Of a stretch of DNA of 64,000 nucleotides, positions 1 to 64,000 are shown piece after piece. The notes below the pieces were generated by a model. It was not told the origin of the DNA. It ran no database searches and saw only the letters and a program-made list of their open reading frames with translations. The stretch spans positions 53,940,001 through 54,004,000 of the forward strand of contig CM060732.1 in NCBI GenBank assembly GCA_030704615.1, written 5' to 3'. Source of the DNA: Takakia lepidozioides. Taxonomy: Eukaryota > Plantae > Bryophyta. Made by a program: the position numbers and the translations under genes. The stretch's first letter is position 1. Every line of letters starts with the position of its first letter.

Positions 1-2156
1 CAAATGGCCAGGCTTGTAAACAACTTCGAACTCAAACTCGTGCAAGATTATTAACCATCTTGCTATCCTGCCACTTATCAAAGACTTGTTCACCAGATTA
101 ATCAGAGCCCGATGATCCACATAAAACATAAACTTCCTTCCCAATAGGTAATGCCTGAATTTCTTGACTGCATAAATCATTGCCAATGCTTCTCTTTCAG
201 TTGTGCTATAGTTCTTTTCAGCACTGTTCATCAACCTGCTAGCATAGTACACGGGTGAATCTATGTTTCCTGTAAAATTTGGGCTAACACTGCTCCCAAT
301 GCTTCTCCTAACAGTGAACATGAAATACTACATGCCAGTGAGGGTTAATCAGCACAGGTGTAGTTGTTACTGACAATGTAAGTTCCTCAAAAGCCTGTTG
401 ACATTCAGCTGTCCATGCAAACACTGCATCTTTCTTTAGAAGCTTGCTCAATGGTGCTGCTATCTGTGCATACCGTCTGACAAATCTTCTGTAATAACTG
501 GTTTGTCCAAGGAATCTCCTTAGACTCTTAACATTTCCTGGTGGCGGAGAGGCTTTAATGGCCTCTGTCTTTCTGGGATCCACAAGAAGTCCCCTCTTAC
601 ACACAATGTGTCCCAAAAGTACCCCTGAGTTCACACAGAAAGTACACTTCTCTGGATTCAGGCCAGACCTCTCATCCTGCATCTGGCCAAACATAACTCA
701 AATTTATGCAAGTGCTCATTCTTAGAGCTGTACACACTGAAATCATCCAAGAACACCTGCATAAAATCATCCAGATACTCATGGAAAGATTCACTTATCA
801 CTCTCTGAAAAGTTGCTGGTGCATTACAAAGTCCAAAAGGCATGACTTTGTATGCATAAGCACCCCAGTCTGTGATGAAAGCTGTCTTTTCCTGGTCTTC
901 TTCTGCCACTTGCACTTGGTTATACCCACTGAAGCCATCCATGATTGAGTACATCTCATGGCCTGCCACAGTGTCCAGTACCGCTTCTGTGAATGGCAAA
1001 GGGAAAGGATCTTTCTTTGTACAAGCATTCAACTTCTTATAGTTCACACAAACTCTCAGTTTACCATTCTTCTTGGGAACTATCACAATGGGTGACAACC
1101 AAGTTGTATACTCTATCGGGTATATAAACTTAGCCTCAGCCAACTTCTTGATCTCTTCCCCAACCTTCTGTGCATAGTTGGGATTCATTCGGTACCTTGC
1201 TTGTTTGATTGGTACTGACCCTGGTTCCAGTTCAATCTTATGCTGACAGATCTCAGGTGGTATCCCTTTCAAATCCTCATAGCTCCAAGCAAATACATCT
1301 TTGTATTTGATGAACAGAATTCTGGCTCCAAGTCAGCCCCTACTTTCATCATTCTCGGTTCCTCCTCAGTTCCCACATTCACTTCTCTCACCTGCTCATC
1401 AGCTGTGATTGTCCAACCAGTCACTACTTCATCCTGCAAACTCACAGTGACTGGTTCTTCTAGGATTCCATTTCTCCCTCTCTTTCTTCATAGAAATGTG
1501 GTGGATAACTGCTTGTTTCACCCTCAATTGGTGTTGCTGTCACCACACCATAGCAAAATACCATTTAAACAACTTAGGCCCTCCAGTTGCATTTCTGCAA
1601 CCTGCTCCCATTCTGGGTGTGCAGCGAACAGGGTAGCTTCCTGCTCCTCATCAAGTCCCCTCCTCCAGTCATACTCTCTAACTCCCCGAGGTCTTCTCAT
1701 AGCAGGTAGTCTACTAGATTTCTTTGTGGTTTTTATCTTGTGCTTCCCATCATGCACAGTTAGTAACTGGGAATTCCAATCATGGAATACCCTGGCCTAT
1801 TTCAGCCATGGTTGACCCAACAATAAGGAGTAAGCTTCCATGACATCATCCATTTTCAACACAGTCACTGTGATCTTAAAGATCGTCTTTTGAATCTATA
1901 TCTTAACTCCTCTTATCCAACCTAATGGCTGAACACTTCTTTGATCTGCCATTGTTACTGTGAATGGGGTTGGTTTCATGTTACTTAGACCAAGCTTCTG
2001 CCTTAATTGGTCTGTTATGATATTCACTCTAGAGCCTCCATCTATCAGTACATCAGTCAGATCTATGCTTCCAATTCTCAATTGGATTACTGGCATAGAA
2101 TCATCAAAGTCCATGACTGTTTCTCGCCCTTCCGGCTTCACATTATAACTGGTCAC
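1..2156 (-). pseudogene. gypsy pol fragment (aspartic protease, reverse transcriptase, RNase H), disrupted
   Basis: VLIDGGSRVNII protease motif (1896-2156); RT motifs WLSPIVIVPKKNGKLRVCV, DGFSGYNQ, MPFGLCNAPATFQR, VFLDDF (658-1272); LRRFLG and FAWTAECQQAF connection domain (308-694); stops and frameshifts between ORFs. Confidence 0.92.
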
Positions 2157-4588
2157 CTAGCTATTCATGCATGTGTTCTCTGTCTCATGGGCAACCTGAT
2201 TGATTGGTTGATACAGCCTGTGCCTACAATGAGGTGCACAATCCAATAACTGTCCAATGATAATCTCCGCTTTGGACTGGCATATTACTTCAGCCAAAGT
2301 CCCTTCATTACTCTGCACTTCTGTAGCTTCTTCCTTTCCTTCATCCTCACTCTCTTCATCTTCTCTTCCAGAATCAGAGGAATCTGCCATAGGGATATCA
2401 GTACTCTTCTGTATTTCTCTTATGGTATCTGCCACTTCCCTGTGCAGTTCCTTCTCATCTCTCCAAGCCTCATCATCTTCAGGCACATCACTGCCATCTT
2501 CATTATTATCATCTTCCTCATCTACTGGAGGTATTAATTTAGCTTTGCTTCTGGTTACTATCATTGTACTTACTTCTGGTACAACACATGGCCTAACCAT
2601 GTGAGCTGCCACCACTGGGCCCTCATTCACAGGAGCTCTCATCTCATTCTGGTGTCTAATCCAGAATGAACAGGCTGCCTTACGATGTCCTGCCTGATTA
2701 CAATAGTAACACAGTTCTTCACCATTGGGTCCTTGCCCTTGGTCTGCTCTGGGATTATTTCTATAATCCTGATTCCCTGGCTGGTAATTCCCCCTTGGAT
2801 TACCCTGATAGTTGCCTCTGGGATTTCCTTGGTAATTCCCTCTTGGATTACCTCTCTCTTCCATACCATTGTTATAACCACCAGGCCTACCATAGTGGTC
2901 ATGATCACTATTTCTTCTTGGCTGGGGCTGCACTTGATGCACCCTTACTTGCTTAGGTTCTCTTGCAGCTGTCATTCTGTTGTAATAACAATTCTCAGTA
3001 GAATGGTTATCCATTTTACAGATAGTACAGTGTTACTCCTTCATGTGGCATTCAGTGGTGGTATGGCCTTCATTCTCGCATTTTGCACACCAAACACCCT
3101 TCCTCCAATGTGTTGCAGCCTCTGTGGCATACTTCTTCAAGATTTCTTCTAATCTTTTCTCATAGTTATCCCTCTTCAACTTTTCCTTTCTTCTACTCTT
3201 CTCTTGAGCTCTTGCTCTTCTTCCTCATCTGACTCATCCTCAGAGTCCTCATCATCCCTTTTCTCTCTCCTGAGCATTCCCAATTGCTCAATTCTGTTAG
3301 CTGTTTCAAATGCTTCCTCCACCGTATTATGGGGTAGCATATCCACTTTCTTTTGCAACTTTGGTCTTAGTCCACTCACAAACCAAGTCTTCTGTAATCT
3401 TGGTGCTGGTACAGCAGCCAACTTTTTCATCATCAATTCCATCTTTTCCATGTACTCTTCAACAATTTCATGTTTCTTTTGCTTTAACTGTTGTAAACTT
3501 CCATACACTTCATCCTCAGTTTTACTTGTAATGAACCTATTTCGGAATCCTGTACTTAAGCCATTCCAGGTTAGGAAATGATTATCAGGGAATCTTGCAT
3601 ACCATTCACTTGCTTTCTTTATAAGTGAACAAGGAAACAGTCTCATTTTGGCATCATCGTCATTCTCATTGTTCACAATACACATGTGCTCAAATTGGCT
3701 GATGTGTACATCAGGATCCCCTTTTCCTGCATATATTGGAAAAGGTGGTTTTGCCCGTGTTGGTTGTAACGCCATCTGTGGCCCTACCCCCTGCCCACTG
3801 ACAGGTGCTGGTCCTTGAGGACCTGTTGTAGTTGTGGAGGAACTTCCACCAAGTGCTGACCCCTGAGCACTCCCTGCTACTGGCCGCACTATATTCACAA
3901 TATTCCCAGCTCCAGTTGCACTACTTCCCACACTCTCTGTCCCCCCAGAGCCAGATCCAGGCTGCCCGCCTGATCCCCCTGAGCCGACACCTTCGTTGGC
4001 ATATGATCCAAGTGCTCCACTTGATCCAGGTCCAACAGGTTAGGATGTCCTGGTTGTAGTCTCAATCTCAACTGCTGGGTCTACTTCTTCATACTCTTCA
4101 TCTTCCAATTTCTTCTCTCTGTTTTCATCTTCCAAGTTCTGCCCTTGGGTTTCTTCTTCTTCACTCATGTAACTCAACTGAAGTGGTGTGGGAGAGTCTG
4201 AACTCTCCGTTGGCTCTGCCACATCCTCCTCTCCTTCCTGGCCTTGTGCCTCAGAAACTGGAGTTCCTGCTTTTGGTGCTCCATGCCAACTCCGATCAAA
4301 GATTTTCGTCAAATCTTTAATCCAGGGATGTACCTCAGATCTTTCACCTCGTGTTTGATCTTCTTCTTGTACCAATTCCCTTAATCTTTCTTGTAAAGAA
4401 TAAGGAGAGTAGCATCCAACTCTAGTTCTTCCGGTATGGGTGTTGTACTCTTTGATTAACGGTGTGAGAGGTCCAGATGATTCCCCTATGTCTATTCCTC
4501 TCTCCCAAAGATATGGATAATTAGCTTTCAGATAACTTTCTCTTTTTGCTGAATATCTCTAGAGTCTAGCTTCTCTTTCATCACTCAT
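2157..4588 (-). pseudogene. gypsy gag with long acidic/Gly-rich N-terminal extension and CCHC zinc knuckle
   Basis: Retrotransposon gag core (DPDVHISQFE..LFPCSL..ASEWY, 3176-3931) and CYYCNQAGHRKAAC knuckle (2157-3014). ORFs 4040-4375 and 3176-3931 are in the same frame as ATG 4588, separated by single stops. Confidence 0.85.
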
Positions 4589-4600
4589 GTCTCATGTCTT

Positions 4601-5302
4601 TCATATCTTTAATGAGGCAATAACCAAAACTCTCTTCTGTAGTATCTCTCGTATATGCCTGGATTTCTTTCAAGCTTCAATGCACCTTTGGCTATACTAG
4701 AAGTCTTCGTTACCATAAAACCATATGGCAATTAAGTCTGAAAAGCTGTTCTTGGTGTGAGTTTGATCCACAGAATATCCTTAGGAATCCAATTCTTTAC
4801 CATTACAAGCTCTTCATGCATATGAGTGTAAACATTCACTTTCCTTTCCTCCCAGCCTTCAAACTCTACTCGCTTAATGGATAGCAATGCTATCACATAA
4901 ACCAGTGTTGGTAACCAACGCTCTTCCTCTACAGGCCACTTGATAAATCTTTATCACTCCTTTTTCCAGACCCCACTCAGGGTCAGCATCATGCACTCTC
5001 TTAAGAATGTTTTCTTTACAACCGTCGGGCAATTCCAAGAACCTCTGAAAGAATTGTTTGGACAATCTTTCATTCTCAGTTCCACAGGGAATTTGATTCA
5101 CATTAAATTCTTTAATTCTCCAACCACCATGATCCCACCAGATGCATGTCACATTTGGTTGTTCATGACCCAGTTCCCTAGTATGGTCGTCAAATGTCGA
5201 GCGGCTTTTACTCACCCATCCTTTCGCTATCCGAGGTGGAAACTCCAAGATAGAAGAGTTGGATATCTCTAAGCACTCAGCTCGCTCAGAACAATCAGTC
5301 AT
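4601..5302 (-). pseudogene. extra ORF upstream of gag, unknown function
   Basis: 142-aa ORF 4874-5302 continues after a frameshift as KRVEFEGWEERKVNVYTHMHEEL... to ~4601, with stops explicable by C>T changes. Confidence 0.5.
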
Positions 5303-5814
5303 GACCTACAGCTAGTGAATCATGGTTGTGCTTCATATTTGTATTTCTTCTTGCCTTCATGCTAGCCAATTACCTTACTGTGCATACTGAAGCATCTTAT
5401 CTATCAAGTTCCAATCAATCATTCATTTATTCCATAGCTTCACTCATGTCTCTCTACACAGTGTATTTGTATCGAATTAGTATCAGATTATGATTTATCA
5501 GCTATCAAGCCAATGCCATGATGTCCCTAATCTACCATATTGTATGATTCTATAGCTTGCATGAATTAAACCTCAATCAAGTCATCATCTCCTCTTCACT
5601 ATTTCCGCTCTCCGTTTCGTCTCCTCTTCCCCTGACCAAGTCGCGCTCTCCCAGAAGTGCTCCCCTTCCTGTTGCCGCCCTGCCTAATCTACCCGCAAGC
5701 TGTTCTAACCATCTAACTAACTAACTGTCATGCCTGAAGTAACACGTTCCCTCGGCAGATGTCATTCCCACACAGTCGTTCCCTGTCAATGATAACCGTT
5801 CCCTATGTACACTG

Positions 5815-5932
5815 TGACGGGCTGTGCCAAGCTGTGTCGAGCTGTACCGAGCTGGCTGTGTCGTGACGGCTGTGTCGGGCTGTGGCTGGCTGTGTGAGGC
5901 TGTGTCGGGCTGGGTCAGACTGTGTCGGCCTG
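5815..5932. repeat. short tandem GGCTGTGTC-like repeats in the gypsy 5' region
   Basis: About 10 imperfect copies of ggctgtg(t/c). Confidence 0.7.
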
Positions 5933-6071
5933 TTTACCCCCCCCTAAAGCCTCCGCCTGTCACCCCTAAGGCTTCTGTTGGTCTCAGTCTACCATCCGTA
6001 AGTCTGCGCAAAAATTAAGGGTACCCCCACAAACCCGTAAAAGCGTCTAAGTCCCAAACAGCCCTCTAACA

Positions 6072-8051
6072 AGGCAGAGCACACTTAAGCAAGAATACGC
6101 TTCGCAATTGGAGCCAATGTTCTTGCTCCAGCTCCAATCAGATCCCACCTTCATGTGGCAAGATATGAGCTCTTTGGATCCGGCATGTCCTCAAAAGGGT
6201 CGCGGCGATCTGAGAAGCATTGGTACTCGGATATAGCTCTCTCTGCATGGTTCGGCGGAGCCAGTCGCATGAGCACTCGCACGAGGCTGGCCTTGGCATC
6301 AGCGTCGTCTCGGAGCATGGTATTGTCGAGCAAGAATGGATTGAGCAGAGCCCCCGCATAATGCAAGTCCGTTCGAACCATCGAACGACGGTCGTAAAAT
6401 GCATCATCAGCACTGTCCGCAAGTTCAGGTTCCATGGAGAAGGGAGGATGCCTCAAGGATTGGACGTGCTTTTCAAGATTTTGCATAAGTTATCATGTTT
6501 TGCCCATTACTTACTGGTTTGCTTTCCATCAAACTCCCGCACAAGACGATTAACACCGGCTCTACCATATAAACAAAGTTTTCACATTTCTTCCAGTAAT
6601 CATCTTGCGAATGTTATTTTGAACTTTTCGACTTTTGCCCAATGACTTGGTTTTTCTAGAGTCCCGCAATGTCCATGTATACGCATCCCATTGAGGATTG
6701 ATGATGGTGTGCTCCAGACTGCTCTTCACCGTCACCAACCAATCCACGATCAAGAAGTCAGTGGCAAAACGAGTTTCGCCTGGATTGCGAACGCTGTATT
6801 TGGGTTCGTGCCTCCTATATATTGTCAAAGGGATGTGGTGTGTGCGGATGAACGACACAACAGTCTTCGCTCGCTTGACAAGTGTTTCATTCCACCCACT
6901 GTTCTTTTTCCCAATCTTCCAAAAGGATGTCAAGGATATGAGAAACACAACCTTGATAGTACATATGAGGATAACGTGCCAACAACATGTTTGCAGTGTT
7001 TCTCATGTTAGCGACATTGTCTATGCATATTTGCACGATTCTATCACTTCCGACCTATTCGATGAAGTCAATCAATAGTTGGCATTGATAACGTCCATTT
7101 TTCTTCTCGCCGCTAGTGTCGACCAATCCCAAGAATTGTTCCCCAGCTGGACATACGAGCATGACATTGAACAACGGTCTGTCTGTAACAGAACTCCAAC
7201 CATCGGCACATATAGTGCTTCTATATTTTCTGATGCACTCGCTCGTCCTATCGTTGACCTTTTGGGTAAGCTCAGTCATGTCGTCTTCTAGCAATCCTAT
7301 GCGGAGATTGTGATAAGTCGGAGGCACGTACGTGATGCCATGACCGAGCTTAACCCATAAAGTCAACGATAGGACGGGCGAGTGCATCAGAAAATATGGA
7401 AGCACTATATATGCCGATGGTTGGAGTTATGTTACAAACAGACCGTTGTTCAATGTCATGCTCGTATGTCCAGCTGGGGAACAATTCTTGGGATCGGTCG
7501 ACACTAGCGGCGAGAAGAAAAATAGACGTTATCAATGCCGGAAGCCTTGCCACATTAAATAGTATGTTGGCCTCGAAGAAAAACTCCGTCCATTTTTTAT
7601 CCAACTGTCTTTTTGCAGACAAGTTAATACCTTCCTACATGGATTGTTGCCGTAATCATCTACTCCGTTGAAGTATAAGGTTACAAAGAGGTGTTGAAGC
7701 AGGTTTTGCTCCGGCACAACCCACTTGTCCAAGGACACCCGAAGCCTCACAAAAGTCGCCCTAGGTACTAATCGGGGCATCTCGACGGGAAGATGGAGTG
7801 TTCTGCTCAGAGGTCATGTACATTGGAATATTGCCTTCACACTGGGCAAAGTGGCTTTTTACCCGCATAGATGCTTTAGGGCATAAACCCATCCCAGCGC
7901 TCTTCACACCTTTATAGCCGAGGTGGGCAAACAACCGATCCTTATGATAAGAAAGCTTTAATCCGCATAGGTTACACTCAACACTACCAGTGGCACTGAC
8001 AGTGTTTGGGATTGTCGTATACCAAGGGTTCCATTCCTCCCTCATCTTCAC
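6072..8051 (-). pseudogene. hAT transposase copy A (BED finger, DUF659/RNase H-like core), truncated in the dimerization domain
   Basis: CNLC..H..C BED-like finger, FFFEANILFN, TICADGWS, NPGETRFATDF, LHYAGALLNP; ends at RILAQVCSAL where the gypsy sequence begins. Confidence 0.9.
7081..7539. repeat. inverted duplication (hairpin) inside hAT copy A, arms ~7081-7286 and ~7334-7539
   Basis: 7346-7539 is the near reverse complement of 7081-7273; the peptide ALITSIFLLAASVD.SQELFPSWTYEHDIEQRSVCN appears on both strands. Confidence 0.9.
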
Positions 8052-8499
8052 CCAATATCCACTCCCCTGGGCCCTAGCGATGTAAGCAACAAAAAACAGT
8101 CACCTATAAATGAACGTGTTGTGAATGTAGAGTGCAATGCGATAGCCCAACACTTCTACACCTGTCAGCAACCCAAGTGGATCGATGTGGGTTGTAGTGT
8201 TGAGCTTATACACAATCTGCTGAAGTGACTTTGGTGGAAGCCACAATTCAATGGAAGAGAACATCCAAAGCAGGGTTGCACACGTCAGTGACGTCATGTC
8301 ACGTCGGACCTGACGTTGACGCGACCAACGTCACATCAGTTTTGCCGGAAAATCAGTAAAATATGAGTTAGGTGAAAAATATGTCACGTAGGTCGACACG
8401 TTGTATTCCAAATGACACCTTGGCAAGTGAATGAATTGTTTTATAAATTACTCCATCCGCCAATAGTTGAGGTCATTTTTAAATCATTATTGTTAAATT

Positions 8500-9292
8500 G
8501 GTGCGACCTCCAAATGGTGGTGGTCGCAGAATTTATCTTATTTTTTAATAATTGCGACCACCAGCAAAGGGGTTGTCGCAGCATTTTTTGTTTTTTAAAA
8601 ATAGATGCGACCACCAGCAGGGGTGGTCTCATTTTTTTATTTTCTTAAACAGTTGCAACCACCGCTACTGGTGGTCGCACAATTTTTATTTTATTTGTAA
8701 TAGGTGCGACCACCATCAGGGGGGTGGTCGCAACATTTTTCTATTTTTTAATATCTGCGACCACCAGCATGGGGGCGGTCGCAGCATTTTTCTGTTTTTT
8801 TAATAGGTGCGACCACCAGAAGGGGGGGTGGTCGCAGATTTTATTTTTTTTTATTTTTTCGTTTTAAGAAAATATTCTCTGTGACCACGAGTATGGGGGT
8901 GGTCGTAGCATTTTATTTATTTTTTAATAGGTGCGACCACCAACATGGGGATGGTCGCAGAAATTTTTTTATAGTTTAATAGGTGCGACCACCAGCAGGG
9001 GGGTGGTCGCAGAATTTTTCTATTTTTTTAATAGGTGCGACCACCAGCAGGGGGGTGATCGCAGAAATTTTCTATTTTTTTAATAGGTGCGACCACCAGC
9101 AGGGGGGTGATCGCAGTTTATTATTATTATTATTATTATTAAATAAATAATAATCTCTGTGACCACGAGCATGGGGATGGTCGCAGCATTTTTTTTTTTT
9201 TTAATAGGTGCGACCACCAGCATGAAGGCGGTCGCAGCAGTTTTTAAAAAAAAATAACATGCGACTTCTTCGTGCGACCTGGAGCGGTCGCA
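8500..9292. repeat. array of ~15 palindromic TGCGACCACC-N-GGTGGTCGCA units (5' subterminal repeats of hAT copy B)
   Basis: ~27-bp palindromes spaced ~50 bp apart by A/T-rich linkers; the same motif recurs 3' of the transposase. Confidence 0.88.
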
Positions 9293-9658
9293 ACATTGGA
9301 TCTGATTCGTCGAGCGTGTGAGGCTTGGAGGTTGGAGGGTATATAAGGTGGTCCCAATGCCCCTCACTTCTTTTGTAGCAAACACTTTTGTGGCGAGTGA
9401 ATGTTCTCTATTTCTTGAGCAAGAGTGTAAGCCCAAGAGGAGGGTGCGGACTTTTTGCTGTTGTGGCTTCCACTAGAGCCACTGCAGCAAATTGTCGAAA
9501 AGCACAATACTACATGGTGCATTGATCCACTTGGATTGATGCCGTAGGGTTGGGCCATTGCATTATGTTCTAACTTCTATTGCTCTTGACAAATCTACCA
9601 AGTACACTAGTGTTCTTTGTTCAACCTTAAGTCTGTGGTTAGGGTTTTGGGTGTGAGG

Positions 9659-11882
9659 ATGAGGGAGGAGTGGATCCCTTGGTTCACCATAGACCCGCAC
9701 GAAAAGAACGGTGTTCAATGCAATCTTTGTGCATTGAAGCTGGTGGGTCGCAAAGATCGCATGTTATATCATCTCGGCTACAGAGATGGGAAGAATGCAG
9801 GGGTTAGTTTGTGCCCAAAAGCCTCCATGCGAATGAAAGCCCACTTTGCCCAATGTGAAGGCAATATCCCACCATCTCTTGATGTGGCCACGACTTCTGA
9901 GCCAAACACTCTAGGTTCGAATCAAACTGTCCCTCAGAGTTGTACCCAAGGGGATTCTTGCGAGGCGTCTACTGTTCGTGGAGAAGCCGGTGGGTCAGGA
10001 GCAACACCCGATTGTACACCAGCACTTGTACGGACCAGACCATTGAGACAACAATCAATGCAAGAAGGCTTAAATTTGTCGCACAAGAGGACTCTGGATA
10101 AGAAGTGGGCCCAATTTTTCTACGAGGCCAATATTCCGTTCAATGTCTCGAGGCTTCCTGCGTTTGTGGCTGCTTTCAAAGCCACGTCCGATTCCAAGTC
10201 CACATACACACCTCCGAGTTATCACAATCTCTGCACATGATTGCTAGAATAGGCTATGTCTGACCTCACCCAAAAGGTGAATGAAAAGACAGGTGATTCT
10301 CTCCGGAAATATGGAAGCACTATATGTGCGGACGGTTGGAGTTCTGTTACTAATCGACCACTATTCAATGTCATGCTGGTCTGTCCTGCGGGGAGCAATT
10401 TTTGGGATCCGTTGATACAAGCGGGGAGAGAAAATATGCACGTTATCAAGCAGGGTTGTTGACGAGTTACATCGATAAAATTGTCCAAGTGTGCACGGAC
10501 AATGCATCTAACATGGTTAATATGGCCGATATTTTGATTGAACGATATCCCCATCTATATTACCAAGGGTGTGCTGCTCATATCTTTGATCTCCTTTTGG
10601 AGAATTGGGGAAAAGAATCATGAATGAAACAACTAGTAAAAATGGCAAAGTCGGTTGTGACATTCATTCGTACACATCACATCCCTCTGCCATTGTTTAG
10701 AAAGCATGAACCCAAATACAGCATTAGGAACCCGGGTGAAACCCGCTTTGCCACAAACTTTTTGATGGTGGATCGACTGATGACTGTGAGGGCGGGTCTG
10801 GAGCAAGTGATCATTGACCCTCAATGGGATGCGTATGTGGGCATCTTACGCGACTCTCGTAAGTCCAAGTCTTTGAGCAAAAGTCGGAGGGTCCGCGCAA
10901 TCATTTGCTCCGACGATTTCTGGGCGAAATGTGCAAATTTTGTGTACATGGTGGAGCCGGTGTTGATTGCTTTGCGGGAGTTTGATGGAAAACAACCAAT
11001 AATGGGTAAAGCTTGGTTGATATTGAAAAACCTTGAGAAGCACGTGCAATCTTTGAGGCGTCCTCCATTTTCTATGGACGATGATTTGGCGGCAAAGACC
11101 GAGGATGCATTTTACGACCGCAAATAGATGGTTCGCACGGACTTGCATTATGCGGGGGCCTTACTGAATCCATTCTTGCTGGACAATACGGATTTGAGAG
11201 ACGATGTGGATGCCAAAGCCGGGCTTGTACGGGTCATCATGCAACTTGCGCCCTTGAACATGGCAGAGCGAGCGTTGTCGGAGTACTAGTGCTTCTCAGA
11301 TCGGCAGAATCCTTTCCATGACATGCCCCAAAATCAATGAACATGTTGCCACATGAATGGTGGGATCTGATTGGAGCTTGAGCAAGAACGTTAGCTCCCA
11401 TTGCAAAGCGTATTCTTGCTCAAGTGTGTTCTGCCTTGTCCTGTGAGCGGAACTGGAGCAGTTATTTGTTTGTTCACAACAAGATTCGCAACAGGTTGAA
11501 TCCTGCCAGGGCTGACAAATTGGTTTATGTCTACACGAATTGTAGGCTACTGCGAGAGAGGAGAGCAAGTGACGCATCTGCATGGTACGAAAAGAATCTG
11601 TTGTCTGAAGAATTTGCCTCAGAGGTCCAATCTAGCAGCAATGATGACACTGACGCCGCGAGGGACTCCGACTCCGACGGTTGGGATGGGTCCGATGATG
11701 TGGGCAATCCTCCACATGACCCATATGAATTTAATGACGATGATGCTGCAATGCATCCATTCTTCGATGACCTTGTTGTTGATGAACTGCGACATGGTGT
11801 CATCCCAATTGTGGAGTCGAACCATCGGATGACGACGACTGGCCATTGTCGTTTCATCTGGCCCGACGACGTCCGCATGTGA
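9659..11882 (+). pseudogene. hAT transposase copy B, nearly full length, with premature stops and frameshifts
   Basis: MREEW..CNLC BED finger, FFYEANIPFN, TICADGWS, QVCTDNASNM, GCAAHIFDLLLE, NPGETRFATNF, CSALSCERNWS, KIRNRL, KLVYVYTN (hAT C-terminal dimerization domain). Confidence 0.93.
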
Positions 11883-12609
11883 ACCGTGCTCCCTCGACCC
11901 TCGCTGGTCCATCTCATGCCCTTGCCTCTCATGTCGGCCCCTCTGATGTACGTGCGAATAGCCTTCCTCATACGAGACCTGCTCCAACGCCACCACAAAA
12001 TCCGGGACAAGCCCAGAAACGGCATAGAATTGTGCAACCTTTTGTTGGTGACTGACCTGTGAACAGGCCTGATACCCTAGATGGTATTCATGATAGGAGT
12101 GGAAATCGACCAGAGAGACAACTGAACGTACTCCGAGGACGACTACAGGTCCAACGGCCAGTTGCCTCTGGAAACGAAAGAACAGATGGAGATCATGATT
12201 CTAGCACTGATCATGGGAACGGGGATGAAGTGAGTGGGGACGAAGATTTTGTACTAGACGTGAGATCATACCATCGTCGTCGTGCCAGACGGAATTATGT
12301 ACATCTATAACTTATGTGACCTGTCACATGATGTGTAGTATGTTTCCATGGATATCCATGTTTCAGTTTGGGTACATGCATACGTGTACGGAAATAAAAA
12401 TGGTGGAATATGTGTACCCAATAAAGGGTTGGTGGTTGTGCGTGTGTTTGTGTTTCATCATTACCTTTACATTGTTGATTTCCTATTATGGTTTCGAAAG
12501 CCACAAAAGCCAGGTGCAGCTCCCAACATTCATCTTCCCCTTCACAAATCCATGGGGAGTCGATACATGTGCTTTTCATCTGCATCTCCAAACATACATA
12601 CAGGTGCAA

Positions 12610-12777
12610 GGGGACCAACCTCCTGGTGGTCGAACCTATTTTTAAAAAAACAATTGTGTGACCACCAGTAGCGGTCGTCGCAACTGTTAAAATAAAATAA
12701 AAATGTTGCGACCACCCCCCTGCTGGTAGTCGCACATATTTACTGATTTACTGATTACCCCTGGTGGTGGTCGCAGA
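12610..12777. repeat. 3' subterminal palindromic repeats of hAT copy B
   Basis: 3-4 copies of GCGACCACC..GGTGGTCGCA matching the 8500-9292 array. Confidence 0.8.
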
Positions 12778-12931
12778 TTTTATTTTATTTTATTTTGGAA
12801 AACACTTGGGAGCGACAGCTCACAAATCAGGCCCCTTGGTAGTGAGAGGAGAAAATAACCTCTTTCATTTATGCGCCAAGAGGCGTAGGAATGGGGCACC
12901 ACACACGAACCATACCACACCCATCAAGTAG
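12778..12931 (-). mobile_element. SINE family 1 copy, 5' truncated
   Basis: Matches the 3' half of the 31869 SINE (gggagcgacagctcacaaatcaggcccc..gagaggagaaaataacctc..accacacccatcaagtagc); T-rich tail on the plus strand. Confidence 0.8.
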
Positions 12932-14048
12932 CAAGATCCGGAAGGCTTACCGGAAGGATGAGATGGCAAAGTCCGTGATGCGGGACTTGAGGATCGTTGT
13001 TAAATCACAGTTCCACTTGCACAATGGACTGCTCCGGTACAAACAAAAGCGCCTCTACGTGCCGAAGGAAGGGATCAGAGATAGTCTCTTGAGAGAATGC
13101 CACGATGGCCCCGCTTGCGGGCCACAGACGGAGCCAACGCACCGCTGCACTCTTTAAGAAGACATGGCACCACATGCCAACAAAACCGGAGCGAGTACAA
13201 AAAACAAGCGGGGCTGTTACAACCCTTGCCGATTCCAGAGGGGTCTGTCAAAAGGATTCGATGCAATCATCGTTGTCGCGGCCCTTTGCCTTGAGGGCAG
13301 GGAGTCGGGACACACGAGGGGCTGCCCCTGTGGTGGGGGCAGCGGCAGCGATAGGTATGGGGGGGGCTGAAGCACCCTTGAGTGCCCAAGGCACTCAGGG
13401 AGCGGAGGCGCTCACTAGGTGGAGCCCCGCACACCGGGTTGCGGTGGGGGTGGCTCCACAAGGGTGGTGGTAGCTTAGCGGACGTAGTGGGGTGGCATAG
13501 GACTCACCATGGGGGCGGAGACCTCGTGGTGGGAGTCGTGGGGAGTCTTGGGACTCATCACGGTCCATAGGGGCCGTGGTGAGTGGGCCAAGACTCACCG
13601 CGACTCATCACGGGAGTCGAGGGTTTTCGTGGTGGTTTCGCCATAAAAATGGCATGGCTGGTTGTGAAACCCCCGCGGACAGCTACAGAAGTATATATAA
13701 GGGGAGTAGTAACCCCGAGAACGGTGCAAGCCCGTTGGTGACCAAAAACTAGTGAGTAAGCGAGCGAGCCGGAAAGCGACCAAAGAGTGGGGAGCTGTTC
13801 CGGACTGCCATCTACCAAAGGGAATTCCCTAGTCCCAAATAGGTGGAGGGTTTAGTGGGAAGCAAAGGGGACCGTTATGTCCCGGTGAGCAGCCGAAGCT
13901 CTAAGTTGGCCCGGCGGCCAGTTGGGAGTCAGGCGCGCGCATCAAAGCGAGTAACTATGACTTGAAGGGGAGCTTACCGAAGAGAGGTGCGACACTTGGT
14001 ATCAGAGCTTAGAGTTCAGTACGCGATCGTCCTTGGGATTGGCTCATC

Positions 14049-14832
14049 ATGGGGTCGGGCAAGCCAAAGCGAAAGCGGAACGGCTTAAAAGATGATGATC
14101 CTGGTGAGCCCGATGGGGGCGACGTGTCACCGAAGCGGCCGTTTGAGGAAGCGACGCAGGTTTCTGAAAGCGAGGCCGCTCAAGAGCGGAGGAATCCAAG
14201 GAGTCGGAGCCCGAGGAATCCTGAGAGCTCCGACCGACCAACAGATGCCTCCCATGCCGACAGCCTTTTGGGAAGGGTGTTGGCGTAGTTTGGCGGGACG
14301 TGAAAGACGTGTTGAAGGCGGCTAATGCCACTTCCACTAAGGCAAAGTTTAAGGTGAAGCCTAAGGAACCCGACACCTTCGAGGGCGTCCGAAATCGGAA
14401 GGCACTCAACACCTGGCTCCTGGAGCTAGAGCAGTACTTCCGGGCGGCCAAGTTGAGTGACGAGGATCAGGTGGAAGTGGCTCCCACCTATTTGAGGGGC
14501 TATGCTCAACAATGGTGGCAGAAACGCCTTCACCGACCCAAGCCCGGAAACCTTAAACTGGAGTGGGTTCAAGGAATTGATGAAGAGACAGTTTGTGCCC
14601 CTCAACGCGTCCTGGCTTGCCCGGGACAAGATGAGGAATTTGAAGCAAACAGATGACATTCGGGGGTATGTCCAGGCTTTCAATGTGCTGTTGCTCGAAG
14701 TCGCGGACATGGCAGAACCAGAAATGGTCTTCAACTTTGTGGCGGACTGGCCCCATGGGCCAGGCGGAAGTTGGAGGAGAAGCCACCCAAGACTTTGAAC
14801 GAGGCAATTGAGAGGGCCGAATGTTTCTCGGA
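14049..14832 (+). pseudogene. gag of element Y, interrupted by element X
   Basis: KPKEPDTFEG..LNTWLLELEQYF..YLRGYAQQWW..LKQTDDIRGYVQAF. Confidence 0.88.
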
Positions 14833-17800
14833 TGTCGCGCACCTCACTTCGGTAAGCTCCCCTTCAAGTCATAGTTACTCGCTTTGATGCGCGCGCCTGA
14901 CTCCCAACCTGGCCGCGGGCCAACTTGGAGCTTCGGCTGCTCACCGGGACATAACGGTCCCCCTTCGCTTCCCTCTAAACCCTCCACCTATTTGGACTAG
15001 GAGAATTCCCTTTGGTAGATGGCAGTCCGGAACAGCTCCCCACTCTTTGGTCGCTTTCCGGCTCGCTCGCTTACTCACTAGTTTTTGGTCACCAACGGGC
15101 TTGCACCGTTCTCGGGTTACTACTCCCTATATATACTTCTGTAGCTGTCCGCGGGGGTTTCACAACCAGCCATGCCATTTTATGGCGAACCACCACGAAA
15201 ACCCTCGACTCCCGGTGAGTCGCGGTGAGTCTTGGCCCACTCACCACGGCCCCTATGGACCGTGATGAGTCCCAAGACTCCCCACGACTCCCACCACGAG
15301 GTCTCCGCCCCATGGTGAGTCCTATGCCACCCCCACTAAGTCCCGCTAAGCTACCACCACCCCTTGTGGAGCCACCCCCACCGCAACCCGGTGTGCGGGG
15401 CTCCACCTAGTGAGCGCCTCCGCCTCCTGAGTGCCTTGGGCACTCAAGGGTGCTTCAGCCCCCCATACCTATCGCTGCCGCTGCCCCCACCACAGGGGCA
15501 GCCCCTCATGTGTCCCGACCCCCTGCCCTCAAGGCAAAGGGCCGCACACACCCCTACCAACAGGGAGTCGATGTCCTCATCGACTTGTCCATTTTGTAGA
15601 AACGAACATCCAAGTTGTGGCGTCCCACATCAAGGAGTTTGTTTCCGTACCATGGCGTCCCATGGCAAAGAACCAAACCCCACACTTGACTACTCTCCAC
15701 TAGCTAGTTCGGCGACTTCCTCCAAGTCCCGGCCAAGGGTGGAGCCTCTCCAGCTCCTCCCAGTGCACTCTTCTTGGCCTACTTCAAGGCCAAGGAACGA
15801 TCCTCCCCGAGGATCGAATCGCCTTACTGCAACAACATTGCTTGCGATCGCTCATGATGCCGCTTTTGGCATCACCTTGAGCAAGGGTTCACCTGGAACC
15901 CTCTTTGACTAGGAAGATAACCTTGAACCAACCGTGCGCCCCAATCACTACAATTGGGTCCGCCTTGGAATGCTGGCCTGAGGTACGGGAACACGCCGAA
16001 GCCGCACTACGACTTCGTCCCGAGGCTACACGATTATAGTACGTGAACGGAAGCACGTAGCTTCCGCGTTAGCCCGCACTACAAGGCAACCCCCTCGGTA
16101 GCGCAGTTATAGTACGCGCACGCGCCAGGTGCGCACTAGCACGTGAACTCCCAAGAAGGCGCAAGTTTCCTTGCCCCTTGGATGGGGGTCACCCGATTTC
16201 GGCACTACGCAAACACACGATTAACCCAATTTACCTCTCCCACTTTTATAAGCTAGCATGCATTCTACACACTAGCCAACCATACCATGCATCACCATTC
16301 CAAACAAAATAGGACGCACAATTTGGAACCCATTTCCTTTATAACAAATTTTTGTACAATACAAGTTTTTGCAATCGGATTCCTAAGCTAGCTAACCGGG
16401 CTAAGCACACCTCCCCCACGCTCCAAGGTTGATGTCCCCATCAACGCGCTTTTGAGGTCGCCCTTCGAAAGCTGCAACCGCCTCGGATGCGTTTTCCCAT
16501 TTCTGAGGCACGCACCCAAGATGCCTCCACATGATGATAGCCCTTCCATTTGACGAGATACTCCGTTTCTCGGTTCTTGAACCTCCTCGACTTAAGTATT
16601 GCCTCCACCTCGTACTCAGGTTCATTTTCATGATCCAACAGCATAGGTGGCGGACGCAACACTTGATGCCGATTCGGACGCGCTTCATCTTTTGAAGTAA
16701 GGCTTCAAAAGGGAGACATGGAATACTGGGCACCTTGCTGTTTGCCGGCAGCTCCAATTCATACACATCCTCATTCATAACCTTCCGAATGCGAAAGGGT
16801 CCCGCATACGGAGGTACGAACTTCGGACTCACTTCCGGAGGTAGTCGGAAATTCTTGATGTTCAACCAGACCTCTGTGCCTGCCTCAAACTTCACTTCCC
16901 TCCGCTTCCGATTCGCCTGCCTTTCATACCGTTTCCTAGCTTTGGCAATGTTGTACTTTGCGAGCTTCAACAAACGCTCGCGTTCTTCCAGTACCGCCGC
17001 TACTGCCGGTTCCTCAACGTCCTGGGCGGCCCAACTTGTCGGCACCAGAGGTGCTTTTCCATAGACCAATACGAAAGGGGAAACTCCCGTTGCGGAGTGT
17101 TCTGTGTTATTATAACAGAACTCTGCCGCGTCTAAGTGTTCCATCCAGTCTGATTGGTCTGCCGACACGTAATTCCGCAAGAATTGCTTCACTACGGAAT
17201 TCACTCTTTTCCGTTTGGCCGTCCGTCGTAGGTCGGAAGGCGGTGCTCATCTTCAGCCTCGTCCCCATCTTCTTCCAAAGTGTCCTCCAAAATTTACTCG
17301 TAAACTTTGGATCGCGGTCCGAGACAATATCCTTCGGGACTCCATGATGCTTTAAGACGTGGGCGAAGTAAAGTCGCCCTGTCTCCTGCGCCGTTGCCGT
17401 CTCCTTGGTGGGGATGAAATGGCCCATTTTACTGAACCTATCCACCACCATGATTGCATCGAATCCTTTTGACAGCGCATAGCAGTCATGAAATCCATCG
17501 AGACGCTTTCCCAAGTCCCCTCTGGAATCGGCAAGGGTTGTAACAGCCCCGCTTGCTTTTTGTACTCGCTCCGGTTTTGTTGGCATGTGGTGCATGTCTT
17601 GACATACTCCTCTGCCTCCTCCCTCAGTTTGGGCCAGAAATACTCTTTCTTCAAGAGTGCCGCAGTGCGCTTGGCTCCGCCGTGGCCCGCAAGCGGGCTA
17701 TCATGGCATTCTCTCAAGAGGCTATCTCTGATCCCTCCCTTCGGCACGTAGAGACGTTTTTTGCTTATACCGGAGCAGTCCATTTTGCAAGTGGAACTGC

Positions 17801-20800
17801 GATTTAACCCCCATCCTCAAGTCCTGCATCACGGACTTTGCCAGCTCATCCTTCCGGCAAGCCTTCCGGATCTTCCTTTGGAGCGCCGTCTCGCCCTTGT
17901 ACACCAACAAGAGCTGCTGCTTTCTACTTAAAGCATCGGCCACCACATTGTCCGTCCCGGTTTGTACTGGATATCCACGTCGAACACCGCCAAAGTATCT
18001 TGCCACCTAAGTTGTTTTGGGGACAACTTGGGCTGCGTGGCAAAATACTTCACCGTGACATTGTCCGTGAACACCTTCACTGGGTTGGAACCAACATAGT
18101 GGCGCCAAGCTCAAGGCAATGCACCACCGCCTTCATCTCTTTTCGTGCGTCGTCGGCCACCGTCGCTCCACTTCATTCAGTTTCTTACTTTCGTAAGCCA
18201 CTGGACGTCCATCTTGCATAAGTACACCCCCAATCGCGAAGTCCGATGCATCTGTATGAATCTCAAACGGACGATCGAACTCCGGGATTTTCAAGACTGG
18301 AGCTTCCGCCATCCGCTGCTTCAATTCAGCAAAAGCTTGGCCACAAAATGTGTTCCATACCCAGACTTTGGATTTACACAGAAGGTCCGACAGCGGCCCC
18401 GCGATCTTTGGCGAAATTTCTCACATACTTCCGGTAATAGGAGGCGAGTCCTAGGAAGGATCGCACTCCCGGGACCGAAGTCGGAGGCTCCCAGTCCAAG
18501 ATCGCCCTCACCTTTCTGTCATCCATTTTGATCCCATCCTGTGTAATCACATGCCCCAGAACTCCACTTTTGTGACCCCGAATTCGCACTTTGAAGCTTT
18601 GGCATACAGCTTCCCTTCCCGCAATTTTTGGAACACCCTTTTGAGGTGCTCCAGGTGCTCCTCCTTTGTTTTCGAGTACACCAAGATGTCGTCGATGTAC
18701 ACGATCACAAAGTCATCCAACCACTCCTGGAAAAGGCTGTTCATCAGCGTGCTAAATGTCGCTGGTGCATTGGTGAGCCCAAAAGGCATCACCAAGAACT
18801 CATATGAACCATACCTTGTCCTGCACGCGGTCTTCTCCTCATCTCCTTCCGCCACCCGAATTTGGTGATAGCCGGAGCGCAAGTCGATCCGGCCAACCGA
18901 TCGAAGAGGTCGTCGATCCTTGGCAAAGGGTACCGGTTTTTGATAGTCACCTTATTCAGAGCCCTGTAATCGACACACATCCGCAGCGTCCCATCCTTCT
19001 TGTCTGCAAATAGCACCGGGGCTCCGTAAGGTGACTTACTCGGCCGGATGTACCCCTTTGACATTAGATCCTTGAGCTGAGTCTTCAGCTCGACCAACTC
19101 TCTGTGGCTCAACCGGTAGGGCGCCTTGGCAGGCGGTTCCGATCCCGGTATCACCTCAATCTTGTGGTCAACTCCTCTTCGCGGTGGCAAGCCGCTTGGT
19201 AAATCCTCCGCATCACATCCTGGTATTTCTCCAAAATCCCCTTGATCCAATCTGGGCTCGGCTCCCCATCGCCTTCTCCTTTCACTTCTCTAATGTAAAG
19301 CAAAACTGGGGCTCGTGTGCCTCCTCCACGGCCCACTCCTTTGCTGACAGAAGGTTTATTCGCCCTCCCACGGATTTGGGCGTTTCCGACACTCGTAAAA
19401 CCTCGCCACCATTCCCACATGGCAGCGTGACTACTCTCTTGCGGCCATCTATGACCGCTCCGGATTTGCTCAAAAAGGTCATCCCCAAAATGAGATCCAC
19501 TCCATCGATCTCGCAGATGGTGAAGTTCTCACGTCCCTCCCAACTCCCCAGTTGAAGAGGAACATCAAACGCCAACCTTGTCGCCAACTGTGGTTCTCCT
19601 TTGGCAGAACGCACCTCAATAGAGGCCCCCACGTCACTTGTCGGGAGTCCCAGCTTTTGTGCCGTTGCCGGTGTCATGAAGGAGTGCGACGCTCCTGTGT
19701 CCACCAACAACGACACATTAGTTCCGGATATTATCCCATCCACGAACAATAACTGACTCCCTTTTCGTAAGGCGCCAGTTTCCTGATACAACTCACAAAA
19801 ATTTGCCTACCTTGCAAGTCCTGGCGACCACCGCTTCCACCAAGCGACTGATGGTATCTTCCGACAGCTCCGTGGTCGCCCGAGTCATGTTCAATTGCCG
19901 GGGCTTCGTGCACTTCTTGGCCATGTGCCCGGGCTCCCCGCAATTGAAACACACTCCATCAAAGGTCGCCTTCTGTCCGCCATAAGCCGCTCCACCCGCT
20001 TTTTTCCTTTCGAAGCACCGGGTGCCGCCTTGACGTGTGAAGGCCCTCCCTTCGATTTCCACGTGCCATTTCGCCGCGTGGCCTATCCCACTTCTTTTCC
20101 GGTCGGAAGGAGTCACCTTCCCGCCGGTCTTCTTGTGGTTCAGCTCCGTACGGCCTTGTCTTTCACCCCTAGGGACATCCGAGAAACATTCAGCCCTCTC
20201 AATTGCCTCGTTCAAAGTCTTGGGTGGCTTCTCCTCCAACTTCCGCCTGGCCCATGGGGCCAGTCCCGCCACAAAGTTGAAGACCATTTCTGGTTCTGCC
20301 ATGTCCGCGACTTCGAGCAACAGCACATTGAAAGCCTGGACATACCCCCGAATGTCATCTGTTTGCTTCAAATTCCTCATCTTGTCCCGGCAAGCCAGGA
20401 CGCGTTGAGGGGCACAAACTGTCTCTTCATCAATTCCTTGAACCCACTCCAGTTCAAGGTTTCCGGGCTTGGACCTCGGTCGTGAAGGCGTTTCTGCCAC
20501 CATTGTTGAGCATAGCCCCTCAAATAGGTGGGAGCCACTTCCACCCGATCCTCGTCACTCAACTTGGCCGCCCGGAAGTACTGCTCTAGCTCCAAGAGCC
20601 AGGTGTTGAGTGCCTTCCGATTTCGGACGCCCTCGAAGGTGCCGGGTTCCTTAGGCTTCACCTTAAACTTTGCCTTAGTGGAAGTGGCATTAGCCGCCTT
20701 CAACACGTCTTTCAACGTCCCGCCAAACTGCGCCAACAACCCTTCCCAAAAGGCTGCCGGCATGGGAGGCATCTCTTGGTTTGTCGGAGCTCTCAAGGAT

Positions 20801-21743
20801 TCCTCGGGCTCCGACTCCTCGGATTCCTCCCGCTCTTGAGCGGCCTCGTTTTCGGAAACATGCATCGCTTCCTCAAACGGCCGCCTCGGTGACACGTCGC
20901 CCCCATCGGGCTCACCGGATCATCATCTTTTGGGCCGTTCCGCTTTCGCTTCGGCTTGCCCGACCCCATGATGAGGCCAATCCCAAGGACGATCGCGTAC
21001 TGAACTCTAAGCTCTGATACCAAGTGTCGCGCACCTCACTTCGGTAAGCTCCCCTTCAAGTCATAGTTACTCGCTTTGATGCGCGCGCCTGACTCCCAAC
21101 CTGGCCGCCGGGCCAACTTGGAGCTTCGGCTGCTCACCGGGACATAACGGTCCCCCTTTGCTTCCCTCTAAACCCTCCACCTATTTGGGACTAGGAGAAT
21201 TCCCTTTGGTAGATGGCAGTCCGGAACAGCTCCCCACTCTTTGGTCGCTTTCCGGCTCGCTCGCTTACTCACTAGTTTTTGGTCACCAACGGGCTTGCAC
21301 CGTTCTCGGGGTTACTACTCCCTATATACTTCTGTAGCTGTCCGCGGGGGTTTCAACCAGCCATGCCATTTTGGCGAACCACCACGAAAACCCTCGACTC
21401 CCGGTGATGAGTCGCGGTGAGTCTTGGCCCACTCACCACGGCCCCTATGGACCGTGATGAGTCCCAAGACTCCCCACGACTCCCACCACGAGGTCTCCGC
21501 CCCCATGGTGAGTCCTATGCCACCCCCACTAAGTCCCTAAGCTACCACCACCCCCCTTGTGGAGCCACCCCCACCGCAACCCGGTGTGCGGGGCTCCACC
21601 TAGTGAGCGCCTCCGCTTCCTTGAGTGCCTTGGGCACTCAAGGGCTGCTTCAGCCCCCCATACCTATCGCTGCCGCTGCCCCACCACAGGGGCAGCCCCT
21701 CATGTGTCCCGACCCCCTGCCCTCAAGGCAAAGGGCCGCGACA
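14833..21743 (-). mobile_element. chromovirus Ty3/gypsy element X, full length, antisense inside Y; LTRs 14833-~15548 and 21025-21743
   Basis: Two ~720-bp LTRs, PBS (gctctgatacca at 21011-21022), gag-PR-RT-RH-INT-chromodomain; no TSD found. Confidence 0.93.
16441..20969 (-). pseudogene. gag-pol of element X (many single-base frameshifts)
   Basis: CFNCGEPGHMAKKC knuckle, [73 protein letters not shown] chromodomain. Confidence 0.9.
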
Positions 21744-21808
21744 TTACTTTGAACCTTTGGCGGACATGGAATTCTTTGGGGTAAGGATGGTCTCAGCTGA
21801 ACCCCCGG

Positions 21809-24800
21809 AGTGTCGTTGTTGGTGGACACAGGAGCGTCGCACTCCTTCATGAAAAGTTGGGACTCCCGACAAGTGACGTGGGGCCTCTATTGAGGTGCGT
21901 TCTGCCAAAGGAGAGTTGGCGTTTGATGTTCCTCTTCAACTGGGAGTTGGGAGGGACGTGAGAACTTCACCATCTGCGAGATCGATGGAGTGGATCTCAT
22001 TTGGGGATGACCTTTTTGAGCAAATCCGGAGCGGTCATAGATGGCCGCAAGAGAGTAGTCACGCAATGGTGGCGAGGTCTTACGAGTGTCGGAAACGCCC
22101 AAATCCGTGGGAGGGCGAATAAACCTTCTGTCAGCAAGGAGTGGGCCGTGGAGAGGCACACGAGGCTTTACATTAGAGAAGTGAAGGAGAAGGCATTGGA
22201 TCAAGGGGATTTTGGAGAAATACCAGGATGTGATGCCGGAGGATTTACCAAGCGGCTTGCCACCGCGAAGAGGAGTTGACCACAAGATTGAGGTGATACC
22301 GGGATCGGAACCGCCTGCCAAGGCGCCCTACCGGTTGAGCTTGGTCGAGCTGAAGACTCAGCTCAAGGATCTAATGTCAAAGGGGTACATCCGGCCGAGT
22401 AAGTCACCTTACGGAGCCCCGGTGCTATTCGCAGACAAGAAGGATGGGACGCTGCGGATGTGTGTCGATTACAGGGCTCTGAATAAGGTGACTATCAAAA
22501 ACCGGTACCCTTTGCCAAGGATCGACGACCTCTTCGATCGGTTGGCAGGAGCCAGCCGGATCGACTTGCGCTCCGGCTCATCAAATTCGGGTGGCGGAAG
22601 GAGATGAGGAGAAGACCGCGTGCAGGACAAGGTATGGTTCATATGAGTTCTTGGTGATGCCTTTTGGGCTCACCAATGCACCTTTAGCACGCTGATGAAC
22701 AGCCTTTTCAGGAGTGGTTGGATGACTTTGTGATCGTGTACATCGACGACATCTTGGTGTACTCGAAAACAAAGGAGCACCTGGAGCACCTCAAAAGGGT
22801 GTTCCAAAAATTGCGGAAGGGAAGCTGTATGCCAAAGCTTCAAAGTGCGAATTCGGGGTCACAAAAGTGGAGTTCTGGGGCATGTGATTACACAGGATGG
22901 GATCAAAATGGATGACAGAAAGGTGAGGGCGATCTTGGACTGGGAGCCTCCGACTTCGGTCCCGGGAGTGCGATCCTTCCTAGGACTCGCCTCCTATTAC
23001 CGGAAGTATGTGAGAAATTTCGCCAAGATCGCGGGGCCGCTGTCAACCTTCTGTGTAAATCCAAAGTCTGGGTATGGAACCTTTTGTGGCCAAGCTTTTG
23101 CTGAATTGAAGCAGCGGATGGCGGAAGCTCCAGTCTTGAAAATCCCGGAGTTCGATCGTCCGTTTGAGATTCATACAGATGCGTCGGACTTCGCGATTGG
23201 GGGTGTACTGATGCAAGATGGACGTCCAGTGGCTTACGAAAGTAAGAAACTGAATGAAGTGGAGCGACGGTGGCCGACGCACGAAAAGAGATGAAGGCGG
23301 TGGTGCATTGTCTTGAGCTTTGGCGCCACTATGTTGGTTCCAACCCAGTGAAGGTGTTCACGGACAATGTCACGGTGAAGTATTTTGCCACGCAGCCCAA
23401 GTTGTCCCCAAAACAACTTAGGTGGCAAGATACTTTGGCGGTGTTCGACGTGGATATCCAGTACAAACCGGGACGGGACAATGTGGTGGCCGATGCTTTA
23501 AGTAGAAAGCAGCAGCTCTTGTTGGTGTACAAGGGCGAGACGGCGCTCCAAAGGAAGATCCGGAAGGCTTGCCGGAAGGATGAGCTGGCGAAGTCCGTGA
23601 TGCAGGACTTGAGGATGGGGGTTAAATCGCAGTTCCACTTGCAAAATGGACTGCTCCGGTATAAGCAAAAACGTCTCTACGTGCCGAAGGGAGGGATCAG
23701 AGATAGCCTCTTGAGAGAATGCCATGATAGCCCGCTTGCGGGCCACGGCGGAGCCAAGCGCACTGCGGCACTCTTGAAGAAAGAGTATTTCTGGCCCAAA
23801 CTGAGGGAGGAGGCAGAGGAGTATGTCAAGACATGCACCACATGCCAACAAAACCGGAGCGAGTACAAAAAGCAAGCGGGGCTGTTACAACCCTTGCCGA
23901 TTCCAGAGGGGACTTGGAAAGCGTCTCGATGGATTTCATGACTGCTATGCCGCTGTCAAAAGGATTCGATGCAATCATGGTGGTGGTGGATAGGTTCAGT
24001 AAAATGGGCCATTTCATCCCCACCAAGGAGACGGCAACGGCGCAGGAGACAGGGCGACTTTACTTTCGCCCACGTCTTAAAGCATCATGGAGTCCCGAAG
24101 GATATTGTCTCGGACCGCGATCCAAAGTTTACGAGTAAATTTTGGAGGCACTTTGGAAGAAGATGGGGACGAGGCTGAAGATGAGCACCGCCTTCCGACC
24201 TACGACCGACGGCCAAACGGAAAGAGTGAATTCCGTAGTGAAGCAGATCTTGCGGAATTACGTGTCGGCAGACCAATCAGACTGGGTGGAACACTTAGAC
24301 GCGCAGAGTTCTGTTATAATAACACAGAACACTCCGCAACGGGAGTTTCCCCTTTCGTATTGGTCTATGGAAAAGCACCTCTGGTGCCGACAAGTTGGGC
24401 CGCCCAGGACGTTGAGGAACCGGCAGTAGCGGCGGTACTGGAAGAACGCGAGCGTTTGTTGAAGCTCGCAAAGTACAACATTGCCAAAGCTAGGAAACGG
24501 TATGAAAGGCAGGCGAATCGGAAGCGGAGGGAAGTGAAGTTTGAGGCAGGCACAGAGGTCTGGTTGAACATCAAGAATTTCCGACTACCTCCGGAAGTGA
24601 GTCCGAAGTTCGTACCTCCGTATGCGGACCCTTTCGCATTCGGAAGGTTATGAATGAGGATGTGTATGAATTGGAGCTGCCGGCAAACAGCAAGGTGCAC
24701 CCAGTATTCCATGTCTCCCTTTTGAAGCCTTACTTCAAAGATGAAGCGCGTCCGAATCGGCATCAAGTGTTGCGTCCGCCACCTATGCTGTTGGATCATG

Positions 24801-24992
24801 AAAATGAACCTGAGTACGAGGTGGAGGCAATACTTAAGTCGAGGAGGTTCAGAACCGAGAAACGGAGTATCTCGTCAAATGGAAGGGCTATCATCATGTG
24901 GAGGCATCTTGGGTGCGTGCCTCAGAAATGGAAACGCATCCGAGGCGGTTGCAGCTTTCGAAGGGCGACCTCAAAAGCGGAAGAAGCGTTGA
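21809..24992 (+). pseudogene. pol of element Y (protease, RT, RNase H, integrase, chromodomain), frameshifted
   Basis: Same motifs as X on the plus strand (ORFs 22212-22607, 22845-23294, 23270-23941, 24087-24653, 24650-25051). Confidence 0.9.
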
Positions 24993-26613
24993 TGGGGACA
25001 TCAACCTTGGAGCGTGGGGGAGGAAATGCATGCTTAGCCCGGCTTAGCTAGCTTAGGAATCCGATTGCAAAAACTTGTATTGTACAAAATTTGTATAAAG
25101 AAATGGGTTCCAAATGTTGTGCGTCCTATTTTGTTTGGAATGGTGATGCATGGTATGGTTGGCTAGTGTGTAGAATGCATGCTAGCTTAAAAGTGGGAGA
25201 GGTAAATTGGGTTAATCGTGTGTTTGCGCAGTGCCGAAATCGGGTGACCCCCATCCAAGGGGCAAGGAAACTTGCGCCTTCTTTGGGAGTTCACGTGCTA
25301 GTGCGCACCTGGCGCGTGCGCGTACTATAACTGCGCTACCGAGGGGGTTGCCTTGTAGTGCGGGCTAACGCGGAAGCTACGTGCTTCCGTTCACGTACTA
25401 TAATCGTGTAGCCTCGGGACGAAGTCGTAGTGCGGCTTCGGCGTGTTCCCGTACCTCAGGCCAGCATTCCAAGGCGGACCCAATTGTAGTGATTGGGGCG
25501 CACGGTTGGTTCAAGGTTATCTTCCTAGTCAAAGAGGGTTCCAGGTGAACCCTTGCTCAAGGTGATGCCAAAAGCGGCATCATGAGCGATCGCAAGCAAT
25601 GTTGTTGCAGTAAGGCGATTCGATCCTCGGGGAGGATCGTTCCTTGGCCTTGAAGTAGGCCAAGAAGAGTGCACTGGGAGGAGCTGGAGAGGCTCCACCC
25701 TTGGCCGGACTTGGAGGAAGTCGGCCGAACTAGCTAGTGGAGAGTAGAGTCAAGTGTGGGGTTTGGTTCTTTGCCATGGGACGCCATGGTACGGAAACAA
25801 ACTCCTTGATGTGGGACGCCACAACTTGGATGTTCGTTTCTACAAAATGGACAAGTCGATGAGGACATCGACTCCCTGTTGGTAGGGGTGTGTGTCGCGG
25901 CCCTTTGCCTTGAGGGCAGGGGGTCGGGACACAGAGGGGCTGCCCCTGTGGTGGGGGCAGCGGCAGCGATAGGTATGGGGGGGGCTGAAGCACCCTTGAG
26001 TGCCCAAGGCACTCAAGGAGGCGGAGGCGCTCACTAGGTGGAGCCCCGCACACCGGGTTGCGGTGGGTGGCTCCACAAGGGGTGGTGGTAGCTTAGCGGG
26101 ACTTAGTGGGGGTGGCATAGGACTCACCATGGGGGCGGAGACCTCGTGGTGGGAGTCGTGGGGAGTCTTGGGACTCATCACGGTCCATAGGGGCCGTGGT
26201 GAGTGGGCCAAGACTCACCGCGACTCATCACCGGAGTCGAGGGTTTTCGTGGTGGTTCGCCATAAAATGGCATGGCTGGTTGTGAAACCCCCGCGGACAG
26301 CTACAGAAGTATATATAGGGAGTAGTAACCCCGAGAACGGTGCAAGCCCGTTGGTGACCAAAAACTAGTGAGTAAGCGAGCGAGCCGGAAAGCGACCAAA
26401 GAGTGGGGAGCTGTTCCGGACTGCCATCTACCAAAGGGAATTCTCCTAGTCCCAAATAGGTGGAGGGTTTAGGGAAGCGAAAGGGACCGTTATGTCCCGG
26501 TGAGCAGCCGAAGCTCCAAGTTGGCCCGGGCGGCCAGGTTGGGAGTCAGGTGCGCGCATCAAAGCGAGTAACTATGACTTGAAGGGGAGCTTACCGAAGT
26601 GAGGTGCGCGACA

Positions 26614-27633
26614 ATCGTGGTGGTGGATATGATTAGTAAAATGGGCCATGTCATTTCCACCAAAGAGACGGCAACGGAACAGGAGACGGGACGACTTTAC
26701 TTCGCCCACATCTTCAAGGATCATGGACTCCCGAAGGATATTGTCTCCGACCGCAATCCAAAGTTTACAAGTAAATTTTGGAGAGCACTTTGGAAGAAAA
26801 TGGGGACGAGGCTCAAGATGAGCACCGCCTTCTGACCTACGACGGACGGCCAAATAGAAAGAGTGAATTCCGTGGTGAAGCAGATCTTGCGGAATTATGT
26901 GTTGGCAAACCAATCGGACTGGGTGGAACACTTGGATGCGGCAGAGTTCTGTTATAATAACACAAAACACTCCGCAATGGGAGTTTCCCCTTTTGTATTG
27001 GTCTATGGAAAAGCACCTCTGGTGCCGACAAGTTGGGCCGCCTAGGACGTTGAGGAACCGGCAGCAGCGGCAGTGCTGGAAGAACACGAGCGTTTATTGG
27101 AACTCGCAAAGTACAACATTGCCAAAGCTAGGAAACGGTATGAACGGCAGGCAAATCAGAAGCGGATGGAAGTTAAGTTTGAGGCAGGCACGGAGGTCTG
27201 GTTGAACATCAAGAATTTTCGACTACCTCCGGAAGTGAGTCCGAAGTTTGTACCTCCGTATGCGGGGCCCTTTCCCATCCAGAAGGTTATGAATAAAGAT
27301 GTGTATGAATTGGAGCTGTCGGCAAACAACAAGGTGCATCCGGTATTCCACGTCTCCCTTTTGAAGCCTTACTTCAAAGATGAAGCGCGTCCGAATCGGC
27401 ATCAAGTGTTGTGTCCGCCACCTATGCTGTTGGATCATGAAAATGAACTTGAGTACGAGGTGGAGGCAGTGCTTAAGTCGAGGAGATTCAAGAATCGAGA
27501 AACGGAGTATCTCGTGAAATGGAAGGGCTATCATCAAGTGGAGGCAACTTGGGTGCATGCCTCAGAAATAGGAAACGCATCCAAGGCGGTTGCAGCTTTC
27601 GAAGGGCGACCTCAAAAGCGGAAGAAGCGTTGA
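26614..27633 (+). pseudogene. integrase C-terminal half plus chromodomain of element Z
   Basis: IVSDRNPKF, GPF, VHPVFHVSLLKPY, EYEVEAVL..YLVKWKGY..ATW; in-frame stops at ~26833 and ~27043. Confidence 0.9.
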
Positions 27634-30368
27634 TGGGGACATCAACCTTGGAGCGTGGGGGAGGAAATGCATGTTTTGTCTGGCTTAGCTAGCTCAGGAA
27701 TCCGATTGCAAAAACTTGTGTTGTACAAATTTTGTTATAAATGAAATGGTTTCCAAATGTTGTGCTTCTTATTTTGTTTGGAATGGTGATGCATGGTATG
27801 GTTGGCTAGTGTATAGAATGCATGCTAGCTTACAAAAGTGGGAGAGGTGAATTGGATTAATCGTGTGTTTGCGCAGTGCCGAAATCGGGTGATTCCCATC
27901 CAAGGAGCAATGAAACTTGCGCCTTCTTTGGGAATTCACGTGCTTGTGTGCACCTGACGCGTGCGCGTACTATAACTGCGCTACCGAGGGGGTTGTCTTG
28001 TAGTGCGGATTAACGCGGAAGCTACGTGCTTCCGTTCACGTACTATAATCGTGTAACCTCGGGACGAAGTCGTAGTGCGGCTTCGGCGTGTTCCCGTACC
28101 TCAGGCCAACGTCCAAGGCAGACCCAATTGTAGTGATTGGGACGCACGGTTGGTTCAAGATTATCTTCCTAATCAAAAAGGGTTCAAGGTGAACCCTTGC
28201 TCAAAGTGATGTCAAAAGCGGCATCATGAGCGGTTGCAAGCAATGTTGTTGCAGTAAGGCGATTCAATCCTCGAGGAGGATCGTTCCTTGGCCTTGAAGT
28301 GGGCCAAGAAGAGTGCACTGGGTGGAGCTTGAGAGGCTCCACCCTTCGCCAAGACTTGGAGGAAGTCGGCCAAACTAGTTAGTGGAGAGTAGAGTCAAGT
28401 GGGGGGTTTGGTTCTTTGCCATGGGACGCCATCGTACAGAAACAAACTCCTTGATGTGGGACGCCACAACTTGGATGTTAGTTTCTACAAAATGGACAAG
28501 TCCATGAGGACATCGACTCTCTATTGGTGGGGGTGTGTGTCGCGACCCTTTGCCTTGAGGGCAGGGGGTCGGGACACGAGAGGGGCTGCCCCTGTGGTGG
28601 GGGCAGTGACAACAATAGGTACGGGGGCTAAAGCACCCTTGGGGTTTGCTATTCTATCAGCTATCAGCCATCAGTGTGACGTGGATGCGCAAATGGCGGC
28701 CACATGACAATATAATATTTTTTCTCGGGCTGCCCGTAATTGTTTGCTTGGATTTGTGAGAAACAATAATGAAAAATGACACGGGATTGTACTGACATGC
28801 CACCTTTGGCTGCCGAAGGTGGAGGCTGAGGTAAAAACGAAATTAATGGATGTCGAAATAAAAATAAAAATAAAATAAAACCAACTTTGTACTGACATGC
28901 ACCTTTGGCTGCCGAAGGTGGAGGCTAAGCGGGAGAACATAAAGATAAAAACGAAATAAATGGATGTTGGGGAACCAAAAAAACAAAAAAAAAAAAAAAA
29001 AAAAAAACCAACATGAGATATGGACTTCTAACGTGGAAGAAATCTGTATGTTTTTTTTAGCCGTTTTAATCTCTAGTTTGGATTATCGTATGCTACGGAA
29101 ATGTCCAATGATGCTGGTGAAAAATATATATATTTGTTGGACCTAAGTTGAACGAAGGTAGCTCTTCTGTCCTTGTATAAGGTACTTTTCGCTTTTTGGA
29201 ATGTGATATTTTATTCAATTTCAGACCCTAAAATTTATTTTTTTCCGGGCAGGTTCGTTGGACAGATTGAAATGTTCTTGTTCACCTTCGTTGACCTTCG
29301 TCACTGATGGAATTGCGTTGGTAACTAACGATGCAAGCCTGTTGGTGACCAAAAACTAGTGAGTAAGCGTGCGAGCCAGAAAACGACCAAGGTGTGGGGA
29401 GCTGTTCCGGACTGCTAACAACCAAAGGGAATTTCCACTAGGCCCAAATTGAGAGAAGGTCTTGTGGAGGAGCAAAGGGGGACCGTTATATCTCGGTGAA
29501 TAGCCGAAGCTCCGAGTTGGCCCGGCGGCCAGTTTGGGAGTTAGGCGCGTGCATCAAAGCGAGTAACTATGACTTGAAGGGGAGCTTACCGAAGTGAGGT
29601 GCGCGACATGAATGAATACCTATGCTTCCCTGTGGAATGATAGCTACAAGAATCTATGGTGGTTTTGGAGTGATTTTGACATGTTACTGCCAATGTGGCA
29701 ACATGAAAGAATCGAAAAACAGATAACAAAGACGAGGAGAAGCACTGGAATGAATACCTATGATTCCCTGTGGAATAATAGCTACAAGAAACCTGCATGG
29801 GTAGATGGTCAACTGGAAGCCGCCGCAGCAGCGGCACAATTGATAAAATCAGGTACTGCTAATAAAGGCATTCTTCAACACATTTCACCCTGTTTTTCCC
29901 TCTTATCAGAATCGGCCCTAAATTTCCATGCAATTGACCATAGGAAACTAGTGTGATAAGTTGAGTTGGGTGTTTCCTCGAAAAAATCTAGGCTGTCATT
30001 GTCAGCTGCTAGCAGCAAGGCAAGGATGTATGCATGATTTGTGCATGGATAGTTGAAGGAGCAGGGGATAGAGTGTGGGTCCAGATTCAGGCACTGCTAA
30101 TGAAGGCGCCTTCTTCAACACATTTCACCCTGTGTTTCCCTCTTAACATAATCGGCCCTAAATTTCCATGTTGAATTCTGCAAGTTAGCTGGTTGAGTGA
30201 ATCTAGTTTGGAGTGACCTTGACATGATACTGCCAATGTGACAACAGGAAAGTATCCAAAAACAGGTAACAGAGACGAGGAGAAGCTGTGGAATTAATAC
30301 TTTTCTGACCCCAGTCAATGTCGTAAAGGCGAATGCCTGTCAGATTACCAGATGTCATTCTGATACTA

Positions 30369-30570
30369 CCCTGGACCTATGAGAAAATGATGGGGGAAGG
30401 GGTGAAGCCCGACCACATCACGTTTGTGTGCGTCTGCGGTGCGTGTGCAAGCCTAGCAGCCCTGGAGAAGGGCAAAGAGGTGCATGGTTGCATCGCCAAA
30501 GCTGGAATTGTACCAGATGTGATTTTGAACAATACCCTCGTGGACACGTATGCCAAATGTGGCCGAACAA
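30369..30570 (+). pseudogene. PLS-class pentatricopeptide repeat gene fragment
   Basis: YEKMMGEGVKPDHITFVCVCGACASLAALEKGKEVHGCIAKAGIVPDVILNNTLVDTYAKCG matches the P-L-S PPR consensus; isolated, no complete gene. Confidence 0.88.
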
Positions 30571-31338
30571 TTGTTGTATGGGATGCTAACCAATTCTAGA
30601 CTGTCATTGTCAGCTGCTAGCAGCAAGGCAAGGATGTATGCATGATTTGTGCGGAGGCATGGATAGCTGAAGGAACAGGGATAGAGTGTGGGTCCAGATT
30701 CATCCAAGAGGGCCGGATTTCAAGCTCCAGATTACCTATGATTCCTTGTGGAAGGATTTCTGTTGTTGAATGCCACCGCAACATATTTACTGATGTTAGC
30801 CTCTAGCTCCCAAATGGGTCATGGCAGCAGGGTCAGAAAATGAATATTGCCGACCACACAGCCGACATTGACAATGTCCTTTTCGTGTCTGCATCTGTTT
30901 ATTGTTCTAAGGTAGACTCTCGCCCTCAGTTTAGATTTCACTCTAGTGCTGACTGTAGCTAGGCCCTTCAAATCATCCTTAAGGTGCTCAGCCATGTTGC
31001 AAACTGAATAGATGTTTCTTGCTGTAGCGGCTTGGCTGTTAGCCCCATGGATATAACAGAAATGAAGGCCAAATGATAGCGTAAGAAGAGATAGAATGTG
31101 TTAATTACACAAAGGGACAAAAACCTTTGCAGAAGTAAGAATCCACCCCGCATATAGGTGATGTTTTTTGTGCCCAGGTTCCGTGCATTGCAGTAGTGGA
31201 GAATATGTGCTTTGATGGGAAGCTACTACCTTTTGGCTAGGGCTCGGGTTCCAAGGAATGTGCATCACTGAATCACATACTCAGTGTGAGTCAAAACAGA
31301 TCTTACCAACAAATGCACAAGAATGTGGGCTATGCATT

Positions 31339-31600
31339 GCACCTTCATGTAAAACATGCTATCTTGCAGCCTTAATGTTTTCACATGCACCGCCATCCTC
31401 CAATGGCTTAAGTGTGGCATTAATATACCTTTTAATAAGACTTGAACATTCACAATCCAAAATTGCACTGCACCTTCATGTAAACACATGCTATCTTGCA
31501 GCCTTAATGTTTTCACATGCACCCCCATCCTCCAATGGCTTTAGTATGGCATTAATATACCTTTTAATAAGACTTGAACATTCACAATCCAAAATTGCAT
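31339..31600. repeat. direct tandem duplication of ~130 bp
   Basis: tgcaccttcatgtaaa..cacaatccaaaattgca occurs twice in tandem. Confidence 0.85.
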
Positions 31601-31757
31601 CATGTATTGGAACACAATGTAGTCCATCTTTTCATAAGACTTAATAGACCCCATCATCTTTTCATAGTGCCATGGGGTTGACCCATCCCCTTTTTGTACC
31701 AATTGAACGTAATTCTCAGAATTCGTCGCTAGTAGTGCGGAGCAACGGGAAGCCCTA

Positions 31758-32415
31758 GTTTGTTTGATTTTATTGATGTATAATCATAGTGTATTATTAA
31801 TAGATCCATTTCATTTTCTTTTCTTTTTGGAAAGGGGAGGTAACTATATTTTAACTTTCCAAAATATAACCAACAGTCAGTAGCTCAGTTGGTTAAGTGC
31901 ATTGAGTGCCATCCAGTTGATTCTGGGGTCAAATCTTGCTACTTCACGGGTGTGGTATTCTCTTCTCCCCCTTCCCGGGGCAGTGTCCCACTTGTTCGCG
32001 CCATGAGGTTATTTTCTCCTCTCACTATTAAGAGGCCTGATTTGTGAGCTGTCGCTCCCAGGTGTTTCCCTTAAAAATAAAATAAAATAAAATAAATATA
32101 GACAAAAGACAAAAATTCAATACGGTACTTATAGTTTATAAGTAACGCCTATAAGTCTATAAGTCTAAACACTGAATAATATAGAATTTATTCATTTCAT
32201 TTTCAATATGAATTTGTTTGATTTTATTGATGTATAATCATAATGTATTAATAGATCCATTTTCTTTTCTTTTCTTTTTGGAAAGGGGAGGTAACTATAT
32301 TTTAACTTTCCAAAATATAGACAAAAGACAAAAATTCAGTATTAGTCGGTATTTATAGTTTATAAGTAACGTCTATAAGTCTATAAGTCTAAACATTGAA
32401 TAATATAGAATTTTT
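31758..32415. repeat. direct duplication (~200-bp unit); first copy carries a SINE insertion
   Basis: tttgtttgattttattgatgtataatc..taactttccaaaatata..gacaaaagac..gaataatatagaattt at ~31759 and ~32213. Confidence 0.85.
31869..32093 (+). mobile_element. tRNA-derived SINE, family 1, full length
   Basis: A box TAGCTCAGTTGG, B-box-like GGGTCAAATC, (AAAAT)n tail, TSD AAATATA (31862-31868 and 32094-32100); the duplicated neighbour shows the empty site. Confidence 0.9.
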
Positions 32416-32424
32416 GTCTCTTGT

Positions 32425-32630
32425 CTTCTTTTTTTCTTTTCTTTTTTAATAAAGGAAACCTGGGAGCGACGTCCCACAATTCAGGCCCTTGAGGAGGGGG
32501 AAACCTCGTTCATTTATAGGCCATGGAGACCTACGAGACGATCAACGCCCAGACATACCGTCACGAACAATCCCACACATGGGGCAGGGCAGCGGGTTTG
32601 AACGTTTGAACCCCCAACACATTGTGCACC
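32425..32630 (-). mobile_element. divergent SINE family 1-related copy
   Basis: aaacctgggagcgacgtcccacaattcaggccc 3' end plus T-rich tail; B-box-like ggttcaaac on the minus strand near 32605. Confidence 0.55.
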
Positions 32631-32634
32631 AGGC

Positions 32635-33111
32635 CTCTGAATTTTGTGTGGCCTTGTCGTAATTAGGCTGCACGGTGCAGAGGGGACAGGGACCTGACAG
32701 CGGCCCCACTACATTAAAACGATCCCTATTGCCCTGTTTATCTTATATATGAAAAAAACGTCAATGTGTTGCAAAGGTGGCGGTTCTAGCTTGGTGGTAT
32801 GTCGATGGTGATGTAGCGATATAGGTCTCGGGTTCTAATCTCCGAACGCGGTTCCGGTGGCTGGTGCTGATTATAACTATCTCCGTGGAGGTAGTTTGTA
32901 ACTACTCTCATGCAGGTAGTTCAGCTTGGTTTTGCAACTACCATCATGTAGAAAACCCTAAAATTACCTGCATGGAGGTAATTGTAAATTTCATATGCCA
33001 AAAAAATTCTAAGTCCTCAACGCATGAAGATAGTTTGATCCTATGTTAACGAGATGGTGGGCCCCATCACCTGACCAGCCTCATTACGACGAGGCCACAC
33101 ATAATTCTGAG
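32635..33111. mobile_element. fold-back/MITE-like element
   Basis: ctctgaattttgtgtggccttgtcgtaattaggctg pairs with cagcctcattacgacgaggccacacataattctgag. Confidence 0.65.
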
Positions 33112-33161
33112 ATACCAGCCGATGTGCCTATATTTTGGAAAGTTAAAATGTAGATCTAGGA

Positions 33162-33758
33162 AGATAATGGGAATAATGCAAGAACTTAATGCACACGTGC
33201 AACCTCTGACAACGATGGTACGCCGGTTTCTGGCATGTCAAATCTTCCCCACCCTCTCTTGAGACTGACATGGAACTGAAGGAGTGTAAACTCCATCAGG
33301 GTTATACGATGAGGTGTGTAACTTTACTTGGGGTTACACGACGAGGTGTGTAACTCCACTTGGGGTTACATGGAATGGAGTGTAACTCCACTCAATGTAA
33401 CTCACCCTTGGTCTCGAAATTTGACTAAGTCCAAAATGGACTAATGAGAGTTACATGGGCCAAGGTTACAGAGGGTTACACCAATTAGAAAACTAAAACC
33501 AGGTTATACTACAAGAGCCTCCCATCAAGAATCAAACCCGGATATTCACCACCTGCAATGCTATCACCTTACCATCACGCTACCCACCACAACATGAAAC
33601 CCTCTAGGATTCTTACGTATTCAATAGGGGAACCGAGGGGGTGGGGAGGATTTGACAGGGGCCCAACAAGGGCCGGAGGAGCCCAAGCTGCCAGAATCCT
33701 TCGAAAGTACCATCAGATTTTACGCGTGCATTAAGTTCTTACATTATTCCTATTGTCT
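33162..33758. mobile_element. fold-back/MITE-like element with ~90-bp imperfect terminal inverted repeats
   Basis: gataatgggaataatgcaagaacttaatgcacacgtg..tgtcaaatcttccccaccctctc is inverted against gagggggtggggaggatttgaca..cgcgtgcattaagttcttacattattcctattgtc. Confidence 0.65.
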
Positions 33759-34039
33759 CATAATTAAATATCAATAAAATCAATCAAATTCATATTGAAA
33801 ATGAAATGAGTATCAACACCGTCAAAAGAATTATTACTGGAAAAAGGCAAAACAATGCATAAAATGAAGAATCCTAGGAATAATGTAAGCGTGTGATCTC
33901 TGACAAATCAGTAGGCCAGTTTCCAGCATATTGAACCTTTCCCACCCTCTCTTGAAAGTGACATGGAACTCATTGGAGTATAATTTCAGTCCAGGTGACA
34001 GTAGGTACAAAGAGAGGGAGTGTAAACTCGAGTTGGGGT

Positions 34040-34830
34040 CACTACACCATTTGGGGGGGTTAGCGACGCCCCTGGCTTCGCTAATCGCAATTATCCGGCC
34101 CCGCATAAATCGCAAAAGATGCGTCGCTGTGGGGCCGTCACAGATTTTTGGACTTAATGCGACGCCAGGGGGGTCGCAGATCCAACCCCCCTGAAAATTC
34201 CCACTTGCGACGCCCTGGGCGTCACAAAATGACTGCGACGCTTCGGGCGTCGCTAAAGCCACACAAGGGCAAAAAAAAAAAACAAAAAAACGTCGCTTTT
34301 AAAATGCGACGCCCTGGGGGTCGCTGTCCCCAGGGCGTCGCTTTTGAGGTTTTTTTGAATTTTGTATTTTGAAAAATGACGGGATCCACACAGTTCAAAA
34401 AAAGGCAGGATTGCGCATGGTTTAAAAAATGGCAGGGCACACACTTGCCACATAGTGTCAAACCTAACCCCTCAACATGATTTAGTAAGTAGCCGACACA
34501 TATCGAATTCCTAATTCATTCAACGTATTGTTAGACAAATTTGAACTCAAGACCTCTAGATTATACACATAGTAAGACACTTCACAGTAACCCACATATC
34601 GGTTACCGAACTTATATACAAACTCATGATTTAATTGTACATAAGGTAGTTCATGCGAGCGTTGCTTGTCGCGACGTCAAAGCGATATTCCTAGCGTCGT
34701 TCAAATGTAAGCGACGCCAGAGGCGTCGGTTTTCCTACACCCTCTACTGCAGGAAAAACCAAAAAATGATCAAGTCATTTGTAGCGACGCCTGAGGAAAA
34801 CATCCGTTCTCAGAAAGTCCTCACTAGTAG
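34040..34830. mobile_element. non-autonomous DNA transposon relic with GCGACGCC subterminal motifs (possibly CACTA)
   Basis: Starts CACTAC; more than 10 GCGACGCC/GGCGTCGC motifs clustered at both ends; matching right terminus not found. Confidence 0.5.
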
Positions 34831-34894
34831 CACGGATCAATGCATAGTCGATAGGGCACAAGTCCAATTCGTAAGTAGTCGTGGATGACAACCA

Positions 34895-35060
34895 AGTTAT
34901 AGTGCCCCAGTGGTAGTGGTAGTGGGCACATATCACTTCGAAAATAGTTGTGGATTCAATCCACCAATTGATGTTTCAAATGTGTCCACCTTCCTGCATG
35001 AAGGTACTAGCAAAGCCTGACACCATAATTTATGCTTCTTTAAGGAGGCGTCATATATTA
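34895..35060 (+). mobile_element. tRNA-derived SINE, family 2
   Basis: A-box-like cccagtggtag, B box ggattcaatcc, shared 3' end caccataatttatgcttc..ggaggcgtcatata. Confidence 0.7.
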
Positions 35061-35161
35061 TTATGGTCTTGGATTAAAAGCCACATTGGCTTATATTAGA
35101 TGTCGCCCATTATATTAGCCATTATAATATGGGGTCACTAGATCAACTAATGTGTGGGTAC

Positions 35162-35511
35162 CAGTGTTGGGCGGTTATTTGATTTTTTTCATAACCGGCG
35201 GTTCCGCTAGCTTCAAAAAATTTAAAACTATTAATCTGCGGTTGCGGTTATTAAATTTTTTATGGCTAGATATAACCTGCCGGTTACGGTTACTTGCAAA
35301 AACGTCAAATAACATGTGGTTTTCATCAAATAACCGAGGGTATTGGGCGGTTCTTTAGAGGTTTTAGCTCGGTTATTTGAATGCGTGACCTCCGCCGGTT
35401 CCTAACTGGACTGGTTACTTCATTTTTTCACCTCCGCCAGTCATATACACATATAACCGGATAGGTAACCGCCGGGTATTAGATAGAAATTTAAATAACC
35501 GCCCAACATTG
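35162..35511. mobile_element. hAT-type MITE
   Basis: TIR CAGTGTTGGGCGGTTATT / AATAACCGCCCAACATTG; 8-bp TSD GTGGGTAC (35154-35161, 35512-35519); internal (A)ACCG/CGGTT motifs. Confidence 0.93.
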
Positions 35512-36171
35512 GTGGGTACCTTGGGATTTAGAGTCATTGCAAGGGAAGTTTTGGCCAATCGCATTAGTAGGTGGCCACCAGTCACCTTCTAAATGGAAGG
35601 CAATAGCCTGAAGTAACATACCTGTAGTTGACCTAAGACGGAAGACATTTATTGTTGACATTTTATGCACCTGTTCATTACGTTTTTCATACGGTTTCGT
35701 AGGTACCTTGTTGTTAGTTAGGACAGATAGGTAGATCGATCAAAGGGGGTTGTTTCTCCCTGCACTCTCAGTGTATATATACTTTACATGAAGTTGCTAC
35801 AACATCGATTTCAAGACTGCTCTTGTATAGTTTACTGTTTGTGTCTACATGGTATCAGAGCAAGGCTGCCCAGACTCGTGAGCTTGAGCTCTGAGAATAT
35901 TGCATGTTCACCATTTGAGAAAGTTGTCAGTGAGCTTAGCTCCTGGAATATTGTACGTTGTCATTTAGAGAGTGTCATTTGGAGAGCGGGTTCAACTCAT
36001 CCATTGTAGTTTCTGGAGGGCCTGATGATACTCCAACACTAAATCTACAGTTCCCCATAGTGCAGATTGAGCATACATGCCTGTAATTATACTCACAGGA
36101 CGAAGGTTGGGAGCATGGAACCTCAAATTGGAGGTCAGAAATCGATCACAACAAGAGAGAAGGATGCTTAC

Positions 36172-36304
36172 GATCGAGGCTCGTGGTCAGCTTGTAGATA
36201 AGGGCAAGAGTGACACCGAAGCCAACCACGAAAGGCCAGTTCCTCCGCGCCTCAGATAATGCCACCTCCAACACCGGCCTCCCTACCACTGGCGTGGGAG
36301 CCAT
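36172..36304 (-). pseudogene. captured exon 1 of a gene resembling the plant mitochondrial ATP synthase 6-kDa subunit
   Basis: MAPTPVVGRPVLEVALSEARRNWPFVVGFGVTLALIYKLTTSLD followed by the donor GTAAGC; resembles the recalled plant motif WKRxWPFLxGFAVTGxLITKLTAGL. Confidence 0.75.
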
Positions 36305-36670
36305 GGCCGCTTCTTCTCTCACCACAACTGAACCCTTGCAAACACACAATACTCTCTGCCATGGCGATGGCGATCCTCTCAAACCCTCTCCTCCCTTCTT
36401 GCACCTTCGCAAACCTTCCTTTATTTCTCCTGCTTAACCCCTAAAGGACTAACCCCAAATTTTGGGTCCACCCCCAAAAAATTGACCCGTCCCCTCTTCT
36501 CACAAAGTTCACCACATTTCTTCTGTCTTTTCTTGTTGCTTGCTATTCAATTCTTCCACTGTAGTTTTTCTGATCACGAAGGTCACAACCTTCCTTCTAT
36601 TTTTTTTTTTTCTTGTTTCTTGTTTCTTTGGTGGGATCATTTTATTTTGTTCCTGTCACATTTCTTCGTT

Positions 36671-39600
36671 ATGACGAGTCAAGACGTCAAGACCCAGTTT
36701 CTGAGATCAACAAATTAAGTGGGCCACTGAACTATTCCACTTGGAAGTTCAAGATCAAGAACATCCTCCTTCGAGAGGATATTTGAGATATTGTTGCTCA
36801 TCTCACCCCTATCAGGATCATTGATCCAAACAATGTTCAACAGGTTGAGGAACTTCGAAAGCTGAGAGTCAAGGCTCTCACGACTCTAAATCTGTCTGTG
36901 AAAGACCACATCATGCCTTCCATTGCTGCTTTCAATGACCCCAAAGAAAGCTGGAGGTTTCTTGCTGATCTCTACATGGTTCCAAACAACGCCACCAGAT
37001 TAATGCTGAAGGATAAACTCACCACGATCAAGTTGGGAAACTGTACTAATGTGGTTGAGTATCTGCAGAAAATTCAAGAAATACAGTTCGAGCTTGCAGG
37101 TATTGGAGAAGCTATGGATGAGCGAGACTTAGTCAAGAGAGTACTCAACACCCTTCCCGACAGCTTTGGAGGGGTACTGCAGACCTTCAATGGAAACATG
37201 CAACTTCCAACATTTGCCGAGGTCTCCGCAAGACTGATGCAAGAAGAAGGATGATTGGCATTTCGGGCCAAGAACATGAGTAACAGTGAGAGTGCAGAAG
37301 CCCTAATGGTGAGAATGCGAAACCCATCGACGTATCACCATCCAAATTACCAGGGACGGCGTTTCCTCCACACCGAATGTGGTGGTTTCCAATCTCAACA
37401 TAGTGAGGATCATGCACGAGGTGGATTTCGACCTAGAGTCATAGGTCCTTATAATTTTTGTGGAGAGCTTGGCCACCTGATGAGAAGTTGCCTTGAACTC
37501 GCACGCGAAATGGCCAAGAGGGCACGTGAGCGTCGTGACAGTCACCGACCTCCACAAGCCAACGTCATGGAAGAAGGAGGAGCTCCCTTCATTGATAATG
37601 AGAAAACATCATTGGATCTTTTTGAATGTGGCATTAATGCTCTGGAGTTAGAATCTAAATGGTTTCTTGATTCAGGTGCTACCAAGCACGTAGGCAAAGA
37701 AAAAGATGCCTTGGCAGACTTAGAATTCTGCGAGCACCCATCTTATGTTAAATCTGCCGGAGGAGAAAGTCTTGCCATTGAGGGCAAAGGGTCTGTCAAC
37801 ATTTCCACTGCCACAGGCAAAATAAAAGTTGACGAAGTTCTTTATATCCCTGATTGCACAAAGAATCTACTGTCCGTTGGGAGACTGACAGACACAGGCA
37901 TAAGCCTAGTCTTTGATAGCAAGAAGTGTTTGCTCATTCAAAAGCCTTCTTACAACATCATTGGCCAAGGAATCCGAGATCCCAAGAATGGACTTTACAA
38001 GATTAAAGGGACAGATTCTGCCTCCATATCGACACCCTTGGTTTGCTCGATCGAAGGGATGTCTAACCCGTCATGGTTGTGGCACCGAAGACTAGGGCAT
38101 CTCCATCCACAAAGTGTGCACTTTCTTTCCACCCGAGGCTTGGCAACAGGGATTCCTCTAATCCGTTTGCAGGCACCAGTCTGCCAGGGATGCATGGAGG
38201 GCAAGCAACATCGAGAGCGTGCACCCAAGACTGCAACTCACATAGCAACACAGATCTTGGAGCTGGTGCACTCAGACTTATGCGGTCCACATTCCACTTC
38301 ACACGGTGGAGCTCATTTTTTCATCACGTTCATTGATGACTTCAACAGAAAAGGGTGGGTGTACTTCCTAACACACAAATCACAAGCATTTACGTTCTTC
38401 AAGAAGTTCAAGGCACTCGTAGAAAATGCCACTGGAAAGAAAATTCAATGCTTGAGAAGTGATAGAGGAGGGGAGTATCTCTTTGATGAATTTCAATCAT
38501 ATCTTGACCAAGCTGGAATCAAGAGACAACTCACCCAGTCCTACACATCACACCAAAATGGGATTGCTGAACATTGATGGAAAAAGCTCGAGCCATGGTC
38601 TATGAGACCGAGATCCCAAGGCATCTCTAGGCGGAGGCGCTTAGCACGGCCAACCTGCTTACGAACCTCTCACCAACGAGAGCCAATCAGGGCACTACAC
38701 CAGATGAGAGATTCTCTGGCCAAAAACCAGATTTGAGCAAATTGAGGATTTTTGGAAGCGTTGCTTATGTGCACATTGCAGATGAAAAACGGAGGAAGCT
38801 TGACTCGAAATCTTTACGCTGCGTCTTTGTAGGCTACGATGCAGAAACCAAGGGTTTACGATGCTACCATCCATCATCGAGGAAATCCTTATCAACAAGG
38901 ATGTACGCCTGGATGAAGATGTATTCTTTTACTCAAGAAAAAAACCATCAGACCTTCATGATGCTGAGGGTGATCCTCCTCGTGATGAAACCCAGGTTGA
39001 TGCTGCCCAAGACGTGCCACATGAAGTCTCGAGGATCAAACATCGAAGCACACATGCAGTTCTAATTTGGTTGGTGGACTATCAAGTTTTGTATCGCACG
39101 TTACAAGTAAGAATTCTATCTATCGACTTGCTGAATACGATCCACCTGTTGGCTCGAGTTTGCATGACGATCATACAGTTGTGACCTCAACGTCACCGCC
39201 AATTCAGCATCCGAGCCTCCAATGGATCATCCCCCTGTAGACTCCAACCTACCTCTACATGCACCATCATCCTATACAGGTGACCCTGTCCATTCTCCTC
39301 CGTGCATCACATATTCAAGAGCACCATCCACTAGACTTTTAGTTTTCAACGTTGAAATTGAACATGATTTCCTTGATGAGCTAGTCAATTTTTCTGATGC
39401 GGCTTCTAACCCTGGATGGGTTCGTGCTATGGAAGAGGAGATGACTTCCATCTCTCAGAACCAGACCTGGTCCCTCACAGATTTACCTCCAGGGAAACGA
39501 CCTATTCATTCCAAGTGGGTTTACAAAGTGAAAGCTGGTTTTGATGGTCAACCTATCAAACTTAAGGCAAGGCTAGTAGCAAAAGGATATGAACAACAAG

Positions 39601-40947
39601 CAGGTATTGATTATGATGAGACATTTGCCCCGGTTGCAAAATGGAGTACAATTCGCAGCATGGTGGCTCTTGCAGCTAGCAATGATTGGGATGTTCTTCA
39701 TATGTATATCAAGACCACATTCCTCAATGGGGACTTGAAGGAGGATGTGTACATCATCCAACCTCAAGGATGTGAAGTCGCCGGCTGTGAACACAAGGTC
39801 TGTAAACTCCACAAGGCTTTATGGCCTGAAGCAGGCATCCTGCGCATGGTATGAGAAAATTGATACTTTCCTGCATGAACAAGGTATGACAAATTGCCAA
39901 TCTGATCCAAATTTATACTACATATTTGAAGACGGGAAAATCTTGATCATGGTCATTTACGTAGATGATCTCTTCATCACTAGGAATCATTCTTTGAAGA
40001 TCAAGTGGCTACGTGACCAACTATCCAAGAGATTTGCCATATCCCTACTAGGTCACCTCAATTTATACCTAGGAGTGGAGTTTTTGCATCGACCTTACGG
40101 CATCATAATGTCTTACAAAAGGTTCATTTTTAATTGCCTTGATGATTTAGGTCTTGCAGAATGTTATCCTTCACCCGTTCCTCTCTCAGAAGGGACTAAG
40201 CTTTCCCTCGACATGTCTGCACCCCTTGTGGATCCCACTGAATATCGGTGCATGGTATGGAAACTCTTACACATTACCCATATTCGTCCAGATATATCCT
40301 ACGCTGTGGGACTTGTTTCACGCTATATGCAGGCTCCCCAACGTCCCCATTCTGATGCTGCCAAGCACATCTCCCGCTATCTAAAAGGGACTCAGAATCT
40401 GGCCATCTGTTATCGAAGGGGGGAAGCGCCCAATTCTTGTGGCTTTGTCGATACTGACTATGCTGGAGATTTGGATGGTCGCAAATCCACCACCGGGTAC
40501 ATTTTCACCCTTGGAAATGGACCCATATCATGGAGCAGCAAGAAACAAGGATGTGTGGCAAGGTCCTCAACAAAAGCTGAATACATGGCTTTGTCTGAGG
40601 CGGCATGCGAAGCTATTTGGCTATGAAGATCATTCAACGAGATTAAGGTACGAGATGATGCACCCATGCTCATCAATTGTGATAACCAGAGTTCCATCAA
40701 GATGGCCCTCAACTCAATGTTCCACAATCGAACGAAACATATTGACGTTGCCCATCATTTCATTCGAGAGACTCAAAAAGATGGGAAAACTGAGCTTGCA
40801 TACATTCCAACAAAGGAACAGATGGCAGACATCTTGACAAAACCCTTGGGTCGCATTCAGTTTACAAAACTCAGGGAAAAGTTAAGTATGGTGGATTTGT
40901 CAGTGGCACCTAATAGTCCTGGAACGTATCTGAATTCTTTGGGCTGA
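36671..40947 (+). pseudogene. copia gag-pol polyprotein, disrupted
   Basis: NYSTWKFKI gag, WFLDSGATKH protease, WLWHRRLGH, ELVHSDLCGP/LRSDRGGEY integrase, KARLVAKGY/YVDDL RT, DTDYAGD/RTKHID RNase H; several stops and frameshifts. Confidence 0.93.
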
Positions 40948-42347
40948 CAAGCTGCCAATTCAACAGCGTCGAATTCCTTTTATGTCTGGACATTGCATTC
41001 TAGTGGTGTGCCACAGTCACAAAGTCCCTCCGGGATTATACTGACTTGGCACATGCAACCTAAAGGAGTCACGGCAGTTGGACCTTTCAGCCATGGCCAG
41101 ATTTTGATCTTCAACTACTTGATTAGGAAGACCAGGAAGTGGAGACACAGGGGGGTATGTGATTCCTTCAGGATGCAATGATGTCAGGTACAAGGGGGGG
41201 TGTTGACATTTTATGCACATGTTCATTACGTTTTTCATACGTTTTCGTAGGTACCTTGTAGTTAGTTAGGACAGGTAGGTAGATCGATCAAAGGGGGTTG
41301 TTTCTCCCTGCACTCTCAGTGTATATATACTTTACATGAAGCTGCTACAACATCGATTTCAAGACTGCTCTTGTATAGTTACTGTTTGTGTCTACATTTA
41401 TATGCATATATAGTGGACTTTTTGGAAACTGTATCAGGAAACTGACTCAGGGTCTCAATCACACAGTCCAAATTGATACACCCATTGAACAATAGATGGA
41501 CGTCATCGTCCTACAATGTGCCTTGAAGTTGGCGATTTTCGGGATGAAAACATCATATATGGGACGATCTTCCCAAGTTTATGGAAGAAAATCACTTTTC
41601 TCATTGTCGCATTCGCTTCCTGTATATTTCAAAAGAAATCTTTAGAGAAACCCTTATTTCAGAGTGATAAAGATGGAAGCTAGCTGCAAGACACTAACTA
41701 CCTCATGACCAGTTTCTTCTTGCAATTTAATTTAAATTTGTACAAGAAAATTGTCATGTATTAATCATGAATGATGCAACAACAACAAATCGATGATTAT
41801 GATCGTGACTAGTGATCAAAGGCCCAGCTTCAATATTTTGAAAATGACCACTACGAGTAGTTTAGTTTGATGTCAATAGATGAACATTAAAATTTGAAAT
41901 AGAACATAACACTATATTACAATGTTATAAGACCCTTGTCTTTGGTTGGTAAAATTATCTAAGAAGACAACCATTTGTCTATCTTACAATAACCTGCATA
42001 ATTTGAGATTACTTTGTGAAGGTGTCCATCATGTTTAGATATATGCTCAAATCATACTAACTATATCACATTGTAATTGGTATATTATTTGCAAGCTGGA
42101 AAGGAATATCTACCTTCATCAAATTGCATGTAAGTCTGATTTCACATTGGTGAGTGGGAGGTTTTCCCAACATTGGGACAATGTAATTGTGGCAGCTTTG
42201 CATTCCCTTTCAGTTTACACATAATCCACTGTGGTAAATGTGGCACTCATGAAGCTAACTTAAAAATAAACAAACTTTGGATTTGTTTGTGTGTTGTTTG
42301 CACAATCAAAAGGTTCAAAGAAGCTGGACCTATGTGATGATTGATTA

Positions 42348-42896
42348 TTAATGGTTTGGATATACAGGTGGCACGTGTCCCCACCTCTCAATTGTGACCA
42401 TCCTTGCAAGAACGTCGATAGCTATCAATATCACAACATGTGTCAAACCTACACTGTTAACAATCCAAAAATGCGGATAAATTTTCAAAGCAGAAAGAGT
42501 CTTTGCAACTTCAACCTCAATGACAATCGAAGGCCAATCTTGCACCTGATTCCGGTTCCTTGAAACCAAGGCCATGTCAACTTCTTTCTGGCCCATTGCA
42601 GCATTGCTGCATCGAACAACCCCCATGGGACAAAGTGCTCGTAAATCACCACAATGATTCTGTACCTTCTCTCTTAGAAGGTCAGAGATCAAATTGTCAA
42701 CCCACCTGTGAGCCTAGCCCACCATTAGCTTCACAATTAGCAATTTCGTTGTAGAGTCATAAAAGATGCGAACTGATGGTAAGTCGCGACAAGACCTATC
42801 AATCATTACCAATACATCCTCACATACGTTATAAAATGTCAAGTAATTTGTAGCCATTGTTATTGTCTGAGCAGCCAGCCTCTCATAACGCTGCAA
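42348..42896 (-). pseudogene. Uma2/Crinkler-type PD-(D/E)XK restriction-endonuclease-fold protein, fungal-like, with in-frame stop
   Basis: ORFs 42714-42896 and 42348-42692 share a frame split by one TAG: RIFYDSTTKLLIVKLMVG*AH..LCPMG..QKEVD..DWPSIVIEVEVAKTL..FW..VVILIAI. Family assignment is from recalled motifs. Confidence 0.6.
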
Positions 42897-45800
42897 ACAT
42901 ATATTCTTCCACCTCTACACACTAATGAACTGAATTGGCGAATCCACTAGTATCATGTAGGCCTCCAAAATATTGACGTCCCCATCAGCTAAAGCCATTC
43001 TCCCCTGCTCCAAACAAATGTTGTCATCAGAGCCAGAATTAAACAAATCAGAACATACAAAGCCAAATGCAAATTACCACTACATACATGTAAAGCTTCA
43101 CGACACACCTGAGCAATAGCCGATAGGAGTGATGATAGGACCACATCGGCTCTCTTCGCAAGATTGCACGTTGAATTCCCTGCTACGTCCAATTCCCTCC
43201 ACAAGTGTGGACCACCTTCAAGAGGCACACAAATGATGCTGAAAGTGTTCGAAGTGTTTCGAATGTGGAGAGACCAAAACCCAGATTATATTTGGAGAAG
43301 AAAAGAAGAACATGAATAAATTTTATGGCTGCTGATCTTATGAAAAAAAAATTAAGGTGTTCAGTTTTGTACCTCTTTTTGTCAATTCTAAAACTATATA
43401 CTGCTCGCCATGTGGTTATTCAAATGAAAAAATTTATATCATTAACTATTGGTTGGTGAGATGTAGTTATAGAATGAAAGGGTGGGAGTGAGTCATGTCT
43501 ATGCATTCACTATTTGAACAATGACAATGGAGGCATTTCAGCCAGACAAGACTAGATTGACAAATCTATGTAAATATGTACATGCTGAATTTTTATTTTT
43601 ATTTTTTATTTTGTTGATGTTGAAAAGGATTGTAATCAAGTTCAACAATATTCAAGCTCCGAGTATCTTTTTTTAATCTTCACTCAAAAGATTCTTCCTT
43701 TACAATTTTTCACTCTGTTTGTGCAATGATTTTTTCTTAAAGATACAAGCAAGAATATTAATCTAAAAGCTCCTCCATTATAATCCAGCACTAAGAGATT
43801 CCATGCAACAATTATATGTATGAAAATAAAATGGGTTGATGGATTGTACTTCATGTGGATGTTTTTTTCTTCAGAAGCAATAGAAAATAAAAAAAATATG
43901 TGTCTTTTCAGCTGTCCAAGTGTGACACGTTTTGATGCATGATCTTGAATATTTGTCTACCTTCTTGAACCTTTCATTTGGCCCACGATCATCCACCTAT
44001 TTCTTCTATATCAAACCCTCTACAACAATCGTTGTAATTGAGCAGCTCTGTTTAATCTCAGGGAGCCAATCTTTTCTCCCCTTTTCCTTTTTCCTCCTTT
44101 ATCTCTTACAATAGTTTTGTTTTCTCCTTCTCATCCTTCTACCTCTCTTTTTTGGTCCTCATCAATTTCTTTTTTGGTTCTTCACCTCTCCTTTTAGACT
44201 CTTCATTTGGCTGCAAATGAATTTTTATTTGATCAAGAGTTTTTTTAAAAATTATTATTACCTATTTTTATCTTATTCCTAATGACCTTCTCATATCAAT
44301 AGTACGTTCTATGCACGACATCGGTTTGGATTGGACAACTGTAAATGTGTAGATACATAGTATAAACCTTAGATCAAAAAGATAGAAAACATTTGTAAAC
44401 AAATCAATTGTATTAAATCTCATAGGATACTATTTGAAAATGACTTACTTCTCATAAGGTAGAAAACTATTACTTATATCTCTATTTCCATAGAGACATC
44501 GGAACTACTCATGTATATTTAAATTTGAGTACCTTCATCATTTTTGTTCGTCATCTTTTTATCACTCAGTATTATAAGAGATATGTTTTTTCCCACTTGC
44601 ATCTTGCTAAACCAAATGTTTTGTCTCTTTGTCTACTTTAATAAGATCTGAGTCAAAAAATAAAATCTAAGAAAATAGCTTGTCAATGGACCTTTCATCA
44701 TCAAAGATTTGAATGTCTCTACAACATCAAGAACATATCATTTGACTTATTGTCTTTGATTCGCTACAAAGCACCAAGTTCGCGAACATAGTTTTCAATT
44801 TTTATTAGGACTGTTTTAGAATCTGCAAGAGATTCAATGTGAAAAATCATTGGAAAAAAACATAGCAAGTATATCAATGAAAACCAGAAAACCATTAATG
44901 AAGAAAATTTTAACTAGAACATACTTCTATGCTAGCCTCTACACGTGGTCTCACAACTCACCCATTCCAACCCTGGTGGCCTCCCTCCCCATTTGCTGTT
45001 CCAATCCTCTCCCTTTTTTCGACCTTCAGGTTTAGCCCCTACCAAAATTTGGGACCCTTATTGATTTGTTAGTAGTGTAAATTGTTGGTCGTACTGCCAA
45101 ATGATCAATTGTGTGGGTTTGAGAAGCGACGTGAACTTGCGATGGTGGCCACTGTCATTCTGCACTTGCTTTTTTCTTTCAATATTTTATTTTTATTCAT
45201 TTTGTATATTCTGTGTTGTCATACTATTTGTTTTGAGAAAAACAATGACAAGGCCATTATTATTATTACTATAACATTGAATCTGGATGTCAACAAATTT
45301 CTTGTGCATATATCAGCTTATATGTGATACCAAGTAGCTCATATATATATGAGCTGTAGAATACATTGGAAATTTGTCGGTTAACACTCAACATCCAACA
45401 GTAATAATAATAATGGTCTTGTCACGGTCTTTCTCAAATCAGAATAATACGTCTACACAAAAGTTTGCAAACTTGGTTAATTGCTTTAGAGTACATGTGA
45501 CTTCTATGTTGTCTGAATCTTCTTTGCACGTTCCTTCTATTGCAGCTGAATATGATGCATGGCCATTGTGAACTCGGTGCACAATTTATGTGAACTCTAA
45601 TTTGCCTATATTGTGGTTCATATGCTTTCTAATGAAAGCACTAGTGTCATCTTGATTATTTGTAGCCTATGGTGGGCCCTCCTTCTAGTTCTAGAGCTTT
45701 CTAAGTAGGATGAGGTGGTGGCCCCCTTCTAGATTGCTCCACCACCGCCTTGAGACACTATATAAAGAGGGTGAGGGCTACCTTTTAGAGGGTTCCTTTC

Positions 45801-46112
45801 GCCTTCACCTTAACTTTGGTGGGCTATGCAAACAGAGCTCCATTAAAAAAAGTAAATTTGGAACTTGAAGCATCTTCAAATGAATAGAAATATCATTAAG
45901 AGGGGGCAATGCGTGATCTATTTCACATTTCTTGATGGTTGTTTCCACTTTGTCCAACGCTAAAAATGATGTCACGCCCATGCCATCCCCGAAAGGCGCA
46001 AGGTGAGGTAGCTTTCAATTTTAGTACCCACTAGGGTAGCATGTGCCGTTGGCCCAATTGTCCAATGTCATCTAAGCCTAAGTGCAATCCCCTATATCGA
46101 GCCTAAGACAAC

Positions 46113-46282
46113 CAAGTTGTAGCCCAGTGGCAATTGGCACATACCACCTCGGAATTGGTTGTGGGTTCAATCCACCCTTGGTGTCACAAAGGTGTCCACC
46201 TTCCTAGCGGAAGGCACTAGCCCTTTGGGGTGAAGTGACTCCATAAGTTACGCTTCCTTCTGGAGGCGTCTATATATATATG
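46113..46282 (+). mobile_element. tRNA-derived SINE, family 2
   Basis: gtagcccagtgg A box, GGTTCAATCC B box, 3' ccataagttacgcttcc..ggaggcgtctatatata. Confidence 0.72.
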
Positions 46283-46299
46283 ATTTATCGAGCCTAAGT

Positions 46300-46830
46300 G
46301 TGACCTCTAGGGTAGCATGTGCCGTTGGCCCAAGTGTTGAAAGTCATCTTAGTCTAATCATTTTTTTTTCCACAGAGCCTACGACCAGATTTAAACTAGA
46401 GACCTTTCCCTTGATATCTCTCCTGTCGAGGCTCCAACCATTGTCCCAGTAATGCCCACTAAGTCCAAGGTGCAATCCCCTATGTATCCAAATGCATCTC
46501 ATATGTCGAGGCCCATGTGCAATCCCCTATGTATCCAAAGACCTTGTAGTTTGGGAGATCTAGGGTAGCCTGTGTCATTGGCCCGTGTGTGAAAAATTGA
46601 AATCTAAGCCAAGTGCAATCTCCTATGTATCCAAGGGCTTCTCCCATGTAGAGGCCCAAGTGCGACCTCAAGTGTCCAATGTCACATAAGTCTAAGTGCA
46701 ATCTCCTATGTATCCAAGCGCTTCTCGCATGTAGAGGCCCAAGTGCAACCTCAAGTGTCCAATGTCACGTAAGTCCAAGTGCAATACCAAAAGTCCACTT
46801 TGTTATTTTTGCAATCTCCCCTGTCGAGGC
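46300..46830. repeat. irregular tandem repeats (gtgcaatc(c/t)cctatgtatccaa motif)
   Basis: Motif recurs 5-6 times, with a ~78-bp exact-like duplication at 46612-46770. Confidence 0.7.
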
Positions 46831-47250
46831 TTCATATATTGATCTATCCACTTTGCTATTTTTTGCGGATTTCCAGCGACCAAAAGTACTTGAAATTCCA
46901 AATTCCCACGTGAAGGACCAATCATTGCTCCAAGAAAACCCACTTTGCTATTTTCCGGGAATTTCCAGCGACCAAAAGTACTTAAAATTCCACATCTCCC
47001 TCACCGCCGGTCCAAAAATCATGAGACCAAGTCGGTGCACCCTCTTCATGGAGGGCTTTCCAACGGTACCAAGCACCAAGGCTGGGCCCGCGGTTTGGGA
47101 CATCTCAACGTAACGTAACAAAATAAAACAAATGTCTCGATTCATATATTCATACCACCTCGGAAGGGGAAGTGACACCATAAGTTACGCTCCTTTCGGG
47201 AGGCGTCATATATATATATATATTATACCACCTAGGTTGTGGGTTCAAAC

Positions 47251-48120
47251 CAGTGTTGTGCAGGTCCGGATTTTGAAGGCGGTTAGGATCCAGGTTACCC
47301 GGACCCGTGCCATCACAAAAAACCCGGACCTTGACCCGGGTTCATTTTATATAAATGAACCCGGACCCGGACCCGCCTGCTGAGTCTAGAACCCGCTACC
47401 CACGGGCCAATGTAGCGGGTCAGTGTCTGGGTCTTAATTTGAGATGGGGCATGCAGGGTCCACCTTAGATCTGGTAGGTTATGTCATATGTGGAGGGGAC
47501 GAGCAGCGATAGGCCACTGCAGCAGCCAGCCGCACGTTGTGGCACAGTGGTAATGCCCGCATACCACCTCAAAAGCGGTTGTGGGTTCAATCCGCGGAGT
47601 GGTGTCACAAAGTTGTGCCCTTTGGGACCATAATTTACACTTCCCAAAAGGAGACGTCATATATTGTTATTAGGCCAGATCCCACACATCCATGCTATAG
47701 TGATATACCCTTGAGGCATATTACTATTCTTAACATGTTTAAAGAATTGATATTGAAAAATAAAAAATGGAACTCAAACTTCTATTTTAATTCTTATTCA
47801 TGGTATACATATTCATATTCATGATATATTTTGAAGGAATGTCTCTTAAAATAAAATTCATTATTAGGATTTAAAGTTTTTTCCAGCCAAAAATAATTTT
47901 ATCTCTAATTAATCTTGTTTTTCTAATTTATTTAATCAATAAATTAGGACCCAGATCCGAACCCGTGAACCCACTAATATTTCCCAACAACTACCCGGAC
48001 CCTAACCCGAGTCCGTGTTGACAAACCCGGACCCGAAACCGGACCCGGATTTTCCAAATTTCAAAAACCCGGATCCGGACCCGGACTTGGCTCTGAAAAA
48101 AACCCGCACCCGGACCCAGC
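47251..48120. mobile_element. hAT-type MITE (CCGGAC motifs), right TIR missing, with nested SINE
   Basis: Left TIR CAGTGTTG preceded by GTTCAAAC; clustered (A)CCCGGAC repeats at 47265-47400 and 47950-48120. Confidence 0.65.
47535..47668 (+). mobile_element. tRNA-derived SINE, family 2
   Basis: TGGCACAGTGG A box, GGTTCAATCC B box, 3' ccataatttacacttcc..ggagacgtcatata. Confidence 0.72.
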
Positions 48121-48419
48121 TATGTCCCCTTCTCCAATTACCAGTTATTCAGGTCCAAAGACTCCAAGTGGCATAGTCCGGCCTACTTTATGAAAAGGTA
48201 GGGCCAACAAAGCCCAAGGCCAACAAACAATGACATGGCTGTGGAGTAATGGGGATCCGACCTTCGATATGGGCAAAATACATCCAAGGATTGGACCTAG
48301 GCCACTGTTGCCGCCTTGGATATCCCCTCATGCTGCCATGCAATGGTTCATAGTTCATACCCAATCCACCCTTTGAGTGCAACTAACTAGGGTCAATGCA
48401 TGGGCAACCCAGATCCAAT

Positions 48420-48655
48420 ATACATATATATGAAAGGGAAATACCCGGGAGCGACCGCTCACATATCAGACCCCTTCAGACCCCTTAATTATGTAAGTGA
48501 GAGGAGAAAATAACCTCTTTCATAGAGCACAAGGGTGTAGGGACACCGCCCTAGGGAAGGGGGAGAAGATTATTCCACACCTGACAAGTAGCAGGATTTG
48601 AACCCAGAATCACTTGGGTGGTACTCAGTGCTCTATCCAACTGTACCGACTGGTG
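48420..48655 (-). mobile_element. SINE family 1 copy
   Basis: Colinear with the reverse complement of 31869-32093. Confidence 0.82.
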
Positions 48656-48663
48656 GTATATAC

Positions 48664-49402
48664 CAGTGTTGGCCGGGTACCATGTTTTGTTTTGAGCCCT
48701 CTCCCGGTCCCGGTTATGGCATACTCTTGGAAAAAAATGGATGGCCGGGGCAGGGTATACCAATAGGTTTGAAAAACATGTCGGTTACAGGTTCTCAATA
48801 AACACATAGATTTTTTTTTGTCCGGTTCTCAATCTACCGGTTATGCCATCTTAAAAAATGTTGGTTCCATGGTACCGGTTATGGGATTCATCCACTTTTA
48901 TTTATTTTTACTTTTTCTAGCATTTTTGTGTATGTGTGTAAAACTATGCTAAGCCACTAGAGTATTGGTTGTGGGTCCCGGGTTGAAAGTTCAAACGTTC
49001 AACCCTGTCATCTATCTCTATGCCCTTCTAATACACTAAGCTTACAACTTACAACTATTGTCTTAGCCAAATGCCAAATGCCCAACTAATTAATTTCCTA
49101 CTTGGACATTCTCATTAATGTTGTGCACCTAATATCCCCAACATTGTAATTTCATAACTACCATCATTAATCCTTACACTTGTATTATCTAGAACCGCCT
49201 CTACGCCATCCACATTTGCTCCGGATCTTGCTCCGGGTATAACACCCTTATAATCACCATGCCGGTTCTCTAGTCGGTTAGGAAGCTCGATTTTTTTTCG
49301 GGTTCCCTTCCATAGCCGGTTCCTGTGGGGGCTGCACTTTCCGGTTAACCGGCAAATAACCATCGGATATGCATGTCAATATGCCATACCCGGCCAACAT
49401 TG
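48664..49402. mobile_element. hAT-type MITE
   Basis: TIR CAGTGTTGGCCGGGTA / TACCCGGCCAACATTG; 8-bp TSD GTATATAC (48656-48663, 49403-49410). Confidence 0.93.
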
Positions 49403-49625
49403 GTATATACATATAATTGGTAGAGAATAGAGAACAAGGGATGAAGGCCCTGTAATTTTGACCCAAAATTTGGTAGCATTTTGCTTCAAGAACCATGTCT
49501 GCCATAGCAAATTAACCACCACCAGCCCATAGCTGTGAGTGTCACCTTGGTCATTCTGGGTTCAAATCTTGCTACCTTGTCAGATGTGGTATGATCTTCT
49601 CCCTTGAGCCTTGTGTGCCTGGCGA

Positions 49626-49866
49626 GTTTTTTTTTTTTTTTTGTTTTGTTAAGGGAAACACCTGGGAGCGACAGCTCACAAATCAGGCCCCTTGATAGAG
49701 AGGAGAAAGTAACCTCTCAGTAACCTGGCCGTAAGGCTTTCAGATGCGACACCGCGCAGGGGAGGGGGAGCAAAGCTTACCACACCCGTCAAGTAGCAGG
49801 ATTTGACCCCAGGGTCATCCAGATGGCACTCAGTGCACTTTACCAACTGAGCTACTGACTGTTGGA
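49626..49866 (-). mobile_element. SINE family 1 copy, full length
   Basis: Minus strand reads ccaacagtcagTAGCTCAGTTGG..GGGTCAAATCC..cccaggtgtttccc followed by poly(A). Confidence 0.88.
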
Positions 49867-50137
49867 GGTAAATTTATTATGAAAGAGGTTGTATTCTTCT
49901 CCAGGTCATTTTCATTTTCTCCTCTCACTTAAAAAAGAGAAAAAAGGTATGGCTACTGGCTACTGGCTGGAAGGTGGACCCCAAGGGTTACAACGTTACA
50001 ACTTGGTTGTCTAATAGACACCATAATTTATGCTTCCTTGGGGACGCATCATACTTTTTGTTTGGTCGCTAGGGATTATTTGTATGAAATAATTCCAACT
50101 GTACCAAGAGCTGCCACTCAACATACTTGAGAAAAAA

Positions 50138-50205
50138 AAATGAGCTGTCGCTCCCAGGTGTTTCCCTTTTGAAAAAATAAAAAATAAAAAATAAAAATAA
50201 AAATA
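50138..50205 (+). mobile_element. SINE family 1 3' fragment
   Basis: tgagctgtcgctcccaggtgtttccc plus (AAAAAT)n tail. Confidence 0.75.
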
Positions 50206-52532
50206 TGAGAATCGCTGACCTCAGCAACATCATAAATAATATGTATAGGGTTTTAATTTTTTTCCCTTCAATAATATTCAATAAAACTAACAAGGGCCTC
50301 ATCCCCTTTCACCTTTAAACAAAAAAATAAAAAATAAAAATAAAAATGTGAATAGTATATACGTATATCCTCTGATAGAATAAAGAGGGATATAAAACAA
50401 TTAGTAAATATGGGTTGGAAAGAGCGGGATGCAGTGTGAATGGAATATCGGATCTTGGAGGATATGCTTCCGGGCGAGAAAGTACTAGCTGTCTGTACTT
50501 TACACTAGACGTTCAACAGACTTTACTTTACTATACTTTACTTGTACTGTACTTACCATCTGTTTACTGTTTGCTATTTACCTACTAGCTCTGAGGTCCT
50601 GGGCCGATGGTCATCGAGTCCTCGTCAATATTATTTGCACTTGATTAAATTCAGTTTATTTTAAGTAACAAATCCAGAGCCCAACTTACATTTCTGAGTC
50701 AAAAGCTGAATATAGCGGTGATTTATTTCAGTAGATAACTCTCAGATTCAACCATATATGTCATTCATTTATACTTGCATAAATGTATTTTTATCTACAA
50801 TCACTATCTAGTAGCTATTTAATCTAATATTTGATCCTGAAAAGTTGTCTAAATAGTGTGAAGTTAGCCTGACGGTCACGCCTCCTGTTAATTAAAGAAA
50901 AATAATTAATTATTTCTATCAGATATTATACAATTTTGCTTTGTTATAATTAATTATATTGTTTGTTTTTCCAGCTTCGGAAAAGATATTTATGGATGAT
51001 GTTTCGGATGGATGTAAGTAACTAGTAACCATACCATAGAGCAAAGGTGGGCACAGATAAGGGCACATGGATGGGGGCCACATGGCGCGCCCCAACTGGC
51101 TCCCAACTGTTTCTTCATGTGATCATGTGGAAAGCGTGGCGAAAAGTGAAACATGTGTTTCACAGTTCACTCATTCCAATCCTTGTATTATCCAGACCAA
51201 AAGAAAATAGCCGCGGGCGGGATATATCCCATAACGTTTGCCCCGGGTTTGAGGCTGCGAGGCTACAAAAGCCCCCAAGGAGGGGCATCATTAGTGGCGT
51301 GGTCTCCACACAAACGTGGCTCTTTATGGACTACAAATCGAGCTGCCCTGCTCTTAATGGCCCTTTATTTGTCTAATACGCTGCCCACCCTCAATAGCCG
51401 TGTTTATCTTGCACAGATTTCGCTGGTCCCCTATTTCATCCGTGCATTCATCCATGAGCATGGCGGATAATTGTGGCCAGCTACTCATCGGTTATCTGTT
51501 GGTACACTTGTCAGTGTGCCACATGTTGGCAGAGGCGCTGCCTAGCTCCAGCTTCGTAGCATATATATAAATACAAATACAAATATAAACAAGATATAAA
51601 TATAAATAAATAAATATTCTGGGCAGGTGAGGAACTCGTTCAGTCTCGAGTGAAACCCGTCAAATTGTCTGACGCACTATTATTATTACAGAAAGCATCC
51701 GATGTGTACTCTGTGAGGACTGACAGTTTTCATCCATCTCTGACTAGTTGTCCCGTCTTACACCTCTCATCCGTCCCCGAACTGGACAGGGATCCAAAAG
51801 TCATCCATGAGTGCCGATCTCATCGATGGACAGGTTTAATTATGCCAGCGCGCAGAAGGTGAGGGATGTGAGTTGGGTGGGTGGCGCTGTCGGCGGCCAG
51901 CGCAGCAGCGACGTACAAATCTCAGTTTGAACGTTGAAATTAAACGAAAATAAAGATAAAAATAAATTAATACATAAATATCGGGACTCACGACTGGAAA
52001 AAAACCGTTGCAGTCCACATCCCGCTGGTTTCTCCTTATCTGCATCCCACGCTTTTTCATCCACTCACTCCCGTGGACGTAAAATATTTTTCATAGCCCC
52101 CAGCTAGGGTGGATGGAAAGTTCTTCTCATCGGTCTGAACATGTGGTCCTGGGTGGTGGATGGAAAGCGAAGTTCGTTCATTTGGATATGTGCTCCAGGC
52201 TGTGAATGAAAAGGAGGTATCATCCGTCGGGATCATACTGGGAATCGTCGCTTTTCATCCGTAACGGAAGGCAGGTAATCCGGGGTAAGATTGTTACCGA
52301 GAGAATGGGGAGGTTCGGGCCGTCAGTGCTCAGGGCGCCGATCGTCGGAGCAGAATCGGAACCTAGTAGGAGTGCCGAACCGGATCCCGAAGCTGGGAAG
52401 AGGAAGGACCTTCTCTCTCGCTGGGGCGGGTGAGGCTGATTGTGAGGGAAGAGAGAGAGGCAGAAGAGGGGAGGAGGCGGAGGGGGTTTCTATCGGTGCA
52501 TCGCATCGCAGACAGAGGGGGAGAGGAGCGAG

Positions 52533-55500
52533 ATGGCAGTGGGGACTGTTTTCGTTTTGGTCTTTGTGCCAGCGGCAGCAGTGGTTGGCATTGCTTTTGC
52601 GCTTTTCCAATGGTACATCGTGTCGAAGGTGTCGGTCGGCCATGAAAGCTCCAGCAACAACGGGTATATGCATGTAGAGGAGGATGGTGTCGGCGATATC
52701 GGGGTCGTTGCCAAATGCGCTGAGATACAGGCAGCCATTTCTGAGGGTGCGGAACAACCTGCCTCTGCTGTTATTTTTGTAGGGAATGAACTGTCTCGTT
52801 TGGTACTGACTGTTGATTTTTGAACTGTGACTTTCTGGATTAGTGCTGGTGAAGGCAATTTTTTTTTGGTCGTCGGAAAAGTTATGAATGTTGGTTAGGA
52901 TGGGAGGGGGTGTGCGGTGCCATTAGATGGCGGGCTTGGAAACTGCTGGGATGTTACGTACCCACTTGTGTAGATATGGGTGATGGACTGCCTGAAGGAG
53001 AGTGGGAATACTTTGCTGCAACTCTCGGTTGCATAGGTTATATGTCCGATCGAAGTACACCGGTTAATCCAGTTTTTGACCATTCGTAGTGTGGTGTTGC
53101 AAAAATTTGAAAGTGGTTGAGAGACAAGAGAACAGGGTGCTTTACTCTGTTTTTGAAGGTCCTTCTGCAATGATATTGCGAAGTGACCTTGGAAGAGATC
53201 TTTGAACAGAGTTGTGATCGAAATGTTGAGTAGATGTGCTCAGCAATGCTTTGGAATCTGGCTAAGATTTTTGTGGATCATAGTTTGCAGCAGTGTCCGG
53301 AGTAACATGAAATTTGAGAGATGAGATGTGGCGCTGTTAGATTTATTGAGACACCTTTCGGTAAATATTGGAATATAGTGGTAGATGAGCAGCAAATCAG
53401 CGACTAATGATTATGGCTTCTAGTTATTGCATGTTTGCTGTAGTGCTGGTTGGATCTTGCGGGGAAGGCTTTGTGGATTGGAAGGTCTGCAGTAGCTGGT
53501 TTGTAGGAGGGTGTCGATGAGGGGAGATAATATACATGCTGACTGTTACGTATCAGAGTCCAGGCCTGTTTGAAGATTTTCTTGAGAGGTCGGGCTTTAG
53601 GGATATTGTGTGGGTTGTGATCACACATCGAGAGACTGGTATTTTTGTTTGTGGACTGTTTGCTACAGTCCGGATTGAAATAGATCGGTAAATTTGCTTA
53701 CGATGCCTGGCAAAGCTTTTTCCGAAACCCATGTCATATGTCGGCGCCACCACTCTGATCGGCCTGATGGACAACCATTAGTCAAAGTTTCTGATCAGCA
53801 TAATGGCTACGCAGCTGCTGGGCAGTATGAGCTTGTATGTCGGTTGCTACAGATCATGTGAAACCTTTATGCATTGTAGCAGAGCAATAGGAGGATTTCT
53901 GTCCTTCTTAAATCTTGTTTCTATTGTAAAAATAAGTGAATCTCCTGGGTATCAATGATGGAAGTCTTCTAGCTGATCAGTTATGAGAATCCCAAAAAGT
54001 GATTTTGAAAGGTTTTCCAAATTATGAGCTCAACTCCACAGCCCATTAAAGCATTGCATAGGTGAGAGGCTTTCAGGATATGATGGCAGAGTATAGCGTG
54101 TACCGACACCCTTATCGTTAGCTGCCTATGCTGTGGAAACTTCATTCCACTTCACAACAATGTTAGAGCAACTCTTGTCACATTCAATCAATGTCACAGT
54201 AATGGTTATGCATGGAGAAGCATTAAAACAGTGCTGGTAGCAGTGAAGGATGAAGATGCGTGAAGATTTATGATCTTGTGTAGGAACTCCAAGGTTTCAG
54301 GGTTTGTTTGATCACAAGTATACTTAGCATGCCACCTTGACTGTGCAGGCGCTGAATCATTTTTGGCGACAGAATATCAGTACCTGCTGGTGTTCATGGG
54401 CATCTTTTCTGTGATCATTTTCCTGTTCCTGGCCTCTGTCGGGGGCTTCAACTTTGATAGGCGGCCCTGTGACCATGATGAAAGTACTCTATGCCCCTCA
54501 TCCCTTGCCAAGGCCTTCTTCAGCACGGTGGCTTTCATCCTGGGTGCTCTCACGTCTACGCTATCAGGGTACCTTGGGATGAAAATTGCCACTTATGCAA
54601 ATGCCAGGACAACACTTGAGGCACGCAAAGGTGTTGGCAGGGCATTCATTGTTGCCTTCCGATCTGGCTCAGTGATGGGGTTCCTGCTAGCTGCCTTTGG
54701 TCTACTTGTTCTGTTCCTGACAATTGTTCTTTTCAAACTTTTCTATGGAGATGATTGGGTTGGCCTGTACGAGGCTATCACGGGATATGGTCTCGGTGGT
54801 TCGTCAGTGGCCTTGTTCGGTCGTGTTGGCGGTGGCATTTACACCAAGGCCGCAGATGTTGGTGCCGATCTTGTGGGCAAAGTGGAGCGCAACATCCCTG
54901 AGGATGACCCTAGGAATCCTGCGGTAAGCTGTGTTGATGATTTGTAGTGTGCAAGGCATTTCCGGACAGTGGGCTTCCAGATGGACTTGTTATTTTGATT
55001 ATTGTTGAGGCTTCTGAGCGGAGACTAAATATCCCCGCATGATGCTGCTCACCAAGTACTCGAAACATATACTACTCTTGTTAAGTGAGTCCTGAGCTAG
55101 CTGCGAGTCTCTGTCTCATCGGCTACCTTTCGTCCCGGTGTGTGATTTCCTTTCAGGTCATTGCTGACAATGTGGGTGACAATGTTGGAGACATTGCGGG
55201 TATGGGAGCCGACTTGTTTGGTTCCTTTGCTGAGTCGACCTGTGCTGCTCTTGTGGTGTCATCTATCTCCTCGTTCGGGACAGACAAGAATTTTGTGGCC
55301 ATGAGTTTTCCACTCATCATCAGTGCAGCTGGAATATTTGTGTGCCTTCTTACAACCCTGGTTGCCACAGACTTGTTCGTCATCAAGGGGGTGAAGGAAA
55401 TTGAGCCGACTCTAAAGTATCAATTAGTGATCTCCACTATTCTGATGACCATTGCTATTGGGTTGGTGTCTTATTTTACATTGCCTGAGGTGTTCACGAT

Positions 55501-58197
55501 CAGTGTTGTCGGTCACGCACCGAAGGTTGTCAAGAATTGGTAAGATTGATGGTGGTTTCTATTCTTTTGATTCATATTTCTCCTTTTCGTTGTGCTCTTG
55601 GGAGTGGGTGTCTTACCATATGTGACAGTTTGTCAAGGATGGATCTTCCTTACTGGTTTTGATTTGGTGTTTCTCTGTACAGGCACATCTTCTTCTGTGT
55701 CTGTTCTGGTCTCTGGGCTGGCCTTATCATTGGTTTCGTGACTGAGTACTTCACCAGCAATACTTACCAGTATGTGTTACTTCACCTTTTTCCCATTTGC
55801 TGAGGGTCTTTATAAGCTATGGCACTCGGATGTGCTGCTGTGGATAACTTCTAGCGTAGAGCTTGTGAATGCTTGGTCTTTTTACACGGTGATTATTTCT
55901 GCTTTTGTGAGAAGTGGAAGTCGCTGACTATCCTATTTTGAATGGATATGATGGTATAGAATGTTGATATCCTCTGCACGGTCGAGAGAAGAGCATTTGT
56001 TGGTGGTTGGAATGTGTAAGGCATTACATGGTGAGTGAAATAAAGCTTTTTAATCGTTGCCCTGCATACATCTCAGACTGTTGACTGCCGTGTTTCTTTT
56101 TTGTCAGGCCTGTCAGAGATGTGGCAGACTCTTGCCGGACAGGAGCGGCGACAAACATTATCTTTGGCCTTGCCTTGGGCTACAAATCTGTGATTGTTCC
56201 AGTGTTTGCCATTGCGGCTGCAATCTATTTGAGTTTCAGTCTTGCTGCAATGTATGGCATTGCTGTAGCTGCTCTGGGAATGCTCAGTACTTTGGCTACT
56301 GGCCTTGCCATTGATGCATATGGTCCTATAAGTGATAATGCTGGCGGTATTGCTGAGATGGCGGGCATGAGCCATGAGATACGTGAAAGGACAGATGCAC
56401 TTGATGCTGCAGGAAACACAACTGCTGCCATTGGCAAGGTTTGACTCTGATACACAGCCTGGCCTTGTCTGTGGGAAAATACATAGCCATCTAATTTTAT
56501 ATGATGTCTTGCTGAAGCGCTTCAGCTTTGTGTCTCCCTTTCATCTGCGGTCCATCATCTTGAAGTTTGTTTGATTTAAGCACTGAGAAAATTTAGTTAC
56601 TTGGTTCTCAGCTACTCTTCAGCTAGCAGAGTGGTTGTCAAGTGGGGGTCTTGTAGTATTTCAATGAACAAACAGTGTATCTTGTAAATGCGCATAGTCT
56701 TGTAGTTTTTTGGCTGTGGACACAGAATTGAAAGATGGAGCAGAACCTAAGGATGGTTAAATGTGGTAAAAGTTAAGGTTCAATGCTTCCATCTAACTTG
56801 AATATGACGTACCTTCGCAGGGATTTGCCATAGGCTCAGCTGCCCTGGTGTCTTTGGCTCTGTTTGGTGCCTATGTTAGCCGTGCTGGAATAGCCACGGT
56901 TGATGTCATCCAACCAAAGGAGTTTGTGGGGCTGATTGTGGGTGCCATGCTGCCCTACTGGTTCTCGGCTATGACGATGAAGAGTGTTGGAAAGGCTGCT
57001 TTGGCCATGGTAGAGGAAGTGCGAAGACAGTTTGCCACTATTCCTGGTTTGCTGGAAGGCACAACCAAGCCTGACTACAAGAGATGTGTGCAGATTTCTA
57101 CTGATGCCTCTCTAAGGGAGATGATTCCTCCTGGTGCTCTTGTCATGCTCACACCCATCATTGTGGGCACTTTGTTTGGTGTGGAGACTCTGGCGGGAGT
57201 GTTGGCCGGTGCATTGGTCTCTGGAGTTCAGGTGACTGATCTTCTCTGGCTGATGTATGCACAGATTAATTGGTAGTTGGCTTGTGAACCTACTATTGAG
57301 TGTGTTCGTCTGTCAGGATTTTTCAAACTTTCTGTTGCTGTTAATGTCTCCAGGAATTTAAGCTTAAAGTTAGTCGATAGGTTTTAAGTAAAGTCTGCTG
57401 GTGGAAATGGGGTGCTGCAGATCGCCATCTCTGCATCCAACACTGGTGGTGCTTGGGATAATGCCAAGAAGTACATAGAGGTATGTTTCTGTGGGAAAGC
57501 CTTCTCTTTTCTCTCTCCTCCTACCTCAGATCTGTGAAATTTGTTCCTAGTCATTGTTGCCGTTCTTCTATCTTTGACAAGCATTTTATTTTCTGTCAAA
57601 GCCTAACCAGCCTTATGTATATATATGGGAAACACCTGGGAGCGACATCTCACAAATCAGGGCCCTTAATTTTAGTGAGGAAAAAATAATCTCTTTCAGA
57701 GAACTTGCCGCGAAGGCTTTCGCATTGGACACCGCCCAAGGGAACCAAGCCTTGTTGCTGCAAGACCCACTTATGTTTTGGGTTGTTCTTTTGCTAAATT
57801 CTTCTGCATATGGAGATTTTATAGTTCTGATTGGGTGTTGTTCTGGTGGCCACATCTGCCTTGGGCTGTATTGGTCAATGTTACAATGGTTCCGTATTGG
57901 AGATTGAGTTTCTCGTGTATCGGACCATCAATTGCTGGCAACTTCGGCTTTTTGAGTTGCAAGATGTGTGGGGTTGGTCTGAATTTTCGGTTGCAGGCTG
58001 GTGCATCACCACACGCACAGAGCCTGGGCCCAAAGGGTTCCGATGCCCACAAGGCAGCAGTGATTGGAGACACTGTTGGCGATCCATTGAAGGATACATC
58101 AGGACCCTCATTGAACATATTGATCAAACTCATGGCTGTGGAGTCACTAGTGTTTGCTCCATTCTTTGCTACAAAGGGTGGTTGGTTGTTCCGCTAG
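52533..58197 (+). CDS. AVP1: vacuolar H+-translocating inorganic pyrophosphatase, type I (K+-stimulated), 753 aa; exons 52533-52746, 54349-54923, 55157-55539, 55683-55769, 56108-56438, 56821-57231, 57421-57480, 57997-58197
   Basis: All seven introns are GT-AG and phases join into an open 2262-nt frame. Signature motifs [65 protein letters not shown] (Ala form = K+-dependent), [23 protein letters not shown]. Confidence 0.97.
57615..57745 (-). mobile_element. SINE family 1 3' part inside intron 7 of the H+-PPase gene
   Basis: gggaaacacctgggagcgacatctcacaaatcagggccc..gaggaaaaaataatctc matches the family. Confidence 0.8.
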
Positions 58198-59861
58198 TAT
58201 ACATGCTTCAAACAGTGGGCGGGAATTGTTCATATATTTGCCATCATTGAGAGGGGAAATGGTATGTGGAAGGCATTAGTTTGGCAACTAATTTTGCATT
58301 TGAAAATTTCCTCGAGTGGAAGGGTGGGTTTGCTCTTTTGATTCATATAGCTGATAGGATACAAGCTGCTGGTCTTGGGCGCTGTATGGTGCAATACACA
58401 AAGATAGTCCCTCCTTCGGAATCACATCAATTTTTGTTTTCACTCTGCTAGTTATGAAGATGCCTTTGTGGATTGAGTGACTGCTGTTATTCCATGAGAG
58501 ATCTAGAAATGGATTGCATAATGCAATTTGTATTGGGTACTAAAGCTGATATTTGTACAAGGCAATGTGATCTCGGTATTGTCCTTTCACACCAATGAAT
58601 GTATGGAATGTTGTTCACTACTATTAGTCCTGCATAGCGTACCAAAACATGCCAGAAGCCACTGGCAGCAATACTTGTTGGAGGATTTTATGTTGGAGCT
58701 AAGCTGTTCTTCACCCCTCAGCTAGACAAACATATAATGGCTCCTTTAAAAAATGCAGGCAGTTCCAAGTGTGCAGCAGATAATAAGCCTTGAATGGACC
58801 AATAGGGGTTACTATTTCGAACAGCAAGTGAAAGTGAAAGTGTCATTCAGTTACACTACTCATCAGTTACATTAATTGACTGTTTACTGAGCTTTGTGTA
58901 TCTGACTACTGTGGTCAAGGATGGACTGATTTAAAACGGACCTTTGTGATCTGAAGTACTAACTGCAACTGGAGAAAAAAACAAATATCCTCCTTGTTCA
59001 AAATTCATCAATCTAATCCCAAAAGTGGCCGACAAATATACGAAAGGGAGCATCTTTTTCACCACCAAATCCAATATCGAGCCTGAATCATATACCTATT
59101 CCCAATATCTCCGCTGTTTGCACTCACGTGAACCCAGGGAGGTTCAATGAGGACCGCCCTGATATATCCAGACTTGCCATCAAATCGGTCCAGGATTAAT
59201 CACACTAACTAAGGACTTACCACTCTCATTGCGACTATAATAGATTACTCGTTTGATTCCTCACAGGCTCACCCGCATGTCCCCCAAATGTGAGCGAGGA
59301 GCTATGTGCAGTAAATGTCATGCAGGTCAGCCACTTTAATACCTCATATCTTTACAGTGCATATATTGCCATGTCATGAACCTAAATCGGATCAACAGGT
59401 GTGACGTTTCTAAGTTCACGTTTGAGCTATTTAACAAACATTTATATATGTCATATGCTAAATGGTAACCATTATAGATTCGTTTACCTTCAATGCATTA
59501 GCTCTTTGGAAACTTGCGGCCTTGTAGTAGCCTCGCTTCCTTGTGGTGGCCTCGCTTTGTACTCCTTATGGCCTCAAGGTTTTTTTTCCCTCGTTTATTA
59601 ACTTGATTAAAAGGGCCTCCGTCCCCTTTCCTTAAGAAGAATTAAAAAAAAAAAAAAAAACGGCTTCAAAGTTCATGGTTCCACTTCAACACCCAATTGT
59701 GGAAATTGGACTCAATTGGGTCAGGAATTTCAATAAGACTCATGATCCTGTTTAATTTTTGTTTAGTTACTTTAAACAGGCGTGGGACAGAGGCCCTAGG
59801 AGAACTTTATTGGCTCCTCCCTCAAGAGGAGACCAGGTGCTGATGAGAGCGAAGATCTTGA

Positions 59862-60142
59862 TGTACCTACACCAGATAATACCTGCACTAGATAATAACT
59901 GCACCAGAAAACACCTATACTAAACAACACCCAAATTTAGATCTACCTACAATAGATAATATCTACACCAAAAATTTATAACAGATAACACTTGCACCAG
60001 AAAACACCTACGCTAAAAGAAACACCCAAGTTTAAAATACCTACACCGAAATTTGTACCAGATAATACCTGCACTAGAAAACACCTATGTTAAAAAATAC
60101 CCAAATTTAAAACTATCTACACCAGATAATACTTACACCGAA
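59862..60142. repeat. minisatellite (acctacaccagataat-like units)
   Basis: Many imperfect 15-16-bp units with higher-order ~75-90-bp structure. Confidence 0.8.
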
Positions 60143-61424
60143 ATTTTGAAGATGTCCCTCGTTAATGATTTTGGGGAAACATTGGTTTCGTGAAAAAGAA
60201 AATTAGTGGAACAAAAATTATAATATAGAGATTTTAGAATAGTTTGTTATTTACTGATTGGCATTGACTTGACGGTACAGAGCATTAATCTTGGGTGGTA
60301 AGCGATTAGTGCAACAGAGCTGCTACATATGCACTTTTCAAAAATATTGGAGCAACTCATAGTGGTGACGTGCGGTCAAACTTCCTTGCACCATTTTTGC
60401 TCCTGTTCTGGATGATGACAAATGTGCCGCTTTGCAACGATTGCATAATGCCCACATAACCCATGGACGACAGACATAGCTACCCAGATAATTACCTCTT
60501 TGTATTTTCAAAGTACTCTTCTCTTTACATTTATTTGAAAGTACATTTTCTTCTCATCTGTAACACTTTTGCTGATTTTCTTATAGGGATTTTCTACGAT
60601 ACAGACTTCAGTTTTCAGTTATACAAACTTCACATTTCAGTTTTACAGACTTCAGTTTCAGTTTTCAGTTTTCAGTTTTCAGCAAGATTTTCAGCCAGTC
60701 ATTTAGTCATTGATAGAAACATATAATTTACCATTCCATTAATGTGGATATAGATATAGACTTAATATTACAGTCTCAGAATTTGCAACTTGTACATAAT
60801 TACCATTATATTGTCGGAGACTGTTTAATTGATTCGGTTGCTTATTTGTTGCATTCTGAAATATAATGCAAGGATCTACATCGTCAAAGCATGCAACATT
60901 TTCTACAAATTTTACAATCACCTGGTGATGAAGTGGCCGAAATGCTTCAAATCCACTTTTTCTTTGGAAACCCTCTCTGAGCTACATGGTGTTCATACAA
61001 TCAAAGAATTTGTTCAAAAAATGTCCAATAGTGTTGTTTGTGGAGGTTTGGAAGTTGATAATCGTGCAATTTTTTGTTTAACAAATTATTTACAAAGACC
61101 AATTGGTTATGGTCTCTAGTAAATAAAATAGTAATGTTTTATGTGGGTGATCAATTTGTTGCGCGTACCCCTCTCCAACTACTTTATGGTGATAGACATG
61201 CTACCAAGAGTGGGCACTTTGAACCGATTGTTTTTAAAACAACTCATTGTACTCCATTCTTCTTCGGAAGCCCTCTCTAACCTATATATATAGCTTTCAA
61301 ACTACCAACCCTGTTGTTAAATATCATCATTCAACAATATAACATGTATTGATTTGCAAACTTCGGATTTTTAGTTTACTTACTACAGTCTCAGTTTTCA
61401 GTTTTCATTTTTAGTTTACTTACT

Positions 61425-61925
61425 AAATGTCTTCCATTTTAGGTCTTTCATTTTTAGGTTTTTCATTTAGGTCATCTTTATTCGGTTTTGCAGAAATTAA
61501 TGGTCCAAAACAAAAGTCATTAGTTCTAGGTCTTTCATTTTCGGTCTTTCATTTTTAGGTTTTTCATGTAGGTCATATTTATTCAGTTTTGCACAAATTA
61601 ATCGTCCAAAACAAATGTCTTCCATTTTAGGTCTTTCTTTTTTGGGTTTTTCATTTCGGTATCTTTATTTGATTGTGCAACAATTAATGATCCAAAACAA
61701 AAGTCATTCGTTTTAGGTCTTTCATTTTTAAGTTTCTCATTTACGTCATATTTATTCGGTTTTGCACAAATTAATCGCCCAAAACAAAAGTCTTTCTTTT
61801 TTAGGTCTTTCATTTACGTCATTCATTTAGGTTATTTATTCGGTTTTGCAGAAATGCAAAAGTCTTTCATTTTTAGGTTTTTCATTTAGGTCATGTTTAT
61901 TCGGTTTTACAGAAGTTAATGGCCT
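61425..61925. repeat. T-rich tandem repeat (taggtctttcattt / ttattcggttttgcacaaattaat..ccaaaacaaaagtc)
   Basis: About 6 imperfect units of 75-100 bp. Confidence 0.8.
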
Positions 61926-62266
61926 TCAGTTCTATTTTCCATTGACTTCCATTATATTCAGCACTAGCATTTAGGTTTTGTAATAGGGTGGCGCCATTAC
62001 GTGACTAGCCGCTTGTTTGGGATTACTTTGGGGAGAAAAGTTAAAACCCCGATTACACCATAAGGCACACACACCATGGCGAGTGAAAGGACAAACAAAC
62101 CTCTGGGAAGGAGAGAAGAACAATATGTGTCAAAACACCCAGAAAGAACTAACCTCTCCCTCAAGGAAGAGGGAGAGCAGATGAACCCAGACATGAACTC
62201 CCTGAATTGTCATAATTTTGTTTTCATATTTTGCAAAAGGTTGCAAAACATTTTCATCTTACAAAA

Positions 62267-62267
62267 C

Positions 62268-62310
<43 letters not shown>

Positions 62311-62581
62311 CAATTTTTCAAAATAACAGGAGTGGCTACTGAGTTTCGCAGGAAATAGCCATATTTTCTGTTCATCCACTAAAATTTGGACAGAATCATC
62401 CTCCTCTATACTTTCATCCAAGTATATCATCCATATTAGGCGAATTCATCCAAGATTTATATGTTTTTTGGAGAAGTTTGGCGATTTCATCCATGAGAAA
62501 ATAGGGAATTTACGACAGAATATTCGATTTTAAGTTTTGAGGTCGAAAAAGTGCGAAATTTCGCCAGAAATAAAAACACTG
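62267..62581. mobile_element. hAT-type MITE with poly(T)-expanded left TIR
   Basis: CAGTTTTT.. / ..AAAAACACTG termini; 8-bp TSD TTACAAAA (62259-62266, 62582-62589); internal TCATCC motifs. Confidence 0.8.
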
Positions 62582-63539
62582 TTACAAAATGGTTATAAGA
62601 TTCCAATTCTTACGGAGAAAAATCATGAAATTTGAGGCGGAGGTAAGGGATACAGTTAGGAACATGATTGAACAGTCAAGTTGTGTAGATCTTAGCAGTG
62701 TTTTAGTAATGGATAAAAAGCAGGGGTGCAGATTTTGCAGTCAAGGGGAGAATAAAGATAGAAGGATGCCAGACCACTTCTAGACTTAAGTGCAACAACG
62801 AGTTGCACATAACAATAAAAGATTTAATAGTTTATCTTAATATTTTAATCATTTGTTTAGTTATTTTTAGTATTCTTCTTTTTAGTCATAACCTAAACTT
62901 ATTAGAATCATTAAAAATTATATTACTGTACGAATTAAATCAACACATATTTACTATTAGAAATAATAAAATATTGTTCAAAATTTAACTTTTATACAAC
63001 CAATCACTTGTAACTACACCATGCTCTTAAACAAGTATGTTATATATATATATATATATTCAAAGATCTATCACACAACATTCAGTCTCACTTTCATTTT
63101 CTAAACATCTAAAGATTGGACATGTAACAATCTGATTCTAAGTATTTCAATCTTTTTTTTTTCCTACTGTAATTAATTAAGAGAATCGGACTATAGGCAA
63201 CATTGTCAAAAACTGCGGAAGATGTACAGGTATGTTTGAAGAGGCTAAGCGAGATCATGAGAGACTTGAAAACTCTAAAAGAAAAGAATATTTCCTAAGT
63301 GAAATAGAAAAAATATAAACTACTATAATAAATGTATCAACTTTGGTCATTATATTTATGAATCACATATACTATTTATTGGTATTTATCGACAAAATTG
63401 GTAGGTTGTCATCATTTATTATAATGAATAATAAAATACAAAACTTTATTTTCGATAAATGTTCATACATCCATTTGTAATATCCTTTTTTGAAATAAAT
63501 CTTTACGTGTTAGTACCTATGTTAAAAATAGAAAAATAA

Positions 63540-64000
63540 TAAGATATTATTTATAATTGCCCTTAGGACTTAGGATTGCCCTAAGGAGTACTAATGGGAG
63601 GAAAAAATGAAAATATGTAAATTATTATTTATAATTGCCCTGAGGACTGCTTAGGGTGGCCCTAAGCAGTCCTAAGAGGGGGGAAATGAAAAAATATGTA
63701 TTATTATTTATAATTACCCTTAGGACTTCTTAGGACAGTCCTAAAGAGTCATAGGAAAAAAATGGAAAGACATAAATATTTGCCCTTAAGGCCCGTTTAG
63801 GCAGCCTAAGGGGTTATAAAAGGGGGAGTATGGAAACATATAAATTATTATCTATAATTGCCCTTAGGACTCCTTAGGGCGGCCCTAAGGAGTCCTAAAA
63901 GGGGGAAAATAGAAATATATAAATTATAGGAACATAAACATATATACATTATTATTTATAAATACCCTTAGGACTTCTTAGGATAGTCCTTAGGAGTCCT
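63540..64000. repeat. ~78-bp tandem repeat (attatttataattgcccttaggact..cctaag), runs off the window
   Basis: About 6 imperfect units with internal cttag/ctaag palindromes. Confidence 0.85.

What the first reader, a model, noticed from the sequence alone, without database searches (positions are those of the whole stretch)
36000..36500. Copia retrotransposon carries an antisense host exon plus intron start (ATP synthase 6-kDa subunit-like) in its 5' leader
Seen: between the PBS (35850) and gag (~36671), and inside matched LTRs and TSD, the minus strand holds ATG 36304, 44 clean codons, a GTAAGC splice donor at 36171, and 5'UTR-like sequence upstream. No second exon is visible. Knowledge: the peptide RRNWPFVVGFGVTLALIYKLTTSL resembles the plant mitochondrial F1Fo 6-kDa subunit. 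Inference: this is transduplication that kept an intron. Sense-strand capture from spliced mRNA is what retroelements are expected to do, so antisense capture with intron implies a DNA-level or antisense-transcript template. LTR-driven transcripts would be antisense to a housekeeping gene, or the captured promoter could transcribe against the element.
Basis: partly seen in the sequence, partly recalled or inferred. Interest (0 to 1): 0.8.

Follow-up and report, generated by a model that had tools for sequence, protein, structure and literature searches.

The report
Host gene piece inside a copia element
A decayed copia jumping gene in a bryophyte genome carries, backwards in its untranslated leader, a 482-base unspliced piece (upstream region, first exon, start of the intron) of the gene for the small 6-kDa subunit of mitochondrial ATP synthase. 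This is a real and cleanly bounded example of a retrotransposon picking up a host gene fragment, which is a known phenomenon.

Summary
A Ty1/copia element lies at 35653-41396, with 197/196-nt LTRs about 97% alike, the target-site duplication TTTAT, a tRNA-Met-type primer-binding site and a polypurine tract. Its leader holds a 482-nt foreign segment (36013-36494) on the minus strand. That segment contains 189 nt of upstream sequence, an intact 44-codon first exon (36304-36172), a GTAAGC donor, and 159 nt of intron.

A profile search links the exon to proteins named "Mitochondrial ATP synthase 6 kDa subunit". The Sphagnum orthologue has a phase-1 intron at the same codon. In probable RNA runs of the same organism, contigs match the exon and then continue, exactly at 36172, into sequence encoding the family's second exon, so a spliced parent gene exists. 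A DNA contig from a sister copia about 85% alike has 3 nt where the segment sits, so the segment is an insertion.

No second exon, flanking duplication, inverted ends or poly(A) was found, and there is no evidence of expression. I favour DNA-level break repair with copied-in filler (about 55%) over template switching during reverse transcription (about 30%).

Gene-fragment capture by LTR retrotransposons is well documented. Unchecked notes of this scan list other antisense host fragments in retrotransposon leaders of this genome, and a second copia/6-kDa locus 19.85 Mb away. Interest is low to moderate.

The parts
35648..35652 (.). Target-site duplication TTTAT, left copy
   Evidence: Sequence read directly. 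Identical to 41397-41401.
35653..35849 (+). 5' LTR (197 nt, TG...CA)
   Evidence: Repeat finder, alignment, and count: 5 mismatches and 1 indel against the 3' LTR.
35850..35861 (+). Primer-binding site TGGTATCAGAGC (initiator tRNA-Met type)
   Evidence: The assignment to the tRNA rests on general knowledge of copia elements.
35862..36012 (+). Copia leader, part 1, shared with the sister copy
   Evidence: table 8: sister contig record 1 lies on 35817-36012.
36013..36494 (-). Foreign segment of 482 nt: an unspliced fragment of an ATP synthase 6-kDa subunit gene, antisense to the element
   Evidence: joint 36012>36608 with 36 letters in between. One search aligns 33 of those letters to 36495-36527, which leaves 3 nt in the sister where the window has 36013-36494.
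36013..36171 (-). First 159 nt of intron 1, beginning with the donor GTAAGC at 36171-36166
   Evidence: Another genomic locus (contig record 17) shares this stretch from 36016 and runs on beyond it.
36172..36304 (-). Exon 1: ATG plus 44 codons and the first base of a split codon. It encodes the whole transmembrane segment of the 6-kDa subunit.
   Evidence: Splice junction at 36172 shown by the contigs of the probable RNA runs and the translation.
36305..36433 (-). 129 nt upstream of the ATG (5'UTR and/or promoter of the donor gene). It holds an out-of-frame upstream ATG at 36362.
   Evidence: The function of this stretch is inferred, not shown.
36434..36493 (.). 60-nt piece of a dispersed repeat at the far end of the captured segment
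   Evidence: summed depth is about 5 to 10 times that of neighbouring bins, many contigs have different flanks at 36434, and the piece also lies inside a 1.3-kb contig of the probable RNA runs.
36495..36670 (+). Copia leader, part 2
   Evidence: the sister resumes at 36495, and it lacks 36528-36607.
36671..40947 (+). Degenerate gag-pol (gag, protease-like barrel, integrase, reverse transcriptase, RNase H) with frameshifts and stops
   Evidence: ORF list, Pfam, three-frame translation. The 8-bp tandem duplication at 36679-36694 is absent from a sister contig (table 4).
41192..41200 (+). Polypurine tract AAGGGGGGG
41201..41396 (+). 3' LTR (196 nt)
41397..41401 (.). Target-site duplication TTTAT, right copy

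Best explanation
A low-copy Ty1/copia retrotransposon, now decayed, carries in its 5' leader a 482-nt passenger. The passenger was copied from a genomic, unspliced copy of the host's mitochondrial ATP synthase 6-kDa subunit gene: about 189 nt upstream, exon 1, and the first 159 nt of intron 1. It lies antisense to the element.

Shown: the fragment's family, its exon-intron boundary, the existence of a spliced parent in the same organism, and the absence of the fragment from a sister copia.

Inferred mechanism (my commitment, about 55%): a chromosomal copia copy suffered a break in its leader. The break was repaired with 'filler' DNA copied from a 6-kDa gene locus. This explains three things: the piece contains upstream and intron sequence, its ends fall at arbitrary points, and the copia sequence continues almost seamlessly on both sides.

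The chimeric copy then probably went through at least one further round of retrotransposition. The intron stub would survive that round because, being antisense, it is not a splice substrate in the element's RNA.

The passenger most likely has no function. It lacks exon 2 and sits in a dead element, and nothing shows that it is expressed.

The confidence given (0.8) is for what the thing is, a captured and probably inert genomic-type fragment. The DNA-level route alone stands at about 0.55.
For: - Element anatomy.
- Family identity: one search gives 79% identity to a Sphagnum protein at E 1.6e-13. One search gives 145 profile hits. One search gives the names 'Mitochondrial ATP synthase 6 kDa subunit' and 'ATP synthase small subunit 6, mitochondrial'.
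- Conserved intron place: searches show that Sphagnum exon 1 ends ...GAC C|GTAAG with an intron of about 1 kb. Read-through products of many bryophyte gene models end in D-R-K/E.
- Spliced parent in the same organism: records 18 and 21 match 36172-36231 and 36172-36241 at about 88-90%. Both have a loose end at 36172 that translates in frame to PADAQKSSFV, against the family's P-x-x-AQKSPF.
- The segment is an insertion, not ancestral: joint 36012>36608, together.
- Another genomic locus runs past the left breakpoint (record 17), as expected if the source intron is longer than the captured part.
- Clean insertion: only 3 nt differ at the site in the sister. There is no flanking duplication, no inverted ends, and no poly(A).
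- Capture is probably older than this integration. The insert differs from the parent mRNA by 7 of 60-70 nt and from record 17 by about 9%, whereas the two LTRs differ by 3% (Fisher p 0.02-0.06).
Against: - The donor locus itself was not seen. Only 60-70 nt of the parent mRNA and one damaged paralogue could be compared, so the age argument is weak.
- The sister copy is only about 85% alike and has a further 80-nt gap nearby, so 'seamless' is accurate to a few bases at best.
- The position in the 5' leader would be a roughly 6% chance for a random break in the element. Unchecked notes of this scan report many antisense host fragments in retrotransposon leaders of this genome, which points to a replication-linked (RNA-level) process.
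- Contigs cannot give copy number, so it is not shown that a second copia copy carries the same junctions.
Confidence: 0.8

Rival explanations
1. RNA-level capture inside the virus-like particle. Reverse transcriptase left the copia template in the leader, copied a co-packaged host RNA, and switched back. Two versions are possible. In the first, the switch happens during plus-strand DNA synthesis onto a sense, unspliced (or intron-retaining) 6-kDa transcript, running to its 5' end. In the second, it happens during minus-strand synthesis onto an antisense or read-through RNA that crosses the intron, exon 1 and upstream region.
For: - This is the textbook route for LTR-element capture (PMC5131818, PMC13317346).
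- The fragment lies in the leader and is antisense, like other captured host fragments noted by this scan in this genome (unchecked leads).
- The order intron, exon 1, upstream on the + strand is what copying a sense pre-mRNA from within the intron to its 5' end would give.
- Another note reports a copia LTR next to a 6-kDa exon 19.85 Mb away. That would fit a read-through intermediate.
Against: - Published LTR, TRIM and Bs1 captures are spliced, exon-only pieces (10.1101/010850).
- Double template switches usually replace element sequence rather than returning within about 3 nt of the departure point (PMC5131818).
- An out-of-frame upstream ATG at 36362 and a repeat piece at 36434-36493 suggest that part of the segment lies upstream of the mature transcript. 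This is a weak argument.
- No supporting transcript was seen.
Confidence: 0.3
2. The segment entered this particular chromosomal copy after it had integrated, and was never retrotransposed. On this view it is a private, in-situ insertion.
For: - No second copy with the same junctions was shown.
- The window holds no sister copy.
- The protein collection holds no contig of this organism that could be checked.
Against: - The insert differs from its known relatives by about 9-12%, against 3% between the LTRs.
- Summed contig depth over the exon corresponds to several loci, and a second sequence variant covers 36290. The meaning of both observations is uncertain.
Confidence: 0.25
3. The segment is a separate mobile element that already carried the exon and then jumped into the copia leader. 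Candidates are a MITE or Pack-type DNA transposon, a Helitron, or a SINE-like retroposon.
For: Its right end is a 60-nt dispersed repeat, and another locus shares sequence up to within 3 nt of its left end.
Against: - There is no flanking duplication, no terminal inverted repeat (best arm match 9 nt), no Helitron ends, no terminal poly(A), and no tRNA or Rfam match.
- Only the right 60 nt is high-copy.
- Any relative of the insert must stop matching the window at the copia junctions, so the shared boundaries are expected anyway.
Confidence: 0.05
4. The chimera is functional. Either LTR-driven transcripts or small RNAs antisense to the exon regulate the parent gene, or the captured upstream region drives a 52-residue variant of the 6-kDa protein with a new tail.
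For: - The exon is intact, keeps all residues invariant in the family alignment, and encodes the whole transmembrane segment.
- Read into the intron, it gives a 52-residue ORF.
- Small-RNA effects of captured fragments on donor genes have been proposed in maize and gymnosperms (PMC2773423, PMC13477047).
Against: - None of the contigs of the two probable RNA runs matches this copy at 99% or more.
- The element is degenerate.
- Forty-four codons staying open over about 10% divergence is not unusual.
Confidence: 0.07

Closest known systems
Gene-fragment acquisition by plant LTR retrotransposons (maize Bs1; 20 LTR elements with gene-fragment insertions in a 22-Mb maize region, PMC2773423; rice and sorghum surveys cited in PMC13317346)
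   Same: A host gene fragment lies between the LTRs of an otherwise ordinary element. The element has matched LTRs and a target-site duplication, and the fragment is incomplete and probably inert.
   Different: Bs1 and TRIM captures are described as spliced, exon-only pieces (10.1101/010850). This one keeps upstream sequence and an intron start, is antisense, and is added to the element rather than replacing part of it.
LTR-mediated retroposition by double template switch in virus-like particles (PMC5131818)
   Same: The product is a chimera of an LTR element and a partial host gene that can be retrotransposed again.
   Different: That model uses spliced mRNA, replaces internal element sequence, and shows microsimilarity at the junctions. 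Here the piece is unspliced, the element is continuous to within about 3 nt, and I could not establish junction microsimilarity because the donor was not seen.
Filler-DNA insertion during double-strand-break repair (capture of genomic or reverse-transcribed sequences at breaks, e.g. PMC4516963; in plants, from general knowledge)
   Same: An ectopic stretch of a few hundred bases with arbitrary ends and either orientation is inserted with minimal loss at the break and without a target-site duplication.
   Different: Here the break would lie inside a retrotransposon that then probably moved again. The repair event itself cannot be shown from sequence.
Read-through transduction by the Rider retrotransposon at the tomato SUN locus (summarised in PMC13317346)
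   Same: An LTR retrotransposon moves genomic-type sequence.
   Different: Transduced sequence lies outside or next to the LTR of the source copy, as a flank. Here the piece is internal, between the primer-binding site and gag.
Pack-MULE, Pack-CACTA and Helitron capture (PMC13317346, 10.1101/010850)
   Same: The captured piece contains exon plus intron and non-coding flank, as is usual for DNA-level capture.
   Different: The carrier is a copia retrotransposon. No features of a DNA transposon bound the piece.

Membership tests
Mitochondrial ATP synthase 6-kDa subunit (plant 'small subunit 6') gene family: the captured exon | Significant sequence similarity to named family members | tested here: met
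   A profile of the bryophyte relatives plus the window's exon hits 145 cluster representatives. These include Ceratopteris (3.6e-15), Papaver (7e-10) and Malus (6.8e-9) proteins named as this subunit. The window's peptide alone hits bryophyte members at E 1.6e-13. The Pfam hit ATP-synt_J is only weak (E 0.01, below cut-off), and no solved structure matches.
Mitochondrial ATP synthase 6-kDa subunit (plant 'small subunit 6') gene family: the captured exon | Conserved core R-N-W-P-F followed by a single hydrophobic helix | tested here: met
   Alignment A2: the window's exon keeps all 17 invariant columns. The window was itself a row of that alignment.
Mitochondrial ATP synthase 6-kDa subunit (plant 'small subunit 6') gene family: the captured exon | Phase-1 intron after the codon for D/K following S-L, then a short second exon (P-x-x-AQKSPF...) | tested here: met
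   The intron is at the same place in Sphagnum. Contigs of the probable RNA runs of the host splice exactly at 36172. The second exon itself is absent from the window, so this is a fragment and not a gene.
Mitochondrial ATP synthase 6-kDa subunit (plant 'small subunit 6') gene family: the captured exon | The protein is part of the ATP synthase complex | not testable with these tools
   The name is taken from database annotation. There is no biochemical evidence for the bryophyte protein.
Ty1/copia LTR retrotransposon: the carrier | Matched LTRs ending TG...CA, 5-bp target-site duplication, primer-binding site, polypurine tract | tested here: met
Ty1/copia LTR retrotransposon: the carrier | Domain order gag, protease, integrase, reverse transcriptase, RNase H (integrase before reverse transcriptase) | tested here: met
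   Pfam Retrotran_gag_2, gag_pre-integrs, rve and RVT_2, in that order. The reading frames are broken.
Gene-fragment capture by an LTR retrotransposon | The host-derived fragment lies inside the element's own boundaries | tested here: met
   36013-36494 lies between the primer-binding site and gag, within the LTR pair and target-site duplication.
Gene-fragment capture by an LTR retrotransposon | Related elements lack the fragment | tested here: met
   The sister contig in two DNA runs of one sample skips it. Only one such sister, about 85% alike, was seen.
Gene-fragment capture by an LTR retrotransposon | An intact parent gene exists elsewhere in the same genome | tested here: met
   Spliced contigs in two probable RNA runs of the same organism label. 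The genomic donor locus itself was not retrieved.
Gene-fragment capture by an LTR retrotransposon | The chimera was propagated (two or more copies with the same junctions) | tested here: inconclusive
   The divergence argument suggests it, but contigs cannot count copies. The locus 19.85 Mb away could not be read.
Bs1/TRIM-type RNA-mediated transduction of spliced mRNA | Captured sequence is exon-only (introns removed) and in the element's sense | tested here: not met
   The intron start and upstream sequence are retained, and the orientation is antisense. The criterion is taken from 10.1101/010850.
Nested DNA transposon, Helitron or retroposon carrying the exon | Own termini (inverted repeats, Helitron ends or poly(A)) and a target-site duplication at the segment's ends | tested here: not met
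   None was found. There is no tRNA-like or Rfam feature.

The most novel reading that the evidence does not exclude
The copia/6-kDa chimera is not an inert accident but part of a recurrent, possibly selected association. A second copia-linked 6-kDa exon lies 19.85 Mb away on the same chromosome. On this reading, the captured upstream region with its intact exon 1 yields a 52-residue membrane peptide with a new C-terminus. Alternatively, LTR-driven antisense RNA or small RNAs tune the dosage of a housekeeping ATP synthase subunit.
Probability: 0.06. Interest if true: 0.6.

Novelty: new member of a known kind. Interest (0 to 1): 0.3.

Why it matters
The case has unusually sharp boundaries: exact insert limits, an empty-site sister, and a parent splice junction resolved to the base. 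A captured piece that is unspliced, antisense and seamlessly inserted argues that not all captures by LTR retrotransposons pass through spliced mRNA in the particle. Some may arise by DNA repair in a chromosomal copy and then be spread by retrotransposition.

If the whole genome is searched, this locus could help decide between these routes. It is also a warning for annotation. The intact first exon encodes three quarters of a 58-residue protein and can easily be called as a gene. Many database relatives are such exon-1 read-through models. Beyond that it is an ordinary by-product of transposon activity.

Tried and rejected
**Searches that found nothing**
- Second exon in the window: tblastn with full-length relatives at E up to 10 found none near the element. 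The only weak match (7738-7785, + strand, E 0.9, with a stop) is chance.
- Sister copia copies or other copies of the leader in the window: none.
- Exact-product look-ups of four ORFs of the window returned no records: two versions of the exon ORF, the gag ORF and the gag-integrase ORF.
- The word search with the gag ORF found a single relative at 70% identity.
- Pfam on full-length bryophyte relatives: no family.
- Solved structures by sequence and by profile: only chance matches.
- Rfam and tRNA scans of the leader: nothing.

**Leads not pursued or not usable**
- The protein atlas gave leads to UPF0640, subunit j, 6.8-kDa proteolipid and subunit k clusters. I did not pursue them once the profile search gave named 6-kDa members.
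- A findings search by sequence was blank, which means nothing here.
- One literature probe (PMC3726574) says nothing about introns or orientation.
- I found no paper describing an antisense capture by an LTR element that retains an intron. The search was limited to three word searches.

**Joined model**
- I translated the window's exon 1 joined to the 30 loose letters in a script only. The joined model was not sent to any search. Exon 1 was searched by reference alone.

Full report
**1. The carrier**

The window holds one complete Ty1/copia element at 35653-41396.
- Its LTRs (35653-35849 and 41201-41396) start with TG and end with CA. They differ by five mismatches and one single-base indel.
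- The 5-bp target-site duplication TTTAT flanks both ends (35648-35652 and 41397-41401).
- The primer-binding site TGGTATCAGAGC follows the 5' LTR at 35850-35861, and a purine run (41192-41200) precedes the 3' LTR.
- Pfam finds copia-type gag, the pre-integrase and integrase core domains, and RVT_2, in the copia order.
- The reading frame is broken several times. An 8-bp tandem duplication at 36679-36694 is absent from a sister contig, and there are in-frame stops.

The element is therefore a dead copy of a low-copy family. No other copy lies in the window.

**2. The observation**

On the minus strand an ATG at 36304 opens 44 codons that run to 36172. The next bases are GTAAGC.

The peptide matches small bryophyte proteins with E-values of 1.6e-13 to 1e-10 against 5.8 billion sequences. 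The best match is 79% identity to Sphagnum. Full-length relatives from Marchantia paleacea, Diphasiastrum, Mesotaenium and Sphagnum are 56-59 residues long. They continue after the equivalent of residue 44 with a short tail, P-x-x-AQKSPF(I/V)N-x-x-AH. Exon 1 thus encodes about three quarters of the protein, including the R-N-W-P-F motif and the only hydrophobic helix.

No match to that tail exists near the element.

**3. Which gene family**

The bryophyte relatives are all annotated as hypothetical. Pfam gives only a sub-threshold hit to ATP-synt_J for the window's peptide and nothing for the full-length relatives. No solved structure matches.

Because the family name is part of the claim, I ran the exhaustive profile search with alignment A2. 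It returned 145 cluster representatives at E up to 0.001. Most are flowering-plant proteins of about 55 residues that match profile positions 16-56.

The sources name several of them "Mitochondrial ATP synthase 6 kDa subunit" (Ceratopteris, Papaver) or "ATP synthase small subunit 6, mitochondrial-like" (Malus, Pyrus).

**4. The exon-intron boundary and the parent gene**

In the Sphagnum orthologue (locus L001), exon 1 ends ...CTC GAC C followed by GTAAG. An intron of about 1 kb follows, and exon 2 supplies the tail. The window reads ...CTC GAT C followed by GTAAGC, the same phase-1 position. Many bryophyte gene models that read through this boundary end in D-R-K or D-R-E, which is the translation of the same donor context.

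The strongest evidence comes from public runs labelled as the same organism. Two runs guessed to be RNA each hold a well-covered contig: record 18 (1059 nt) and record 21. These lie on 36172-36231 and 36172-36241 at about 88-90% identity. They then leave the window exactly at 36172.

The loose letters, read on the minus strand in frame with exon 1, give P-A-D-A-Q-K-S-S-F-V, which is the family's second exon. The host therefore has an expressed, spliced 6-kDa gene whose junction falls at the base where the window's copy turns into GTAAGC. I translated this join only in a script and did not send the joined model to any search.

**5. The fragment is an insertion with exact limits**

In two DNA runs of one sample, a 678-nt contig of a sister copia (about 85% alike) lies on 35817-36012 and on 36608-36965, with 36 letters in between. 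Thirty-three of those letters align to 36495-36527. The sister therefore has three bases where the window has 36013-36494, and it separately lacks 36528-36607.

The foreign segment is thus 482 nt. On the minus strand it consists of:
- a 60-nt piece of a dispersed repeat (36493-36434; summed depth is 5 to 10 times that of neighbouring bins, and many contigs have different flanks);
- 129 nt of upstream sequence with an out-of-frame ATG at 36362;
- exon 1;
- 159 nt of intron.

Its ends carry no target-site duplication, no inverted repeat, no Helitron-type termini and no poly(A). Nothing in it resembles a tRNA or an Rfam family.

Another single-copy genomic contig (record 17) shares 36016-36198 and 36291-36346 at about 91-93%. 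In it, 92 nt of the exon are replaced by 11 nt, and it runs on for over 400 nt beyond 36016. I read it as a damaged paralogue or the donor's relative whose intron continues past the captured part. Any relative of the insert must stop matching the window at the copia junction, so the shared boundary does not argue for a mobile unit.

**6. Timing**

The LTRs differ by about 3%. The insert differs from the parent mRNA by 7 of 60-70 nt and from record 17 by about 9% (Fisher p 0.02-0.06 for the mRNA comparison). If either is close to the donor, the capture is older than this copy's integration, and the chimera was retrotransposed with its passenger.

That would also explain why the intron stub persists: in the element's RNA it is antisense and cannot be spliced. 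This step is inferred. The true donor was not seen and contigs cannot count copies.

**7. Mechanism**

Three routes fit an antisense, unspliced piece.

- **(a) DNA-level.** A break in the leader of a chromosomal copy is repaired with filler copied from a 6-kDa locus. In favour: genomic-type content (upstream, exon, intron), arbitrary ends, and near-seamless continuity of the copia sequence. Double template switches usually replace element sequence (PMC5131818).
- **(b) RNA-level, plus-strand synthesis.** Reverse transcriptase switches onto a sense unspliced transcript and runs to its 5' end.
- **(c) RNA-level, minus-strand synthesis.** Reverse transcriptase switches onto an antisense or read-through RNA.

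In favour of (b) and (c) are the leader position and the recurrence of antisense host fragments in retrotransposon leaders of this genome. That recurrence comes from other notes of this scan, which I could not check and do not count as support.

I put (a) at about 55%, (b) plus (c) at about 30%, and other routes at 15%. Mapping the parent's transcription start and finding the donor would decide.

**8. Function**

Nothing indicates one. The two probable RNA runs hold no contig that matches this copy at 99% or more. What they hold over the insert comes from the parent and from record 17. One of the two (X5) also holds LTR-plus-flank and gag contigs of sister copies, which look like DNA carry-over or read-through. 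Antisense regulation or a 52-residue variant protein remain untested possibilities.

**9. Comparison with what is known**

- Bs1 in maize, and 20 such LTR elements in 22 Mb of maize (PMC2773423);
- reviews and surveys (PMC13317346, PMC13477047);
- the template-switch model (PMC5131818).

The described retroelement cases are typically spliced, exon-only pieces, in contrast to DNA-transposon captures that keep introns (10.1101/010850). This case departs from that pattern in three ways: it is unspliced, antisense, and added rather than replacing element sequence. The class is nonetheless known.

Within this genome the scan has noted similar cargo before on other DNA. This includes a second copia/6-kDa association 19.85 Mb away, which I could not read.

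**10. Verdict**

It is a new member of a known kind with a modestly unusual anatomy. Interest 0.3.

Noticed in passing
window 36434-36493: A 60-nt stretch at the far end of the captured segment is a dispersed repeat. Summed contig depth is about 5 to 10 times that of its neighbours, and many contigs have different flanks at 36434. It also lies inside a 1.3-kb contig present in both probable RNA runs, probably in an untranslated region of another gene. Its nature is unknown: no tRNA or Rfam match and no other copy in the window.
   Followed up: partly
window 35450-35640: The sequence just left of the copia is a very high-copy repeat. Summed depth is 2200-5000, against about 45-60 for single-copy contigs, and many contigs break at 35508-35513. 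The copia sits next to or inside another repeat.
   Followed up: no
window 36679-36694: An 8-bp tandem duplication (GTCAAGAC twice) shifts the gag frame eight codons after its ATG. One sister contig lacks the extra 8 bases (table 4).
   Followed up: partly
window 17144-17452, 23979-24280, 26616-26914; also 18154-18210 and 23220-23333: The same chance-level tblastn peptides recur at three and at two places, on both strands. The window therefore holds several copies of at least one other repeated element. One motif looks like a retroelement polymerase.
   Followed up: no
window 33218-33277 and 33911-33970: A 60-nt direct repeat, 82% alike and 693 nt apart, lies upstream of the copia.
   Followed up: no
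Same genome, 19,847,784 bases beyond the window's end (scan note s1-462699): Another first-stage note reports a copia LTR that supplies a new C-terminus and stop to an ATP synthase 6-kDa subunit gene. It may be the donor with a copia in intron 1, a second chimeric copy, or the damaged paralogue seen as contig record 17. It could not be read from here.
   Followed up: no
Protein database, relatives P0001, P0012, P0013, P0017-P0027 and others: Many database models of this tiny gene in bryophytes are exon-1 read-throughs into the intron (ending D-R-K or D-R-E and then unrelated residues) or fusions. The family is named in only a few species. The gene is systematically mis-annotated.
   Followed up: partly
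Sphagnum loci L001 and L002: In two Sphagnum assemblies the 6-kDa gene lies about 1.3 kb from a convergent ferredoxin-type (Fer2) gene. The deposited 73-residue model appears to run past the family's usual end (AHR).
   Followed up: no
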